Source: Amphiscolops sp. MND2022 (lineage: Eukaryota). Taken from it: a stretch of 64,000 nucleotides of DNA. The stretch is taken from assembly GCA_964187785.1 (NCBI GenBank), contig OZ076411.1, positions 89,652,001-89,716,000 of the forward strand, given 5' to 3'. Numbering within the stretch: position 1 is the stretch's first letter; each line of letters starts with the position of its first letter. The translations under genes were made by a program, and so were the position numbers. The notes below the pieces were generated by a model, which was not told the origin of the DNA, ran no database searches, and saw nothing but the letters and a program-made list of their open reading frames with translations. This document shows positions 1-64,000 of this stretch, one piece after another.

Positions 1-421
1 TCTCCATGGACTTCGGTGTATCAGCACTGTCACCAGGATTTGTACCGTGGTTTACGTGATCGATTTGACGCGTACTTTCGGGAGCAGATGGACGACTGGC
101 GACATTGTTTGGGCACCTTGTCAAAGTCCAGGCACAGGTGGTGCAAGCGTTTCTCCATCTGCTGATGCTGGTGTTGCTAATTCGCAAGCTGGTTCGTGCG
201 TGCACTGCGATGTGGACAAAGTGAAAGATTCTTCTCGAAGTACGCCGCCTCAATCAAGTGCTGTTACTGTCAATGAGTCGCGACTGGTATCTAGTCCTGT
301 GCGGTCAAGTGATGTAACCCGAGTGTTGCAGCAAAGACGTCAGGAACGAAAAGGAATGTCACCCTCGGGTCAGTCTTCGTCGAACGTCTCCAAGGACAGG
401 AAGAAAAGTAGCAAGCGGTAA
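1..421 (+). pseudogene. C-terminal part of the antisense accessory ORF of A1
   Basis: Frame 1 reads SPWTSVYQHCHQDLYRGLRDRFDAYFREQMDDWR; after one frameshift it continues ...SSPVRSSDVTRVLQQRRQERK...KKSSKR*; homologous to the antisense ORF at 59830-60263. Confidence 0.75.
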
Positions 422-793
422 TGGCTAATGCTCTTGTTAAAACATTGAACTGTGTATACCTTGTAGTCTGATGTTTTATTATTGTTGAATTGCTTGAACT
501 GTTTTGTTATGTAGTTTGTATGTTATTGCATGAGCCAAAAGCGTGTTAATCGCTTGTGGAAGATAGCAAGTATTGAAGCAAAAAAAAGAATATTCGTCGA
601 AAGTGGGCGTGGGGCGTCTTTAAGTATATTTTGCTCCATGCATTATTTTCCTCTTGAGTTCGTAGTTGAGTTTAAGGTAATTGAGTTAGTTGGAGGTCAG
701 TAAGTGAGATTATTATCCTTCCGAGTAATTAAATATTCAGTTTTGTAATGTAGGGTCGACGTTCAACAGACTATAACAAGCATATTCCTTTTT

Positions 794-3700
794 CTAGTTT
801 GATGGGAGGTTTGCTCGCAGGGTGTATTTACATTTTCGTGGTGAATTGGGGGGCGGGATTTCTTTTTCAGTGTTGTCTGAACCGGCGTTAGGTACTGCAT
901 CGTTTGAGTGTTCATCCCGGTTAGGTGCCGGGAGGGGCTCTCCTGGGTCGGGTGTTAGGGTATCTTTTTGAGGGAGTTGTTTTTCAGGTGACTCAGGGAT
1001 GGTTACTGTAGGTTCTGCTTGAAATGGGATGTTGGGTATTGTGGCAAAATCTTCGGAGTTCGACTGCCATGCGTGGAAGACGTCTACTTCCTTGTGTGGA
1101 ATGTAATCCTTACGCAAGACGAGTTTGTCCGGTAGTGATTTGTCGTTCGGGCATGGTTTCAGACGGATCCTGTGAAGGATTTGCGTATAGTTCGTCTGTA
1201 TTTTTCGGATAAGGTAATTGTTGTTTGGAAGCACTTTGACGACGATGTAGGGTCCTGTCCAGAGGTATTCTCCGAATGGGATTTTAGTACTCTGGGTATT
1301 CGCTCTGGGGTGTAGTGCGTAGCAGTGTTCGTTGACGTGGAGGGGGTGAGCTTTTGCTTTTTTGTAGTAAACTGTTTGTATTGTATGTAGGATTGCAACA
1401 AGTTTTTGCTCACTGTTCCGTTGATCTGTTGCGTTTTGCGTAGGACGTCTTCTCCTGGGTTTGTTGTCGGTGTCGAGTGTCGTCCGCTTCGTATGCCAAA
1501 CTTGAGATCCAGCACGTTGTAGGGGATTCTCCCGTGGAACACTCTGCTAGTTTCACAACCCAGGGCGGAGTGATACGATGTGTTGTAGTGACGTGTCGCT
1601 ATGGATACGTACTGGTGCCACATCGTTATCCGGTCTCCTGTTGAGATATCAATGCCTCTTTTAGGGAGGCATGACATCTCTCTAAGATTTCGATAGTTTG
1701 GGCATGTTTGGTTGTGACTTGTTTAAGTTGTTTGCCTAGGATCCTGGTCGCGTCGGCCATGACTTCAGACATGAATTGGGTGCCTTGTCAGTAATGACTG
1801 TGGTTGAGAGGTAGGCGTGGCGGGTCATGATGTCTACAAGGACTCGGGCTACTGTGGGGGCATCTGTTTTGACTACTTTGTACGTGAAAAGGTAGCGAGA
1901 GAAGACGTCCATTGCTGTGACAGTTGCATTGTAGCCACCGGAGGGCTCGTCAGAGGGGACAAGGTCCATTTGGAGGGCGTCTTCTGGGCCTATGGCCATT
2001 TTGGACGTGTCGATCATCGGTGGTGTAATGGACCGTTTGTGCGTGCGTTTCGTCTGCATGCATTCAGTACATCTGGATATGTGATAGGCTATCCATGGCT
2101 GTCAACTTCTCCCGGCATTGTTGTATCATTTTGACTATTCCGTAGTGTTTGTTTGATTGTCCATGGTGCGCTAGAATGAATGAGTCGATCAATGCTCAGG
2201 TAGCAGGATCTGTAGGAATTTGACTTTTCCTGGGTGGTCGTAGTACTGGCTGCGCTAGGGTCTCTTGCTAGGAGTTGCTGGTTGTATGGTTCTTTGAGCA
2301 AGCGGAGTTTGTATTTTCTCAGGACGTTGTCTTGGTCCTGTTGAAGTCTCATGGTTTTCAACGGACCATCGTCTTCATTGGTAGGTTCGGGGATTGTTCG
2401 GGTTACTAGTACTTCCGTTTGAAATATGATGGCTTCTTGATCGCTGCTCATTGTATCGGTCGTTGTTGCATCTGTGTGGGGTTTGGTATTATTGTCCTCT
2501 TCGACTTTCTTGCGTGCCCGCAGTTTGCGTTCCCAGATTTGTTCCTCGGTTTCCGTGTCGTCTTCGTGCATGACGAAGAACTGCTCCTCTTCTGTGACGT
2601 CGGACAACTGGATGTTTACCTGGATGGTTGTGGTACGTATGTCGTCTCTTATCATGAGGTGGACCTTGTCTTTCGACTGTATGTCGAGGCGGGACAGAAA
2701 ACCCGCAGCTGTGTTTATTTTTTCCCGGCGCGTGAGCAATGGTGAAGTGAAATTGGAGGACAAAATCGCACGCGTTCCACAAGGCTGGGGGAATGATTTC
2801 TGAAGAAAGCGTGTCACAGAATTGTTGTCCGTGAGGACGACAACCGGTTTGGTTTATTTCCAAAGAATGTGGCTGTACTCCATGAAGGCGAAGAAGATGG
2901 CCTAGAATTCTTTCGCGTATATGGACATTTTAATCTGTGACGGAGAGAAGATTTTGGAGCCAAATGCCATCGGTACATAAGTCTTCCTGACTGAGGTGAC
3001 TTTTTCTTCTGCGTTCTCTTCGAACACGAGGGCGTAACCCGCATTTTTAAAAGTTGGCATCGGTCATGAGTATGTTTTGTCTGTTGGGCACAAGCCGCAC
3101 GCGTTGTCTAAGGATTCGTTAATGTTGTTGCAGCTGTTCATGATCTCGTTTGTGATCTTGATGAGATTTTCGGCTTTGATAAGCTCGTGGAACAGAACTA
3201 TCTTTTCGGAAAGTCTAGGGATGTAATTCCGATAATAGTTAACAAATCCAATGTAGCGTTGCAGTCGTTTTTTGGTTTTTGGGACGGTCAGTTTTTGCAG
3301 ATAGTTTTGGATCTTCTGGTCTTGTGGGGCAATTCCTTTGGGTGACACAGTTCGTCCTATGAATGGACTTCCTTGGCGCCGAACTGGCGTTTGGCCATTG
3401 TCAAACGCAATGCTGCTTCTCGGACGCACTGAAAAACCTCACACAGCTTGGTCTTCAGCTCCTCGGCGTTGTGGGTGACAATCCTGATGCCATCGACGTA
3501 CTGAGCGCATTCGTCAGCTTTGATGACTCGATCGAAATATTCTCTCATGAAGCTCGAGAAGAAAGCGAGGGACCTGCTGAGCCCTTGTGCAAGTCGCAGG
3601 GACGCGATTGTTCGACTGGCGAAATTAAAAGCTAGTAGTTCTACCTACTTTTTGTCTGCCATTTGCAAGATGTGATAAGCCTGGGAGCAATCTAGCTTGC

Positions 3701-5983
3701 AAAATAACTTCTTTCCGGCGAGGTGTTGTGACGCGTCGGAGAAGGTGCTGACTGGGTGGTTGTTGTTCGTGTAGTCGCCAGCTATTAGATCGTTGATCTT
3801 TCTAAGGTCAACTAGCAGTCGGAGTCGTCCGTTTGGCTTTTGTTGTTCAGCGTATTTGCTTAACGGTAGTGTGGTTATGATGCCGTAGTAGTGCATCAGG
3901 GCTAGTTCCACTGTGAGGTCTCCTTTGAGGTTCACAGGACAGGGTAGGCTCTGCGTGTGAGCTGGTTGGTCGTTGTTTGGTGTCGGTTTTATTTTAAAGC
4001 CATGGTTGACGCCAATGTCCAGACGGTGGCGGGCAAATATGTCATGGTATTCGCGGAGTATGTTTTCGATGTCTTTCCGGTCTTGGTTCGTCCCACTTAA
4101 AATTCTCGAGGAAGTTTTGTCTGTCCTGTTGACTGGTTGTGGGGTTCAGTTTCTGGATTTCATCCAATTCTTCGATCTCCCTGAGGATCCTTCTTTAGAC
4201 AGGGGTGTGGATGGAGGGGTCACCTGGATTGTCTGGAGTTGGGAACCAAAATTAATGGATGTTTCGGGTTTTTCCGTAGTTTTCAGAAGTTCATTGACGT
4301 ATTCGAGAGCTTGTTCCAAATCGTCTTCGGTTAGGACTTTTAATGCTGCTGTGGATAAAGGTTTGACGTTTTCAGCTTTATTTGGTGCTCTGATGTGGAA
4401 ATCGGCCACCACGGTGTTCTTCTTGATGGTGAATGGGGTGGACGTTGTATTCGTGATGCGGATGGGTACTTTCATTTCGTGGACTGTGGATAGTGAGCTG
4501 GCAAGCACTATTGGTTTGTCTTCTGCATAGGCTGGCGTCAGGTGAGTGACGCCTGTGGTCTCTGCGATTGATTTGATATTGACCAGGGCTTCGACTGTGA
4601 TTCATTGGTCAGGGGCCAACGTTGTGTGGTTGAGGATGATCACTTTGTGCGGTTTTGCTGGTTGTTCATTGGATACAGGGTTTATTGCGTAGGTTAAGTG
4701 GGGGAAATGTAGGAGTCCAGGATGGCGCTATTGTTTTTTAGGAAAGTAAGGCCTAGGATGGGACCTGTGATCTTACTAGCTACAATGAACGTTTCCTTGA
4801 ATGCCCAATCGCCGATTTCAAACTGTACTTGGATTGTTTTAATTAGAGTTTCTATATCGTCATTTGCGACTTGCAGCTTGAAAGGTGGTGGATCGGCTTC
4901 CTGTAGGATGTTATTAGGACTCAGGTTTTTGAGTTTTTGGTTTTCGTTCTCGGGCATGCAGTTGACCAGGGCTCCCGTCCATTGGTGCAAATAGCATGCG
5001 TCTCTTCTGTTTGAGGGCGATTGCTGAGAATAGTGGTAGATAATGTTCACCTGTAGGATTATTTGTAATGGTGATATTTGCTAGTTGGTCTGCGTCTAGT
5101 TGTTGCAGCGAGAGTCGTCATCTTGTTGAGTATTTTCGAGTTTGGGGTCCCCAGTGGTATTGGGTTGTGGTTTTTGGTCAAATTCGCATGTCAGTGCCCG
5201 TTTGATGCGCCTTGTTTTTTGGGTTGGGGCAGCGATGGTTTGATTTGCTGGGGTGGTGCGGGAGTCCCCTGCTTTGGGTGCATCTGGTACGTTGGTGGTT
5301 GACATTTCTGGTTGTTTTGTCCTTTCCTTTATCGGGATTTCTGGACTTTGGGGAGATGAAGATGATGATGTCTATTGCTGCAAGGATTTCGTTTCTGTGT
5401 GACGGAGTTTTTGGAGGTAACTTATTCTCGGTCAGGTTGGAGATGTGCGGTTTGAGTATTGACCTGAGTGATATCGCAGGTGGTGTGACGATATCTTGTA
5501 TCTCCGGATCATGTTCCTCGGCTTGGTGTACGGGTGAATGACTATCGTTGTCGACATCTTTCCTCTTGGTGGTGTCGAGGTTCATGTTTGTTTTCTGAAC
5601 GAAGTCGTGGAAGTGTACATTGATCGTCTTTTTGAAGTTTAGAGTCACTTGGTCATATAAGTTAGGGTTGTGGTAAGGGTCACAACCGTAGTCTGGATCG
5701 TGTATGTAGGTGTCAGGAGTAGAACTGTGTGGGAGGGGCGTCTAGTTGAATTGTGCAGTTGGGGGTTTTCGTGATACCATTCTGGGTATTGCAGTTTGTC
5801 AAAGGTGGATTTATTGAACTTTATGAGGCACCTTATAAGCCATATCCACTGCCAGTCGGTAGATGGTTCACCGGAACACTCTGCGAACATTTCTAAATCG
5901 TGGTTCTTCGGGGGTTCAGATACGGTGTAGTATTTTTAATCAATGTAATCCTCGAAGCGAAGACGTGGCTTTAGAAGTTTTTT
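794..5983 (-). pseudogene. pol: pol of A1 (unknown N-terminal domain, aspartic protease, RT, RNase H, integrase), many stops and frameshifts
   Basis: Protease region ...GALVNC...GPILGLTFL; RT motifs LCKLDCSQAYH-like and QYVD; RNase H region; integrase LQMDLVP...ITDK; all collinear with element B pol. Confidence 0.9.
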
Positions 5984-7294
5984 GAATCGGTATCTGTTGG
6001 TGCCATGGTTTGTGGCTGCTGCATTGGGGTGGCTTGTGAATGTTGAGGGATCGGGATGACGTTTGGTAGTGCTGTTTTGGGTGTTTTCCACCACGTTGGG
6101 CGGTTCGCCCAGTTTGCTCCCGAGTAACAATCTTTGTTCTCGTGTCTCGTTTTTCCGCATGTTTCACACGATGTAGTTTGAGTTGGGTTTTGGTTTCTCT
6201 GGAATCGTTTGTTTTGGGAGGTTTCTCTTGTTGTTGATCTAGACTTGGTTCGAGGTTGTGTACCCCAGCAATTGATGGGCTGTCAGTAGCGGCAAGTCCA
6301 TTGAGTTCGATTTCTCTCTCCAGGTGAGGTACCGTGGTTTCATTTGATTATGTTTCAATTCAGGCTTGGTTTAAGACCCTCTTGAGGTGGGGTGGCATCT
6401 TTGCATAGAAAGAGGTCTCTATGAAACGGGGGCGTCCTCTCCATAGGCTTCCTGGGCCAGTTTTTGATACTGTTCCAAAAAATCTGGGAGTGTTTTTTGG
6501 CCTGGGTTAAAGGACAAACTTTCCCATTTGCAGCCTGCTGTTGCTACTGATTGATGTCTCACGTATCTGCGTCGGAAGCCTGCAATGATGTCGTTGAGGT
6601 GTTCCCGCGTTACTTCCATCATGTTCCGGAATGTTTGCAATGCTTCACCTCTCAGGAGGGAATGGAAATATTTTATTTTTTTTACTCTTCTGTGATACTC
6701 TTATATACCTTGAGGCTTGCCTGAAAAAGGTCCTTGAAGTGCTCGAATTTGTCAGTTTTACCGTCGAATGTTGGCATGGTGGTCGACATGGCCTTGGAGT
6801 CTGGGAACGCCCGAATTGTGGTTGGTTGCCGTTTGCAACTATTGTAGTATTTTGTCAATGATATCATCGGGGTACCTCTGGTTTGGAGGTGGCAGGCTTG
6901 ATGATCGCTGATGTTTGTTTTCTTGTTGGTCCGTGGAGACTCCTGTCACCATGTTGAAACTGAGGTTCCTAGAAGTGTCGTTATTTTCTGAGTTTTCGAC
7001 TGGTCCTGTATCTAGTTCAAAACGTAATGCCGGACCAGACTGTTCAGAGGTTGGTTTCGAGAGACTGTCTACCTTCGACGTGAGGTTTTCAATTAATCTG
7101 AAAAACTCTCTCTGACTAAATTCGGTGTCTCTCAGTCTTGTGGGCAATCGATTTTCAATCTTTTTCGAGATGTCTGAAAAATCTTGTTCGGTTGGACATG
7201 TGTTTTCGTCAGATACTTGACTGGATATTTCAACGTTCTCTTGGCTACTACTCTGGTCACTTCTGAGTTTTCTTTCCCGAGACTTCTGGGGCAT
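5971..7294 (-). pseudogene. gag: gag of A1 (starts in LTR; capsid-like MPTFDGKTDKFEHF region; CCHC-knuckle remnant), disrupted
   Basis: ORFs 6839-7294, 6682-6867, 6419-6640 and 5940-6167 align to gag of B and A2; ends ...KNF* right after the AAAAAAC heptamer. Confidence 0.85.
6939..6951 (-). promoter_or_regulatory. Primer-binding site TGGTGACAGGAGT (tRNA-Leu-like)
   Basis: Identical 13-mer at 23812 and 53200; in B it directly follows the LTR end; one mismatch to the complement of the tRNA-Leu(CAG) 3' end (TGGTGTCAGGAGT). Confidence 0.8.
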
Positions 7295-8812
7295 TGTTCA
7301 AGAAGAATGGTTGGTCAAAATGATCAAATTTAATCACTATTTTAAGTGGATAAAACAGTTTCAAACTATTTCTAAGCAGGGTTATTTAGACAAAACAATA
7401 AACAATTCGAACCTTAATTATCAAAACGGAATGAAATAAGTATGTGAAAGATGATCAACAATTATCGAGAACAAAGTTTCAAAGCTTAGTGAATTACCTA
7501 ATAATTATAAACTCCACAAATTAGTAAGCACTTCGGAAAAATAATAACTTAATGGCTCGTTCCTCAACCCGCTTCAGGTATATATACTTTACGCTAGACA
7601 CGCGGGATAAATCCAGCGCGTGAATTCACACCCAGTTCAGCTGGGCGTCAATCCGAGGCAAGAAATTCCTAATTAGGTCCGCTTCCTCGGGATTCGGCTT
7701 TCAGCGTCGTCTTACTTTAAATGAATGCTGGGAATCAGCTTCCCGCCGAGTCTCAATTCCGCGTACTTTCTCTCTTCATTCCCCGCCAATTAAAGACGCC
7801 GAATCAAAATGGCACTAAAATTCATGAACCTAGCTATTGAAGGCGGGAAAGGAAAAGAAATTTACATTACAATTTAAAAATATTACAAAATAAATTAACA
7901 GCTCTGATTCTCTTCGTAATCAGTGAATTAGCACAGTAATCTACGATTCGAATGGAAACAAACAACAAAAAACTAGGACAAACGCCTGGTCACTAAACTT
8001 GACACTGAGTTGCCTAGTTAGCTTACCAGGTGTTTGACTCAATAATCGATGCGTGGGGGTTTACTTTAAGCGGAAAAGCTAAAATGGTATGTTACTGTTG
8101 AAAAACGGAGTGATGATTAAATTTTAAATACTGCTCGAGGTCTGTTGGAAAATCACCTGGTTCACCGTTCCTGGTGGAGAATTCAGTGTGTTGCATGGGC
8201 GGTTGCCTCAAATACAAATTAAACAAAATATCATAGTAGCACTCGATTATCATTTATTACCGTTTATCGAACTTTCCTTTGGTATTAGGCTTCTCTTATG
8301 TCACGTATTTCCATCTAGATTCAACTTAGCATCATTTAATAATAATGCACTAGAGTATGCAGGCAGTGCGACTGAGCGTGCGACTCAGCTTCAGTCGAAT
8401 GGTATGCTGCCTGGGACGCCGACTCAGGTTTGTTATTTAGCATATAAACTGCGCTCAATTATGATTGGTTAATAAGCACGGAATTATTTTGAGTTTACCA
8501 CTGCCGCTGAGGCAAAGTTCTAGTCGACGCGCTGGTCAGTTTAAATTTCGGTCAGAAGGCTGGTTGTTTGACTAAACAAATACTGCGCTCCCTATTATTA
8601 TTTTATTATTTAAGTATTTATGTATTTTAGGTACTGCACAGGGGTATTAATTATAAATTTACATATTTATTTAGTGATGGTTAAATTGTTTGTAAATTTC
8701 CGTTGCAGACTTTATGGTGACTTTCATGACCTGTTCTGGTCAGTTTCTTCGTTTCCTTCTTTTGGCGTTCCTCTTGGAGTTGGCGTCTCGCGACACCGCG
8801 GGGGTTGCGACA
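6952..8812 (-). repeat. 5' LTR of A1 (~1.86 kb, TG...CA)
   Basis: Alignable along its length with 51314-53199; ends ...AACA directly before the PBS. LTR extent is inferred from the PBS position and by analogy with element B, where both LTRs are present. Confidence 0.85.
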
Positions 8813-10439
8813 TTATCCCATCTGTTTTTAGCAGAAAAGCTTTTGTTAAAAAGTGCTAAATCTCTTTTAGACATATTTGAAAATACTCATACTAAACCAC
8901 GAGAAACTCTAGAATTTAAAATGAATAAATTGGAACACAACTGTAATCGTTACCGATTATTGAACAAGGTGGTTCATGACCGGAAAGAGAGAGTATGAAA
9001 AGCGAAACAAAAAAAACATCAATCGAAAGTTCCAATGCTTATCTTTAAAACCAAAAAAAAACGTTTTTGTTAAAGTTTACCGATTTTTCACTCTTTGAAG
9101 ACATATGTTTTGAGACATAATTTTTGAAAGACTCTGGCGTTCCAACTCTCAAAAACTCTACTGATTTTGTTTGGAAGAAATATCAACACGCATTGATTTC
9201 GCTGTTACAAAAATGAACCAGTTTTTCAATGGGTTATTCCAATGATATTTTTTCGAGGTCACAAACTTTTTCCCCATCCTGGATAATGATGACGAAGTAG
9301 TGTAGTAGATCAAAGAATCTGATAGATTTTTCATAAAAATGAAATACGTTTGAGAAACCGTCGAAACTAGAAGATAATTTCACTTTTAAGTATGTACGCT
9401 ATTTATATCTAGTTCGGCACTCAGAAGACAAAAGTCACGTTAATTTTCTTCATTTCGATGAGCACGTTTTCAAGATGAGAGATATAAATTGAGTTTTAAC
9501 TTGAGAAGCCTTCGTGAAAACGTTCGTCTCACAAAGGTGTCGTAGTTTGAACGGTGGTACAAAAATGCTTTAAATAGCAACGTTGCATTCATTTTTTTTC
9601 GAAGTAAGAACTTTTAAAGCTAAGTTTGTCACTTTCAGAGTGTATGTAAGTTCGTCACGCGCTCAACCTAATAATAAAGCACTCTTTTGCTTGCGCCATG
9701 TATTTATAGCATTCGGTGTTTTTATTTCTGCATAGATGCTCATTTGGAATTTGCTGTGCTTCTTTCTCAATTGTTCTTGGATGTTATGATATCAGCACTA
9801 CTCGCTAATCACAAGTACATCAAAATCTAAGGTTAGTCTTGCTTTTCGTGAGAACTCCAATTTTCAATCAACGTTTTTGTTACTAATATCCAGTTTCAGC
9901 CTTTTGCTAGGGAGAAATGTATTTTAAAGTTATTTTCAAGTGAAGTAAACCTAGGAGCTTATTCATGGTGCAATCATTTTCTAACTTTGATAAGTATGTC
10001 GACATTTAAAAAAAACCAGGCCGTGGAAACAATGTTTAAGCTCGAATAATGTGACACTGTCTCCGTCCATTGTAATTGTTTCATTAAAAAGTTATGTATT
10101 TTTCCTCCACCCATGAAAGTGATTTTTCAATTTTCACAGGATCAGTGCCCAGCATATGAAAACGTTTTCTTTCTCTGTCGAATTAAAAACGAATGTCCAA
10201 GAATATCTCGGAAAAAAATTGATCGGAAAAAAAGCGTCTAAAATGTGAGTTTGTTTTGCTAACAATTTTTTCTACAATTTAATGATATGTGTTGGTTGTT
10301 TGTTTCATTTGATCCTCTGTAAAGAGCATGGCGACATCTTTGTTCGGATTTATATGCCATACAATGTTAGGTTTCAGGCAGAATCATTCACAAATAAATT
10401 GAGCCGAAAGGAGTCTGAAATTATTGCTAGAGAAACGCC

Positions 10440-10507
10440 ATGTCGAACGCATCCAATCAGCAGCTACAAATGGCACCTGCCCAAGACAACAGACCAATTT
10501 CCAATCA

Positions 10508-10556
<49 letters not shown>

Positions 10557-11357
10557 AACAACAGCACCAACTCGGCAGCCGCTGCCAACAATTCGGCGCG
10601 TGCCAATATGACAAAATTGATTCAACAGCAGCTCATTATCTTGCTACATGCCCACAAGTGTCAGAAGCAGGAGCTCAAGTCACAAGGACCCGAGTCCGCA
10701 AAGTGTGAACTACCCCATTGCAGTACCTTTAAAAACGTGTTACAGCATCTGTGGGTCTGCCTGGTAAGAACCCGTTCATCCAAAAATGACATTAGAAGTC
10801 GTCTTTGATTGATTTTTCGCCGTTTTTTGTTTCCGTTGTTGATATTTCTAAGAATGTTTTGCCTCTCGAAAAACTGGAATCTTCGATTCATATAACTTTT
10901 CTCGAAATTTGACAAGTGTTTATTGCATGGGTAGTTCCTCATGATTTTGCAATGAAAGTAGACACTTCAGTTTTTCGGGTTTTTAACGCGTTCACACTGT
11001 ACTGCTGAATCTACTACAGTACTGTACAACCGTGAAGTTGAATGTTTTTGTTTCGTTCAGGATGGCAAGTTTTGCAGAGTGGCTCATTGCTCATCTTCCA
11101 GACAAATTATCACTCACTGGAAGAACTGCAATAGCTCCGAATGTCCTATCTGCTATCCAATCAAGGCGTGTGATGGAAACGGTGGCAGTGGGGCCAAGAA
11201 ACCCGGAGGTCTGCCCATGGGCGCTGGAGTGATGACCTCTCCAGAAAATCAAAGTGTCACACCCGCTATATTCCTCGAAACTGCGGGACCATTGAAAGAT
11301 AAGTCAGCCCAGATGACTCAAACTGGCCCGTTTAAAATACCAGGTAGTTTTGATTAG
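10440..11357 (+). CDS. CREBBP: CBP/p300-like TAZ1 zinc-finger fragment; exons 10440-10763 and 11061-11357 (206 aa if the 11344 donor is unused); probably a truncated duplicate or pseudogene
   Basis: [16 protein letters not shown]...[20 protein letters not shown]|[31 protein letters not shown] matches CBP/p300 TAZ1 with all 12 His/Cys ligands; phase-0 intron GTAAGA(10764)...TTCGTTCAG(11060) joins it in frame. CREBBP versus EP300 cannot be distinguished. Confidence 0.85.
10509..10562 (+). repeat. (AAC)n microsatellite encoding an 18-residue poly-Asn tract
   Basis: Directly visible; in frame with the ATG at 10440. Confidence 0.95.
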
Positions 11358-11507
11358 GAAATGTTTGGAATGATTTTTTTTCATTTCATCAGTCTTTTTT
11401 CACCGTACCCACATTGAATAGAAAATAGCCTTGATTTCAAATAGTACTTTATTTCGGAATTTGTATTTCAAGTCTCCTTTTTCTTATGACATTTATGACA
11501 ATGAACT

Positions 11508-11681
11508 AGTGGTAGCGAAGTTGCCGGAACCGGCATGTAACCAGCACTTGGAATGATGATGCAAAACGGACCCAGAATCGTAGAGCATGGCACAATGCAA
11601 TGACATCAGCAGCCAAAACTTAGAATCACGATGCCCGGGGGTCAGCAGATGGTGCCAAACGCGCACTCGATTGCTTTACAT
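11508..11681 (+). pseudogene. Decayed G/M/Q/P-rich exon, likely the post-TAZ1 linker of the CBP-like copy
   Basis: Single frame SGSEVAGTGM*PALGMMMQNGPRIVEHGTMQ*HQQPKLRITMPGGQQMVPNAH with two in-frame stops; composition typical of CBP disordered linkers (inference). Confidence 0.5.
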
Positions 11682-11759
11682 ACTAAGAACATGGAGAACT
11701 GTGATAGCAAGGGATCCGATCCCTTGCTATCACAGTTCTCCATGTTCGTAGTAAGTAAA
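11675..11759. repeat. Palindrome: 30-bp perfect arms (11687-11716 / 11718-11747), 1-nt centre, extended with mismatches
   Basis: GAACATGGAGAACTGTGATAGCAAGGGATC-C-GATCCCTTGCTATCACAGTTCTCCATGTTC. Confidence 0.95.
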
Positions 11760-11762
11760 TCA

Positions 11763-11809
11763 ATCAGGTTCTGAACAGTCATGGAGTCCATGACTGTTCA
11801 AAACCTGAT
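11763..11809. repeat. Palindrome: 23-bp arms with one mismatch, 1-nt centre
   Basis: ATCAGGTTCTGAACAGTCATGGA-G-TCCATGACTGTTCAAAACCTGAT. Confidence 0.95.
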
Positions 11810-12049
11810 CCCGAAGTCTCTGTGCAATGCGATGTTTATAGAAAAACAATATCGCCATCAGTTTGCATCCAGCAGAACCAAATGCACTCTCAACCGGTAT
11901 CGGGGAGTCCTCTGCGGGAATAGGAAACCAAATATTCAGGGTACAGAAAGACATTCAAGAATTTTCACGAAGATATCGTCAGAGAAGGCGCTGTTCTTCT
12001 TGAACAAGGATGACATCCTATGCATTCTTTATGTGCTCCAACAACGCCT

Positions 12050-12800
12050 ACGGCACGTGCGACGTACGTTGCATGACAATCATGCCTCGATTTATCATCA
12101 TGAAATCTTATACCAAGCCCACGAGGATTTCGGACATCAGTGCGTGGTGAAAGTCCTAGTAACGATACAAGAGAAGCAATCGTGGCCGTGAATTGAAAGG
12201 GACATGGGTGATCACATCAAACACTGTTTACCTTGCCACCGAACTATACATTCCGCTGGGAACGAATGCTAGCCGTTACAAAGCTTCAACATCAGTCTTT
12301 CACAGACCTAATGCAATTTGATCATCTGAAACGTTTTAAATCAGCATGAGGAAACACTGGGTTGCTGGTCATTATTGATCACTTGAACGAAATTGCTGAA
12401 CGAAATTGACAAATCCGACGCACAAACTATTGCTAAAACCGTCCTCGAAAGTGGTTTGCCAGACATGACACACCTAGGATGAAATCTGATAAGGCAACTA
12501 ACTATGAAGCGCAAAATCGAAGCAGGTGTCCAAAGTCACCAACGCGACTCCAATGGCGGCTCACCTAAGACGCTGTGGCCTCGTAGAATTTCAAAACAGA
12601 ACAAAGCAAACAATTTCCGAGTCTACAGCCCTCGCAGGATGCAAGACGTGGAAGAGCATGTGGCCAGAATTTTTCGCTCTACATTTTCTTTCATATATCC
12701 TGAAATCGCCGCAGAAAGAACTCGAGGACAACCTCGTCTATCGACATTACGAGAGCCATAAACGTTTCCACAGGAACATACAAAAAGCACCGCTGTGACA
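12050..12800 (+). pseudogene. Gypsy integrase remnant
   Basis: HEDFGHQ...HIKHCLPCH (H2C2 zinc motif), then QFDHLK, LVIIDH and WFARH-like core fragments with many lesions. Confidence 0.65.
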
Positions 12801-13499
12801 AATATTGTTTGAATTTCAATTATAAGCAATTTTCACGCTGTAGGTGATGTAGCATTTGTCTACTGCAACATTTTACTAAAATGTGGCACACATAAGCTCA
12901 TTTGCGCTTGGCGTGGATCTCACGCTGTGACAAATGTGTTGCGAAAATTCCGACAAATCGTATTGGACACTGGTCAGAAGGTTCCATTGAAACATTTGAA
13001 GAAACCCATTTCCGTGATCGTGTAGTAGGCAGCTCAAAAATCCTTCGGGGTGGACAAAACCTTGGCAAGGTAACTGGATTTGTCCGCATCAGAAAAAATA
13101 ATTGACGCGCTGATCCATGGAAAAACGTTGCGATAAGTTCCATCCAGTACTATTCAAACCCACTCAGACTGGATTAGGGAATACAGCGTCGAATATATTG
13201 CCATTTCCACTGTGAACCCTAATCGGAATTTGTTGAGACAGTAAATCTGAACAACACCCTGAACAGTATGTACCAATGATGCGCGCCAAATCTTGACTTG
13301 AAAACATATTTTCAAACAAAATTAAACTAAAAAACACTAGAGACTGATCTTTCCATGCCTTGTCACCCGCAGTTGTCGTTTGGAACCTTTTTTCCGCCTT
13401 AGCGATCGACCCTTCATTAACGCTGTCCCCCGCTTTGTTACCAGAAAAGGTCAATCGCAGTACATCCCTTCAAACAATGAAAATTTCTTTCTTGTCCAT

Positions 13500-13975
13500 T
13501 GTGAACTTCGTGAAGCTTTGAACGCAAGTCTCAGCAAAGCTCAACAAACTGTTTCACTAGCGCCTGAGGTGGAATGGCACGCATCTGAGATGGAATGGCA
13601 CGTCAGCCCACTGTTCGCGCGGCACCTAGGATTATGACAGGACTTCTGACATCGGACTATTTGCTTCTCCAAAAACTCCATGCAATGCTGTCACCTTGAG
13701 TTTTCCAAGTTTTTCCAAGTTATGAGCTCACACAGAAGTCTTTAAAAGTGACCCAAAACCGTGTCAGGCATTTTTGGAAGAGACTGATGACTGAATACGT
13801 TTCAACTCTGCATCAACTTTCCGAGTGGAGTCAGAAGCAACCATCCATCACTGTTGGAGAACTGGCGTGGGTGCTACGAGACTTCACTCCAAGTTGCTTA
13901 GCCTGGGCGAGGTTGAAAGACCCACGTGTGTTCTGTGAAGACAGCTTACTGAACTGAGCACCGCGCCGTTAACCG
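13500..13975 (+). pseudogene. BEL/Pao polyprotein C-terminal remnant
   Basis: RVRHFWKRLMTEYVSTLHQLSEW...ITVGELAWVLRD matches the FWKRW..EY...L...KW....VGDLV pattern of BEL/Pao C-termini. Confidence 0.65.
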
Positions 13976-16305
13976 TTCTAACATTTCCGCCCCGTCCTCT
14001 TTCTTATTCCCTCTCTTCTTCCTGCACCTTGAGGCGCTGGAGTATGTCAATTATCCTTATCAACTTTGACTCAAGCTTTTTCTAACTGAACGTTGTTACT
14101 TTCCACGTTTGTTTTCACAACAATGAATGAAGTAAAAAATGTATCTGGTATATATCTTATAGCTGTTTCCAGAAGATTGTTGCCATCGTGCGTTGTTTTT
14201 CTGTCTCTTTCGATGTTCCAAATATAGAAGATGCGGCCTCAAGTGTTGTGAGAAGAGCAAATTTCGACAAATAGTGATAAAATATTCAGCTAACCACCTT
14301 GCAAAGAAGATATAAACAAAGTGTTTTTTTAGATAATTATATAAAACGTTTCATACTTGCGTTTGGTATCAAAATGGCAACTCACATATCAGTCGCTCCC
14401 TAATCAAGCTTTATGTTGAAGGAAGGGAATCAAGATGGACTTAAACGCTTTTTCGTTGTTATAAATGTTCCATCTTAGAACACAGTTTGTATCGTAGATC
14501 ATTTTAAAAATAGTACTAATTTATTCGAAACAAGTTTGGTTAAAAACCTCGCCCGATTCCTTGTTTTTGTTTTAAATGTATCGTCATCTTTCTGAAGAGG
14601 GAACACTTTTCTCATGCGTTATGTCAGTCGAAGATATTTATATTGTTCACTCTGGAAACATTACAAAATTATTTGGTTCTGAGCGGGATGCGATTCCATG
14701 TTCTACTGCTTTCATACCACGAATCTCTACCATTACGCCGAGTGGCAAATAGTATCAGGAATTCAGTTCCAGGCAAAAATTGCTGAACACATTTCCTACA
14801 AAAGTGCAACTTAGAAACAAAAATTATTGTTTTTCCAATAACACAAAGCTAAAACAACAAACAATTGATTGGAAATGTTATACTTACACAGTTTTAGAAT
14901 AACCTTGTGTAACGGCAAGCTGTTATTGGTCGCTTAACGCGTTAACAGATGTGGAGGAACCTGCAGAAATGAGTGAATCGCTCGGGACAGGCGCCCATCG
15001 CCACAGATCCATTTTGCCTCCAGGGGTGAAATACGTCCCGGGGCCGTGGGTGCTTCGACGAATACTGTCCAACCGGTCCTAGTCTTTGATTGCTAATAGT
15101 AACGGGCATCTTTCTGACTCTCTAAAGACCACCTTTTAACTAGCATATAAAAACAATGCCAAGAATAAGGTAAATTTCCAGTTCCAGAGTGACATGTGAA
15201 TAGGATCTAAAATTGGGGAATAAGATCTAAAGTAGCGCTAGTGAATACAGCCAAAATCACTGAAAATACATGAAAATAGGCACGAATATGGCAAACCACA
15301 CAGCTACAAGCTGGGGCGCAGGGACTCCAAGCACCAAACAAGGATCTTTAGGCGAAAAGACTCATTTTTACGGTTTCCACTACATAGGGTAGCATAATGC
15401 TGAAAATCGATAAAACCGGTGTTAACACCTCAAAAAGAGTCTATTTTCAGTCGTTCTTGCCGTCTCTGCCTTCTGTCATGGCGGCGCGCCCGTGTTTTTG
15501 CTCGTTCTTGCTCTTTGTTGTCGAAGTACCTGCCAATTTCGTGGAAACAGCGAAAAGAGCAATCACATGCTCAGTACCACGTCACACATCGGATTAGAAT
15601 TTTTGACAAAATTTCTGAACATGTCAAAGTTGCAAAATCGGTTGATATTGCTGTACCAGAGCTTGCCGTTACATTGTACCGGATGACCTTTCAATCAAAT
15701 ATTGTTCACCTGATGCTTTTAAGTTCGTTTTTGTTCAAACCAAACCTATTTGTGAATTATTGCCCTGCAATGAAACGCGTAACATACGAATTAGGTTAGT
15801 TTGGTCGAACTTCGCACCATTTGAGAAATGAAACGAAGTTGAAAACAATAAAAATTACCTGAAAACTGCTGCCACGTTTCTATGGTATCCCAGTTGAAAC
15901 TCCCACGTTTAAGTTGGAAAATTCATGCAAAAATAATCACTCCTCATGAAAAATAATTCAATCAAGCCGCTTGAACATTTCATCAGAAATTTTTGCAGCT
16001 TTAATGAAGCGCCTAATATAATCATTATTTGTTTTACAGCAAAACGGGAGCATATTGAAGATACAAACAGACCAGAAAAAATAGAAGAGAACGTGGTCTG
16101 GATGACTTGCGACACCTCGGAAGAGTACAATCAAAGGGGGGTCTCGGAACCTTCAACAAGCTGTGAAAGGTTATTGGCGTCATTTTACCTGGCTGAGAAA
16201 AAATGCGTTTCTTGCAAGTATCTTTCAAGAAACTTCCAAAATCATGCAAAATAGTCCCTTTTCCTTAGATTATTTGACCGAATCTCGCAACATCCCAGCC
16301 TAAAC

Positions 16306-16444
16306 TGCATTCTGTGCAGAGAATCTTGAAAAAATTCATTTTTTCCAAGATCCTGTCAGGATAGTGTTCCTTGAAAGATCTTACACATTTCCTTATGATA
16401 TTCTTGCAAGGGATACTTACTTTCAAGATCAGTCGCAGAATGCA
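16306..16444. repeat. Imperfect inverted repeat (MITE-like interspersed repeat)
   Basis: TGCATTCTG...ATCTTGAAA and TTTCAAGAT...CAGAATGCA are complementary; no TSD resolved. Confidence 0.35.
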
Positions 16445-19400
16445 AAGAATGCAAGAATTTTGCAGGAACTTCGCAAAGGATGCATTGTTTCAAGCAGTGT
16501 TTGCTTTTTTTCCAAAATTTGTTTGTGAATAGTTCCATGTGGATGTTTTTTATTCGATGTTCATTTTTTCGATGTTTTCCACAGAAGCCCGATAAAAAAG
16601 AAGTCCCTAGTTTTTACTATGGAAGAATCGTCATCAATGCTGCTTCTGTAAAAAGTGAAATTATGTATGAAATAATCCGATATCCTATTATTGTTTAGAC
16701 AATATTCTCTGTGATTTTCCATGTTTTGTGTGACCTAAGCAGCACCGCATACCTCCACAGTCGAAATGTTTCCGAGGAATCTGGAATTTTGACCCGCAAT
16801 TCAAAACAGTCTTGAAAAATCCTCCTAACGTCTGGTTCGGTCCTGATTAGAGATACACATTTTAATTGCTTTTTTAGACCATCCTTCCTTATCGGAAAAT
16901 AAAACAACTAACAATGTCGCAGTTTTTATTTTATCATTCTCCAATGTCACATGTTTCTGATTTTTTTTTCGGTTATTATCGAAATAACGCGAAAAATATC
17001 CAACTTTAAAGAACGCAAAAGACGAGCTTTTATAGATAATTTATACAAACTTTGTTCAGTATTTAGTTTTTTTGCATTTGTTAGATTCAAAAGTCAGATT
17101 GCTTCTGGTGAAACACCCGATTAGTCTTGTTGAAAATGCCTCAAATTGACCCCGAATCACTTCAAAATTCAATATTTTCGAAATTTTTAGGCAGTTTTGG
17201 AAAAAGTTTTAGACATGTCGAGATATTAGACGATCAACAGACGAACCAAATAGATATCTCCTACGATGTTACGAAGAGCAATTCGATGTTGTTCGTTGAA
17301 AACTGCTTCGAAACAAGTCAAACTATTTTTGCTTTTTCGATTTTTGCTTCAGCTTTTAGTTTTTTTCGAAACATTGAAAAACCCACAGAGTTCAACGATC
17401 GAACAATAAGTCATGTTTTACGCTTTTCTCACTAGCAATTTGGAATAAAACAGCACTGAAACCAAAAGAAATAACTCTTCGACCATAAGGTCGCGTTTTG
17501 CTGTATTTCAGAGATAGAATGCCCAGAGAGTTTCGCGCCGACACCACAAGCTGTTCAAAAAACTTGCGGAATTTTTTGATTGGAAAGGCAATAATCGAAC
17601 CAAAAACTTCGAGCTTCATTATTTTTAAACTAGTTCTCGAATGATTTCATGGGTACATTTTTTCAGTTCAAAAAAATTCGACTTTTGGAGTCTTTCAATT
17701 AAAGAAATTAGAAACTTTCTTCAAACTTTTCTGATGCAAAAGTAACAAAAAGCAGATTTGTCCAACTTCAGGATTTTAAAGTTTGTATTACAATTCAAAG
17801 AGCACGAAGCATGTAAAAATTAATTAAAGTCTGTTTAGCATAATCTTTAGACAATATACCCAAGGTTCGTGATTGTTCTAAGAAAGCCTCGAAAAGACCT
17901 CAAAAAATGTGAAAGTCCACAAACGTTTTCGAATTTAGGGGCATTTCGCCCAGGCTGGATGATGCAGATTGTTTCCTGTTCCCATAACAAATATCCTCTT
18001 GATGCTGGTGGAAACGCAAGACTTGATGCCCTTGATAGTACCCATAGTTTGGCCCATTGATGTTTATTCCCCTCAAGCACTACGAATCGCTGCTAGCGTC
18101 TCCACACAGTTGAACACTCCGTAAATGAACAAAATAAAGTGCAGAAATCATTTTCATCAACGGTTTTACGATCGTTCGCTTACTTACAGCCAATCACAGC
18201 ATATGCTGTCAACAAGAATTGGAATCATTTGAAGTTTAAGCGAAAAAAATAAAAACCGAAAATAACTTATAAAAAACAAAAATATGGCTGAAGTCTTTGA
18301 AACGAATAGTTTTCGTTTGAATGCAAAAACATTCATGAAGTTGTCGATAGGCGTTTGCCCTGAAATGAACGCAACTTGGCAGCTATAATGTAATGAGTAC
18401 ATGAAATTTTCCGCCGATAAAATTCAGAGAACACAAAATTTTTTGTTTTTGTTTTATGGTAATTCAAAAATGAGAAATCAGTCTTTTGGTGGGTTCGAAA
18501 ATGAATCCTAGCCTCAAGGTCAAATTTCCTACCGTAAAACATTCGTATACTACTTAGGTAACAAACGGTTCTAATTTTTAGTTGACAAACAAATGTCAAC
18601 ACCAGCCGCTATGTCAACCATAATATAGGTTACTAGAAAGTTTCGTGTTTTGATCGAAAAAGCAATCTTTGGCAGAATTTTCGTTGAGTTGATCTAAAAT
18701 TATAGATACGTTTTTTATTATCTTCCCTTGTTGAACTTGCTTGAACCTTTTAAATGTTCTTTAAAGTTGCCAGCAACTTTTTCAATGATTTTCTAAATCT
18801 CTTACGGAAACTTCAATGCGTTATTATTTCCCTGTTGTCATCAACTTTTATCAAGCTGCTCCAAAAAATCATCAAAGTTTTGGCGGCAATTTCAAGCCGT
18901 GAAGTTCTGCGAGTTTTATTATGCATCAGTTCTAATTTTATATGCATCTGAGACGTTCAAAATTTTGCCGCCATCTCAATGCAATTTAATTTCATTCACA
19001 ATGTAAACAGCAAACTAGCGTCATCTTCAGCGTCCTATTTGAGAAGCGGTGGTTAAATCAGATGAGTAGTTGAGAACGTGAATAAAACGTGATCATGTTC
19101 ATAAAGAATAGGGAAATATTTTCAAATTTAATTGCAGTAGTGGAGAATGCAGTGTATTTTTACAAGATTTACCAACGGATGCATACTGAATTTTCTAGGT
19201 TTTATAAAAAGTCACCCTGCATACAGGCCTGCAGCATGTAAAAAATTCAAGCAGTCTCAACTAGGGTTCTCCACTTTTCAAATTAAAATAACTGATACGT
19301 ACAAGCATTTTTATCCAAACCACAAAAACAATTGTTTGCTAAATGTGAAGAAACCAAAATTACAAACTCTAGAAAGAATATATATCTAGAAAAGTGATTA

Positions 19401-19799
19401 TAGTGAATGCGCCCTGAAACCCTATTCTTTGTTTTACTTTTCATATTTTGTACCCGCTGAAGACTTTGAATTCAAGCCGAATGACTCTCAATTGATCATA
19501 GGCGCTTTTTGTTTTGAAAAAAAAACCGGGCAACAACCAAACAAGAAATCTTTTGCAACATTTTTTCGACAGACCATTCGAAAGATTGGTTTACAACAGA
19601 CAACTATTTTAGCAGTAAAACGGTTGAAGACTTTGAGTGTTTTTAGTCGGCGCTTTTCTAGTGAAAAGTGCCCGATACTTACAGTGGCTAGTTTTTTTTC
19701 CTTTTTTCTTTCGTCAGACTACAATCTCACTCTTATTGGGCCACTTTTCTTACAATCGAAACTACTAAAACTACTAGCATTAGGCCAAGTCCGGTCAGC

Positions 19800-20130
19800 G
19801 GAAATTAGTGCAAAAGGGTCCCCCTTTCATATTTTACTATTTTACCGTAGCCTACAAAACCGGACGAGACTAAAGGGTTCGATTTTTTTTCGGCCTTGTG
19901 CGACTTTTTTTTCAAAAATTTTTTAATGTATCAAAAGAGTCCCCCTTTCGAGTTTTTTGATATTTTGCAACAGAATATATGTTGATAAAGCCCAAAGGGT
20001 CCCCCCTTTTACATTTTTCGGCACTATGCGGCATTTTCTGAAAGAAAAATTTTTCAAAAACTTAAAAAAAAAATTTTTGCGCTTTTTGAGCCTTAGATAT
20101 AGCGCCGACTTTAGACGTTCCCGTCATGTT
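19800..20130. repeat. Degenerate short-period repeat built on AAAGGGTCCCCCTT
   Basis: Motif variants at ~19812, ~19872, ~19937 and ~19994, roughly 60 bp apart. Confidence 0.5.
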
Positions 20131-20948
20131 AGATCATAAGTTTGACACAAATCAAAAGTTAAAAGACCCACTTTTTTTACTTGTGGTGCACTTTTTCTGT
20201 TGTTTTTCATAAAGTATTTTGAGGTTGATCAGACAGTATTTGCAATATGTACTTGAGCGTGTTTACAAATTTTCGAGCATGAAGCGGGAACCAACTTGGG
20301 CCGCTTCCGGTTGTTACAGTAGGGTTCAAAATTCCACCACACATCTAGACTTTTACACTTTTATAAATTTTCGAAATTCGAAAAACAAGTTTTTGGACTA
20401 CGTGGTTCAGTGTTTGTTTCGCAAGCATTCCTTGATCCAGGCCCATACCATGAATACTCTATTCTAATAACGTTGAGTTCATTGTACCGCTTTTTTGCGG
20501 TTTTACATCCCTTATTTTGATCATTATCTTGGAATGTTTTGTACATTTTTTCATTGAAATGGAGTCAGAAACAGACATGTAGTATTACAGATACGCCTAC
20601 CGTCCTCTGTTCAACCGATTCCAAAACAGTGCAGAAAAAAATTAAAAATTTAAAAAACTTACATTTAAACACTCGAAAACCCAAGAGTAATAATTGGCAG
20701 TTCAGATCGTTAAATTTTTAATCGTTCCAGTTAAGTAGGTTTGAATGATCTCTCAACCGCTTTTGTCACAAAACGAAGGCGTGTAAGTTCTGAATGGGTT
20801 GTCAGTCCGAGACGATAAGAATTTAAAAATCAATACTAACCGTTTTCTCAATTTCCGCTAAGTTCAAAAATATTGGCTTCCATTTGATCTCCTTTCTCTC
20901 TAAAAAATCTCCTTTTGTTATCACATGATCCAGTGGTTCTTTCGTTTT

Positions 20949-21210
20949 ATGGGGTGAGTCTTTCAACGACTCCAATGTTTCAGAGGTTCTTTTCTATTGC
21001 AGGAAGAAATCGTCTCGCCATTCTCGCAAACGTGGCTCAGAGGAGAAAGGAGAGCAACAGGGGAGCAGCAAGTCGAACAAGAAGCATCGACACAGAAGCA
21101 GAAGAAGCACGGAGGCCAAACAAGAAGTCAAAGAGGAGGAAGAAGAGGAAGAGGAAAAAGAAGCAAGTAACACAGAGCAAGAACAACTGAGGCAGGGATT
21201 GTTGTCGTGA
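20949..21210 (+). CDS. Candidate small spliced gene or gene fragment (70 aa, basic N-half, acidic C-half)
   Basis: ATG GG|GTGAGT (20954)...TTTTCTATTGCAG (21002)|G AAG: a 49-bp phase-2 intron gives MGKKSSRHSRKRGSEEK...KKHRHRSRRSTEAKQEVKEEEEEEEKE...GLLS*. The purine-rich exon is open in all three frames, so the frame is not proven. Confidence 0.4.
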
Positions 21211-21986
21211 ATCTAAACGAATCTATCAAGTTCTAATTTTTTTCGAATTACCGAATTTTTGAACATAAATTTCTAAAAATAGTAGTACTGGTTAGCTCAC
21301 TCTACTGTTGCGTCGTTAAAAACCTTGGATGTTTTAGCCCACACAAACTTTCAGAAACGGAACAAATTCTGTATGAAAACTGTCATAAATATGTTTGGCT
21401 ATTTTCGAGTCTTTTTAGAGTATTTTAGAGCACTCACGTTTTAGAGTAGATTAGAGTAGATTCTACTTTCGAGTATTTTAGAGCACTTTGTAGGCACTTT
21501 TGTATACATTAATTGCTGTGATCAGGTACTTTTTTGACATCTCCATTCAACATTTCTTTGATGTTTGATGTTTCTTTGACGTTCTTTTCATATTCTTATG
21601 TTCATTAAAACGAAGATAATTGAATTAAATTAGCTTAGAACCTTTTTTGAGGTTAGTCACTCGTAAATATGCAATCAAGTTGTAAAGTTAACTACCCGGA
21701 AGGAGCAAAGACACCTAACGTAACGAGTTTTACTACTAGGAAGGAGCATTTATTCTGATTTTCTTGCCCATCAAAATTAGCAGAATCAATTAGACTTTGA
21801 GTAGCTTAATTATTTGAAGCACCAAAGAATAGGAATGACCACCAATGTGAATGAGCAGAACGTATGAAGAAAAAAACTATACTTACCATTAATTCCAAAA
21901 TGTTTCCAGACATTACACAAATTTTTACACATAACTCTTTATGAGTGCAATGTTTTAAATTATACCATAGTATTCATCATGTTAAC

Positions 21987-23811
21987 TGTCACAGCCCCAC
22001 CTGAGCTGTGAGTTCTGCAGCAGAGCCAACCCAGTCTTCGAACAATAAATTAGGAAATGGAAAAAGGAGAAATAAAAACAGAAAACCAGAAAAAAATCAG
22101 TCCAATCCATATAACCTGAACCAATGGCGCTAAACGATATGTGCAACATAATTGATTAAATAAATATATACTTACACATATATTAGTGTTTATACAATTA
22201 TACACAGACATATATTTACGTACTTACAGCATAACGGAGCTTTGGTGCAGTTAATAATAATAATATTACAGTGCTACAGTTAACAACATGTGAACCACAC
22301 CGCCTAACGAGCGACCAAACAATTTTATAGCGAGACTGCGGCCTGGCAACCGGCCTCAAATTCAGGCCGTGAAGCGCCGGCCTGGGACGCGGCCTGAGAT
22401 CAAACCACGCTGCTAAGCACAATGCGACTGAATTAAATGTGCTAATGAATACATGTAAACGTTTTAATAACCTCTGCAGTAACTAAATGACGATATGAGT
22501 GCAATTGTCCTAATAATAGACCTTTCATATTAAATGCACTAAATACGATGAACCGCGGCCTGGGACGCGGCCTGAAAATGATTATGTACCAAGTTAATTA
22601 TAAAAGTAGTAAACGTTGATGTTATTACGTAATTTTGTTCAGGAATAAACCTGGAGCTTATTAATTGTGTTCATGAATGATATTGTCGGTTAAATTTTAC
22701 ATATAATGATTTTTTTGCATGTAAATAGTGATTGATGAACTCCGCCTGGGCCCAGGATTTAGTTGTACACATTAATAACATGTATTTCCTATTCCCCGAA
22801 CTTGTTGCTGTTGAATTACGTTAACCATCGCCCAAGATGATGCTTTTCATAATATTCGTCACCAGTATTTATTCTTTTTCTCCTGAAGTAAATTTGTCCG
22901 TCCCGGACTGTGGCGTGGGGCTAATGCCTCGCAGCTCTCAGTCAAATCAGCCTTGTAAACATCGCATAAACTGTCCTACCTTCTCATTTACTTTCCTGTG
23001 TGCGATTTTGTTAGTCTAAAACTAGAACGATGCTACTTTTATTAATCTAATGAATATTCTTGTAAAATATTGACTGTCATTTTTTTCCAAATTCTCATAC
23101 TCAATTTGCAGTACTTTTGATGATTCATCACTTTCGCTTTCGCCAAGTTCAGCTTCGGCGTCTTGAAAGAGCGGGAAATTGGAGGCGAAAGGAAGCGGAG
23201 TCGCAACTCAGACAGGAAGTGGACGCGTGCTTTCTTCGGAAAGCATGAACAAGCTGAAGGTCTGAGTTCGACAAAGCGGAACTGAACTTCCGAATTCCCC
23301 GCTTGGGATGGACGCCGGACTGAACCGCATGTGAAATGTTGTTGTGTTTTCCCCGCTCTTCGGAGAGTGATAAGTATAAATATGTTGAAATTTGGAAGCC
23401 ATTATTAGTTGAAATTTTGTTTCGTTGCGAATTAATAACTTGCTTATTAAACGACAATTAACATTTTGCAATCCGCATTTTCTTTGTTCACCAGTCAGTT
23501 TGAATTATTTCTTAGGAAATTTCGAGATCAAATCCAAACAGTTTGCCTGAGCGAAGTTCTAAGAGGAAAGCCAGACGTGAATCAATCACGAAAAGTCGGT
23601 GAATAAACGGATTAAGGACACAGAAACCGGACAACGAGAAATACTAAAAATGATAGAAAATTTGTCTTCTAAAATAGTTTCGTTGGCTGACAAGACATCT
23701 TGCGATTTGAACCAGGGTTTAAATGGAGTAAACTCTGAAACTCTGAAAACGTAATACTAGAGAATAGACCCATAGGATTAAACGAATTCCAACAAGATGT
23801 CAGTCAACACA
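21987..23811 (+). repeat. 5' LTR of B (1825 bp)
   Basis: Direct repeat of 32553-34113; followed immediately by the PBS. Confidence 0.95.
23148..23324 (+). ncRNA. Predicted conserved cis-acting RNA structure in the LTR (copies at 33364-33540, 52351-52515 and minus-strand 7641-7805)
   Basis: Nested helices with G-U pairs and compensatory changes between families A and B; cUUCGg tetraloop at 23235-23238 and 33451-33454. Confidence 0.65.
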
Positions 23812-24926
23812 TGGTGACAGGAGTATCTCCCCAAACGGAAATACCGACCCGGTCATCAAGCTTGCCGCCTTCCCAACCAGAAATACCCGGACCATATAGT
23901 GGACAAATTGCTCGAATCGCTCCGCAATGTCACCCAACAGAACATCGGATTTCCCAGACTACCGAAGGCATTGTCAACAACTATGCCCACCTTCAACAGA
24001 CGAAATGACAAATTCGAGCATTTCGAAGACCTCTTCATGACAAGCCTCAAGGTATACCCTAACATCTCTGAGGAAGAACAAATCCATTACTTCCACTCCC
24101 TACTCAGGGATGAAGCACTCCAAACATATCGCAACATGACCGACACAAATCGTGCCAGCTTAGAGGACAGCATTGCCACATTCCGACGCAGATATGCACG
24201 CCCCCAATCCATCGCAACAGCCAGATGCAAATGGGAGCAACTCCACTTTGATCCCTCACGGCAAACATTCCCAGACTTTTTGGAACAAAACCAAAAATTG
24301 GCGCAAGAGGCATACGGAGAAAACGCCCCAAAATTCATAGAAACATCTTTCTATGCCAAAATGCCGATCCACTTAAAACGAGTCCTCAACCAAGCAAGGT
24401 TGGAAACAGAATCTTACGATTTGATGGTCCAACATTTGGAGAAGGAAATGGAATTAAACCGACTGTTGGCCCCCAACGAAACCAACATAACAGGTATACA
24501 TCAAATCGAAGTACAAGAAACACAACAAGCCCCAAACACTCCCAAACCGACAGGCCCATGCTACCGATGCGGACAACCTGGCCACATTGTCAAAAATTGT
24601 CGAAAAGTAGCCCGCGAAGCCCGCAATAGAGGCAACAGAGTACCTAACAAAATCGTCGACCCATGCGAACATGTGGCAAGAAGAGCCACTCAACGCAGAA
24701 TTGCTATTCAGGCGCAAACTGGGCAAACCGACCACAATGGTGGAAAACCCCAAAAACCACGCCCCCGAACAACATTCCGATAACCCCACAACAAGGTCAG
24801 TACGTAAAAGAAAACCCACAATTAACCCAACCCCAATATCCAAACCAGACAACCGGCCAAATGGGCTACCTACCCCCACCCGAATTGACAGCTCAATCTC
24901 ACGAACAAACCCATCTCAAAAACTAG
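23544..24926 (+). pseudogene. gag: gag of B (LTR-encoded start mutated to TTG; frameshifts; two CCHC knuckles)
   Basis: MPTFNRRNDKFEHFEDLF capsid-like region; CYRCGQPGHIVKNC and frameshifted CGKKSHSTQNC knuckles; ends ...HLKN* at 24926. Confidence 0.9.
23812..23824 (+). promoter_or_regulatory. Primer-binding site TGGTGACAGGAGT
   Basis: Begins exactly where the 5' LTR stops matching the 3' LTR. Confidence 0.9.
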
Positions 24927-27900
24927 TTTCGCCACATCTTCAGTTTGGGGAAATTGTCGAAACCCGACATTTCACAACATCGGAGCCCCCAATCACGTAC
25001 GATCACGAAGAACACAATAAGCGCTGTGAACAACCATCTCTCGACTGGCAACGAAGATGGCAAATTCACAAGCTCCACAAATACAACCGTCAAACTGCGA
25101 CCAAAAAAGACTACCCACACTGGTACATTGACAACCCGACCGACTACAATACCCCAAAACGACCCCTACCTGAAAGCACCTCCCCCGAAGCCTACATCCA
25201 TAACCCCGACTTCAACTGCGACCCGTACCACAATCCCCAACTTTATGACAGAGAAACATTAACCTTTAGACAGAGAGAGTGCACGCCATTTGAGGAATAC
25301 ATCAAGAAAACAGGAATGAACATCTCAACAGAGCCACGTCACAGACCAAAAACTGTCCAACCTGTACCAGATTACGACCAAGATGTAGAGCCTGTGACAG
25401 CAATATTAGTCGATAACCCGACTAACAGACCCAAGTCCATACTCAAAAATCAGGGATCTCAAATCACGGCCCCCCAATCGCCACCAAAAGGCCAACAAGT
25501 CAACCCTATCAGAGCCGGAATCTTACGATCCCCAACAATGGACGCGGCACCCGACTGCCACCAACACGAAAACACTACCTGCAGGACCACGACTGAAGCC
25601 GTGGACCTGGCCCAACCCACAATCAACAAGAAGACAACTCCCTCCAAACCAACAACAAGGAGGATCAAGAGGTCTCTACTTTTAGAGCCCCCCCCACCTC
25701 AATAGTCAGCCGCAAGATGAAGTTGAACTCACCCAACCCATCATGACTGACGCAACTAACATGCAGCCTGAATCACAATCAGGTGTTGCAAACAGCACAC
25801 CTCAACAGGACAGCTCCAGGTCCTACCCCTCAGAGCAGACTGCAGATTACCCGAGGCAAAACCATAGGGCCAGGGGAACCCCCAATCCCCTCTCCCAAAA
25901 CGACAGTCAGTCTGAAAACGAAGTCGAGGACCCTCGACCCATAGAGACTGCCACAACGAACATGCAATCTGGATCCCCCTCAGGTGCTGAAAACGACACA
26001 CCGCCACAGGACGAACCCCAGTCCTACCCTACGTCCCAGATTGCAAATTACCTCACATGGGAACCCGTGACCAACGAGCAATGCATCCCAATCTTCTCTC
26101 TCAGCAGTGACACTCAAGAAGAAGAAGAAAATGCCATTTGCTCCAATGGATTTCCAGGACTTAACCCTGGATGCCCTCATAGATTCCGGCGCCCTTGTTA
26201 ACTGCATTTCAGAAAAAGACTACAACAAAATCTTTCAAATGTCCCCCAAAGACATAGTTAAAAAATTGGAACCACCCCTTCAAACTTCAAGTCGCAAATG
26301 GCGACATCGAAACACCAACCAAGACAGTCATCCTCCGATTCGAAATAGGGGACTGGAACTTTAAAGAAACATTCATTGTTGCCAAACGACTGACAGGCCC
26401 AATACTCGGCCTCACTTTCCTCAAGAACAATAGTGCCATCTTGGATGTGAGTCAGGGCCTGCTCCACTTCCCTCACCTCACATATTCCATCGAAACTGAT
26501 GAGTATACCTGCAACCTAAAACTCTATAAAGTCCAAATAAAGAACCCACTTACCATACCTCCCGAGGCAACGCAGACAATCACTGGCTACACGGACATAT
26601 CATCCAGCATCGACACAACCGGTGTCATCAACCCAGCCACCAATCACTGTAGCGGTGACCCACTGGTGGTAGCCAGCTCAATATCAACAGCCTCAAGCCG
26701 TAAGATCGACGTCAGGGTGACCAACATCACCCCCACACCCTACACCATAAAAAAGAATTCGACGATAGCGGAGTTCAAAATTATGTCGCCAGAAGAAGCC
26801 AAAGAACTCAAACCAATCAACACAGCAGCACTCAAAGTGCTCACCGAAGATGATTCAGAAGACGCAATAGTCTATATCAATTAACTTCTAAAAACTTCTG
26901 ACAAAGCCTCCAACAACCAAAACTTTTGGTTCCCTACGCCAAATGACCCCGGGGACCCTATTACCCACACGCCGATCCAATGCCGAATATTGCGAGAAAT
27001 AAAAGAACTGGAAGACATTCAGAAACTAAACCCTACCAACAGCGACGAAGAAAGGGAGGCATTCCTCAAAAACTTCGAATGGGATGACACACAACTGTCA
27101 ACAGACGACCAAAAAGACATCGAAGAAACACTCATCGAGTTTAACGATATTTTTGCCAGGCATCCACTGGACATTGGAATCAACCACGATTTCAAAATTA
27201 AACTCACGCCGAAAACAGATGAACCAGTCTACTCACAGAGCTTGCCCTGTCCTAATAACCTAAAAGATGACTTGACAGTGGAACTGGCATTAATGCACTA
27301 CTTCGGGATCATAACAACCCTCCCATTCAGCAAACACGCCAGCCCGATCTTTGCCCTGCGCAAACCGAATGGCCGACTGCGCCTACTAGTGGACCTCAAA
27401 AAGATCAACAACTTGATCTCGGACGATTACATAAACAACAATCATCCGGTCAGCACACTAACCGATGCCGCGCAACACCTCGCTGGCAAGAAGTTGTTTT
27501 GCAAACTTGACTGCTCACAAGCGTACCACGTACTGCAGATGGCAGACCAGAAGTCCGTCCAACTCCTCGCCTTCAACTTCGCCAGCAGAACTTTCGCGTA
27601 CCTCAGACTGGCCCAAGGACTGAGCCGATCACTATCGTCCTTCTCAAGCTTCATGCGAGAATACCTGGACAAGGCAATAAAGGCGGACAAATGCGCCCAG
27701 TACGTAGATGACATTGGAATTGCCACAAACACTCCCGAAGAGTTGAAGAACAACTTGAGAGAGGTCTTCCAATGCATCCGCGCAGCAGGACTCCGGCTTA
27801 CAATGGCCAAATGTCAGTTCGGCGCCAATGAAGTCGAAATCCTTGGGCGAACAATCTCTCCATCGGGTGTGGCGCCCCAGACCCACAAAATACAGAAGTA

Positions 27901-30533
27901 CTTGCAAAAGCTCAAATTCCCCCGAACGAAGAAAGGACTTCAAAGATACATCGGATTTGTAAATTATTACAGAAACTATATCCCCCGATTATCAGAGAAG
28001 ATCGCTCCTTTCCACGAACTCATAAAAACTGACAAGCCAGCAAAAATCGACCAGGAACTTATATCCAACTTCGAAGCCATCAACAGGTCATTGGACAACG
28101 CGTGCGGACTTTGGCTCAAACAACCACTGCCAAACCGATAGTACGTCTTGATGACTGACGCCAACTTTAAAAACGCCGGATACGCCCTAATGACCGAAGA
28201 GGACCCAGAACAGAAGATCACTTCCACCAAGAAAACCTATGCCCCTGTAGCATTTGGATCCAAAACCTTCTCCCCATCACAATTGAAAATGTCAATTTAT
28301 GCCAAGGAGTTTTTGGCCATCTACTTTGCCTTCATGGAGTATAGCCATATCTTGTGGGGGTCCACCAAACCAATCATTGTCCTGACAGACAACAAGTCAG
28401 TCACGAGGTTTTTCCAAACCAAAATGATTCCACCCTCCCTGTGGAACGCCTGCGATTTTGTACTCCAATTTCACTTCAAATTCGCCCATGTACCGGGACG
28501 AATGAACACAGCGGCCGACTTCCTCTCCCGATTGGACATCAGCCCCTCAAAAAAGTCCTTCTCCAAATCAGAGAAGACATCCAAACAACACCCATCCAGG
28601 TGAATATCCAATCCTCCGACATTCACGAGGAAGACCAGTTCTACTTTTTACCAGAAGACGACTCCGAGATAGAAGAAGACATTTGGGAGCGAAAACAAAG
28701 AGCGCGCAAGAAAATATACAGCCCCAAGAACACCAAACTGACTCACCAGCCGCGACAAATGAGACAAACTCTCAAACGGAGAACTTACCATTAGTCTGCA
28801 ATAATATCCAAGACCCAGAACAAGAACAAAGGCGCCAACTTCACAGTGACACAAGTTTCCCACGTAGTCTAAGACCGCACCAGGACCAGGACCCCGTCCT
28901 CCGAAATCTCAAACTGAAAATGTTAAAGGAGCCATATGACACCCAACTTCTGAACGATGATCCCAGAGCAACCAAATACTTAACCCAAGAAGACAGAATC
29001 ACCATCAAAGATGGGCTACTGTACAGACAATACTTCGGAGACAATGGGAAAGTAAAATATCCACAGGTGCTACTCCCTCAACAGCTGGTCGACGAATTCA
29101 TCCAACACGAACATGGAAAGTATGGAAAACACCCAGGGATAGCCAAAACCATTCAACAATGCCGTGAAAAGTACTATTTTCTAGGACTCGCTGCAAAAAT
29201 AGCCAACCACATCTCACTCTGCAGAGAATGCGCCCAAACAAAGAGAACCCCAGACAGTTGCATCACACCACCCTTAATTGATATGTCACAACTAGCACTG
29301 GGACCTGAGGATGCGCTCCAAATGGACATAGTCCCATTTGACGACCCATCAGGTGGATACAATGCGGTTATTACAGCAATGGATATCTTCTCCCGATACC
29401 TCTTTGCATACAGTGTTACTAGAATTGATACCAGAACCGTCACCCGAGTCCTAATAGACATCATTACTCGACACAGCTACCTCCCCACAACCATCATCAC
29501 AGATAAAAGGTCCCAATTTGTAGCAGAATCCATGCAACAAATCACTACAGCTCTGGGAATCCAATTGAGGCATGCTACCACAAAACATGCCCAAACAATA
29601 GGTATCCTGGAACGAACTCACGCCTCACTGAAAGAGAGTCTCAAAATTGTGACAGGGGAAAGGCGTACAATGTGGCATCAATTTTTACCAAAGGCGGTAT
29701 TAAATTACAATACCTCATATCACACGTCCCTGGGCTGTGAGCCTAGCAGAGTGTTCCACGGAAGAGTCCCCTACAATGTAGTTGATCTGAAATACGGACT
29801 CAAAACAGAAAATCCTGCCCCAACCAACAGTGAAACTGCTGAAGGAGTGCTCCGACAGACAAAAGAAATCGTCGAGCAGACACAACAGTCACTGATGCAG
29901 GCCTACGTTCGCCACAAACTCTCTTACGACAAGAAGGCATCCGCCAACCCCTTGGTAGTAAACGACTACTGCTATGCATTGCATCCAAAGGCGCATAGCC
30001 AATCGACAAAACTGCCGTTCAGAGACTACCTTTGGACGGGACCATATATCGTGGTCAAGACTCTACCAAACAACAATTATTTAGTTCGAAAACTTCAGAC
30101 AAATCTCACACAGATCCTACATAGAATCAGGCTCAGACCATTTAAGAGTACACACAAACTGCCTGACATCTCCACACCCCTCAAGGAGTTCCAGCAAGAT
30201 AACGAAGTTATCATACAACATGACGACCTATACGCCTTAGCGTGGCAAGAGCTTTACCAAAAAGACCCTACCCATCTCGGAAACAGCCCGTCACCCGAAC
30301 CCAAATTGACACCGCCAAACACAGAAACAGCCGACGAAACCACCCACCCCGATCCATTGCCCGAACCTGAAAACATTAGTAATCACCCGGAAGCCCAGGC
30401 AGATGATCTAACCCTAGACATAGCCGATGAACACCCGCACCCACCTCTAAATCCCCCCGGAAATCAAAGTACAATCTTCGACAAAACCCGACCTCAATTT
30501 GGAAGCCGGATTTTGCCCACTACAACCCTATAA
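24917..30533 (+). pseudogene. pol: pol of B: unknown N-terminal domain, protease, RT, RNase H, integrase
   Basis: ALIDSGALVNC protease; 383-aa RT ORF with CKLDCSQAY and QYVDD; RNase H (MTDA, KEFLAI, TDNKS); 616-aa ORF with H2C2, D-D-E residues (QMD, ITD, ERTH) and GPY motif; a few stops and frameshifts. Confidence 0.95.
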
Positions 30534-30811
30534 AAGTCAATCCAAAAAACTCGATAATCCTGAATCACGGGCCAGACGACATCCCAGAAATACAAGTTTT
30601 AGCGGACCTCGGTCCTTCAGAGTCTCTGTCCGCTCAGCCCGAGCAGCACTCCGGGCGAGCATCACGCACTGGGCAGCAGACATCATCATGGGCGACCCAG
30701 GAGAAACAGCCTTCAGACCCACTGAAAATACACGAAGCTGAAGTACAAGTCAACCGTACATTATTTACCCAGTCCAACACAACAAAACGACCACTAAAGA
30801 AAACGCAATCA

Positions 30812-31792
30812 TCAACAAAATAACAGCCTCATTTCAACAATACCTTTTTCCCAGTCGTTGTACACGACCGAAGGCTCCAGTCCGATTGCATCACGTCCAT
30901 GTTGCGTCCGGGACGTCTGGACACCCTCCTCAGCAAGCACAGATGCCGGGTCACTCTCAACAGCAGGGGTATCAATTGCCTTCTCACAAATGAAAACGTC
31001 GCTGCCACTGGAGGCAACAGCCCGAGGCACAACAGAAGCCTGCATCCCGATCATAGGAGTTGGATCAGGGACTATGAAACAAAATGAAAAGTATGCACAA
31101 GAGAACAAAACACATGCACCTAGCCTAGCACCCTTTTTCAAGCAACTTTAAACCAAGGAAGAAAGATGACGGAATACCTACTTTCAAGAGGAGGAACGTA
31201 GTCATCTCCAGAACTATCAACCAGAGTAGGTGGCCTGGCAATGGCTCCAGTCACTACATCTGCCAGTCGTACCCGCTTAGCAGACCGCACACTACTCGTC
31301 GACAGAAACCGACTAGTCCGTTGTTTTGAACTGCTCTGAGATTTCGTCTGGCTAGGGGGGACATATTCTTCGTCACTCTCATCATCAGTAGCTACAAAAA
31401 GTGGATGAAAAAGAATGCGTTCAAAGAAACCTAGAAAAGGTTGGCCACCTATCAATTTCTAAGAAAAGCTTACCTTTCTTCCTTGCCAGGTAGTCCAGAT
31501 CATGACGCTCCTCACTACAAGTCGAGTGGTAGGACCCAGTCTCCAAACAACTTTCACCATCAGAGTGCCCAGGACCCTCATCTCCAGAACTGTCCTTCTC
31601 GCCAAAACCATGACCAGCAGAGACTCCACCGTCACTTGCTTCTCCACCGTCCTCCTTTGTGCCATCCACAGACACTTCTCTACACTCACGGACAACTGAC
31701 TCAACCACAGACTCAACTTCCGCTCCACTCTCGACTAACTCCGCTTCACGACTGCGGTGCAACAATGCACTAACTTCTTCAGTGGAACACAT
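30812..31792 (-). pseudogene. Putative antisense accessory ORF of B (~330 codons after two frameshift repairs; acidic, Ser-rich)
   Basis: Minus-strand ORFs 31421-31798 (ATG at 31792), 31138-31455 and 30812-31141 abut and overlap; removing one T at ...RFL*/ERIL joins the first two; repeated DEEYVPP/GDDYVPP motif. Confidence 0.45.
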
Positions 31793-32050
31793 AATCAATT
31801 CTCTGAAAATAACAAACCATGAAACATAAAAAGAAGATGTGGCGTAAAATCAATGGAAATATCAATACTAGAAGTTATCGACTATATAAGGAGAGTTGTT
31901 CAGTCTGCCAGCTGAACAATTCAAAAAGCTCAACACAAATGGTGTGAACAAATTTTCAGGACGCGGATTAGTCAGTTATATTCCTAATCAACTGACAATC
32001 AGCTTGCTAATCAAACAAAATGTACAATTCCAACTCAAGCGATCAAACGA

Positions 32051-32614
32051 ATGAAGACGTCTTTATTCTCGAACGAGATCAGCCAGTACAACCAAGACAG
32101 GCCCAATACACCGCCGTCTAATTATAATATTATCAACCCAACGCAGCTTACTATTACTTATGAAAGATTTAAAACGGAAGATCTATACGTCGTCCTTGTC
32201 CATGAACAACTGCTTGAGAATGCAATTAACGCTGAAAACGAACAAGGAGTAATACGAAGATTTACTACAGACAATCCGGTTATACCAGATGATGAATTCG
32301 TGAGCTCAATCAGACGGTCCAATCAAGCAGACCAATACAGACCTGATTATATTTTCGACAGCCCTATGAGCTCGATCAGTGAGACCGACAGCAGCTCAGA
32401 AGGCTACTGGTCAGGCAGCAGTTGGGAAAGCAGCTCTTCATGGCGATCATACGATTCAATGAGAGACGACCTCACTACGCTATTTGATACACCGATACGA
32501 TCCATTTCCCAATTTCTTGTTCCCGAGGGAACAGGGCAAAGAAGCCGAGGACTGTCACAGCCCCACCTGAGCCGTGAGTTCTGCAGCAGAGACAACCCAG
32601 TCTTCGAAGAATAA
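32051..32614 (+). CDS. Uninterrupted 187-aa sense accessory ORF of B that reads through the PPT into the 3' LTR; product unknown (acidic, Ser-rich)
   Basis: ATG to TAA without lesions; last ~20 codons lie inside the LTR. Confidence 0.55.
   Translation: MKTSLFSNEISQYNQDRPNTPPSNYNIINPTQLTITYERFKTEDLYVVLVHEQLLENAINAENEQGVIRRFTTDNPVIPDDEFVSSIRRSNQADQYRPDYIFDSPMSSISETDSSSEGYWSGSSWESSSSWRSYDSMRDDLTTLFDTPIRSISQFLVPEGTGQRSRGLSQPHLSREFCSRDNPVFEE
32527..32552 (+). promoter_or_regulatory. PPT-like purine-rich tract before the 3' LTR of B
   Basis: GGGAACAGGGCAAAGAAGCCGAGGAC directly 5' of TGTCACAG; interrupted by pyrimidines. Confidence 0.55.
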
Positions 32615-34113
32615 TTAGGAAATGGAAAAAGGAGAAATGAAAGCAGAAAACCAGAAAACAATCAGTCCAATCCATATAACCTGAAACAATGGCGCTAACC
32701 GATATGTGCAACATAATTGATTAAATAAATATATACATACATATATATTGGTAATTATACAATTATACACAGACATATATTTACGTACTTACAGCATAAC
32801 GGAGCTTTGGTGCAGTTAATAATAATAATATTACAGTGCTACAGTTAACAACTGGAGCTTATTAATTGTGTTCATGAATGATATTGTCGGTTAAATATTA
32901 CATATAATGTTTTTTTTGCATGTAAATAGTGATTAATTAATAAACAAGCCTGGACCTCAGCCTGGGCCCAGGATTTAGTTGTACACATTAATAACATGTA
33001 TTTCCTATTCCCCGAACTTGTTGCTGTTGAATTACGTTAACCATCGCCCAAGATGATGTTTTTCATAATATTCGTCACCAGTATTTATTCTTTTTCTCCC
33101 GAAGTAAATTTGTCCGTCCCGGACTGTGGCCTGGGGCTAATGCCTCGCAGTTCTCAGTCAAATCAGCCTTGTAAACATCGCATAAACTGTCCTACCTACT
33201 CATTTACTTTCCTGTGTGCGATTTTGTTAGTCTAAAACTAGAACGATGCTACTTTTTTTAATCTAAAGAATATTTTTGTAAAATATTGACTGTCATTTTT
33301 TTCCAAATTCTCATACTCAATTTGCAGTACTTTTGATGATTCATCACTTTCGCTTTCGCCAAGTTCAGCTCCGGCGTCTTGAAAGAGCGGGAAATTGGAG
33401 GCGAAGGGAAGCGGAGTCGCAACTCAGACAGGAAGTGGACGCGTGCTTTCTTCGGAAAGCATGAACAAGCTGAAGGTCTGAGTTCGACAAAGCGGAACTG
33501 AACTTCCGGTTTCCCCGCTTGGGATGGACGCCGGACTGAACGGCATGTGAAATGTTGTTGAGTTTTCCCCGCTCTTCGGAGAGTGAAAAGTATAAATATG
33601 TTGAAATTTGGAAGCCATTTTTAGTTGAAATTTTGTTTCGTTGCGAATTAATAACTTGCTAAGTAAACGACAATTAACATTTTGCAATCCGCATTTTCTG
33701 TGTTCACCAGTCAGTTTAAAATATTTTTTAGGAAATTTTGAGATCAAATATAAACAGTATGCCTGAGCGAAGTTCTAAGAGGAAAGCCAGACGTGAATCA
33801 ATCACTAGTTCGGTAGATGAGCCAGAGTGTTCGAGCATGAAGACGGGAAACGTCCCCAGCATTTCCGACAAAGACTTTGCTGATTTGACAGGAAAAAATC
33901 GTAAGTCGGTGAATAAACGGATTAAGGACACAGAAACCGGACAACGAGAAATACTAAAAGTGATAGAAAATTTGTCTTCTAAAATAGTTTCGTTGGCTGA
34001 CAAGACATCTTGCGATTTGAACCAGGATTTAAATGGAGTAAACTCTGAAAACGTAATACTAGAGAATAGACCCATAGGATTAAACGAATTCCAACAAGAT
34101 GTCAGTCAACACA
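32553..34113 (+). repeat. 3' LTR of B (1561 bp)
   Basis: Direct repeat of 21987-23811; preceded by a purine-rich tract; followed by the TSD. Confidence 0.95.
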
Positions 34114-34301
34114 TTAGCGTGTTTCAACTGGTTTACACAACAACTGATTTGAGCAAAGTTGAAAACAGTGAAAGTTGTCACCAGCCTACACACTTTGATT
34201 GTTTTTCACTTTGAAAACGAATTCCAATCAAAAGGTGTACCAAATTAAAGTGTAAAACAATCAATTTCCGTCAACGTAAGAAGTGGAAATGAGTCAGAGT
34301 A

Positions 34302-35455
34302 CAGTGCATGAACAACAATTTACGGCTTGCTAGTTAAATGTATAAAATTTCTAGGAAGCGTGAAAAAATCTTACTTCCGGTCACTGTTAAAACATTATTA
34401 CGTTTAGAATGGTTAAAAGAACGTCTCAAGAACCCCTTAAGGTCGTTCTTTTTCGAGATTTGGGCCTATTCTGGGAGAAAATTTGAGAGAAGATACGTAT
34501 TTCAAACAAATCAACGGCTCAAACGATCAATAAAAGCTACCTGAAAGTTGGCAGTGTAGACGACGCAAAAAGGAGTGGCAGACCTCCGAAATTGATACGT
34601 AAAGATCAAAATTGGCTGCGAAGAATTGTTTGAAAAAACAACAAGGCATCGGCAGAAAAAATCGTGTTCTATTCAACAGTTTCATCATGAAAACTGTATC
34701 TGCAAAGACAATTCGACAAAATTTGCTCACAATGGACCTTGTAGGCCGTGCCGTTGCGAAGAAGCTTCAAATGAGAGCAGAATCCCGTGTTAATTGACTG
34801 CTCGGGGCAAAGCAGAGACGTAATAGGACAGGGGAGGAGTGGAAACGCCTTGTTTTTAGCGACGAATGCAAGTTTTCTGTGAAGAGTGATGGACGAGTCT
34901 TTGTCTGGAGGACCACTGGTACTCGGTACAAGCCAGAGAACACAATCGAGACGACAACGTCGCGATTTTCAACGAAGTTTTGGGGCTGCATAAGTGGCAA
35001 AGGGTCTCGAGTTTTGTTGAAGACCCCAAAAAGATGCAAGAGTGCAGACTATATTGATATGCTGAAGACGCCAGGAACCGACACGTTGGGCTATGACCAG
35101 TTTTTCATGGATGAAAACTGTCTCATCAATCGATCGAGTGAAGTTAAGCAGTGGCTTCATGACAATGGTATTGCGAAAGAGTTCTGGTCCCATACAGCCC
35201 AGATTTCAACCCCATAGAAAATGTTTGGGCCCAAATGAAGAGGGAAATCAACGCAATGCACCTAACCCCGGAGACCATCGAAGAAGCAGTTTATTATGTT
35301 TGGAATTCTGTTAAGGACTCTTTCATCAAAAAAGTTTATTCTTCTGTGGCCAATCGTATTTCACAATGTATTGGAAACCATGGTTTTTCAAAAAATACTA
35401 GATATGCGTTTTTTTGAAAATTCAACTGGGGCTGTGAACTTTTGTACATGCATTG
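34302..35455 (+). mobile_element. Tc1-like (Tc1/mariner) DNA transposon, decayed transposase
   Basis: TA|CAGTGCATG... and ...CATGCATTG|TA degenerate ~27-bp TIRs; motifs GRPPK, FSDECKF, FWGCIS and PYSPDFNPIENVW across frameshifts. Confidence 0.9.
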
Positions 35456-38400
35456 TACGTAATTAGAGAAAGTGTACCGTAGTCACTTACTGCATTTAGA
35501 TCACTGCGCGTAACGCCAAATCACAAAATGTAACAAGCAGCTAAACACGTAACGCGTATTTGAAATAATAACACGTTTTTGTTGGCTGTTAATGGAACGA
35601 GCAAGATAGATCTTGCTAGTTCGTTGTACAATGTCGCAAACGCTATTCGACAATCGTAAAATGTATAGATATATTTTTAAAAGTGTCATTTTATTTCAGA
35701 GGATCATTGTATGAAATAAATGTTTTATTGACATTCTTTCTACAAATAGAGGCTTCTATATGATCCTCTATTCTCAGTAATTGGACGAGCAACTTGTGCA
35801 ATCTACAAGATCCTGCAAACAAGGAATCTCTACCCCTTTCCCGTTAGCTCGTTCCGTTGCATCTTATTCCCATCAAAGCCTGAACGGAATGGGAACTACA
35901 TTTGTCTCGCTCATGAATAACACCTTGTAGTATCACGTGCTTCAAACGTATTCTTTTTTATGTCCTTAAAGTATCACGTGTCGTGTACTTCAAACCCGTT
36001 CACATATCTATCTTGGTAGAATCAGGTCTCGTTCGGTCCAAGCAGAAACTCAACGAGTGAACGTGTCCACCAGCCATGGTGGTGCTCAGTTGCCCCATTG
36101 AAGGGTGTACCTACGCCACGGGGGATATTGAAGCGACTCGAGCTATCACACTTTTCACGGTGCACGGGTATTCACTTGCCCCCGACGCCTGTCAACAGGC
36201 CAAACCCGAAAAATTGTCTCGCCCAAAAGTGTCTAAAGAAAGCACGAGTGAAGACTGGGAATACTTCATCACCAGGTGGGACGCCAACAAGAAAGTCACA
36301 CGCACAGTTGACCACGATGCCACCTTAAAGCTCCTCGAATGTTGTGAAAAACTGTCTACGCAAGGATCTCCACCGCTCCCACTCAAACATCGCCATGGCA
36401 ACCGAGAAAGATGCTCTGGCTGCAATCAAGACTCTAGCCGTGAAGGCTGAGAACGCCATGGTGAGCAGGATGATCCTCTAGACAGGGACACGGGACAGAG
36501 AGGAGGGTGTTAGCAGTTTTGCCGCTCGCCTACGAGGTCAAGCTAAGGTCTGCAAGTTTCCGAAAAACTGCCCTCATAACCCAATAGAAGCAGTCAATTA
36601 CACCGACGACATGGTCCGCGACGCTCTCATTAGAGGACTTGGCGACAGCGACATCCTGTAAGATGTACTGGGACATAACGACCAGGACATGACCCTTGAG
36701 CAAACGATCAAGTTTATAGAGGCCAAGGAAGCTGGTAAACGATCACAAGCAACTCTCAAGAACCCGAGTGCTGCGACAGTATCCTCGTATAAACAGGCGG
36801 ACCAAGACCAAAACGTAGTCAAATGCCGAAATTGTGGAAGACCAGGCCATGATGATGGCCGCGAGACACAGGCTAGGAAGGAGAAGTGCAAAGCCTGGGA
36901 CAAAATTGGATCCCAAAAGGATCGGTGGAAAAGATAAACACAAAAGGACCGTTGGAAACACAACGAAGTATGTGGATGAATCCAACACTGTCTTTCACAA
37001 ATTGTGCAACATATCGGTAGCCTGCACGGTCACCTCTCATAAACCCGGTCAACGGGCGGTCGTCCTTGACCACCACATTCTCGACGTCAAAAACGGCTGG
37101 ATCACGAGACGGTCGCCGCCCCAACCAACAGTTTTTGTCATAGCCCGCGCTCACACAAAAGACTATGGGAAGCTGGGGTACCGCCTTCACAAAAGGACAC
37201 GCCAGATATCACAACATGACAGCTGATACTGGTTGTCAATCTGTTTTAGTTGGGATCAAAATCATCCACAGACTGGGTTTCAAAAAATCGGACCTCATAC
37301 CCGTGAAAACAAAAATGTCGGCGGTGAATCGTGACGTCATCCCAATTTTAGGGGCTATTATCCAACGACTGTCCCGAAAATCGGGGTCTGGCAAAGTAAT
37401 AGAGACTGCACAAAAATATGCTATGTGATTGACGTTATAGTAGGTGCATACTTTAGTCAGGAAGCCTCTACAACACTGGGAATCATCCCAAGCGACTTCC
37501 CGCGAATCGGATCAGCCACTCAACAACCCATGTCAGTCAGTTCAGCTGCAGCAAGCCCACGCGACGAGGAGTGCGACTGCTCCTGCCCCATTCGCACCCA
37601 GCCGCCATCATAACCAACTGCATTACCATTCCCAGCAACTTTCGCAAATCGAGCCGCTCTACAGAATTGGATACTAGACAGATACAGATCCAGCACTTTC
37701 AACACTTGCGAATGCCAAACACTCACACTGAGTCCCGATCGCAGTCCACAAACCCATTGCAGTCCCTCTACACTGGCAACAGGAAGTGAAGGCGTCTATC
37801 GACAGAGATTCCAAACTCGGGGTTCTGGAGGCTGTCCCAGTTGGAGAAACAGTTACCTGGTGCCATCAAACGGTCACGGCTCGGAAAAAAACGGCAAGCC
37901 ACGACGCACAGTGGACATGCTGTCCGTGAAACACATCACACTCAATCCCCGTATCACCAGGCGACGCTGGTACCTTCAGGGACCACGAAGACGATTACCG
38001 ATGCTTGGAACGGGTGTCACAGTGTGCCAATCCGAGAAGAAGATCGCCACCTCACCAATTTCATCACGCCATGGGGTCGGAACCGATACAAAACTTGTCC
38101 ACAGGGCTACGCTAGTTCACAGGACGGTTACACCAGAAAATTCGACGAGATGGTCAATGACTTCCCCAACAGAAGCAAATGCATCAAAGACACATGCTTA
38201 TGGGCAGACACTCTCGAAGAGAGTTTCTTTCAACCGTGTCGCTGGCTAGACGTTGGCGGTCGACTCGGAATTGTTCAGAATCCCAAAAACATTGTATTTG
38301 GCTCCGACGCGGTGGAAGTTGCTGGTTTCGTCATCACTCCGACCGTCATCTCTCTGGCGCCTTTCCGCGAGCTTCTCAAGCCATCGTCAACGTTCTATTG

Positions 38401-39251
38401 GGATGATCAGCTGCAACAAGTTTTTGAGCAATCCAAGGCTGCTATATTGAACAAAATCACCGAGGGTGTCTGGATAATCGACTCCAAACGCGTCACATGT
38501 TTGCCACAGATTGGTCCAAGAAAAGCATCGGTTTCTGGCTCTTGCAGAAGTACTGCACCTGTGAGGTCATCACTCCTATCTGTTGCTCAACGGGATGGAA
38601 AATAGTGTTCGCTAGTAGCAGGTTCCCACACCCAGCAGAATCAAGAAAAGCTCCTATTGAAGGAGAAGAATTGGCTGTTGTTTATGGATTGGAGTCCGGC
38701 CGTCACTTCGTACTCGGTTGCGACAACTTAGTGGTAGCTACTGACCACAAGCCGCTACTCGGGGTTCTCAACAACCGACACCTCGGCGATTTCAAGAATG
38801 AAAGACTATTGTCACTCAAGGAGAAGACGCTACCATACCGGTTCTCTATAATTCATATACCCGGCGAGAAACAAAAGGCGACGGATGCAAACTCAAGGAA
38901 ACCCACTGGTAATGCTTCCTTAGGATAGTGATTTCGAGGAGTCGGACTCCATCGCTTGTATTGAACCGCGTCTCCGCGATTCTGAGGCCACCATGACGTG
39001 TGAACCCGACACATCAATTGATCCGGAAGAAAAGCTTGCCGTTGCTGCGGCCACCAATCTCGGCGACATTCGCGCCGTTACATGGGCCGAGGTCCGAGAA
39101 CACACCCTACGCGATGACGATCTTCAAAATCCCAAAAAAAAGATCGAAGACGGTTTCCAGGGCATTACCTCATGATTGGATCTTGCCTCGGGTATACGAG
39201 ACTTCTTCCAATTCAAGGATGGACTCAGCACAGTGGATGGAGTGATTGTAT

Positions 39252-39464
39252 CCCGGCCAAAAGACACTAGATTCAGCCCAGGAAGTCATGCAGGTGACAC
39301 CTTGATGAGCAGAATGCAGTGTGCCTTTGATTAGTGCTCTCAGTGGTGATGGGATATGTTATCCCATCACCACTGAGAGCACTAATCATAGGCACACTGC
39401 ATTCTGCTCATCAAGGTGTCACCTGCATGACTTCCTGGGCTGAATCTAGTGTCTTTTGGCCGGG
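39252..39464. repeat. Palindrome with 105-bp arms, 3-nt loop and one mismatch
   Basis: 39252-39356 is the reverse complement of 39360-39464; the right arm is the integrase coding strand. Confidence 0.95.
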
Positions 39465-40266
39465 CATTACGCCGGCTATTGCCAACTTGAGAGCTCGGTG
39501 CTGGTCATGCAACGAGCGTGCGCCTAGTCAACCTCATGGCCCTTCGCTCGCGGCTCAGGCACCAGTTTACTCCTTCCAGTGCACCTGTGCGGATTACTTC
39601 GAGGACAAGTGCTGCAATTACATGGGGGTTGTGGACCGCTACTCTGGTTGGCCGATTGTGCAGCAATCACGAGTTGGTTCTTTGGGTCTTGTTAATTGCC
39701 TTCGCGAAGTTTTCGTCACATACGGCATTGCAGACGAAGTATCGTCAGATGGCGGACCTGAATTCACAGCCGAGGCGACACAACAACTGCTGTCAAACTG
39801 GTGTGTCCATCACCGCCTCTCATCTGTTGCGCTTACCCATTCCAACGGTCGCGCCGAGCTCGGGGTCGAGACCTGCAAGCGCATGTTCATGGACAACACA
39901 GGTCCGAACGGCGAGATCAACCTCGACAAATTTCAAAGAGGCATGCTTCGATACCGCAACACCCCTGACCGCGATGCCGGTTTGTCCCCAGCACAAATGA
40001 TCTCTGGAAGAACCATAAAGGACTTCATCCCCATTCTGCCTGGTTCAAATTGACCTCACAACAACTGGATAGAAACATGACGGGCCAGGAAAGAAGCAAT
40101 GCGTGCTAGAAATGTCTGAAATGCTGAACGCCTCACCGAACGCACGGTACGGTTACAACCCCTTAAAGTCGGCATCTTGGTCTTTATCCAGAACCAGACT
40201 GGTAACCATCCACTGCGATGGGATCGAACCGGCTTAGTGATCGAGGTGAAACAGTTCGACCAGTAC

Positions 40267-40479
40267 CATTGCAGTGCATAGGCAAGCTATTTTGTGCTTG
40301 TCGTGGAATCCGGGACACGAAAATTCCGCTGCTTGTCCGTGGAATGCTTGTTTGTGGAATCCGGGACTTACGACGTAATTTGCCAATTTTGCACAGTTAA
40401 AGGTATGGTCGTGGAATCCGAGGTATTGAAAGCACAAATTGCGCTTTGAGCAAATTAAGCTTGCCTATGCACTCTAATG
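40267..40479. mobile_element. ~210-bp MITE-like insertion in the integrase C-terminus
   Basis: 15-bp TIR core GTGCATAGGCAAGCT (40274-88) / AGCTTGCCTATGCAC (40458-72); interrupts FDQY|AVRVDG; internal GTGGAATCCG repeats. Confidence 0.75.
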
Positions 40480-43400
40480 ACGCCGTCAGAGTTGATGGAT
40501 CGGACAGTTACTCTCAGGAATCGGAAATTTCTACGGAATTTCGACAAATTCCTTGTAGACCACATACTTGGTACAACCCACACCATCCAACTTTTGAAAA
40601 CTCCCAACAACGCCGCGATTCTGTCTCCGGTGAATCAACGAACTAACCCAGAACAGGCAAAAGACCCAGCTACAGCAAGGCCGCAAACACCGCAACCGGA
40701 AACAAAGCGTCAAGTTCTGACCGGTGCACAGTTTACACAACGCCTCTCAGAGACGCCGGCAGTTACAATTAAAGCCCCACTCAAGTTCAAGTGCCCTCCA
40801 AATGAGTCCCTCGGAGATGAGAACGAGCCTTTGCTGGACACAGATATCATGCCCCACATCCTTTCTGCTGAATCACCCGACAAGGAGTCCAAATGTTGTG
40901 ATAAACTTAATGCACCGGGTCACCCAACGAGTCACCCCTAGCAACGACTCCCCCGGATAACCCACAGACTCCCCCCAGACGGTCCCAGAGAGAAAAGCGT
41001 CCCCATGTGAGACTTTGGGACTATATTCGATTCTGACAGTCCTCCCCGATATACTACGACCAGTTCGGACTGGAGGATGGGGGGGATGTACAATGTCGCA
41101 AACTCTATAATAACAGATCGTAAAATGTATAGATATATTTTTAAAAGTGTCATTATATTTCACAGGATCATTGTATGAAATACATGATTTATTGACACTG
41201 TTTCTACAAATAGAGGTTTCTACACAAAATAGATCTTGCTAGTTCGTTGCGACATATGCATCGTGTAATTTCACTCTGAGAACTCTATTTTGTTTAGATG
41301 GAGTTCAATGTATTTTGAATAAAGTTAGCATACTTTTTTTTTATTTGCGCAATTGTCGAATTCGGAGACGTTCAAGCTCTCAATAAAGTGATGACGAGCA
41401 TCATAGTTGTGATTCCTTATTCACAGACCAGCATTTACTATGCGATTTGGTGTTTCTTAAGATGAAGTAGTCCTTCACTTGCCGATCTTTCCAAATTTCG
41501 CTCTGCATCTTGTAGCGTATCGACACCATGCATTGGATTTGCTGACGAGCCCCCCTTTGGTACGAGCTACATTTTTTCGATCATGACTTCAAAATTAACA
41601 TTTTGACTTCTCTGTTCAGAAATTCGAAAACTTTGTCTGAATGAACTTCGAACATTGCGTCGCGTGCTTACCGCTTTGATTGAAAAGAAACTTCTGACGG
41701 GGAAAATTGTAACTTCGACCAGCGTGGTGAGCAAACAACATAAAAATTGGCCAAATTGGCAGGTACGTAAAATCAGTCGAGAAGACGTACAAGAAGACCG
41801 CCACCCCCAGAGTGCCTCGTCACTCACCCGTGAACATCAAAACACCTCTAAAACCTATCCAGACGTACGTTGACAACCGGAAAAACAGGAAAACAGACAA
41901 AAACCCAAGGATGTATATGTCTGAAGTACAATTGAAATTAGATCCAAAATGGAACTGATTTTATATTTTGGTTTTATTGCAGGTCGTATGAGTGAGAATA
42001 TGTTTTGATCAACCAAACGTTTAAGGTGTTCTTCGATGAAATGCTAGTGAAGAGCGATGGATGAGATGTGCTCTGTGTTGTTCAAATTTTCATGCAGAAG
42101 AGTAAATAGTTGTAGTTTCCGTTTTGTTCAGTGTAATTCCGTTTTGTTTCCGAAATGGTTAATATAAATGGAGGACATAAGCTAATAGAAGAATTGAATT
42201 GAAAACATTGATTAATGACGAAAAGTGTCAGAATTAGCATATTTTAGTAAGAAATTGGACATCAATTTTACTATAAAATATATCCTTTTTGTCTAATGCT
42301 AGGAATATTTGGCTGATAAACATCATCATGTCAGAGGGAGAATATTGGATTAGGCTGGTTAGTGCGAAATTGGAGAAGGACAAAATGTTATTCACTTATA
42401 ATCCTTGACGTATCAGTAAATAACACGTGTTGAGATTTACAAAACTTCAAAATTTTGCAATTTGAAAAGCCACAAATGGGTACCTAGGAAGATTCAGAGT
42501 GAGAGGTGCGAAAAAGTTTGACAAGTATGGATGAAAATTGTACAACAGAGGAGTGAGGATAAGGTTATAAGATGATTTTGGAAAAATCGTAGATTCAAAT
42601 TTACTAATTTTTTTCCAAGAAACAGGTAATATGAACATTAGAAATTGTGAGTGTTTGAATGTGGAAGGAGAGTGAAAGGATTCCATAAACAATGGGTCAG
42701 TTGGGTAGACAAAAGCATTAATGCAAACAGTGGGATTTACAGTTTGGAGTACATATGCAGAGGGTGCATTTTGAGTAACGTTTCGAGAAGGTTCAGACGA
42801 GATATGGAGGTAAATAGTTGAGGTTATGTTTAGGTTAAGCATTTTGCTTCTCCTCGATTATAGTAGTTGTGGTGGCAAACTTTTTGTATTGTTTTTTGAT
42901 TTCAACAGAGGAGACTTTTGCTACAATAAATTTGAGTTGAGCAAGAGAATAGTGTTCATGTACACGAGAGGTATAGATAGAACGAGCATAGTCATAGAGA
43001 GGAGTTTCGCTTGATATTGGGAAGAAATGATTAACATGATTGGGAATATTTGAAGGCAAGAGGAAATCCTCATCAAGATTAAGGGCTTCTTCTGGGACAA
43101 AAGGAGGACGGGTTGCATTCTGATAAGGACTGAGAATATACTACTAATCAACAGGATCATAGCTTCGTATTGTAGTAATCAGAGTGGTGATAATGATAAG
43201 AAGAAGATGTGAATTTATTTATCATTTCAGAAAACAATTTTTGGGGTTGGTTTTCTTTGAGAAGAAGTTTGTTAGTTCTGTCATGAATCATTTTTTTGTT
43301 TGCCAGAGTCGAGTTAAATGTTTCAATGGTTTGGACGCAACAGAGTGATCATAATGGCGATCCGCAGAGATAGGAAAAATGTAGGAAGTAGGAGTCGTAG

Positions 43401-44999
43401 TTAAGTATGGGAGGTTTGCTTTAAAATGTCAATGAGATTTGAAAAATTCATACGTCATTTTTTTGGAGTTTGAAGGCGTGTTGGTTGGAAAGAGAGTTGG
43501 GGGCAAAAATGTAGGGTGAATGAAAATAGGATAATTTAGCATCTAATATTCCTGCTTTTGAAGTATAACATCATTATCAATGGTTACTCGAAGATTAGTG
43601 GGAGGAAGAGTTGGTGAGTGAGGAGTTTTAAGAGTAGAATATTTTTTGAAGTAGTGGTTGAAATTGTTGTTAAGGAGGAGTACACGATGAAGAACATTAG
43701 TGTTTAGTATCAGAGATAGGAGTGATCAGAGTATCAGAAATCTGATTGTTATGGGTTGACCTTGAGTATTCGGAAATGTTGTGGGAAATTCCAAAGACAT
43801 CGGATTTGAGAGAAAGAGCAGAGAGAGAGAGAGAGTAATAAGTGAATAGTAGTACAACTGACTGGTATTTAGAGCGAGGAACTGTATTGGAGTGAAAACA
43901 AATTGAAAGTGAATAAAAAGTTTTTCACATTGAAAGCGGCAGGAAGAATAAAAGTTGGGTTGACTTTCAGGTGGGTGATTAATACTTGCATTGACAGGTG
44001 TTAATGGTATATCAATAAATTTGAGTGGTGGTGGTGTAGGGGGATATTAATTGGTTGATTGCCATACATTGTGTAACGTCGAAATATTAGGCGTAGTGTC
44101 AAAAGTAGTGTCATATCTGTTAATAAAAGAATTCAAATTAGGATGTGATTTTAACATTGACAATTGGGATTGTATAGGTGAAATTGTATTGCAATTTCTA
44201 TTCGTAGGAGGAATTGAATTATCTTCAATCGGTGGTCAAAAGGGGAGGGTTGACAGCTAATGCGGGATATGTGGAGAAGCATTATTAGGTAGGGTTAAGG
44301 TAGATAGCCGGGGGGATTCTATTTACATTTAGGGATCAATCCATGGGTATTCAAAATTTATAATTTTGAAAACGTGGTTTTTAAACTTCCTTTTGATTGA
44401 AAATTAGGAGGGCAACCTGAATTGTCATCAAAGTCAGATTCTACAGATTGAATCATTGCTTTGGTTGCGTTTTGCATTAAAAGATCGATGTAAGCTTAGG
44501 AGTGCATGAAAGAGGAACGAAATGAAGAGTGCAGTGGAGAAATAGTTCCGCATAGGTTTGAAGTACAACATGATTAACAAAGAGTCTACTGAATGCATCA
44601 GCAAACTTTCATGCGTAAGAAGGGTTAGGTTTAACAGATAGTCATGAAGACCATTTCTTAATGATTTATACGAGTTGATGGGACTAAATTTAGCAAGAGT
44701 TTTTACTCATAAATTTTTAGGTAATGGCTTTCCCGAGGAGTTGGAGTTGTAAAGTGTTATCGAAGTCTTCAGCAAGAAGAATCCAATTCGAAAAGGTTTT
44801 GAGTTTTTTTGAGAATAAATGCCTTTTCTTGAGCAGTAAAAGTGTTCGTGCTATAAGTAGTTTCAGTTTGTTTTGAGTTCGTGCTGATAGTAGTTTGAGT
44901 TCAAGTAACTGTGGAGAGTCTTTTCTAATACGTTCATGAGTGGGAACATAATTTTGATCAGTATCAGTATCAGTATTTTGCTAATTGGTTTCACAACGA

Positions 45000-46375
45000 A
45001 TTTGGTTACCATATTCAAACTTGTGTCTTGTCCTAGGGTCAACATACATGACAGTTTCACAATAGTTGACAGGAATTTCATCATAATATTGTCCGGATGT
45101 ATACAGTGATGAAAAGTGGTGAGGTCAATCATAGAGCCACGCAGTATAGCCTTTCACATGAAAAACTTTACTAATAGTTTGAGTGACGAGAAACCAGCTA
45201 GTTGTGGCTTTTTAACAGAGTAATACGTGGTTTGTAGAAGAATCAGTTTATAAATTCATGGGTGCTTCATAGTAATAGTTGCGAAGTTGTCAGCAGAATT
45301 TAATGCAGGAAAGCGGATCTTAATTTTTTTTCGTTTGGAACGAGATTCCCACTAAGAAGTTGAGTTGAAAGTTCTGAAATTGATCTTGTGGTGAAAGGTA
45401 TGATATTTTTAGGTTATGAATATGTTACGGTATTGTGTTGAAAAAGAAGGTGTGTGTTCATTGCAAAGTAATTTCTGTTCAATAAAAACTTCAAAACGAG
45501 AGAAACGTGTGTGAAATTTACAGCCATGATGAGGAGTTTCATGAAGAGAATAGGACTGGTAAAGAAGTGTTCGGTTTCAAGCCAATAGGCGGTTTCTAAC
45601 TTTTGAAGTTCTGCTGATAAAGGTCTGTATGGAAAAAATTAGACAAAAACCTTCAGTAAACCAAACCATGCTGTAAGGTGTGAAGGGGGTAGTTTTTCAC
45701 AAAAAACATCATTATGGAGGTAAGGCAAAGTGTGTCCATTTTTAAAACCATCATATGTGGATTCAGTTCCTTTAACAAGGAGAGACCAACTATCTTTTTT
45801 TATTCTATGTATTCATTGCGATCTCAGCATAGACCTTTGAAAGTTGCATTTTGAACAAGTGGGGAATTGGTAATCAAGGCAAAAACACCATATTGAGTTT
45901 AGTGAGATGGTTCAGTTTAGAGGAGGCGTTGTTTTCAAAAATCATCAATGAAAGTAAAGGAGCTACAATAGTCGAAAGCACTCAGTTGAGGGTTGTCTGT
46001 ACAAGTGAGGTGTCTGATTACATATTAACATTTTGTAGAAGCTAACGTACGGGGCATTTCATTTTACCTTCATGGTAGTCTGATCGATCATGACGACGAT
46101 CTTTACAGTCTGATTGAGTACAGACACATTTTTCACGTTTCACATAAGCTTGGCAAGTCATTGTTTTGAGTCGTGTTGCCTTTGCACGGACAAAAACATC
46201 ACCAATACCGCGAGATTTTTCTAATGAAGAAAGACTTGAGCATAAGGTTGTGCTTGTTAAACTAAATTGACGGAAATTGTGTTGCTTAGAACAATCATAA
46301 TGAAATATAAGTAAAGGAAAAATTTGTTTCCATAAAGGTTCTACTATATCATTTTCTCTATAGCCAGGGCGGAGC
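45000..46375 (-). pseudogene. env-like glycoprotein remnant
   Basis: Open stretch ~46374-46045: ...FPLLIFHYDCSKQHNFRQFSLTSTTLC...VFVRAKATRLKTMTCQAYVKREKCVC...; further pieces TPFTPYSMVWFTE, YWLET, LSRFEVF...C; position 3' of integrase is the env position. Confidence 0.45.
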
Positions 46376-49300
46376 TATTTTCTCTGAGCTATAACCCCTA
46401 AGACAGGGTTGAAGGTAAAAGAATTTGAGTGGTTAATATTACGGGAAGGATATTCAATGATGATGATGATTAAGACATGATATGGTGGTTAAAGAGAAAA
46501 GTTTAAATCTCGCAATAATTTTCAAGCGTGTGATTGTATTGAGGAGTGTTATAAAACCGTGTAAAAGTCTCAATGACGGAAAATCACTTACAAAGAGATG
46601 CATTCTTGTAAAGACGTACGGGTGGGGTAGTTATCTAAGTTTCACTGTGATATGTGAGGGAATTGGATTTCGGCTTTTTTTTATGAAATCACCGGTGATT
46701 ATGATTTTGTGTTGTAAATTAGGGTTGTTGAATCGTTGAAATTTCTCTCGACGACGTTCTTCAGAAGTAGTATTATGAGGTTTAGTTTATGAACAGCGAG
46801 GAAATAACTTTAAGATCCTCACGAGGAATAGTAAAAAGGGCATCATTATTAATTATTTGATAGTCAATTCTGTAAGGAATTGGAGGTGTTGAATATTGGT
46901 CAGTATCTACTAAAATATTTAGCATGCGGATATCAGAGGATAGTAGGCTATGAATTTGGGAGGAAGCACCAGAGAATAAATGTCCGGTTGTAGTATATGA
47001 GGATAACGAAGAACTTCGAGAGAAAACTTTATCGACACTGTGGAGGTGGATTGGGTTTGTTGTCTAAGAAGATTAGAGATTGTACTTGCTAAAGAAGGAA
47101 GAGAATGAGCTTTAAGGATTCGATTAGATTAAAATTTATATTTTTGTATAAAAGGAACAAAATTTGTAGAATCGGAAAAAGTATCGAGAAAATGTAGTGT
47201 TTTGAGGCCGAGTTACAAGGAGGTAAACGAAGATTAGGAAGTGAGAAACGACGAGGAGTCAACTTCACTCAAGAAAGCCTTCTCACTATTTTTTTTTACA
47301 AAAATTCTCTAACAGGCTTCGCAGGAGGTTTTGATGCAAGGAGAGAAGATTTACTTTAAGAATGTCAGCCACGTGTTGTGGTAGAGGTAGGTACAGGTAT
47401 GGACTTGAGTATGTGAGGTTTGTTAATATTACGGAGTGGAGAACGATCAATGTCACAAGGGTGTGGAACTTGATGTTAACTAGGAGGGTGAGTAAGTCAC
47501 GGAGTGATATCAAAAGGTGTTCCGTTTAAATCAGTGCCAGAGAAAGGGGTTTGTTGAATGTTAGGTTGTGATTGTTCAAAATCTGTTATAGTAGTGGATT
47601 TTGATGAGTACGTAGGAGTTTTTTCTAGAGAAGGGTTCATATTTATAAAATTCAAAGGAGAGCGATTTAGAATAAGAGATGGATTTGAGGAAAATTCTAC
47701 ACTTTGAGTTGAAATAGAAGAAGACACAGACGATGATGTATATGTAAAATTCAACGATGCTTGAATATCAGAATACGGCGTGGAAGCATAGACTGTTTTT
47801 TATATGTAGCAATACTGTAAAACCAAGATTGTTTATTGGATTTGAGAGGCAACTGATCATCAATGAAGTCCGATACGGTATGGTTTCGTGATGATATGCC
47901 CAGTAACTAAATTGTTCGATAGCAGTCTAGAAATAGAAGAAAGAATTAGTCTGGTCAGAAGCAGTTGTTCAGTTAGTGAGCACGGTAATCCAGCAGTGAC
48001 AAACTCAATTTTAAGGGGGAAAGCTAATATGATGAAGTCTTTGTAGATTTTTTGTAGAAGGGGGCGTAACTTACCAGGTGATTGAGGTGCATCAATTCGG
48101 GTGTAGAATGATGTATTATTATCTGAAGTAGCAGCAGATTCGGGTGTGTCAATAACGGGCGGAAATTTTTTTGCGAAAGGTGGATGTCGAGGAAGTGAAA
48201 ATGTAAATGTAGTAAGGATTTGTGTGCATTTCAAGTTTTGAGTCAGAATTGGAAACATCATTTTTATCAAGGTCGGAATCAACGAAACCTTACTGTAGAA
48301 GAGAAAAAAGTTCGATATCGAATACTTGTTTCAAGCGAAAATATAGTTTCAAATGAACTGGAAAAAGAGTTTTGATAAGACTCAAGACCAGGGGTTTTGA
48401 TGAGAGATGGTGTTGAATGGCCTCGACAAACACATGGGGAAATACAAGGTTCTTTGGTAGATAGTAGCGTGTAATGTGATTACGGTTAGTATGAAATGTA
48501 GAGTCCCCTTGTGTCGTTAGTTCATATGTGACATCAGAGAGATGTTTGAGACTCTTGAAAAGGTGTGAAAAGGAGATGTTCAGTAATTAAGAGAAATCAA
48601 CAGGTTTGAAATTTCTGTGGATAACAAGCGAGTTAATAGGGAGTTATTTTGAATGAATAGTTCGAAATGCAGAGGTATGTGAACCAAATTTTTTGAGAAT
48701 GTTACAGTGGATGGTATGTGTATTCGTTTGTAAGTGTTACAAATGTACAAAAATGTAAGTGGTATTTCGAGAAGAATGTGAAGTAGGTACTTTAGTGTTC
48801 ATGTAAATTCGATGGGTAAAGTGAGGAATTCATTTCCATTTATTGGTAGACGAGTAGAAAAATTGTGAGGTTTGATAGTGAGGTGTTTATTCGTTTGACT
48901 TTCAAGGCAGTCAATGATCAAAAATTAAAAATCATAGTGGTGAATGGGGATTATAGCAAATTTGATTGAAAAATTTTTAAAACGTTTTTCATGAGAACGA
49001 CCATGAGTATGGGTTTTGTCAAAAGCGGCAGAAAAGAATTTGAAAGGAAGACAAATTCGAGTTTGATTTATGGCGGTTAAAATTTTTTGAGTAGTTTTAT
49101 TAAATATACAGTAATTTGTAGTTTAATATTGTATGAGGTGAGAGGTAGGATCAAATTATAGGTGTTGAAATATGTATAAAGAAAAGAGTTGCTTTTGTTA
49201 ACGGGATAAAGAAGAGGTTTTCTTTCATTCCTTTCGTAACCATATAAACACAGTAGAGAGAACGGGGTCATCTTTTTGAGCGTGTCACGAAATAGGCGAA

Positions 49301-49919
49301 TTTAAAATTGTATTTTGAGGTAGGAAAAAGTTTTCAAAAGCTTTACAATGAGTGAAATAAGATGAATAAAATGTAAAGATTGTAAAGATGTAGGTTGAAA
49401 AAGAATTAGGAAAACAGCATCAAAGTTAGACTGAAATAAGTTGTTATCAGATGACAATCGGGTTATTTGTAAAAAGGAAACATCGTATTTAGAGTTAATA
49501 ATGAATAATTTTTCTCTAATTCTTGAGAAAGATGAACGTCCTAATAGCCTGGAAAGTCACTTACATTGTAGTATTATCAAAGGGTGAAGTTTCCAAATCA
49601 AACTGGTTCGGCTCACGGATTCTTTTTGAACTAGGATCATAATTTCATAGAGGTTTGTTTCGTTGAAAAGAGGATTTTCTTGCAGGAGTGTTTTCATTTT
49701 GTTCTTCATAGGTTTTTTATTTTTGTTGGGAAATCATGTAAAAGACGGAATTGAAAAAAGTGTAATGGATTGTATTCAACGGTATTACTTTTATCAAATA
49801 CTCCGTGTGTAAATTGATCATTACCTAAATGATCACCCATAAATGGGTGAGAAGCTTGTTTTTAGAGGGTAATACTTATTGGCTGTTTTACTAATTTTTG
49901 TATTTGTCTTAAGGAGACG

Positions 49920-50748
49920 AATGAAGTCAAATATTTCTGTGATTTTGGGTGAGCTCTTAGCGTATCTCAAAACTGAGAAGACCTCAATCAAATTTTAGCT
50001 ACTAACGTTGATGTTACTAATCGAGATAATTGTTTGACAAAAACAAGAAACATCAAGTATAAAACAGAACAAAGTTCGAACTTATGTAATGTTTGTGGTC
50101 AAATTCTCATGATATTTGGAAATTGCAATTACATAATCTGAACAAGCTTTTGGCACTTGCCTCATTGTTGAAGTTTCCCCACTTTATTGAAAAAACTGCG
50201 AAGCTCCAAATCATTTTCGTTGGTTTGACACAAAGGTTTGATAATCGCGAGGCCAATAAGCTGTATTGGAATCGTCGTGGTTGATCTCACGGCCACCTCC
50301 GTAGATGCCAGTCAGGTTGCACTTCCCGCATTGCCTCGCCCTGTACATCGCTTAGGAAACCAATCTCATTGATTGTTCCCAACCCGTAATTCAATTTCTT
50401 TCTTCCGCGTTTGAATGAATTGTCACAATGCATCTTTCATTCCAAGTTAAAGTTGATCGTCAGTGGTGTTTTGTATATTCGAATACGCGGTGTATCGACC
50501 AGAAGGCATCACTGCTGTCACCAACCAATGAAGTCAAATATTGCTCTAATTTTGGGTGAGCTCTTAGCGTATCGCAAATCTTAGAAGACTTCAATAATAT
50601 ATTAGCAACTGATGTTGATGGTAATCGAGATAAGTGTTTGACAGAAACAAGAAATATCAAATATAAACAGAACAAAGTTCGAACTTAGGTAATGTTTGCG
50701 GTCAAATTCTCATGATATCTGGAAAATGCCATTACATAATCTGAACAA
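49920..50748. repeat. Diverged ~225-bp direct repeat (49920-50145 and 50527-50748)
   Basis: AATGAAGTCAAATAT...GGGTGAGCTCTTAGCGTATC...CAGAACAAAGTTCGAACTTA...ACATAATCTGAACAA present twice. Confidence 0.85.
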
Positions 50749-51313
50749 CATTATGACAAGGAGTTATCAGGTTGTAGTTGATTGATTTCAAAATGTGGTG
50801 GTAGTGTCTCATGTCGTAGTTGGCGAGTTTTGTTAGTAATTGTGGAGAAATTGCTACTTAGCATCTCGGCGACAGCAGTGTTAGTACTATTCCAAGATTT
50901 GCAACTATGGTCATTATCATCTGGGTTTTGTATTGACGGGGAGTTTATTTACCGTTTTTAGTGACGAAAGACAGAATTGAATTTTGATCGGTAAGGAGTG
51001 TGATCGCAAAGTTAGAACCAAAGATAATGATTCGTACGTAGAAAGGGCAAAGGTCAAATCACAAAGTTTTCTATCATATGTTGATAGTTTTTGTACTTGT
51101 GTGTTGAAAATTCAAGAAGTGTAAGGAATACCTTGCATGTGGTTATTAGAATTAGGTTTAAAAGAGAATAATGTTTAAAAGGTGTAATGTAGAAGGAATG
51201 GGATGTGTTAGGGATAACATTTTCAGCATTTTTCATTTTACAAAGGTATATTTCATTAAAGAGGTTGTCTTATAATTTTTCAGTAAAGCCAGTGAATCTA
51301 ATGTCATTGATTC

Positions 51314-53199
51314 TGTCGCGACCACCGCGGTGTCGCGAGACTTCAATTCCAAGAGGAACGCCAAAAAAAGGAAACGAAGAAATTGACCAGAACAGGTCAG
51401 AAAAGTCACCATAAAACCTGAAAAGGAAACTAACAAACTATTTTACCATCACTAAGTAAATATGTAAATATATAAGTAATACCCCAGTGCAGTACCTAAA
51501 ATACATGAATATTTATTTATTTAAATAATAATAAGGAGCGCAGTATTTGTTTAGTCAAACAACCAGCGTGCTGACCGAAATTTAATCCGATCAGCGCATC
51601 GACTAGAAGTTTCCCTCAGCGGCAGTAGTAAACTCAAACTAACTCTGTGCTTATTAACCAATCGGAATTGAGCGCAGTTGATACTAAATAACAAACCTGA
51701 GTCCACGTCCCAGGCAGCATACCAGTCGACTGAAGCTGAGTCGCACGCTCAGTCGCACTGCCTGCATACTCTAGTACATTAATATTGAACGATGCTAAGT
51801 CGAATATAGATGGAAATATGTGACCTAAGAAAAGCCTAATACCAAAGGAAAGCCCGATAAACGGTAACAAATGATAATTGAGTGCTACTATGAATTTTGT
51901 TTAATTTGTAATTGAGACAACCGCCCAGGCAACACACTGAATTTTCCACTAGGAACGTTGGACCGGGTGATTTTCAACAAACCTCGATTTAATATTTAAT
52001 CACCTCGTTTCATAATCATCACTCCGTTTGTTAACAATGACTTACCATTCAACTTGTCCCGCTTATATGAAACCCCCCATACATCGTTTATTGAGTCAAA
52101 CACCTGGTAAGCTAACCAGGCGACTCATGTCAAGTTTAATGACCAAGTGTCCTGGTACTTTGTTGCTTGTTTCCTTTCGAATCATATATTAACGGTGCTA
52201 ATTAACTGATTGCGAAGAGAGTCAGGGCTGTTAATTTTTTGTAAAACTTTTACTGATTTTGTTGAATCAACCCGAGAATTTGTCGAAGTAAAATTCATTT
52301 CCTTTTCCCGCCTTCAGTAGCTAGGTTCATGAATTTGAGTGCCAACTTTGGTTCGCCGTCTTGAATTCGCGGGGAATGAAGAAGGAAAGTACGCGGACGT
52401 GAGACTCGGCAGGAAGTTGATTCCCAGTTTTTCTTTAAAGTAAGATGACGCTGAAAGCCGAGTCCCGAGGAAGCGGACCTAATTTGGAATTCGTTGCCTC
52501 GGATTGACGCCGAGCAGAACAAGGTGTGAATTCACGCGCAGGATTTATCCCGCGTGTCTAGCGCAAAGTACATACAAGCGAAGCGGGTTAAGGAAACAGT
52601 CATTAATTATCAATTTTCCTAATATCTTACTGCTTTGAGAAGTTTACTTTCGATAAGAAACTCACCAAATCTCGAAACTTTAATCTTAATAGTTGTTGAT
52701 CATGTTTCGCATACTTACTTCTTTCCGTTGTGATATTCAAAGTTTGAATTTAATATCGTTTGGTAAAAATAACCCTGATTGGAAATAGTTTGAAACTGTT
52801 TTATTCATTTAAAATAACGGCTAAATTGGATCATATGGACCAACCATTCTTCTTGAATAATGCCTGAAAAGTCTCAGAAAAAACTCAGAAGTGATCAGAG
52901 CAGTAGCCAAGAAAACGCCGAAATATCCAGTCAAGTCTCTGACGAAAATACATGCCTCACCGAAAAGGATGTAGCAGACATCTCGAATAAGATCAAAAAT
53001 CGATTGTCTAAAAGGTTAAGAGATACTGAATTTACCCAGAGAGAGATCTTAAGATTGATTGAAAACCTCACGTCGAAGGTAGAAAGCCTCTCGAACCCAA
53101 CCACAGAACAGTCTGGTCAGGCATTACGTTTTGAACTAGATTCAGGACCAGTCGAAGACTCAGAAAATAACGACATTTCTAGGAACCTCAGTTCCAACA
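51314..53199 (+). repeat. 5' LTR of A2 (~1.89 kb)
   Basis: TGTCGCG...TCCAACA followed by the PBS; homologous to 6952-8812. Confidence 0.85.
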
Positions 53200-53212
53200 T
53201 GGTGACAGGAGT
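53200..53212 (+). promoter_or_regulatory. Primer-binding site TGGTGACAGGAGT
   Basis: Same 13-mer as in A1 and B. Confidence 0.85.
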
Positions 53213-54247
53213 ATTCACGAACCAACAAGAGAACAAGCATCAGCGATCATCAAGCCTACCACCTCCAAACCAGAGGTCCCCGATGATATCATTGACAAAT
53301 TACTAAAATAGTTGCAAACTGCAACCAACCACAATTCTGGCGTCCCCACACTACCCAAGGCCATGTCTACCACCATGCCAACTTTCGACGGCAAAACTGA
53401 CAAACTCGAGCACTTCGAGGACATCTTTCAGACAAGCCTCAAGGTGTATCCGAACATCATAGAGAAAAAAAACATTATTTTTATTCCCTCCTGAGAGGCG
53501 AAGCATTGCGAACATTCAGGAATGTGACGGAAGCAACACGGGAACACCTCAACGACATCCTTGCAGGCTTCTACCGCAGATACGTGAGACAACAATCAGT
53601 GGGAACAGCACGCTGCAAATGGAAAAATATGTCCTTTAACCCAAGCCAACAAACATTCCCAGATTTTCTAGAACAGTTTCAGAAGTTGGCCCGGGAAGCC
53701 TATGGAGAGGACGCCCCCCGTTTCATAGAGACCTCTTTCGATGCCAAGATGCCACCTCACCTCAAGTGGGTCTTAAACCAAGCCCGACTTGAAACAGTGT
53801 CATACGAAACCATGGTACAACACCTGGAGAAGGAAATCGAACTCAATGGACTTGCCACTACTGACAGCCCATCTACTACAGGGGTACACAACCTCGAACC
53901 AAGTCTACAACAACATAAACAACAACAACAACAAGAGAAACCGCCCGAAACAACATGAATATGATTCGGGTGTGGCAACCCGGGACATATGCTACGAAAC
54001 TGTCGTAAGACAAACAGGGACAAACGATCCCAGAGAACGAAATTCCAACTCAAACTACACCGTGTGAAACATGCGGAAATATGAGCCACGAGACCAAAGA
54101 TTGTTACTCGGGAGCGAACTGGGCAAACCGCCCAACGTGGTGGAAAACACCCAAAACAAAACCACCAAACAATATCCTGATCCTTCAACAATCACAAACC
54201 ACCCCAATGCAGCAGCCACAAACCATGGCACCAACAGATACCGAATT

Positions 54248-54254
54248 AAAAAAC
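54248..54254 (+). promoter_or_regulatory. -1 ribosomal frameshift slippery heptamer A AAA AAC (also minus-strand 5977-5983; C AAA AAC at 24917-24923)
   Basis: X XXY YYZ heptamer in gag phase, just before the gag stop; the -1 frame opens into the conserved pol N-terminus. Confidence 0.75.
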
Positions 54255-57200
54255 TTCTAAAGCCACGTCTTTGCTTCGGGGAATACATTGACTACAGTTA
54301 CTACACCATATCTGAACCATCTATTAGAAATGTTCGCAGAGTGTTCCGGTGAACCATCTACCGACTGTCAGCAAAGATGGCTCATAAGGCGCCTCATAAA
54401 GTTCAATAAATCCACCATTGACAAACTGCAATACCCAGAACGGTATCACGAAAACCCCAAACTGTACATTTCAACTAGACGCCCCCTCCCATCCAGTTCT
54501 ACTCCTGACACCTACATACACGATCCACACTACGGTTGTGACCCTTAGCACAACCCTGACTTATATGACCAAGTGACTCTAACCTTCAAAAAGACGATCA
54601 ATGTACCCTTCCACGACTTCGTTAAGAGAACGAACATGAACCTAGACATCGCCAAGAGAAAATATGTTGACATTGATAGTCACTCACCCGCACACGAAGC
54701 CGAGGAACACGATCCGGAGATACAAGTTATCGTCACAACACCTGCGGTATCACTCAGGTCAATACTCAAACCACACATCTCCAACCTGACCGAGAACAGG
54801 TCACCACCAAAAGCTTCGTCACACACAAACGCAATCCGGGCAGCAAGGACATCATCACCTTCATTTCCCCAAATGGCAGAACTCCCAATAAAAGAAAGGA
54901 CAAAGCAACCAGAAATCTCATCCATCAACGTACCAGATGCATACAAAGCTGGGGACTCTCCCAACACCCCTGCAAATCAAACAATTACTGACCCAACCCA
55001 AAAAACAAGGCGCATCAAACGGGCACTGATATGCGAGTTTGACCAAAAACCACAACCCAATACCACTGGGGACACTAAACCTGAAAATTTTCAACAAGAC
55101 GACGACAACTCGCTGCTACAACTAGACCCAAATCAACTAGCAAAAATCACTATTACAAACAATCCAACAGGGGAACAATATCTACCACTATTCTCGGCAA
55201 TCGCCCTCAAACAGAAGAGACGCATGAGTTTCGCACCAATGAACTTTCAACACTTCTCTCCTCATCGATTCGGGAGCCCTGGTCAACTGCATGCCCAAAA
55301 ACGAATACCAAAAACTCAAAAACATGAGTCCCAATAACATCCTACAGGTAGCTGATCCACCACCTTTCAAACTGCGAGTCGCAAATGGCGATATAGAAAC
55401 CCCAATCAAAACAATCCAAGTACATTTTGAAATGGGCGACTGGACATTCCAGGAAACGTTCGTTGTACATAGTAAGATCACAGGTCCCATCCTAGGGGTT
55501 ACTTTCCTAAAAAACAATAGCGCCATCCTGGACGCCAGTCAGGGACTCCTACATTTCCCCCACTTAACCTACGCAATAAACCCTGCATGTGACGAACAGC
55601 CAGCAAAACCGCACAAAGTGATCACCCTCAACCAGACAACGTTGGCCCCCAACCAATGCATCACAGTCGAGGCCCTGGTCAACATCAAATCAATCGCAGA
55701 CACCATCGGCGTCATTCAACCGACGCCAGCCTATGCAGAAGACAAACCAATAGTGCTTGCCAGCTAACTATCCACAGTCCACGAAATGAAAGTGCCCATC
55801 CGAATCACGGATATCTCACCCACACCATTCACCATCAGGAAGAACACACTGGTGGCCGAATTCCACATCACATCTCCAAATGAAGCTAAAAACATCAAAC
55901 CTTTATCGACAGCTGCATTAAAAGTCCTAACCGAAGACGATTCAGAACAAGCACTTCAATACGTCAACGAACTCCTGAAAACTACCGAAAAACTTGAAAC
56001 AGCCCAGCAGTTCTCGTTCCCAACTCCAGACAATCCAGGCGACCCCTCCACCCACGCACTTGTCCGAAGAAGGATCCTCAGGGAGATCGAAGAATTGAAG
56101 GAAATTCAAGAACTGAACCCCTCAACCAGTCAACAAGATAGACAAACATTCTTCGAGAATTTTAAGTGAGATGATTCCCAATTACACGACCAAGACCGGA
56201 AATGTATCGAGAACTTACTCGTCAAATACCATGACATATTTGCCCGCCTCCGTCTGGACATTGGCGTCAACCATGACTTCAAAATAAAACTGACACCAAA
56301 AAACGACCAACCAGCTTCCACGCAGAGCCTACCCTGTCCTGTGAACCTCAAAGTAGACCTCACAGTGGAACTAGCGTTGATGCACTACTACGGCATCATA
56401 ACCACACTACCTTTCAACAAATACGCTAGCAGCCCATATTCGCTCAACAAAAACCAAACGGGCGACTTCGACTGCTAGTTGACCTTAGAAAGATCAACAA
56501 TCTAATAGCTGACGACGACACCAACAACAACCACCCAGTCAGCACCCTCTCCGACGCAACCTAACACCTCGCTGGAAAGAAGTTATTTTGCAAGCTAGAC
56601 TGCTCCCAGGCTTACCACGTCTTGCAAATGGCAGACAAAAAGTCGGTAGAACTACTAGCTTTCAATTTCGCCATTCGAACATTCGCGTACCTGTGACTCG
56701 CACAAGAGCTCAGCAGGTCCCTCTCCTCCATCTCGAGCTTCATGAGAGAATATCTCGATCGAGTCATCAAAGCTGACAAATGCGCTCAGTACGTCGACGA
56801 CATCGGGATTGCCATCCACAACGCCGAGGAGCTGAAGATCAACCCGGGTGAGGTTTTTCAGTGCGTCCGAGAAGCAGGATTGCGTTTGACAATGATCAAA
56901 TGCCAGTTCAGCGCCAAGGAAGTCCAATTCCTCGTACAAACTTTGTCACCCGAAGGAATTGCCCCACAAGACCAGAAGATCCAAAACTACCTGCAAAAAC
57001 TGACCTTCCCAGAAACCAAAAAAGGCCTGCAACGCTACATTGGATTTGTTAACTATTATCGGAATTACATCCCTAGACTTTCCGAAAAGATAGCTCCGTT
57101 CCACGAAATTATCAAAGCAGAAAAACCCATCTAGACCACAAACGAGATAATGAACAGCTTCAAAAATATTAACAATTCTTTAGACAACGCGTGCGGCCTG

Positions 57201-59532
57201 TGGCTCAAGCAACCCATGCCCATTAGACAATACATACCCATGACCGATGCCAATTTCAAAAACGCGGGTTACGCCCTTATGATCAAAAAGAACACAGAAG
57301 AAAAGATCACCTCAGTCAGAAAAACTTATGCACCAGTGGCATGCGGTTCCAAAATGTTCTCACCGTCACAGATTAAAATGTCCATATATGCGAAAGAATT
57401 CCTGGCCATCTACTTCGTCTTCATCGAGTACAGCCACATTCTATGGGAATCAACCAAACCAGTTGTCGTCCTCACGGACAACAAATCTATGACCCGCTTT
57501 TTCCAGTTAAAAATCATTCCCCCAGCCTTGTGGAACGCCTGCGATTTCGTCCTTCAATTCCACTTCACCATTGCTCACGTGCCGGGCAAAGACAAGGTCC
57601 ACCTCACGATAAGAGACGACATCCGTACTACACCTATCCAGGTAAACATCCAGTCGTCCGACGTCACAGAAAAAGAGCAGTTCTTCTTCATGCCCGAAGA
57701 CGACACGGAAACCGAGGAACAAATCTGGGGACGCAAACTTCGGGCACGCAAGAAAATTAAAGGGGACAACAATACCAAACCCCACACAGATGAAACAACG
57801 AGCAGCGATCAAGAAGTCACCATATTTCAAAAGGAAGTACTAGTAACCCGAACAATCCCTGAAACTACCAATGAAGACGATGGTCCATTGAAAACCATGA
57901 GACACCAACAGGACCAAGACAACGTGCTGAGAAATTATAAGCTCCGTTTGCTCAAAGAACCATTCAACGAGCAACTCTTAGCAAGCGACCCCCGCGCAGC
58001 CCGATACATTGCCCAGGACAGCAGAATAATCCTACAAGACGGACTGTTGTACCGGCAGTACTACGACCACGCAGGAAAAGTCAAATTTTTACTGATTTTG
58101 CTACCTGAGCACCCGATTGACTCATTCATTCCAGCGCACCACGGACAAGAACGTCCCTAATAGCCAAAGTGATACAACAATGTCGGGAGAAGAACTATTA
58201 CCCAGACATGGCAGCCAAGATAGCTCATCACATCTCCAGATGCACCGAATGCATGCAGATAAAACGCACGGACAAACGGTCTATCACGCCACCGATGATT
58301 GACACGTCCAAAATAGCTCTAGGCCAAGAGGACGCCCTCCAAATAGACATTGTCCCCTTCGACGAGCCCTCCGGTGGCTATAATGCAATTGTCACAGCAA
58401 TGGACGTCTTCTCTCGCTACTTTTTCACGTACAACGTAGTCAAAACGGATGCCCCCACAGTAGCCCGAGTCCTTGTAGACATCATGACCCGCCACGCCTA
58501 CCCACCAACCACAGTCATTACTGACAAGGGCACCCAGTTCATGTCTGAAGTCATGGCCGACGCGACCATGATCCTAGGCACACTACTTAAACATGCCACA
58601 ACCAAACACGCCAAACTAGCGGAATCTTAGAGGGATGCCACGCCTCCCTGAAAGAGTCTTTGAAGATCTCAACGGGAGAACGGCGAACGATGTGGCACCA
58701 GTACGTAGCCATAGCAACACTTAACTACAACACATCGTATCACTCCGCCCTGGGTTGTGAACCTAGCAGAAAGTTCAACGGGAGAATCCCCTACAATGTG
58801 CTGTATCACAAGTTTGGCATACGAAGCGGACAACACTCGACACCGAAAACAAACCCAGGAGAAGACATCCTACACGCAACAGATCAAAGAAACAGTGAGC
58901 AAAAACGTGATGCAATCCTACATATGATACAAACAGTATTACGACAAAAAAACAAATGCTCACCCACTTCACGTCAACGAATACTGCTACGCACTACACC
59001 CCAGAGCGAATACCCAGAATACTAAAATCAGATTCAGAGAATACCTATGGACAGGACCCTACATCGTGGTCAAACCGCTTCTTAACAACAATTACCTCAT
59101 CCAAAAAATACAGACGAACTATACGCAAATCCTTCACAGGATCCGTCTGAAACCATGCCCGACCGACAAATCACTAGCAGACAAACCCGTCTTGCCTAAA
59201 GATTACATTCCAGACAATGAAGTAGACGTCTTTCACGATGGCCTATATGCTCAAGCACGGCAGTCGAATTCCGAGGAGTTCACCACAGTACACAACACCC
59301 CATTTCAAGCAGAACCTACAGTAACTATTCCTGATTCACCCGAAGAATAACTCACTCAAAAAGACACCCTTACACCCGACCTAGAAGAACCCCTCTTGGC
59401 ACCTAACCCAGATGAACACCCAAACGATACAATACCTATTGCCGGTTCAGACAACCTTGGAAATGAAAACCCGCCCCTCATTCGCCACGAAAAAATAAAT
59501 ACAATTTGCCAGCAAACCCCCCATCGAACTAG
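54248..59532 (+). pseudogene. pol: pol of A2, many lesions
   Basis: Protease, RT (QYVDD in ORF 56742-57134), RNase H (57150 onward), integrase (58169-58630: C..C, QID, ITD). Confidence 0.9.
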
Positions 59533-59829
59533 AAAAAGGATTATGCTTATTATAATCCGCTGAACGTTGATACTATCACTTTTTCACTTAAAAAACCTCC
59601 AACTGTCTGACTTTTTTCGATACATCAACCTGAGATCTCAAGAGAAAACCCATACAAGGATCAAAGAAAGTATTACAATAATGCCCCCTTTATTGGACTA
59701 ACTACGACTGAGGTTTTCCTATTTTATGCTTTTTCACAGTCCTCTCTCGCCACAATACTACAAAGAAATCAATAACATAGAAAGAACACCAAAATTACAG
59801 TCAATAGCACAGTAGGGAGACAAACTCCT

Positions 59830-61705
59830 CTAACGCTTCTTCACAGGGGTCGAATCTTTCCCTCCTGTAGCTACCTCTTGCGACGCTCGTCGAGCTTCTC
59901 GTTTCTGCCTCAACATCCGGGTAACGTCACGGGAAGAAGTCGGGGAATAGGAAATAGCAACAAATAAAAGATAAGCCTGAGGAGACCCCGCAGACTCTTT
60001 ACTACCCCTGCCCCAAGAACGGGCAGCAGAAGATACACCAACTGACAACGGGAGACAGATGGATCCACAACCACTCCAGGCTCCACTGACGTTTGTGGAC
60101 TGACATCGGCAACGGACAAAGTCATGGACGATGATAATCCAGTAAGAGGTGGCTGACCAACACGACGACGCCACTCAGCAACTTGGTCCAAGTAATACTC
60201 ATCGAACCGGTCCCGCAAACCACGGTAGGATCCTATCGACTGAGTACATAAAGTGGCCGCCACGGAGCGAAACTCTCATTGTTCAGGAAGTCCTTCCCAA
60301 CAGCCAAAGTGGCTTTCAACTCAAGCAAGCAGTCTTTTGTCAACAATTCGCCGGAATCGAACCCAGGAGCAGAAACAAACGACTGCACAGCAAAGATAGA
60401 AGACAGCAAAGTCGTCTTGGGGACTTGAACACCACTCAGGGAGAACTCAACGACTGGATAATGCACCTCACAAGGAACAGCCACGAGCGAAGCCAACTGG
60501 ACCACATGAGACAAATTTCCACGACAGCCAAAAGCTTCAGACTGCTGCATGAACACGACAGTGTCCGTGATGGTATCAACAACACGTCGATTACGACGAC
60601 GAAGATCCACCAAGAAGGACTTGAAATCATTGCAAAGACTCTCAGCAACCACATTCGTCACACGCCCACACTCCTGGAAACATGCCATCATTCCACGAAA
60701 CAGTTCAACTGTATAATTTTCAGCAGAAAGGTTCTGGAAATTCGCCTTGAAGCACGACACCAAAAGGTGCAACAAGCCCAAAGGGGGCAACACCTGGTCA
60801 TCAGCCAAGACCATTTGATTCAAATCAGCTGCATTCTATTGCGACTGGCAGGAACAATTGACGACTCTTTCAGATAAGACTGGACATCAACCCAGTTGCA
60901 TATCAATTCCTCCAGCACTGCACATAAAGAAGAGAAGGGTACTGCACTCCGCTGAACACATCGACGTAACTCACCCAAACTCATAAGCCAAGGCTGATGT
61001 GATGCTTTCCCCAAACGAAGAAGGAGATAATCATTGATTGAGAAAGGGTCCAGGGATCCAGAGCTCCGACCAGAAGCCTCACGAACATGTTCTTTGAACA
61101 TCTCCTCAGAATACTCGATTATCAGAATTAGCACAGGACGACTATCAGCCTTACACCATTCAACGAAGTCATTGAACAGGGTCGACGAACACCTCCGCAG
61201 CCCCAACAGGAAGAACAGCTAACAAACGGGACATACAGGCAATCTCAGCGTCACAGATACCAGGCTTCACGGGCTTCAACAATACACAAACTTCGTGCAA
61301 ACTACCAACATTGCAACAAAGCACGAAGCATCGAAGACCATCATGATCCTCACTTAAACTGACGTAAAAATGAGCGTCCTTACACCAGGACTGCACACGA
61401 CGGATGATCAATGGATACAAAGTTTGAGTCAGAATGACAAGAGACTATCTTGCTCCAAGTCGTGTGAGCACATTCGGAATCAACTGGAATTGTGGTTCGG
61501 AACTGATTCCACAACCTTCTGAGGAAACTGTGAGACCCACCTCTTCGCAGGAGTTCAAAAAACCCCCTACAAGAGTGAAGGCACGAACGTTTGATGATAC
61601 CCCAACCAAGGAATCAACCTCATCTTCGACGAAAGGGTTCTTGCAACCAAGAACCACAGCTGGAATTTTTTCAATCTCGGCCTGTGACTTCCATTTGATT
61701 GTGTG
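59830..61705 (-). pseudogene. Antisense accessory gene of A2 (>=600 codons, 5'-truncated), product unknown
   Basis: Minus-strand ORFs 61445-61657, 61169-61420, 60820-61206, 60233-60823, 59910-60263 and 59830-60174 tile one reading path; the C-terminal part is conserved in A1 with a strong synonymous bias. Confidence 0.75.
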
Positions 61706-64000
61706 TCAGAAAAGGGTTTGTGTTTTGTGTATAGACTGGTGAGGTTAGTGCCATCATTAAAAAAAGCTGAGAGAAGCTTTTGTAAGATGCAAGTAGCAAA
61801 GGAGAATCGTGTATTAAAGCCGTAGGATATTTTGGTTTAGCATTGTGACGTATCCAGTGATATACGGTTTTCAAAACAAGATCTTGGGCTTGTTGATGTT
61901 GTAGTGTATGTAAGTCTAGGGAAAATCATCAGGCAAGAAGAAACCTTGAAAATAGTCCTTGTATTTAAAGAAAGAAGGGTCATAAAAGGGTATGACTAGA
62001 GAAGTTTGTGTAGAGAGTTTATTAAGTTCAGTCGTATCAATGACAGCAGTTGATAATGATGAATGTTCTATTTTTGTGAGTGTAGAATAACTAGTTGAAC
62101 GTGGAAGAGTGGGTGTTTGACATGTATCATTGGTTTGATCATTGGATGAAAATGTAACAGATTTTGGAATACGAGTGTATATATGATCATCGTCATCACT
62201 AGTAACAACAGTATCACTAAGAAGTAAAGATTGTTGATGTAAAGATTTGTTATGTTTTCTAGCAGGTGTTTTATATTTGTTTTGAAATGGAATTATAGAA
62301 TTGAAGGAAAATGAGTCTAGAGATTTGACAATAATGTCGTTATCTTTGTCATTTATACGAATAGAGAACCGATCTGTTCCATAATCAGCAAGAAGAGGGT
62401 GAGAATCATATTTTTGATGTGGTAATACTGCTTCATGTTGTATTAAGTAATGAACAGGTGTTAAAGAGTTGTTTTGTAATATAGCAAAATCTTTTTGGGG
62501 TGGTAGTTGTTTATTTTTGAGTTGATTCAGTTGGAGATCAGTTTTGGTAAAAAACGACTGAGCATGTCTGCAACAGACAAAATTTTACTTGGAGTATGAA
62601 TAAGTTTGAAGTTGGAAAACTTAATAAGTTGCACTTGAGCACGATAAAAACGTGGACTAAGATTTCCCTTTTTTTGTAAAACAGTGTAACAGAGGTTTAT
62701 GATCTGTGAATATGTGGATTGGATGTGGAGATCCAATGAGAAAGAATTCATATATTTGAAGGGCATGTACTATACCAAGAAGTTCACGATCTAATGTAGA
62801 GAGTTTTTGTTCTTGTGGGTTAAGTATTCTGGCGTTGTAAGAAATAACTTTCATTTTAATGTTCGGATTGAGTTGGAAAAGGACAACGCCTATTCCAATT
62901 AATGAGGCATCAACAGTAATGGAAAAAGGATGTTTTGTATTAGAAATTGTAAGTTCCGTATCAGAAGTGAGAGCGTTTTTTTTAATTTGTGAAAAAAAGC
63001 TTCATTTTCAGTAGTCCATGACCATAGAGTAGTTTTTTCTATAGAGTAGTTTTGACCATAGACCATAGTTTTTCTATAAATTTTGTATACAAATTAGGTG
63101 CACCGATAAACCTCATAAGGGCAACTTTACTAGTAGGAGAGGGGATTTTGTGACTTTCATCGACTTTAGAGTGTATATGTTTAAGTGTGTTATAACCAAT
63201 TTTATGTCAGAATATTGACTTTCAGAAGCTAGTTTCAAAATATGTTTTGGATTGATTGTATGAAGTTGTTCAATAAGTTGGAACATATGTTCTTTAGAAT
63301 CAGAAAGTTATAGTATGTCGTCGATATAAACTAGGGCGAAGCATTGTTCTATGGGAGTTCTGAAAAAGGAAGACATTTGTTGTGTAAAGAAGTTTGGTAA
63401 TCCTTTGAGTCCATAAAAACCTCTAATGAATGCAAAAAGATTATCACCTGAGGAAAAACTAGTAAGTTTTATTGTTTCCTCGTCAAAGGGAGTGTGAGCA
63501 TATGCGTACAGTAAGTCTATAGCACACTTGTACTTTTTAGTTGCACGAGATAATTGTGGAACAATCGGTTCTATGGGCCGAGATTCATCGGATTGTTCTG
63601 TATTAGAATTCAAATGTCTGGCATCTAGAACACATTTAATAGAGTCTCCTTTTGGTATAATAATGAGAGGATTGAGATAAGTTGTAACATAGTTAGGTTT
63701 GTCTTCAGGAGAAGAGCTACTTTGTTTAATAATGTTGTGTTTTTCTAGTTCTTTGTGTAAATTATTGAGTTTTTCTTTGTAATGGATAGGGGTTTTAGAA
63801 GGACGTTGTGTAAGAAGTTGAGCATTTGGTTTTAAACGTATTCTAAAAAGAGTTGCAATCTTTCCAACATCGGTTTTATGAGTAGCATAGAATATTTTGT
63901 GTTTTTTTAGTAAGTTACACAATGTTACATATTCGGTATCGGTAAGATCAGAAAATTGAAAGTAGAATTTGTTTATAAATTTGAGATTGTCTTTTGATTT
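61706..64000 (-). mobile_element. AT-rich Gypsy element fragment (RT, RNase H, start of integrase); continues beyond the window end
   Basis: RT ORF 63308-63922 (VLDARHLN, AIDLLYAY, FYGLKG, VYIDDIL); RNase H (DRELLGIV, TDHKPL, VADMLSR); linker ...VLKTVYHWI ending at ~61710. Confidence 0.9.

Follow-up and report, generated by a model that had tools for sequence, protein, structure and literature searches.

The nuclear exit and stability of unspliced LTR-retrotransposon RNA are far less well mapped than those of retroviral RNA. On the retroviral side, the relevant part of PMC7551171 describes the CTE as a long stem-loop of 150-175 nt with two internal loops that acts on intron-containing RNA. 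The passages on HTLV-1 RxRE and MMTV RmRE in PMC7551171 and PMC12789967 describe structured RNAs that lie in or overlap the 3' LTR and are carried on all sense transcripts of viruses with extra ORFs. These elements are multi-branched and bind a virus-encoded Arg-rich protein. Among retrotransposons, the ENE of plant and fungal LTR elements such as Evade is, according to PMC12501189, a 3'-UTR stem-loop raising RNA stability. The bipartite PBS of Ty3, as outlined in PMC5371799, includes a U3 RNA segment of a Ty3/gypsy element that acts from the 3' end. The abstract of PMC11963269 presents Retand of plants as a gypsy element with a long region between pol and the 3' LTR that carries antisense ORFs; an LTR rod is not mentioned in that abstract.

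The DNA analysed here, called the window, is a 64-kb stretch (G000:C3:89652001-89716000) of a 1.07-Gb eukaryotic genome. It carries a Ty3/gypsy element, B, of a type about 15 kb long with LTRs of 1.8-1.9 kb, recognized by its TG...CA LTR ends, its PBS, its gag and the pol order RT-RNase H-integrase (Table 1). The flanks of B, TTAAC and TTAGC, agree at four of five positions and are likely a target-site duplication. Six longer natural copies measure about 15.4 kb with LTRs of 1.9 kb; in these, the segment that follows pol, up to the 3' LTR, holds a large antisense ORF together with short ones of that orientation and the sense ORF3. The copy in the window is about 3 kb shorter and has no match to the antisense protein. 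The PBS pattern, complementary to the 3' end of tRNA-Leu, has 353 matches in the genome and none for the control, and ARAGORN identified Leu-CAG and Leu-AAG in two of the three tRNA loci given to it. Most of the 100 matches listed of these 353 fall in a dense tandem array of tRNA-Leu genes at G000:C11:5996526-6039072.

The gag frame of B starts inside the LTR and reads through the PBS. Sister families were obtained via divergent RT proteins and are designated by letters of our own (C to H); all those obtained share the tRNA-Leu PBS and the start of gag within the LTR. In all family groups examined, gag starts 270-580 nt before the LTR end and reads through the tRNA-Leu PBS (for instance at 23543-23824 of the window and in loci L105, L113, L121, L190 and L193). 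Elsewhere in the window, a third, unrelated gypsy element with 134-nt LTRs occupies 35625-41222 and carries a 213-nt palindromic insert at 39252-39464, and long AT-rich, G-skewed tracts with few long ORFs extend over 42000-50000 and 62000-64000.

Table 1. Features of element B and of related elements (window coordinates unless a locus is named).
Feature	Position	Strand	Basis or remark
5' LTR of B (TG...CA), including gag start and first part of gag	21987..23811	+	self-BLAST, ends read
Rod (P1-P4)	23147..23325	+	fold and alignment; predicted U3, about -260 to -80 from predicted start site
P1, 5' strand	23147..23162	+	pairs with 23311-23325; 97.8% of cells paired, core almost invariant
P2, 5' strand	23170..23185	+	pairs with 23287-23303; 88% paired, 3/10 pairs two-sided
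AAGCGGA	23193..23199	+	repeated at 23274-23280, on the opposite strand of the large purine-rich internal loop (pseudo-twofold)
P3, 5' strand	23200..23213	+	pairs with 23260-23272; best covariation, 3/5 inner pairs two-sided
CAGGAAGT loop motif	23213..23220	+	related word kept in family C
P4 apical hairpin	23226..23247	+	UUCG loop 23235-23238 (B-specific); 84.5% paired, 4/8 pairs two-sided
TATA box TATAAATA	23375..23382	+	start site predicted at ~23401-23407
Start position of gag within 5' LTR of B	23543..23545	+	TTG here; ATG at 33759 in 3' LTR
PBS of B, complementary to host tRNA-Leu 3' end	23812..23824	+	pattern matches and ARAGORN
Fragmented gag (with a zinc knuckle) and pol (with RT, RNase H and integrase) of B	23818..30533	+	Pfam
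Sense ORF3 of B, extending into 3' LTR	31988..32614	+	no Pfam family
3' LTR of B, purine-rich tract before it	32553..34113	+	~95% identity to 5' LTR
Rod copy, 3' LTR of B	33363..33541	+	z -8.9; copy predicted present in RNA
Rod homologue, 5' LTR of A2	~52346..52520	+	170 bits; A2 in model training set
Rod homologue, LTR of A1	~7635..7810	-	163 bits; A1 in model training set
Large antisense ORF	L103:661-3132; window 59836-61684	-	clade-wide

The segment of interest, here termed the rod, had been singled out in an earlier note as the one block shared by the otherwise dissimilar LTRs of the A and B families. Sensitive alignment of whole LTRs bears this out: they align only at the gag start and in a region running from the rod through the TATA box, the rod being, together with the TATA region, the sole non-coding stretch that aligns between them. 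Its distance from the gag start, put at about 220-350 nt, is 219 nt in B and about 340 nt in A2. Helix P1 and the apical UGCUUUC-UUCG-GAAAGCA hairpin are as described, and so is P3, formed by AACUCAGAC and GUCUGAGUU in B and by GACUCGGC and GCCGAGUC in A2; P2 is present too, with a G.G mismatch in A2. What does not hold is the proposal that a cUUCGg loop is kept across LTR families, this loop occurring in 45 of 53 B-type copies and none of 53 A-type copies (18 of the 124 copies are unclassified). The block holds a genuine LTR structure, absent from existing annotation and backed by moderately good evidence, that has no conserved tetraloop. A second small hairpin stands between rod and TATA box both in A (52524-52552, with a GC-rich stem) and in B (23354-23369, with a UUCG word); by eye, the two are non-homologous.

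Several parts of the rod can also be read as DNA words. The 5' strand of P1 doubles as a TTCA-N5/6-GCGT motif, an inverted copy of which lies at the rod's other end. The 5' strand of P2 includes a word that we take to be E2F-like, and the CAGGAAGT loop motif is, read as DNA, presumably ETS-like.

Folding of the 5' LTR block of B gave a nested sense-strand structure of -90.7 kcal/mol (z -6.9, with none of 200 shuffles as good), in line with the fold first proposed; the antisense strand reached -74.4 kcal/mol (z -5.3). The A copies of the window are weak when folded alone (z -2.4 for A2 and -0.4 for A1), and the apical helix is broken in the subfamily of A2. For a broader view, 28 A/B-type representatives were hand-picked from 160 blocks, two of them added from elsewhere; the set used for folding has L165 where the alignment used for pair counts has A2. 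Sense z is -3 or lower in 21 of the 28, the sense fold is better than the antisense fold in 24, and folding the alignment of A/B representatives gave -29.0 for the sense strand versus -18.2 for the antisense strand. Sliding windows (180 nt, step 90) yielded z values near -6 elsewhere in the LTRs of A, E and F as well, so that a low z is by itself not special. In a finer scan, z lay between -4.5 and -8.4 in all four A/B LTRs, sense z never fell below -2.8 in C, D, E and H, and values from -3.8 to -6.0 were found in F.

All evidence on structure comes from one genome, in which about 125 copies were examined out of roughly 1700 first-look candidates; scores were obtained for 40 of the 846 B-like candidates found by genome search and for 40 of the 867 A-like ones. 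In a structure-blind MAFFT alignment of 28 copies, 92.1% of cells are paired versus 39-53% when partners are slid. Two-sided changes affect 11 of the 39 pairs (one in P1, three in P2, three in P3 and four in P4), mostly on the single split between A and B. This number of pairs is not above that of shuffles (mean 9.3; 93 of 500), while two-sided cells number 72 versus 36 in shuffles that ignore relatedness (none of 500 as good). RNAalifold, one of the checks that the earlier note had suggested, independently recovered P1, P2 and the inner part of P3 and missed P4.

An out-of-sample test was made by predicting pairs from the 3' LTR of B alone and reading them in A-type copies. Five such copies keep 48-50 of the 61-63 pairs, compared to 37-39 upon random placement (p 0.0008-0.005), and show 8-9 two-sided changes versus about 4 expected (p 0.006-0.018). 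Other B references weaken the two-sided test (p 0.017-0.37), and under a stricter null the B-to-A comparisons give p values of 0.03-0.19. Predicted pairs are broken in 13-15 cases in young A copies and in 20-22 cases in A1 and A2 of the window, for which the outcome of the test is weaker as well.

Pair types were counted in the 102 copies, from 134 hits, that passed a TATA filter. Among types shared by at least three copies, G-U outnumbers A-C by 20 to 6, an excess that speaks for sense-strand selection but is partly circular, the helices having been drawn on that strand to begin with; rare types comprise 27 G-U and 22 A-C, matching neutral decay. Some positions are less orderly: 11 of 60 B copies have A.C at one pair of P3, and P4 of one A subfamily carries fixed mismatches. 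The C/U difference between the two LTRs of B, which had been offered as evidence of pairing, is of little weight: C-G is found at that pair in 2 of 60 B copies. The P1 core, GGCGUC/GACGCC, is invariant at five of six pairs in 28 of 28 rows and at the sixth in 27, and being nearly invariant it gives no evidence of structure. Altogether, these data support a sense-strand RNA structure under selection in A and B; judged from the alignments, selection at the RNA level on P2 and P3 within the A/B clade is probable, not proven.

The transcription signals bear on where in the RNA such a structure would be found. The TATA box lies 50 nt downstream of the rod; TATAAATA, TATATATA or TATTTATA is present at fixed spacing past the rod in at least 91 of 124 copies, and in each of 16 representatives, drawn from seven family groups, a TATA box picked by eye precedes the gag start by 117-274 nt. 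With a conserved TATA box downstream of it, the rod is likely upstream of the start site and so outside the leader. We infer that the TATA box sets the start site and that only the rod copy of the 3' LTR is transcribed. Counted from the predicted start, the rod probably spans about -260 to -80 and so falls in U3. Genomic and ORF3 RNA alike would then carry it in the 3' UTR, with no copy at the 5' end.

This probable arrangement, which the earlier note had itself named as counting against its proposal, argues against a 5'-leader element, be it a packaging signal, TAR-like or IRES-like. Such an element would need a main start upstream of 23147; the rod does lie 220-340 nt before the gag start and is structured on the sense strand, and a strict initiator pattern follows the predicted TATA box in just 7 of the 16 representatives. 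Nevertheless, a conserved TATA box separates rod and gag in all family groups, and no further non-coding LTR block upstream of the rod is common to A and B. The leader placement is probably wrong, and we regard a leader function as quite improbable.

A more serious contender is one in which the rod works as DNA only, as a promoter-proximal enhancer made of inverted pairs of transcription factor sites (the TTCA-N5/6-GCGT ends and the E2F-like and ETS-like words), the fold being a by-product of site symmetry tidied by template-switch homogenisation of inverted repeats. The sister families lend it weight. Families C and D keep the inverted TTCA-N5-GCGT end motif and the words we take to be ETS-like, and C keeps the order of the inner words too. 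Of 11 A/B/C/D representatives, 8 have the inverted TTCA-N5/6-GCGT pair and all 11 have ETS-like words, against none of five from E, F and H in either case; genome-wide, the end-motif pattern has 3027 matches versus one for the reversed control, some B copies matching on both strands. Retention of the motifs in C is not accompanied by a fold (z -0.9 to +1.4 in 11 of 11). In family D, the end motif has one more copy in tandem, the order of some motifs is changed, and the fold is weak and shorter (sense z -2.1 to +0.9 in 16; one of 36 pairs two-sided). The A/B covariance model did not detect C and D (best score 11 bits, E 0.16), and the A/B profile and covariance model gave no significant match in the other families.

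Motif and covariance-model searches of families E, F and H returned neither the end and ETS-like motifs nor the rod. Family F has an inverted repeat of its own just before the TATA box (z to -6.0), which also suits an explanation in terms of DNA alone. The 320 nt preceding the TATA box in E and F contain 2-3 sites that we assume to be MEF2-like, in four of four LTRs scored (L121, L123, L192, L193), versus at most 0.1 expected, which is what an enhancer would show; H has none. The rod, 50-230 nt before the TATA box, falls in the zone of these clusters. The use of presumably MEF2-like words in E/F and of ETS/E2F-like words in A-D may mean that sister families target different cell types.

Three observations weigh against an enhancer acting solely as DNA. 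Changes in P3 and P4 that alter sequence and keep pairing are unneeded for binding sites; the preference of shared variants for G-U over A-C is predicted neither by double-stranded DNA nor by repeat homogenisation; and, on the sense strand, purines dominate on either side of the loops, which an inverted duplication that had decayed would not show. We consider this explanation rather unlikely, though it deserves real weight; selection, we infer, acts on RNA and not on DNA. The families thus reveal two layers: sequence words that are older, are kept in C and D as well, and are most readily understood as promoter-proximal DNA sites; and the rod, evident in A/B alone.

An RNA acting at the 3' end could also serve reverse transcription or packaging. 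A U3 segment of Ty3 pairs with the primer tRNA, according to PMC5371799, and the loop word of the rod looks like the complement of the 3' end of tRNA-Leu: of all LTR sites, it matches these 22 nt best in three of three C and two of two P0004-type representatives, with a shuffle p of 0-0.05 in C. The loci in which the loop word of family C resembles this complement are L108 (oriented 4950-4975), L105 and L116. The complementarity is nonetheless weak and not kept across families: it is significant in C and B2, whereas B gives p 0.72, four A-type representatives give p 0.10-0.45, and D is not significant either. Moreover, the matched part of tRNA-Leu is already occupied by the PBS, and a packaging signal in U3 would fail to separate genomic from ORF3 RNA. 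A role of this kind appears improbable.

Aid to 3'-end formation, through use of the poly(A) site, or a function as small-RNA precursor as in foamy-virus LTRs is very unlikely in our estimate. The rod does sit shortly upstream of the predicted R, with U/GU-rich tracts past the predicted start, and HTLV RxRE has been proposed, in the portion of the literature on it considered here, to bridge the poly(A) signal and site. Yet no AATAAA or ATTAAA is conserved beside the rod in the eight LTRs scanned. As to small RNAs, a B-box-like word and a T4 run are weakly present in B and absent in A by eye, the large internal loops are unlike those of a miRNA precursor, and Rfam has no match on the block.

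Searches of the databases placed the rod in no known class. Rfam gave no match at gathering score in the 64-kb window and six weak matches in six loci (E 1.3-4.7, far below gathering score), none over the rod; no ribozyme, SECIS or other Rfam family matched the block. An origin from a tRNA, SINE or 7SL insert, which the earlier note had named as grounds for dismissing its proposal, was not found by Rfam, and ARAGORN reported no tRNA in L003 and L047. K-turn and SECIS motifs were rejected by eye, a tandem G.A context being seen in A but not at the matching register in B. Pattern scans of viral contigs returned four stretches, by eye of unrelated sequence, and a metagenome scan yielded 18 contigs that carry pol but, at 1.1-3.4 kb, do not extend as far as the LTR. 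A literature search, most subscription papers being outside its scope, retrieved no description of the element or the rod, which does not establish absence from print.

As to the systems described at the outset, the rod resembles the MPMV/SRV CTE in its size and shape: 180 nt, with internal loops and a word that recurs on the two strands of one of them, against a rod of 150-175 nt with internal loops. It differs in lying inside an LTR, in a gypsy retrotransposon, and a link to NXF1 would be by analogy. The word AAGACA, given for the gamma-CTE of MLV, is absent from the A/B loops in 28 rows; B has CAGACA, its AGAC lying inside helix P3. Like RxRE and RmRE, the rod would be a structured RNA of the 3' LTR in an element with extra ORFs; unlike these multi-branched elements, it has no evident Arg-rich partner of the Rev/Rex/Rem type, no Arg-rich stretch being found in ORF3 and the extra ORFs being present in families devoid of the rod. 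Identity with an ENE was rejected, as the ENE needs U-rich internal loops, and 67-81% of the unpaired rod bases are purines. Since those defining features of CTEs and response elements that sequence can reveal were not found here, we file the rod as neither.

The large antisense ORF between pol and the 3' LTR reaches 770-890 aa where unbroken, and is possibly of greater interest than the rod itself. By eye, its product starts with Cys/His spacing like that of a BED finger, and Atlas leads for it are hAT/FAM200/ZBED5-like clusters at 0.87-0.89; these features suggest a captured DNA-transposase gene. The candidate assignment differs from Retand, for which TRP28 is reported. A tblastn search located the antisense protein at 14 of 18 loci, with A, C, D, E and F all represented, together with one of two H copies; among the loci without it, three are flanking stretches of divergent LTR copies. 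No viral relative of it was found. Pfam has nothing significant for the antisense ORFs or ORF3, and an Atlas search with one ORF3 gave no usable match. ORF3 is acidic and poorly conserved, and an Arg-rich motif is absent in eight of eight copies (no 12 residues hold more than 3-4 Arg). The sense ORF3 faces a short antisense ORF head to head across some 220-300 nt (L103:4634-4936, L104:4417-4640), and the word TTCAGTCTGCCAGCTGAA is common to A and B2 in this interval, which could possibly be an internal bidirectional promoter.

The earlier note had further suggested that accessory proteins might target the structure. The antisense ORF and ORF3 are likewise seen in rod-less families (C, E, F and H); their presence does not track that of the rod, leaving a pair of the Rev/RRE type, and the rod as target of an accessory protein, unsupported. 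In a bolder reading, U3 of these 15-kb gypsy elements would hold a dual-coded module, DNA enhancer and RRE/CTE-like RNA rod in one, as an independently reached version of the complex-retrovirus design, with the antisense BED/hAT-like protein or ORF3, expressed from an internal promoter, as its element-encoded regulator. We think this improbable.

The explanation we favour, tentatively, is a protein-docking rod in the 3' UTR that would promote RNA export or stability and is overlaid on promoter-proximal DNA motifs. The copy in the 3' LTR would be transcribed and, within the 3' UTR of the element RNA, adopt the rod fold. A host factor that binds or exports RNA would dock on its purine-rich internal loops, among them the central one with AAGCGGA on each strand, and would then export or stabilise the element RNA; in the 5' LTR, the same bases would serve as promoter-proximal DNA sites. 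Such dual use would explain the invariance of P1 and of the loop words. The role in export or stability is suggested by likeness to the CTE and to 3'-LTR response elements.

Should the DNA-only alternative be true, the block would be an ordinary enhancer with inverted sites. The case also illustrates a trap: a structured LTR block near gag need not belong to the leader. Given how little is mapped of the fate of unspliced retrotransposon RNA, a U3 rod that is present in some sister families and absent in others offers a natural comparison, in a small fragment open to testing.

Follow-up and report, generated by a model that had tools for sequence, protein, structure and literature searches.

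The element in the window (the whole 64,000-nucleotide stretch of DNA that was analysed) is a real but decayed member of a large lineage of Gypsy LTR retrotransposons, and part of its interior has been deleted. We give an even chance to the reading that the fuller members carry an antisense, intron-bearing gene whose product, with a predicted hAT fold, is likely non-cutting and likely a nuclear regulator that binds DNA and maintains transcription of the element. The features in the window are:

21987..23811, plus strand: 5' LTR, 1825 bp, TGT...ACA
23156..23317, plus strand: long imperfect hairpin, conserved, ending upstream of the TATA-like box
23374..23382, plus strand: TATA-box-like GTATAAATA, in other subfamilies GTATATATA; putative promoter element
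23543..24929, plus strand: gag, starting inside the LTR and running across the PBS; broken in this copy
23812..23824, plus strand: primer binding site (PBS), complementary over 13 nt to the 3' end of a host tRNA-Leu
24857..26105, plus strand: N-terminal extension of Pol, some 430 aa without a known domain; disrupted in this copy
24915..24929, plus strand: predicted -1 frameshift site at the end of gag; this copy departs from the heptamer
26107..30613, plus strand: pol (protease, RT, RNase H, integrase), with stops and frameshifts, its end removed by the deletion
30612..30614: junction of the deletion of about 3.0 kb private to this copy
30613..30721, minus strand: predicted antisense exon 4, cut by the deletion
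30844..31071, minus strand: predicted antisense exon 3
31182..31391, minus strand: predicted antisense exon 2
31474..31792, minus strand: predicted antisense exon 1, with its ATG at 31792 and an acceptor-like site at 31803
31793..32019: conserved spacer between head-to-head ATGs, a candidate two-way internal promoter judging from the alignment
32020..32614, plus strand: sense accessory ORF of about 198 aa that passes the PPT and extends 20 codons into U3, with a frameshift close to its start in this copy
32535..32552, plus strand: PPT region, within the sense ORF
32553..34113, plus strand: 3' LTR, 1561 bp, TGT...ACA
60099..61684, minus strand: in a family A copy, a decayed segment homologous to antisense exon 5, at 35-40% identity by tblastn (E 4e-44 and 2e-28)

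A sibling copy encodes a Pol with the Pfam order protease, RT, RNase H and integrase, as in Ty3/Gypsy LTR retrotransposons, and its best match among solved structures is Ty3 Gag-Pol (E 1.4e-50). The TG...CA LTRs, the tRNA PBS and a TSD within the 4-6 bp range likewise agree with Ty3/Gypsy. The two LTRs of the window element differ by 46 mismatches in 1452 aligned columns (3.2% divergence). A preliminary description had called the element TSD-bounded; the element is real, but its TSD is imperfect and matches at only four of five positions (TTAAC/TTAGC). Among the siblings, 13 of the 33 checked have a perfect 5-bp TSD, most of the others lacking their 5' end in the retrieved DNA. The PBS complement gave 833 pattern matches to host tRNA 3' ends against none for the control, one of four matching tRNA loci being called as tRNA-Leu(CAG), and the PPT is only moderately rich in purines. 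Among the matches listed there was no named homologue of the element's proteins, and an Rfam search of the element returned nothing significant. In the window copy gag, pol and the sense ORF each carry stops or frameshifts.

The segment missing from the window copy at 30613, which comprises the end of pol, antisense exon 5 and intron 4, is present in 18 of 20 siblings, and in seven of the 20 the antisense segment holds an open frame of more than 700 aa. A recombinant origin of the window copy was rejected, since comparison with the siblings shows a deletion. Independent deletions have removed the antisense segment from three of the sampled copies (the window copy, L013 and L024), while copies with a perfect 5-bp TSD and no gap are 15.3-16.6 kb long; the "compact" architecture reported for the element is thus an artefact of its private deletion. 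In a search of the genome, 39 of 60 matches among those listed spanned the query without a stop, and a first look yielded 11,900 candidates in this one genome. Thousands of candidate matches make the lineage a major component of the genome.

Coding sequence runs through both LTR junctions. The gag frame across the PBS is the longest open frame in 36 of 39 copies, and in 27 of the 39 its ATG lies 113-133 codons inside the LTR; it has no stops and saturated dS, the shifted frames having 12-24 stops. The earlier proposal that Gag begins in the LTR and continues across the PBS is therefore borne out, and conserved, in the siblings. The -1 frameshift at the end of gag is still a prediction, supported by a conserved A_AAA_AAC slip site in 39 of 43 copies; of the exceptions, two were not located, one is rearranged and the last is the departing site of the window copy. 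We rejected a conserved frameshift-stimulating stem downstream of this heptamer, as the folds differ between copies. What had been taken for an extra Pol N-terminal domain is a conserved extension (dN/dS 0.10-0.47), but not a demonstrated domain, because alignment to distant families covers no more than about 60-130 aa and a Pfam scan found no domain in it. At the other end of the element the sense ORF reaches 20-34 codons past the PPT into U3, in a single frame across copies and with a dN/dS of 0.09-0.14, as had been suggested from the window copy. Its product is acidic, rich in Ser, Thr and Pro, and has a SIM-like motif, for which the shuffle counts are biased because the pattern was written after the motifs had been seen; an Atlas search with this ORF returned nothing significant. 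An env-like role for the accessory ORFs was considered and set aside as unsupported, these ORFs having no match in Pfam and none at E<=0.001 in a viral fold library. The placing of both priming sites, PBS and PPT, inside reading frames, and the complex-retrovirus-like layout as a whole, are real and lineage-wide. Neither the introns nor the deletion nor the transposase-like fold was noticed in the preliminary description, which likely also put the hairpin in the wrong place.

Comparison of the copies establishes the position of the antisense gene, its reading frames, the conservation of its splice sites and the purifying selection on it. The antisense ORF of the earlier account does code on the minus strand, but instead of a single ORF it represents exons 1-4 of a longer gene, which in fuller siblings has five predicted exons with GT-AG introns, exon 5 being the main one, and a predicted product of about 1,120 aa. 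That the introns are spliced is suggested by their predicted sites, where GT/AG is kept in 199 of 208 observations, the figure for GT/AG elsewhere in the introns being 1433 of 1706; this contrast is modest among close subfamilies, in which introns are nearly as conserved as exons. All four introns are in phase 1, the internal exons measure 231, 228 and 129 nt, and between alleles exon lengths vary by multiples of three and intron lengths without constraint. The distant family D has three extra GT-AG introns inside "exon 5" in all three copies read, the first of them apparently common to family F. Purifying selection is confined to the predicted antisense frame, which has no stops: dN/dS is 0.07-0.20 in exon 1, 0.11-0.23 in exon 2, 0.18-0.40 in exon 3, 0-0.17 in exon 4 and 0.03-0.07 in exon 5. 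All families examined, the most distant at 63% RT identity, have the gene and the layout.

The antisense protein is predicted to have a Hermes-like hAT transposase fold. Its structure model (pLDDT 76.5) has an RNase H-like core and a helical insertion domain as in hAT transposases, over about 395 residues with an rmsd of about 5. All of the top 11 rows of a Foldseek search were Hermes (best E 5.8e-5), with a TM-score by query length of only 0.34; comparison of the model with Hermes gave Z 14.0 and rmsd 5.3 over 399 aligned residues, and in a wide fold search of 48,161 chains Hermes scored Z 12.9 and the next best Z 6.4. Pfam scans of the accessory proteins gave no match, including to Dimer_Tnp_hAT, DUF659, DUF4371 and TRP28 (PF04195), a PDB sequence search with the antisense protein had no match, and hhalign against seven host hATs returned a probability of 0.1%; only a language-model search gave leads, at 0.85-0.89, to hAT-type clusters. 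Near the N-terminus C24, C27, H44 and H50 are conserved at 94-100%, and their spacing (CX2C-X16-H-X5-H) fits the BED signature CX2CXnHX3-5H as given in the available text of PMC7471704, the N-terminal model having no match in the fold searches. Exon 1 carries basic NLS-like motifs and is 25% D/E.

We propose that an ancestral intron-bearing hAT transposase gene landed antisense in the element, where its introns would persist through reverse transcription because the spliceosome is blind to them on the genomic RNA. The acidic triad would then have decayed and the DNA-binding scaffold been retained, and a two-way internal promoter would drive both the antisense gene and the sense ORF. The antisense protein, with its acidic N-terminus, may bind element or host chromatin and, together with the SIM-bearing sense protein, may activate the LTR or counter silencing. 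A regulatory function of this kind is suggested by analogy with domesticated hATs, for instance ZBED1, which the available text of PMC7471704 describes as both a transcription factor and a SUMO ligase. The cassette occurs with different LTR types, a poor fit to tight recognition of its own LTR unless a shared block is the target. A bolder version, which we consider possible yet still somewhat doubtful, has an ancient Gypsy lineage domesticate a hAT transposase, intron-bearing, catalytically dead and antisense so that its introns survive, which with a SUMO-interacting partner and a shared two-way promoter would switch on or de-silence the element. Subfamilies would trade its alleles in what resembles an arms race between host and element, and recombination with the element's own reverse-transcribed mRNA would have removed 3' introns.

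It is unlikely that the protein serves instead in integration targeting, where it would stand in for a chromodomain and tether the integration complex to favoured host DNA, even though the DNA-binding scaffold is retained, the transposase-like exon is under the strongest constraint and Pol has no chromodomain match in Pfam. In moving between subfamilies, cassette alleles do not follow gag, pol or LTR; integrases that are 99% identical are paired with exon 5 alleles that are 76% identical (AU p 4.8e-9), which argues for little co-evolution of the antisense protein with integrase, and the TSDs observed across copies are varied in sequence.

The conserved hairpin block 23156-23317 has a folding z of -5.19; over 19 copies its 45 pairs are paired in 98.5% of cells, and nine pairs show two-sided change. 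Its end lies 57 nt before the TATA-like box, a pattern present in 27 of 43 copies at 438-636 nt ahead of the PBS. This position makes it likely that the hairpin belongs to U3, hence to the 3' end of the genomic RNA, and the stretch downstream of the box folds no better than shuffles (z +1.54). The "structured LTR leader" described earlier, and with it a leader location of the hairpin, was accordingly rejected. The HTLV RxRE, which sits in U3/R, offers a parallel for a further reading, in which one accessory protein would bind the hairpin as Rex, Rev or CERV do and aid genomic RNA export or 3' processing. Pairing kept through G-U and two-sided changes, as for RNA structure, the expected place of the hairpin at the RNA 3' end and the precedent of Cer1 CERV (available text of PMC10309623) are consistent with it. 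We nevertheless hold this reading, too, to have a low probability: the two-sided changes come mostly from one split, family A versus B/C, 39 of 500 shuffles attain nine such pairs, D copies have a weak hairpin (-34 to -38 versus -65 to -99 kcal/mol), and a predicted BED finger suggests DNA.

The antisense protein is likely without cutting activity. At the three expected sites, placed by strand order, secondary structure and hAT motifs rather than by residue-level superposition, we found no invariant acidic triad in 73 non-redundant rows; the W is kept (W320, conserved at 94%) and the R and CxxH are not. Host hATs, by contrast, show the usual D, TD, TRW and ER motifs. We consider it improbable that the protein is a nuclease or recombinase, still active or re-purposed, whose active site has shifted. 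The entire Hermes-like core is retained with W320, and acidic residues are frequent at columns 195-198 and 618-620, about two thirds of rows having one close to the first site and 20 of 31 one at the third; but none is invariant at the expected sites, the second-Asp position is mostly R or Q, and the longest inverted match between the flanks of the gene is 8-10 bp in all four copies.

A nested intact hAT was rejected, as no TIRs were found around the gene in these four copies. There is very little chance that the gene is a passenger, either a functionless nested hAT insertion or one with unreal introns. Its introns are predicted from DNA and the segment has been lost independently in three sampled copies, but the reading is largely refuted by selection, with the dN/dS of exon 5 and in-frame exons across subfamilies, and by retention at 25-30% identity in distant families. 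At all 10 loci chosen solely for distant homologues, moreover, the gene stands antisense to Gypsy pol, which does not fit a nested hAT DNA transposon. Interchangeable unrelated antisense genes in families A and B, an idea that the movement of cassette alleles between subfamilies might favour, are refuted for these two families: 10 of 10 family A copies have an exon 5 homologue 43-47% identical, a sense ORF homologue 37-43% identical and, read by eye, the same antisense exon series. The exon 5 at 60099..61684 is the homologue of part of what the window element has lost, and the genes had seemed different because it was compared with exons 1-4 of the deleted family B copy. Family A does not, as had been thought, carry a different antisense gene, and of the proposed "swappable 3' module" what survives is that homologous cassette alleles recombine between subfamilies.

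The preferred reading, a hAT-derived regulator, would make the lineage a natural case of introns preserved in a retroelement through antisense orientation, a principle also used in laboratory retrotransposition reporters. The intron differences between families permit the study of intron loss, and ORF-only annotation overlooks such a gene. Antisense accessory genes of LTR retrotransposons are described as of unknown origin and function in the available text of PMC7264820; here the predicted origin is traceable, to a DNA-transposon enzyme tamed by a retrotransposon.

A description of such an architecture was not found in the literature searched, which took in no subscription journals, Repbase, GyDB or supplements, and one may exist. 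Yeast Ty1 Gag also starts in the LTR, so that its PBS is coding, but Ty1 belongs to the Copia superfamily, has a short overlap and lacks an accessory module. Among complex retroviruses, HTLV has an antisense gene and the RxRE, foamy viruses an internal promoter with tas/bel2, and HIV has nef. Our lineage resembles them in its antisense gene, its sense ORF over PPT and U3, its candidate internal promoter and its structured U3; this is a likeness of layout for which homology is not claimed. No env was found, and the RT is closest to Ty3 among solved structures. The available texts treat the HTLV antisense promoter (PMC7264820) and internal promoters (PMC4402516). Cer1 with CERV (PMC10309623), Oikopleura Tor (PMC4402516) and the bdelloid elements with ORF3s (PMC5408684) are likewise animal Gypsy-type elements with extra genes that are spliced or use an internal promoter, but the extra genes are of env, esterase, exonuclease or export type, and the available texts describe none as transposase-derived. 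The plant elements Retand, Grande and RIRE2 carry antisense accessory ORFs with TRP28 (PF04195) or SMC domains (PMC7264820, PMC11963269), for which the available text of the review reports no similarity to other TEs (PMC7264820), and neither "intron" nor "hAT" appears in the available main text of PMC11963269. Unlike them, the gene described here has no PF04195 and has a predicted hAT fold and predicted introns. VANC of VANDAL transposons, an element-encoded anti-silencing protein from a pre-existing gene (available text of PMC13547354), is a model for the proposed function only, belonging to a plant DNA transposon and having a MAIN-like origin. With Hermes and ZBED1/DREF (available text of PMC7471704) the antisense protein shares a predicted RNase H-like core, a large helical insertion, a BED-type Cys/His signature and a conserved Trp, although no invariant DDE, no TIRs and no sequence similarity were found, and it would have been a retrotransposon, not the host, that tamed the hAT.

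The copy at 21987-34113 is a decayed and shortened member of its family, and it lies among the following features of the window:

21987-34113, plus strand: the family B element, with 5' and 3' LTRs of 1825 and 1561 bp (46 mismatches over 1452 aligned columns)
23812, plus strand: primer-binding site (PBS), a 13-nt pairing with the end of a host tRNA
756-8812, minus strand, and 51314-61700, plus strand: two family A copies, both decayed, that face opposite ways and are 84-85% identical
60099-61684: exon 5 homologue in the window's own family A copy
10431-11357, plus strand: TAZ zinc finger (PF02135) in two exons, downstream of a tract rich in Asn; probably a host gene of the CBP/p300 type, with retroelements beside or inside it
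34798-35217, plus strand: DDE_3 (Tc1/mariner-like) transposase fragment, E 1e-4, under the Pfam cut-off
35625-41222: decayed Gypsy-like element of small size, bounded by terminal repeats of ~136 bp; it keeps traces of RT and integrase and has a 213-bp near-perfect palindrome at 39252-39464
42000-50000 and 62000-64000: long regions of strong GC skew (+0.26 to +0.50) with few ORFs

By all features tested the element belongs to Ty3/Gypsy, and its Pfam domains run zf-CCHC, RT, RNase H, integrase. Its flanks read TTAAC on one side and TTAGC on the other. The tRNA end pairing with the PBS gave 833 pattern matches in the genome against 0 for a control pattern, and tRNA-Leu(CAG) was called at one of four loci tested. 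A tandem array at G000:C8 ~35.59-35.64 Mb holds several hundred matches to the PBS-fitting tRNA-Leu-like 3' end, spaced ~300 bp apart. In the family B copy the main gag match contains five stops and the RT region three, pol is frameshifted several times, and the sense ORF once, close to its start. The copy is also internally deleted, the end of pol being joined to position 30613. Genome searches took the 3' module as one query (40 of 362 candidates scored) and the integrase end as another, and in siblings the two lie ~3 kb apart; 18 of the 20 siblings read at length have the extra segment, seven of them with an antisense frame of >700 aa, and the other two carry different, independent deletions. 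The architecture is not "compact", as the preliminary description had it: this copy has lost ~3 kb, and ungapped copies with perfect 5-bp TSDs measure 15.3-16.6 kb.

The minus-strand gene between pol and the 3' LTR is very probably a real, spliced gene derived from a hAT (class II DNA) transposase. In one sibling it has five predicted exons (319, 231, 228, 129 and 2462 nt) and four predicted GT-AG introns, all in phase 1, for a predicted product of ~1,120 aa. The window copy retains predicted exons 1-4 of the five, and these are what the preliminary description took for an antisense ORF. In 27 other copies GT or AG is kept at 199 of 208 splice-site observations, compared with 1433 of 1706 other intronic GT/AG dinucleotides; some misses are alignment shifts, because in-phase acceptors lie nearby in related divergent alleles. 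Between alleles, exon lengths differ by multiples of three and intron lengths by single bases. Counting against splicing, introns are roughly as conserved as exons at between-subfamily distance. In the predicted frame, dN/dS between subfamilies is 0.07-0.20, 0.11-0.23, 0.18-0.40, 0-0.17 and 0.03-0.07 for exons 1 to 5, all without stops, and ~1 or more in other antisense frames; the opposite-strand frame with common third positions shows the expected shadow of selection, with stops in exons 1, 2 and 5. When exon 5 was searched against the genome, 39 of the 60 matches listed (59 of 11,900 candidates scored) cover it without a stop. Predicted intron 1 (31392-31473, minus strand) differs between subfamilies at 1-2 of 81 positions, fewer than its flanking exons, which hints at a further signal overlapping it on one of the two strands. 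A candidate 5' UTR intron spanning the whole sense ORF could run from a GTAAGT donor-like site at 32792 (minus strand, within the 3' LTR), which some subfamilies lack, to an acceptor at 31803 (minus strand), 11 nt upstream of the antisense ATG.

Pfam, PDB sequence search and hhalign found no sequence-level relatives of the antisense protein, and the Atlas leads were hAT-type clusters with scores under 0.9. For the last 767 aa, an AlphaFold model built from 25 sequences (pLDDT 76.5) was compared by fold: the top 11 Foldseek rows were all Hermes, a hAT transposase (best E 5.8e-5), with Z 14.0 and rmsd 5.3 over 399 aligned residues. Across 48,161 chains Hermes scored Z 12.9 and the runner-up, also a transposase, 6.4. 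C24, C27, H44 and H50, conserved at 94-100%, match the BED signature given in PMC7471704, and W320 is conserved in 94%. The N-terminal domain model is confident (pLDDT 84.6) but had no solved-fold match in the fold searches. At the three sites where catalytic residues are expected, in a register set by strand order and hAT motifs, no alignment column is invariantly D or E; seven host hAT transposases differ in having the catalytic residues.

Family A had been credited with a different antisense gene. All ten copies fetched carry homologues of exon 5 (43-47%) and of the sense ORF (37-43%), and the one copy read from end to end matches in its five exons and their phase. Loci chosen solely for distant homologues (25-37%) were antisense to Gypsy pol in 10/10 cases, with LTR pairs in 7/10, and one family at 63% RT identity gave weak, collinear matches (E 1e-6 to 0.04, small peptide set). 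All three family D copies read have three extra GT-AG introns within a single exon of A, B and C; the first is apparently common to family F, the most distant by midpoint root only. Parsimony suggests that these introns were lost in the A/B/C ancestor, perhaps by recombination with reverse-transcribed mRNA. For one short-contig homologue the matches scored in the genome reach no more than 39%, a hint that the lineage occurs in another genome. Family F itself (L216/L217 and L218/L219) is young, high-copy and over 18 kb long, with 31 matches at 99-100% and a cluster of 1482 members; its antisense gene is a very divergent version with a different intron set.

What is swapped is the allele. One copy pair is 98-99% identical in RT/integrase and 96% in gag/sense ORF, yet 76% in exon 5; another is 88-95% identical elsewhere and 68% in exon 5. 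AU tests on the exon 5 alignment (18 of 39 rows, with groups defined from other genes after a quick exon 5 tree had been seen) reject both backbone groups (p 4.8e-9 and 8.7e-78). The gene family is constant, but its alleles move between subfamilies, so that the proposed swappable module survives at the level of alleles but not of genes.

The sense ORF does cross the PPT: in families B, C and D it continues into U3 for 20-34 codons without changing frame, and likewise in A; its dN/dS is 0.09-0.14. Its product is acidic and Ser/Thr/Pro-rich, with motifs that are SIM-like by a pattern drawn up after they were seen; an Atlas search with it gave no match. The sense and antisense ATGs point apart across a conserved spacer of ~230 bp, a candidate two-way promoter. 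As described earlier, Gag starts in the LTR across the PBS, 113-133 codons inside it in 27/39 copies and with the LTR portion under selection, and the slip site A_AAA_AAC, kept upstream of the gag stop in 39/43, agrees with a probable -1 frameshift. The Pol N-terminal extension is under selection (dN/dS 0.10-0.47), but just its first 60-130 aa are common to distant families. Between protease and RT, residues ~565-690 of the Pol of one copy (L112) are strongly constrained (dN/dS 0.03-0.04) and may be a degenerate dUTPase; two related Pols have a dUTPase match (PF00692). The LTR structure is real (z -5.19; 98.5% of cells paired; nine pairs with two-sided changes, mostly one family split), with 0/500 shuffles reaching the observed cells and 39/500 the pairs, and is weaker in D. 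It was probably misplaced as a leader: its 3' end lies 57 nt upstream of a TATA-like box (found in 27/43 copies), and no RNA structure was detected in the stretch folded downstream, so the hairpin is likely in U3.

The element would combine ordinary Gypsy replication with two accessory proteins. We give about an even chance to the whole reading, in which the antisense product binds DNA in the nucleus without cutting it and regulates the element by activation or release from silencing. That the protein instead directs integration targeting is doubtful, and RNA export through the U3 hairpin is doubtful to the same degree. A residual nuclease, set beside the hAT-like fold and the missing catalytic columns, is less probable again, and a mere passenger, given dN/dS of 0.03-0.07 in exon 5, is very improbable. 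Both the observation of a complex-retrovirus-like Gypsy element and its interpretation hold in part.

Ty1, HIV nef, foamy virus and RxRE offer parallels. In the literature covered we found no LTR element described as carrying an antisense gene with introns and a transposase origin. The plant elements Retand and Grande have antisense accessory ORFs, their origin being given as unknown in PMC7264820 and PMC11963269. Extra genes occur in animal elements, namely Cer1 (PMC10309623), those of bdelloids (PMC5408684) and Tor (PMC4402516), and VANC (PMC13547354) and ZBED1 (PMC7471704) serve as comparison cases. Set against hAT transposases themselves, the antisense gene departs in catalytic triad, TIRs and sequence profile, and is alike in predicted build.

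Follow-up and report, generated by a model that had tools for sequence, protein, structure and literature searches.

In the yeast retrotransposon Ty1, GAG starts inside the long terminal repeat (LTR) and takes roughly 14 codons from it, and short remarks on open reading frames (ORFs) starting in LTRs can be found in Repbase reports. The available passages of PMC4974528 locate the Ty1 primer-binding site (PBS) inside the GAG ORF, at RNA nt 94-104. For Cer1, a Gypsy element of C. elegans, PMC10309623 describes a large non-matrix region at the N-terminus of Gag, which precedes CA and NC and is predicted to form a long coiled coil. Since the Cer1 LTRs comprise 491-492 bp, while the 5' UTR positions given in the same passages are nt 957 and nt 1175, Gag of Cer1 begins past the LTR.

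The elements described here share with Ty1 a gag start in the LTR and a PBS within the coding sequence, and with Cer1 a large non-matrix N-terminal Gag region. In contrast to the few LTR codons of Ty1, however, 103-216 codons including a helix under selection are encoded by the LTR. Moreover, Ty1 combines a tRNAiMet primer with the order PR-IN-RT, whereas these elements comprise a PBS for tRNA-Leu(CAG), the order PR-RT-RH-IN and LTRs of 1.1-2.5 kb. The gag frame of these Ty3/Gypsy elements is open from an ATG in the LTR across the PBS into capsid and zinc knuckles, its LTR part is kept under selection, and judged from the sequence this part is probably translated as the N-terminus of Gag.

The elements are placed in Ty3/Gypsy by domain order and Pol similarity. 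All three unbroken pol ORFs showed the order protease-RT-RNase H-integrase, the best solved relative of Pol was Ty3 Gag-Pol (E 1.4e-39), and paired TG...CA LTRs, a short target-site duplication (TSD), a PBS and a purine-rich tract were all present. BEL/Pao was rejected: Gag matches DUF1759 (E 3e-8 to 2e-5), yet pol matches Gypsy-type models only, and in BEL/Pao a DUF1759 Gag goes together with the pol families DUF1758 and Peptidase_A17. Ty1/copia was rejected as well, since neither its integrase-before-RT order nor its tRNAiMet primer was found. Ahead of the protease, an extension of 230-520 residues was observed (pol ORFs L071, L095 and L121; window positions 24611-26201 and 54300-55200). Furthermore, L121 showed a weak dUTPase-like match between protease and RT, and PF00692 is precomputed on the database proteins P0197 and P0210.

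The window, i.e. the whole analyzed stretch of 64,000 nucleotides from Amphiscolops sp. MND2022 (contig OZ076411.1, 89,652,001 to 89,716,000), comprises three related elements, namely A1 on the minus strand, B (21987-34113) with both LTRs, and A2 on the plus strand, none of which contains an unbroken Gag. The 5' LTR of A2 (51314-53199, plus strand, 1,886 bp, TG...CA) ends at a position homologous to the TSD-confirmed ends of relatives; no 3' LTR of A2 was detected within 20 kb past the window. Within this LTR, a degenerate TATA-box position (52569-52576, plus strand) corresponds by homology to the GTATAAATA conserved in unbroken relatives and may have had the corresponding function. The LTR-coded Gag N-terminus (52860-53199, plus strand) comprises 113 codons plus one nucleotide with a basic tip, an amphipathic helix, which was predicted on an unbroken relative, and a disordered tail. 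It is followed by the PBS (53200-53212, plus strand), 13 nt complementary to tRNA-Leu(CAG) and read as M-V-T-G-V, and by the remainder of gag with linker, capsid and two zinc knuckles (53213-54261, plus strand, end coordinate approximate). Frame changes interrupt this remainder; the first occurs near 53277, and a stop follows at 53306.

In A1, the 5' LTR (6952-8812, minus strand, 1,861 bp) is found within the window and the 3' LTR outside, with the TSD GATAA on both sides. Its LTR-coded N-terminus (6952-7294, minus strand) comprises 114 codons plus one nucleotide. According to the original prediction, the A1 frame runs without a break up to the capsid-like region; it is indeed open across the LTR end and the PBS (6939-6951, minus strand), but A1 Gag stops at 6841-6839. 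In the 5' LTR of B (21987-23811, plus strand) the coding part is broken by the loss of the start codon and a deletion of about 100 nt. The PBS (23812-23824, plus strand) and broken gag and pol pieces with capsid, zinc knuckle, protease, RT, RNase H and integrase (23818-30533, plus strand) follow. The 3' LTR of B (32553-34113, plus strand; flanks TTAAC and TTAGC with one mismatch) carries a second copy of the LTR-coded frame (33759-34113, plus strand, 118 codons), which stays open into the flanking host DNA until 34214.

The LTR ends were thus located at 53199 (A2), 6952 (A1) and 23811 and 34113 (B), and the PBS TGGTGACAGGAGT starts at 53200 (A2), 6951 (A1, minus strand) and 23812 (B 5' LTR). 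As originally predicted, the ATGs at 52860, 7294 and 33759 are located in the LTR at distances of 340, 343 and 355 nt from its end, all 1 mod 3 and therefore in the same phase, and the LTR-coded peptides quoted for them agree with the translations. The predicted reading of the last LTR base together with the PBS in the 5' LTRs, A|TG-GTG-ACA-GGA-GT, with its in-frame ATG, was found as well. Although this junction ATG is present, it is no special feature, since any LTR ending in CA that abuts a TGG primer site spells it.

Further features were observed in the window. Positions 10431-11354 contain TAZ zinc-finger exons after a CAA repeat, which we take to be a piece of a CBP/p300-like host gene. 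At 36000-41200, RT, RNase H and integrase pieces of a fourth Gypsy-type pol were found, which is more distant from the others. This remnant is accompanied by a 136-bp repeat, located at 35625 and again at 41087, and by a palindrome of 213 bp (39252-39464). A DDE_3 (Tc1/mariner-type) transposase fragment (E 1e-4) was found at 34798-35214. The regions 42000-50000 and 62000-64000 are AT-rich, and their G skew is strong (0.26-0.50). Near 49917-50758, a repeat of about 604 bp is located.

Unbroken relatives were collected by protein searches of the genome. In the first set of 20 A/B elements, 19 showed two LTRs (1.9-2.2 kb, 96-100% identical), and all 19 pairs comprised an exact 5-bp TSD at the CA end abutting the PBS. 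The Gag ATG of these pairs lies 343 or 355 nt inside the LTR and opens a frame of 464-520 aa. A second set of 20 elements yielded an LTR pair in 16 cases, including family C, which was found by capsid similarity alone and whose LTRs contribute 199-216 codons to gag, and family D, in which this contribution amounts to 132-133 codons. The proposed LTR end of family A was confirmed in two ways: 13 of 13 full-length A relatives showed paired LTRs with exact TSDs, and the 3' LTR of A1 itself ends at the homologous CA, followed by the GATAA of the A1 5' flank.

The exact LTR/PBS junction motif occurred 7,527 times in the genome, compared to one occurrence of the reversed control. The first 30 motif matches on contig 1 were picked by the DNA motif alone and are free of protein bias. 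Upstream of these junctions, the frame in the junction phase was open for at least 110 codons in 22 of 30 cases and the other two phases in 0 of 30 each. Since the number of stops within these 110 codons amounted to 29 in one phase compared to 237 and 390 in the others, the open upstream frame is not due to chance. About nine or ten N-terminal types were present among the motif-chosen junctions, and their full-length members comprised 103-215 codons. Extension of ten of these loci, from further families, showed a second LTR ending at the junction in nine, with an exact TSD in eight of them and agreement after a one-base shift in the ninth.

From 266 database Gag-like matches, 78 without the capsid-start motif and 69 with a short N-terminal part were removed. 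Among the 119 left, 104 contained MVT[GE], and the residue before it was N, H, D or Y in 104 of 104, because an LTR ending in ACA can encode just these four. A database family of the P0090 type matches this genome at only about 50% identity, and therefore the layout probably reaches another species. The database proteins P0080-P0111 showed two to four in-frame tandem HMVTG junction peptides, apparent duplications of the LTR end plus primer site.

For the determination of selection, 64 unbroken Gags were obtained from 112 fetched stretches, and 55 remained after removal of duplicates, while broken copies were excluded. The dN/dS of the LTR part, determined from unbroken frames only and with synonymous sites near saturation between subfamilies, was 0.089 for family A (n=24), 0.119 for B (n=15), 0.140 for C (n=10) and 0.067 for D (n=6), and the comparison with omega=1 gave a 2dlnL of 196-290 in these families. 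Purifying selection at 0.07-0.14 along a frame that is open from the LTR ATG over the PBS agrees with the predicted Gag start inside the LTR and points to a coding function. Five younger subfamilies showed values of 0.14-0.22 for the same part. The central helix showed values of 0.026-0.039 and the capsid of 0.008-0.025, the tail of the LTR part is weakly constrained in B and C (0.43 and 0.37), and the linker 3' of the PBS is again conserved in frame (0.07-0.39). Sorted by codon position, variable sites numbered 150/134/375 in the LTR frame compared to 189/206/206 in the 390 nt upstream. These upstream 390 nt also contained 56 indels of mixed length compared to two of 3 nt in the frame, a contrast that is biased by the choice of unbroken copies.

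In the B subfamily of the window (28/30 copies), variants common to at least three copies showed a pN/pS of 0.06, compared to 0.75 for singletons (p about 1e-12). Since shared variants are this strongly depleted of amino acid changes while singletons are near-neutral, selection acts on transposing lineages during replication and not on inserted copies. The fourfold-site divergence of the LTR part was 1.7-8 times that of the capsid in the same copies (A478, A493, A496 and B), and in young subfamilies the LTR-coded part was 2-10 times more diverged than the capsid. In A493, one mosaic site pattern was confined to the LTR part. The excess divergence together with this pattern hints at recombination.

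The 13 bases of the PBS match the 3' end of tRNA-Leu(CAG) plus CCA. The corresponding tRNA 3'-end pattern was found 774 times in the genome, and ARAGORN called a tRNA-Leu at two of six pattern loci. From G000:C8:35595871 onward, an array of tandem repeats, each about 296 bp long, carries many tRNA-Leu-like 3' ends matching the primer. Three fourfold third positions of the PBS are frozen (16/16, 15/16 and 16/16 representatives); the other fourfold columns, 23 in number, all vary. The predicted pairing with the tRNA alone explains the frozen positions. The visible coding constraint on the PBS is its phase, because the phase TGG-TGA is a stop. Accordingly, the original proposal of a PBS under dual coding and priming constraint was correct in that the PBS lies in coding sequence and is constrained in phase, but overstated with respect to the frozen sites.

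For an unbroken Gag of family A, AlphaFold2 (alignment of 20 rows, mean pLDDT 60.8) predicted a disordered basic start (1-31), a helix (36-79, pLDDT 70-90), disorder up to about 142, and the capsid with its knuckles. The N-terminus of family C, modeled alone, showed a confident helix over about 81-130, for which Foldseek returned no match. Likewise, Pfam and PDB sequence searches with the LTR-coded part gave nothing above cut-off. The best Foldseek rows for the capsid fold were dArc1 (E 0.012, prob 1.00) and PNMA2 (E 0.028); a two-lobed capsid fold plus CCHC knuckles is present, with weak E-values and high probability. The elements therefore resemble dArc, PNMA2 and Ty3 in the capsid fold, whereas the LTR-coded part gave no structural or Pfam match above cut-off. 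In general, this part is predicted to consist of a basic tip of the KRK/TRS/LRSG type and an amphipathic helix of 35-70 residues in a disordered chain. The helix periodicity of 3.6 (A, B) or 3.9 (C, D) is not a canonical heptad. A two-copy self-association prediction for helix residues 28-84, made from the single sequence, gave a score of 0.02, which counts neither for nor against self-association. Retroviral matrix domains are globular four- or five-helix bundles. Such a fold was rejected for the LTR-coded part, as the models contain no helical bundle and have no structural match. What remains of the proposed LTR-borne matrix-like domain is a coiled-coil-like helix under purifying selection, one long helix in disorder.

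Based on the residue pattern and on the predicted non-matrix N-terminal coiled coil of Cer1 Gag, the helix may bundle Gags as a coiled coil, while the basic tip may serve in their targeting to the nucleus or nucleic acid. We regard this role as the most likely one and give it an even chance. A function like that of matrix, in which the basic tip and the amphipathic helix would bind membranes, appears doubtful. It is consistent with the net charge of the first 15 residues, which amounts to +3 to +6 (8/8 checked A-D proteins), and with a helix moment peak at 100 degrees in A and B, but the helix itself is slightly acidic (-1 to -2), and the models lack a helical bundle or a matrix match. MGxxxS is an N-myristoylation motif, and the MGNKRS start of one other family fits it, whereas Gly2 is absent in all eight A-D proteins. 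In addition, the extra ORFs tested matched no envelope-like family.

While these two readings concern the function of the LTR-coded part, others concern its expression and its maintenance. If Gag started at the LTR/PBS junction ATG, the upstream frame would be non-coding or incidental. This ATG is nearly universal with a strong context (+4 G), and eleven database proteins are called from MVTG; however, its presence follows from CA + TGG, there is no stop between the upstream frame and the capsid, and the upstream frame shows purifying selection, codon periodicity and stop avoidance, which makes such a start very improbable. The junction ATG could still start a shorter Gag in addition, for example by leaky scanning. 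It is somewhat less improbable, but still unlikely, that the LTR frame is mainly used as a first exon which Gag shares with an accessory protein made by splicing, in analogy to CERV of Cer1. According to PMC10309623, CERV and Gag have N-terminal peptides including a leucine zipper in common, and CERV contains a KRKK signal. The elements do carry a conserved 3' sense ORF, but this ORF has its own Met and, in six of seven B copies, a TATA-like box about 130 nt upstream. Furthermore, no donor-like GTRAG site is conserved across families, and the linker past the PBS is conserved in frame as well. Finally, selection by the host after insertion could maintain the frame, as a domesticated or dominant-negative peptide from 3' or solo LTRs. 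The 3' LTR copies were stop-free in 19 of 19 young pairs, with promoter, ATG and helix, and the singleton pN/pS is slightly below 1. Since recent copying explains the open 3' copies and singletons in copies without PBS showed a pN/pS of 0.89 (54 non-synonymous, 16 synonymous), we regard this explanation as hardly credible.

Translation of gag from the LTR ATG would be in line with the expression signals. All 16 representatives of families A-D showed a TATA box 116-268 nt before the LTR ATG, 12 of them with no intervening ATG and four with an upstream ATG; in L159 and L160, which belong to other families, no TATA match was found within 400 nt. No conserved poly(A) hexamer was found in the transcribed LTR among the examined representatives. 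At the end of gag, a slippery-type heptamer (A-AAA-AAC type) was present in 62 of 64 Gags, and pol lies in the -1 frame in 7 of 7. Transcription would start about 30 nt after the conserved TATA box, and ribosomes would take the LTR ATG as the first one. Gag-Pol resulting from -1 frameshifting would carry the same LTR-coded N-terminus. About 490-810 nt of LTR would be transcribed, a length that the first reverse-transcription product would have to span. With each replication cycle, the coding segment is copied into both LTRs.

At the other end of the internal region, the 3' LTR start was mapped in at most 34 elements. In 29 of them, a sense ORF of 182-326 codons extends over the purine tract, and 28 of these ORFs reach 62-107 nt into the LTR. 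The dN/dS of this ORF is 0.08-0.22. The copy in B (31988-32614, plus strand) runs over the polypurine tract about 60 nt into the 3' LTR. The encoded proteins are Ser/acidic-rich and showed no Pfam match. Because the Gag frame spans the PBS, the sense ORF spans the purine tract, and both are constrained, both primer junctions lie in selected frames. An additional antisense ORF of 820-920 codons was observed on the minus strand between pol and the 3' LTR (L071/L072 and relatives, e.g. L092:82-2631; two ORFs in family C). It showed a CxxC...H zinc-finger-like start and a dN/dS of 0.07, and decayed pieces of it are probably located at window positions 59913-60835. While Pfam gave no convincing match and PDB none, ESM Atlas leads of 0.86-0.89 point to hAT/FAM200/ZBED5-type proteins, and the ORF is possibly a captured transposase-derived gene.

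A full-text literature search, with most subscription papers outside its coverage, returned no selected LTR-borne Gag module of 100-216 codons. The layout is also absent from the available passages of PMC3601003, PMC13524379, PMC7175516, PMC10974842, PMC6451197, PMC3095310 and PMC12853362. Altogether, the layout is known in miniature from Ty1, and the long selected LTR-borne version is new within the literature searched.

LTRs are usually treated as non-coding. Throughout this clade, however, selected protein sequence accounts for about 15-40% of the LTR. Where the LTR and the internal part are annotated separately, Gag would be cut at its junction Met, the position at which the eleven database proteins mentioned above start. 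The peptide motif [NHDY]-M-V-T-G is a footprint by which the layout can be found from protein sequence alone. The layout would force a long first reverse-transcription product and put the primer site under translating ribosomes. In mouse, tRNA fragments repress via a PBS in the 5' UTR, according to the available passages of PMC12853362; here the PBS is moved out of the 5' UTR, and an escape from such repression is speculation. Every LTR in a 3' or solo position represents a cassette of promoter, ATG and helix that opens into host DNA. Tentatively, and with considerable doubt, this high-copy Gypsy clade may be regarded as one in which the LTR has become a two-ended coding cassette, whose localization/oligomerization module is swapped between lineages by recombination and whose 3' or solo LTR peptides fuse to host DNA or dampen particle assembly, as a form of built-in copy-number control. 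If this held true, the LTR would supply as many as 216 codons of Gag 5' of the primer site as well as the C-terminal end of an accessory ORF over the polypurine tract, making both primer junctions coding, and the 3' and solo LTRs, in their thousands, would be sources of open-ended basic coiled-coil peptides.

Follow-up and report, generated by a model that had tools for sequence, protein, structure and literature searches.

The stretch of DNA analysed here (the window) comprises 64,000 nucleotides from Amphiscolops sp. MND2022 and carries three copies of a Ty3/gypsy element, A1, A2 and B, which were located by six-frame translation of the window. Copy B codes for Gag with a zinc knuckle, followed by protease, reverse transcriptase (RT), RNase H and integrase according to a Pfam scan. 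The Pol order PR-RT-RH-IN, found with Pfam in copy B and in two intact Pol frames, assigns the element to Ty3/gypsy, and the best solved relative of Pol by PDB sequence is Ty3 (PDB 7q5b). A first-pass annotation had described a conserved, unassigned domain of ~100 aa at the N-terminus of Pol. Indeed, each of the three copies has the segment, at 54351-54650 and 25031-25330 on the plus strand and at ~5870-5570 on the minus strand, and all three are broken elsewhere in the element. In A2 the segment holds one TAG (54546-54548), in B it sits within a 364-aa open frame, and in A1 it is interrupted by a frameshift. The segments of B and A2 are identical at 47 of 99 residues, gap-free, with a nucleotide identity of only 56%, and their global alignment score is 280, the maximum among 1000 shuffles being 29. 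A1 and A2, both decayed copies, are 85% identical. The features of the three copies are as follows.

54248..54254, plus strand: slippery heptamer A_AAA_AAC at the end of gag in copy A2, invariant in 25/25 copies of lineages A-E and H-type
54248..54350, plus strand: first 35 codons of the transframe segment in A2, frameshifted and ~11 nt short here, coinciding with a covarying 8-bp stem of the relatives
54258-54260, plus strand: gag stop of A2, with pol in the -1 frame
54262..54265, plus strand: predicted 5' strand of the stimulator in A2, four bases 7 nt past the heptamer, whose complementarity to the downstream hairpin loop holds in intact relatives
54354..54380, plus strand: RNA hairpin under codons 39-48 in A2, loop and stem substituted in this dead copy
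54381..54587, plus strand: protein-selected core in A2, with the stop at 54546-54548
54588..54650, plus strand: C-terminal extension in A2, conserved only in lineages A and B
54651..55170, plus strand: low-complexity linker in A2, with RRIKR at 55008-55022 and a frameshifted protease next
24917..25330, plus strand: segment of copy B, stop-free, heptamer altered at its first base
25034-25060, plus strand: hairpin of copy B
25160-25267, plus strand: RP...LxF module of copy B
5570..5983, minus strand: segment of copy A1, heptamer at 5983-5977, codon 16 being a stop and the frame shifting near codon 84

The core consists of the remainder of a basic helix and then an acidic, aromatic RP...DP(Y/W)...LxF module. 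The domain as first drawn is real, but its limits had to be moved. Its true start is the slip site (A2 54248, B 24917, A1 5983), 35 codons earlier, and the part shared across lineages stops at the LxF motif near codon 118 (A2 54587) and not at 54650. The last 20 codons are kept in lineages A and B only, where the segment is 138 aa long in 30 of the 33 distinct sequences. The proposal of a transframe protein was borne out; in intact copies gag stops 0-1 codons past A_AAA_AAC and pol goes on in the -1 frame. Release by the protease, which had been proposed as well, is conjectural, and no cleavage site for it was identified. The segment is also upstream of the protease, as had been claimed, but does not adjoin it: counted from the slip site, the catalytic Asp of the protease lies at codon 222-432 (12/12 copies). 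Immediately ahead of the protease there is a separate conserved stretch, which every lineage has, even F and I. The RRIKR motif of the linker, likewise reported as conserved, is so in lineages A and B but is missing from all 15 Pol N-termini examined in lineages C-F. The linker of lineage B owes its extra length to an internal duplication of 150 nt with 74-77% identity (L031-L033 and L035-L037, positions 3732-4081; window 25686-26201).

The 1.07-Gb genome yielded 4552 candidate copies, and approximately 30 of the 150 scored sit in open frames of at least 1800 aa. Four relatives with both ends read are from 15.5 to at least 16.6 kb long, and their LTR pairs are 99.1-99.95% identical (4/4). TG...CA ends, a 5-bp target duplication and a primer-binding site (PBS) starting with TGG were found in three of the four, the fourth (lineage F) being read in part. 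A search with the protease region gave 83 Pol relatives, and 11 remoter ones (41-49% identical in the protease region) match the profile of lineages A and B with E-values of 2e-6 to 7e-21. From genomic copies, lineages C to F were distinguished, of which C, D and E have the segment and F lacks it; lineage G is known from proteins only. Among the 108-150 candidates scored per search, lineage I had no match in this genome with two query sequences, and neither had proteins P0157 and P0177 at E<=1e-45.

Several other properties of the elements and of the window were observed. The gag frame begins within the 5' LTR and runs through the LTR/PBS junction (L156, L158, L160; window 53200-53220 and ~23810), and the conserved Gag motif MVTG is the LTR/PBS junction itself; the PBS resembles a presumed tRNA-Leu site. 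A beta-rich insert after the protease is under purifying selection (residues ~445-590 of the L070 Pol; window ~55570-55900) and resembles a dUTPase in degenerate form; 2 of the 83 Pol relatives carry a PF00692 annotation. Between pol and the 3' LTR lies an antisense open frame of 820-870 aa (L157:1071-3530 and L159:668-3277, both minus strand), and L161 and L163 have two minus-strand frames each at this position. Its Cys/His pattern is presumably BED-like; no Pfam family was found for it above the E 0.05 threshold, and the ESM Atlas gave weak leads to hAT/FAM200 clusters (0.80-0.82). A role of the segment tied to this antisense gene was rejected, since lineage F retains the gene without the module. 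Pairs of copies ~13.6 kb apart (G000:C10:2596086/2609725, C8:18270128/18283736 and C5:49407125/49420754) show the spacing expected for tandem elements with a common LTR. The window also contains two near-perfect inverted repeats (11669-11809 and 39252-39464), and copy B is flanked by a direct repeat of ~1.5 kb that is 95% identical (21985-23812 vs 32551-34114).

Gag is linked to pol in the -1 frame by a heptamer of the X_XXY_YYZ type. It is A_AAA_AAC in every copy of lineages A-E and H-type and in 14 of the 15 copies of a second set, the exception being window copy B, at base 1, and U_UUA_AAC in 3/3 copies of lineage F. The nucleotides that follow it are under constraints of their own. Synonymous change, pooled from six independent pairs and also followed in windows per lineage, is suppressed compared with the core (pS 0.60, interval 0.52-0.68) and the protease (0.68): pS is 0.14 (0.06-0.24) for codons 1-12 and 0.33 (0.19-0.51) for those of the hairpin, the bootstrap intervals being non-overlapping or touching. 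The suppressed stretches, codons 1-12 and 39-49, the latter including 'PSLDWQRRW', are both on covarying RNA stems. RNAalifold predicts an 8-bp stem under codons 10-27, and three of its eight pairs change on both sides; in the hairpin under codons 39-48 covariation is seen in the upper stem. The hairpin loop holds a Trp codon exactly 122 nt past the heptamer in 17/17 copies of lineages A-E and H-type, and it is complementary to four bases beginning 7 nt past the heptamer in 25/25 copies. Codon 5 specifies eight different amino acids, yet its final base is G in 25/25 copies, the background use of those codons being 9-32%, and the base after the Trp codon remains C even where Gln is replaced by Leu.

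When the structure is scored in its entirety, both partners of a pair have changed in 44 cells, compared with 17.9 +/- 3.4 in shuffles, and 76.6% of the cells are paired, compared with 28-45% in slid controls; these figures are to be read with the RNA structure being derived from the same sequences that scored it and with related copies inflating the pairing counts. Over all lineages, pairing is found in 72% of the cells for the hairpin and in 70% for the first stem, which is weak in lineages D and E. A stimulatory structure would be expected to start 5-9 nt past the heptamer; the predicted loop pairing starts at +7 but, being only 4 bp long and invariant, is unable to covary. With a covariance model the copies A1, A2 and B are all recovered (E 1e-31 to 3e-21), as are, weakly, the three copies of lineage F (E 0.0007-0.009, rough values). 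An additional weak match at L128:342-471 (E 0.019) is possibly due to chance, and the RNA structure had no match in Rfam. Judged from conservation and covariation, the pairing with the hairpin loop 122 nt downstream is likely to be a frameshift stimulator, and the first ~49 codons of the segment likely double as a -1 frameshift signal.

Downstream of these codons the constraint is of a different kind. Codons 50-118 are under protein-level purifying selection: their dN/dS is 0.106 (0.068-0.155) with a pN of 0.12, and that of the last 36 codons, the DP(Y/W) module, is 0.088, the values for the linker and the protease being 0.372 (0.297-0.456) and 0.030, respectively. The core dN/dS is also low inside each of five lineages (0.05-0.22), with weaker constraint on the middle part in lineage D, whose pair gives 0.28. 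Could the conservation nevertheless be entirely a matter of RNA structure or of another frame, with the peptide as a passive spacer? For codons 1-12 and 39-49 the RNA account is true in large part, and some lineages do without the protein part. The conservation that had been ascribed to the protein stands for codons 50-118 but is largely explained by RNA structure in the first 12 codons and the 'PSLDWQRRW' block. A better explanation by RNA structure, which the first-pass annotation had itself named as refuting its reading, applies in part. For codons 50-118 the RNA-only account is largely refuted, because their synonymous sites are about as free as those of the protease while few amino acids change. 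There is no consistent folding signal past the first 90-nt window, and another reading frame as the cause is ruled against by the other five frames, which carry 2-10 stops each in 6/6 intact copies. As a full explanation, RNA or an overlapping frame thus has hardly any probability left.

For the segment as a protein, AlphaFold, given 100 alignment rows from approximately six lineages, predicted no confident overall fold (mean pLDDT 66, pTM 0.33; 46 rows had given pLDDT 41), and the low pTM may stem from the shallowness of the alignment. The model is confident locally, for a helix at residues 42-59 and for residues 91-120 (pLDDT 83-89 in blocks of ten). The helix region contains Trp and is basic (net charge +2.8), and the C-terminal module is acidic and aromatic (-3.7). 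The first-pass annotation had left the domain unassigned, and so it stays: neither Pfam nor PDB nor the ESM Atlas gave a match. In Pfam there was none for 13/13 members at E<=10, and the best for three further lineages had E 0.081; among PDB sequences the best profile match had E 0.55 and another search gave none. Foldseek found nothing in PDB and BFVD at E<=0.001, the pTM of the query model being such that a relative may escape. A wide VIA-align search gave a best Z of 3.3 with matches covering residues 37-87 only, and none of the 148 pattern matches in viral contigs was confirmed. A profile search of 1.84 billion representatives returned 119 matches, and no non-element homologue was seen among them; nearly all of the 109 new ones align to the element lineages, and one of the 109 has a Pfam domain, a protease. 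A late-domain motif was rejected, as there is no PPxY and the YP stretch is missing from lineages D and E.

A further idea is that the element has captured a small domain, enzymatic or metal-binding, that escaped recognition. In the C-terminal module Arg, two Asp, Tyr, Leu and Phe are near-invariant, and the length of the segment is constant in lineages A and B. A compact fold is not predicted by AlphaFold, however, and neither the searches of PDB sequences and structures and of viral structures nor the 119 profile matches offered a counterpart outside the element, which leaves a captured enzyme improbable.

The module varies among lineages. In lineage F (3/3 copies read) the protein part is gone, and the four bases, the hairpin and a heptamer are kept, one copy having a substitution in the hairpin loop. 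Lineage I, represented by protein P0272, also has no protein part, as seen at the protein level. The F copies and P0272 retain only the PRL and WQ motifs, i.e., the RNA-determined parts. Both module-less lineages, F (L121, L123, L124) and P0272, start pol with FKL (U_UUA_AAC in F); the heptamer type is not strictly linked to module loss, since P0157, P0173 and P0177, with the full module, start with FKL as well. In the H-type proteins P0091, P0182, P0191, P0205, P0207, P0230 and P0241 an internal deletion of ~28 residues has been noted, and the DP(Y/W) motif is absent; on these sequences, the module is eroded within the H group. The H-type locus L131 has the full segment, its grouping being based on the WL(K/R)RQA motif and not on RT.

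A quick tree was built from RT/RNase H of 39 rows, P0078 and P0129 being omitted because they lack a YxDD match. In it the earliest branches are A and B (support 86), one group joins F to D, E and G (97), and another joins I to C and H (92). F and I are both nested among domain-bearing lineages. The module is probably ancestral in the clade, and on this tree two losses and one erosion would be the simplest reading; recombination could have given the 5' region a history other than that of RT. Lineage F has probably been active recently without the module, because its Pol frames are long and open (1639-1656 aa) and its LTR pair is 99.1% identical. The segment is therefore not essential in every lineage, as F and I exist without the protein part. 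Of 472 invariant Pol positions, three are changed in both F and I, which differ at 23-24 positions each (controls 4-55), and no shared change compensating for module loss was found among the 472.

These data bear on the idea that the segment acts like HIV-1 p6*, delaying or timing protease activation in Gag-Pol before being cut off. It occupies the same genomic slot, past a -1 slip and ahead of the protease, and p6* modulates protease activation (PMC4451514). However, a variable linker intervenes here, placing the catalytic Asp hundreds of codons past the slip site, whereas p6* is 56 aa long and directly upstream of the protease (PMC4451514). Furthermore, the element has its own conserved stretch right before the protease, and the module was lost in F and I without shared protease changes. 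Protease timing is consequently an unlikely role.

A module that binds the RNA of the element itself, acting in frameshift feedback, packaging or primer placement, has also been considered. The helix with its Trp and positive charge would suit such a role, the segment is made only after the frameshift and adjoins the zinc knuckles, and the predicted loop pairing, of 4-5 bp only, might need stabilising. On the other hand, the best conserved protein-only part is the acidic one, lineage F retains the RNA signal without the protein, and the conservation of WQ is explained by RNA, making RNA binding unlikely as well. Its most specific form, in which the segment binds its own long-range RNA signal and sets the Gag:Pol ratio by feedback, a protein-assisted -1 frameshift, appears highly improbable; were it true, lineages with a shortened RNA signal would need the protein no longer.

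The reading we favour, to which we give about an even chance, is that codons 50-118 form an optional, partly ordered binding adaptor on Gag-Pol, behind the first ~49 codons that likely double as RNA signal. An accessory adaptor is suggested because the chain is locally ordered and coreless, is under moderate selection, can be dispensed with and shows no link to changes in Pol. In this scheme ribosomes would slip -1 at the heptamer, stimulated by the pairing of the four bases 7 nt downstream with the distal hairpin loop. Only the minority product Gag-Pol would then have the segment, which would be anchored behind the zinc knuckles, with the long variable linker between it and the protease. The basic helix and the small acidic-aromatic module, sharing no common core, would become ordered on a partner protein, and the adaptor would tune assembly or localisation, not catalysis. 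A partner other than the Pol enzymes is the likelier case, a host protein being a tentative candidate and Gag or the segment itself a doubtful one.

Whatever its role, the segment is a real, long-conserved, lineage-restricted and undescribed protein module that overlaps a candidate frameshift signal; no published description was found in the literature searched, most subscription papers, GyDB and Repbase being out of reach. To our knowledge, Gag-Pol transframe segments, which are usually short, have been studied well only in retroviruses such as HIV-1. The layout of the candidate signal is unusual in that a loop ~120 nt downstream pairs back to bases past the slip site. Moreover, the family has many young copies, and its natural lineages keep the module in full, have it shortened or lack it, which allows a direct comparison of both the RNA signal and the protein module. 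The reach of the finding is limited, as the segment was found only in this Ty3/gypsy clade and its function is a proposal.

Several known systems resemble parts of this arrangement. The p30 protein of MMTV is a nucleocapsid-dUTPase transframe protein and, similarly to the segment, is a defined domain fused behind the nucleocapsid by a -1 shift. The segment, in contrast, has no similarity to dUTPase, and the dUTPase-like insert of the element lies after the protease. Yeast Ty3 uses a +1 shift. The element and Ty3 have the Ty3/gypsy domain order in common, and the Pol of each includes an additional, non-enzymatic segment; in Gag3-Pol3 of Ty3, with the order PR-J-RT-IN (PMC5371799), the J segment follows the protease, whereas here the extra segment precedes it. 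At the RNA level, A_AAA_AAC is among the most shift-prone eukaryotic heptamers, and loop-loop or long-distance stimulators are known in viruses, namely the 'kissing stem loops' of HCoV-229E and barley yellow dwarf virus (PMC5009743). The candidate signal is similar to these in that pairing begins 7 nt past the heptamer and a hairpin loop provides the partner strand. It differs in its 5' strand, which has 4-5 bases and is not in an evident stem-loop of its own, and in the partner, which is within coding sequence at a distance of 122 nt, or of 53-56 nt in lineage F. Finally, with HIV-1 p6*, of which 35 of the 56 residues are deletable (PMC4451514), the segment has in common that it is a pol-frame stretch between a -1 slip site and the protease, present in Gag-Pol only and partly dispensable. 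A sequence match between the two was not found, and the segment is not assigned to the p6* type, because, although its pol-frame coding begins immediately past the slip site, it neither abuts the N-terminus of the protease nor resembles p6* in sequence. Compared with p6*, it is approximately twice as long, has a conserved helix and an aromatic module, does not overlap gag and is followed by a long linker before the protease.
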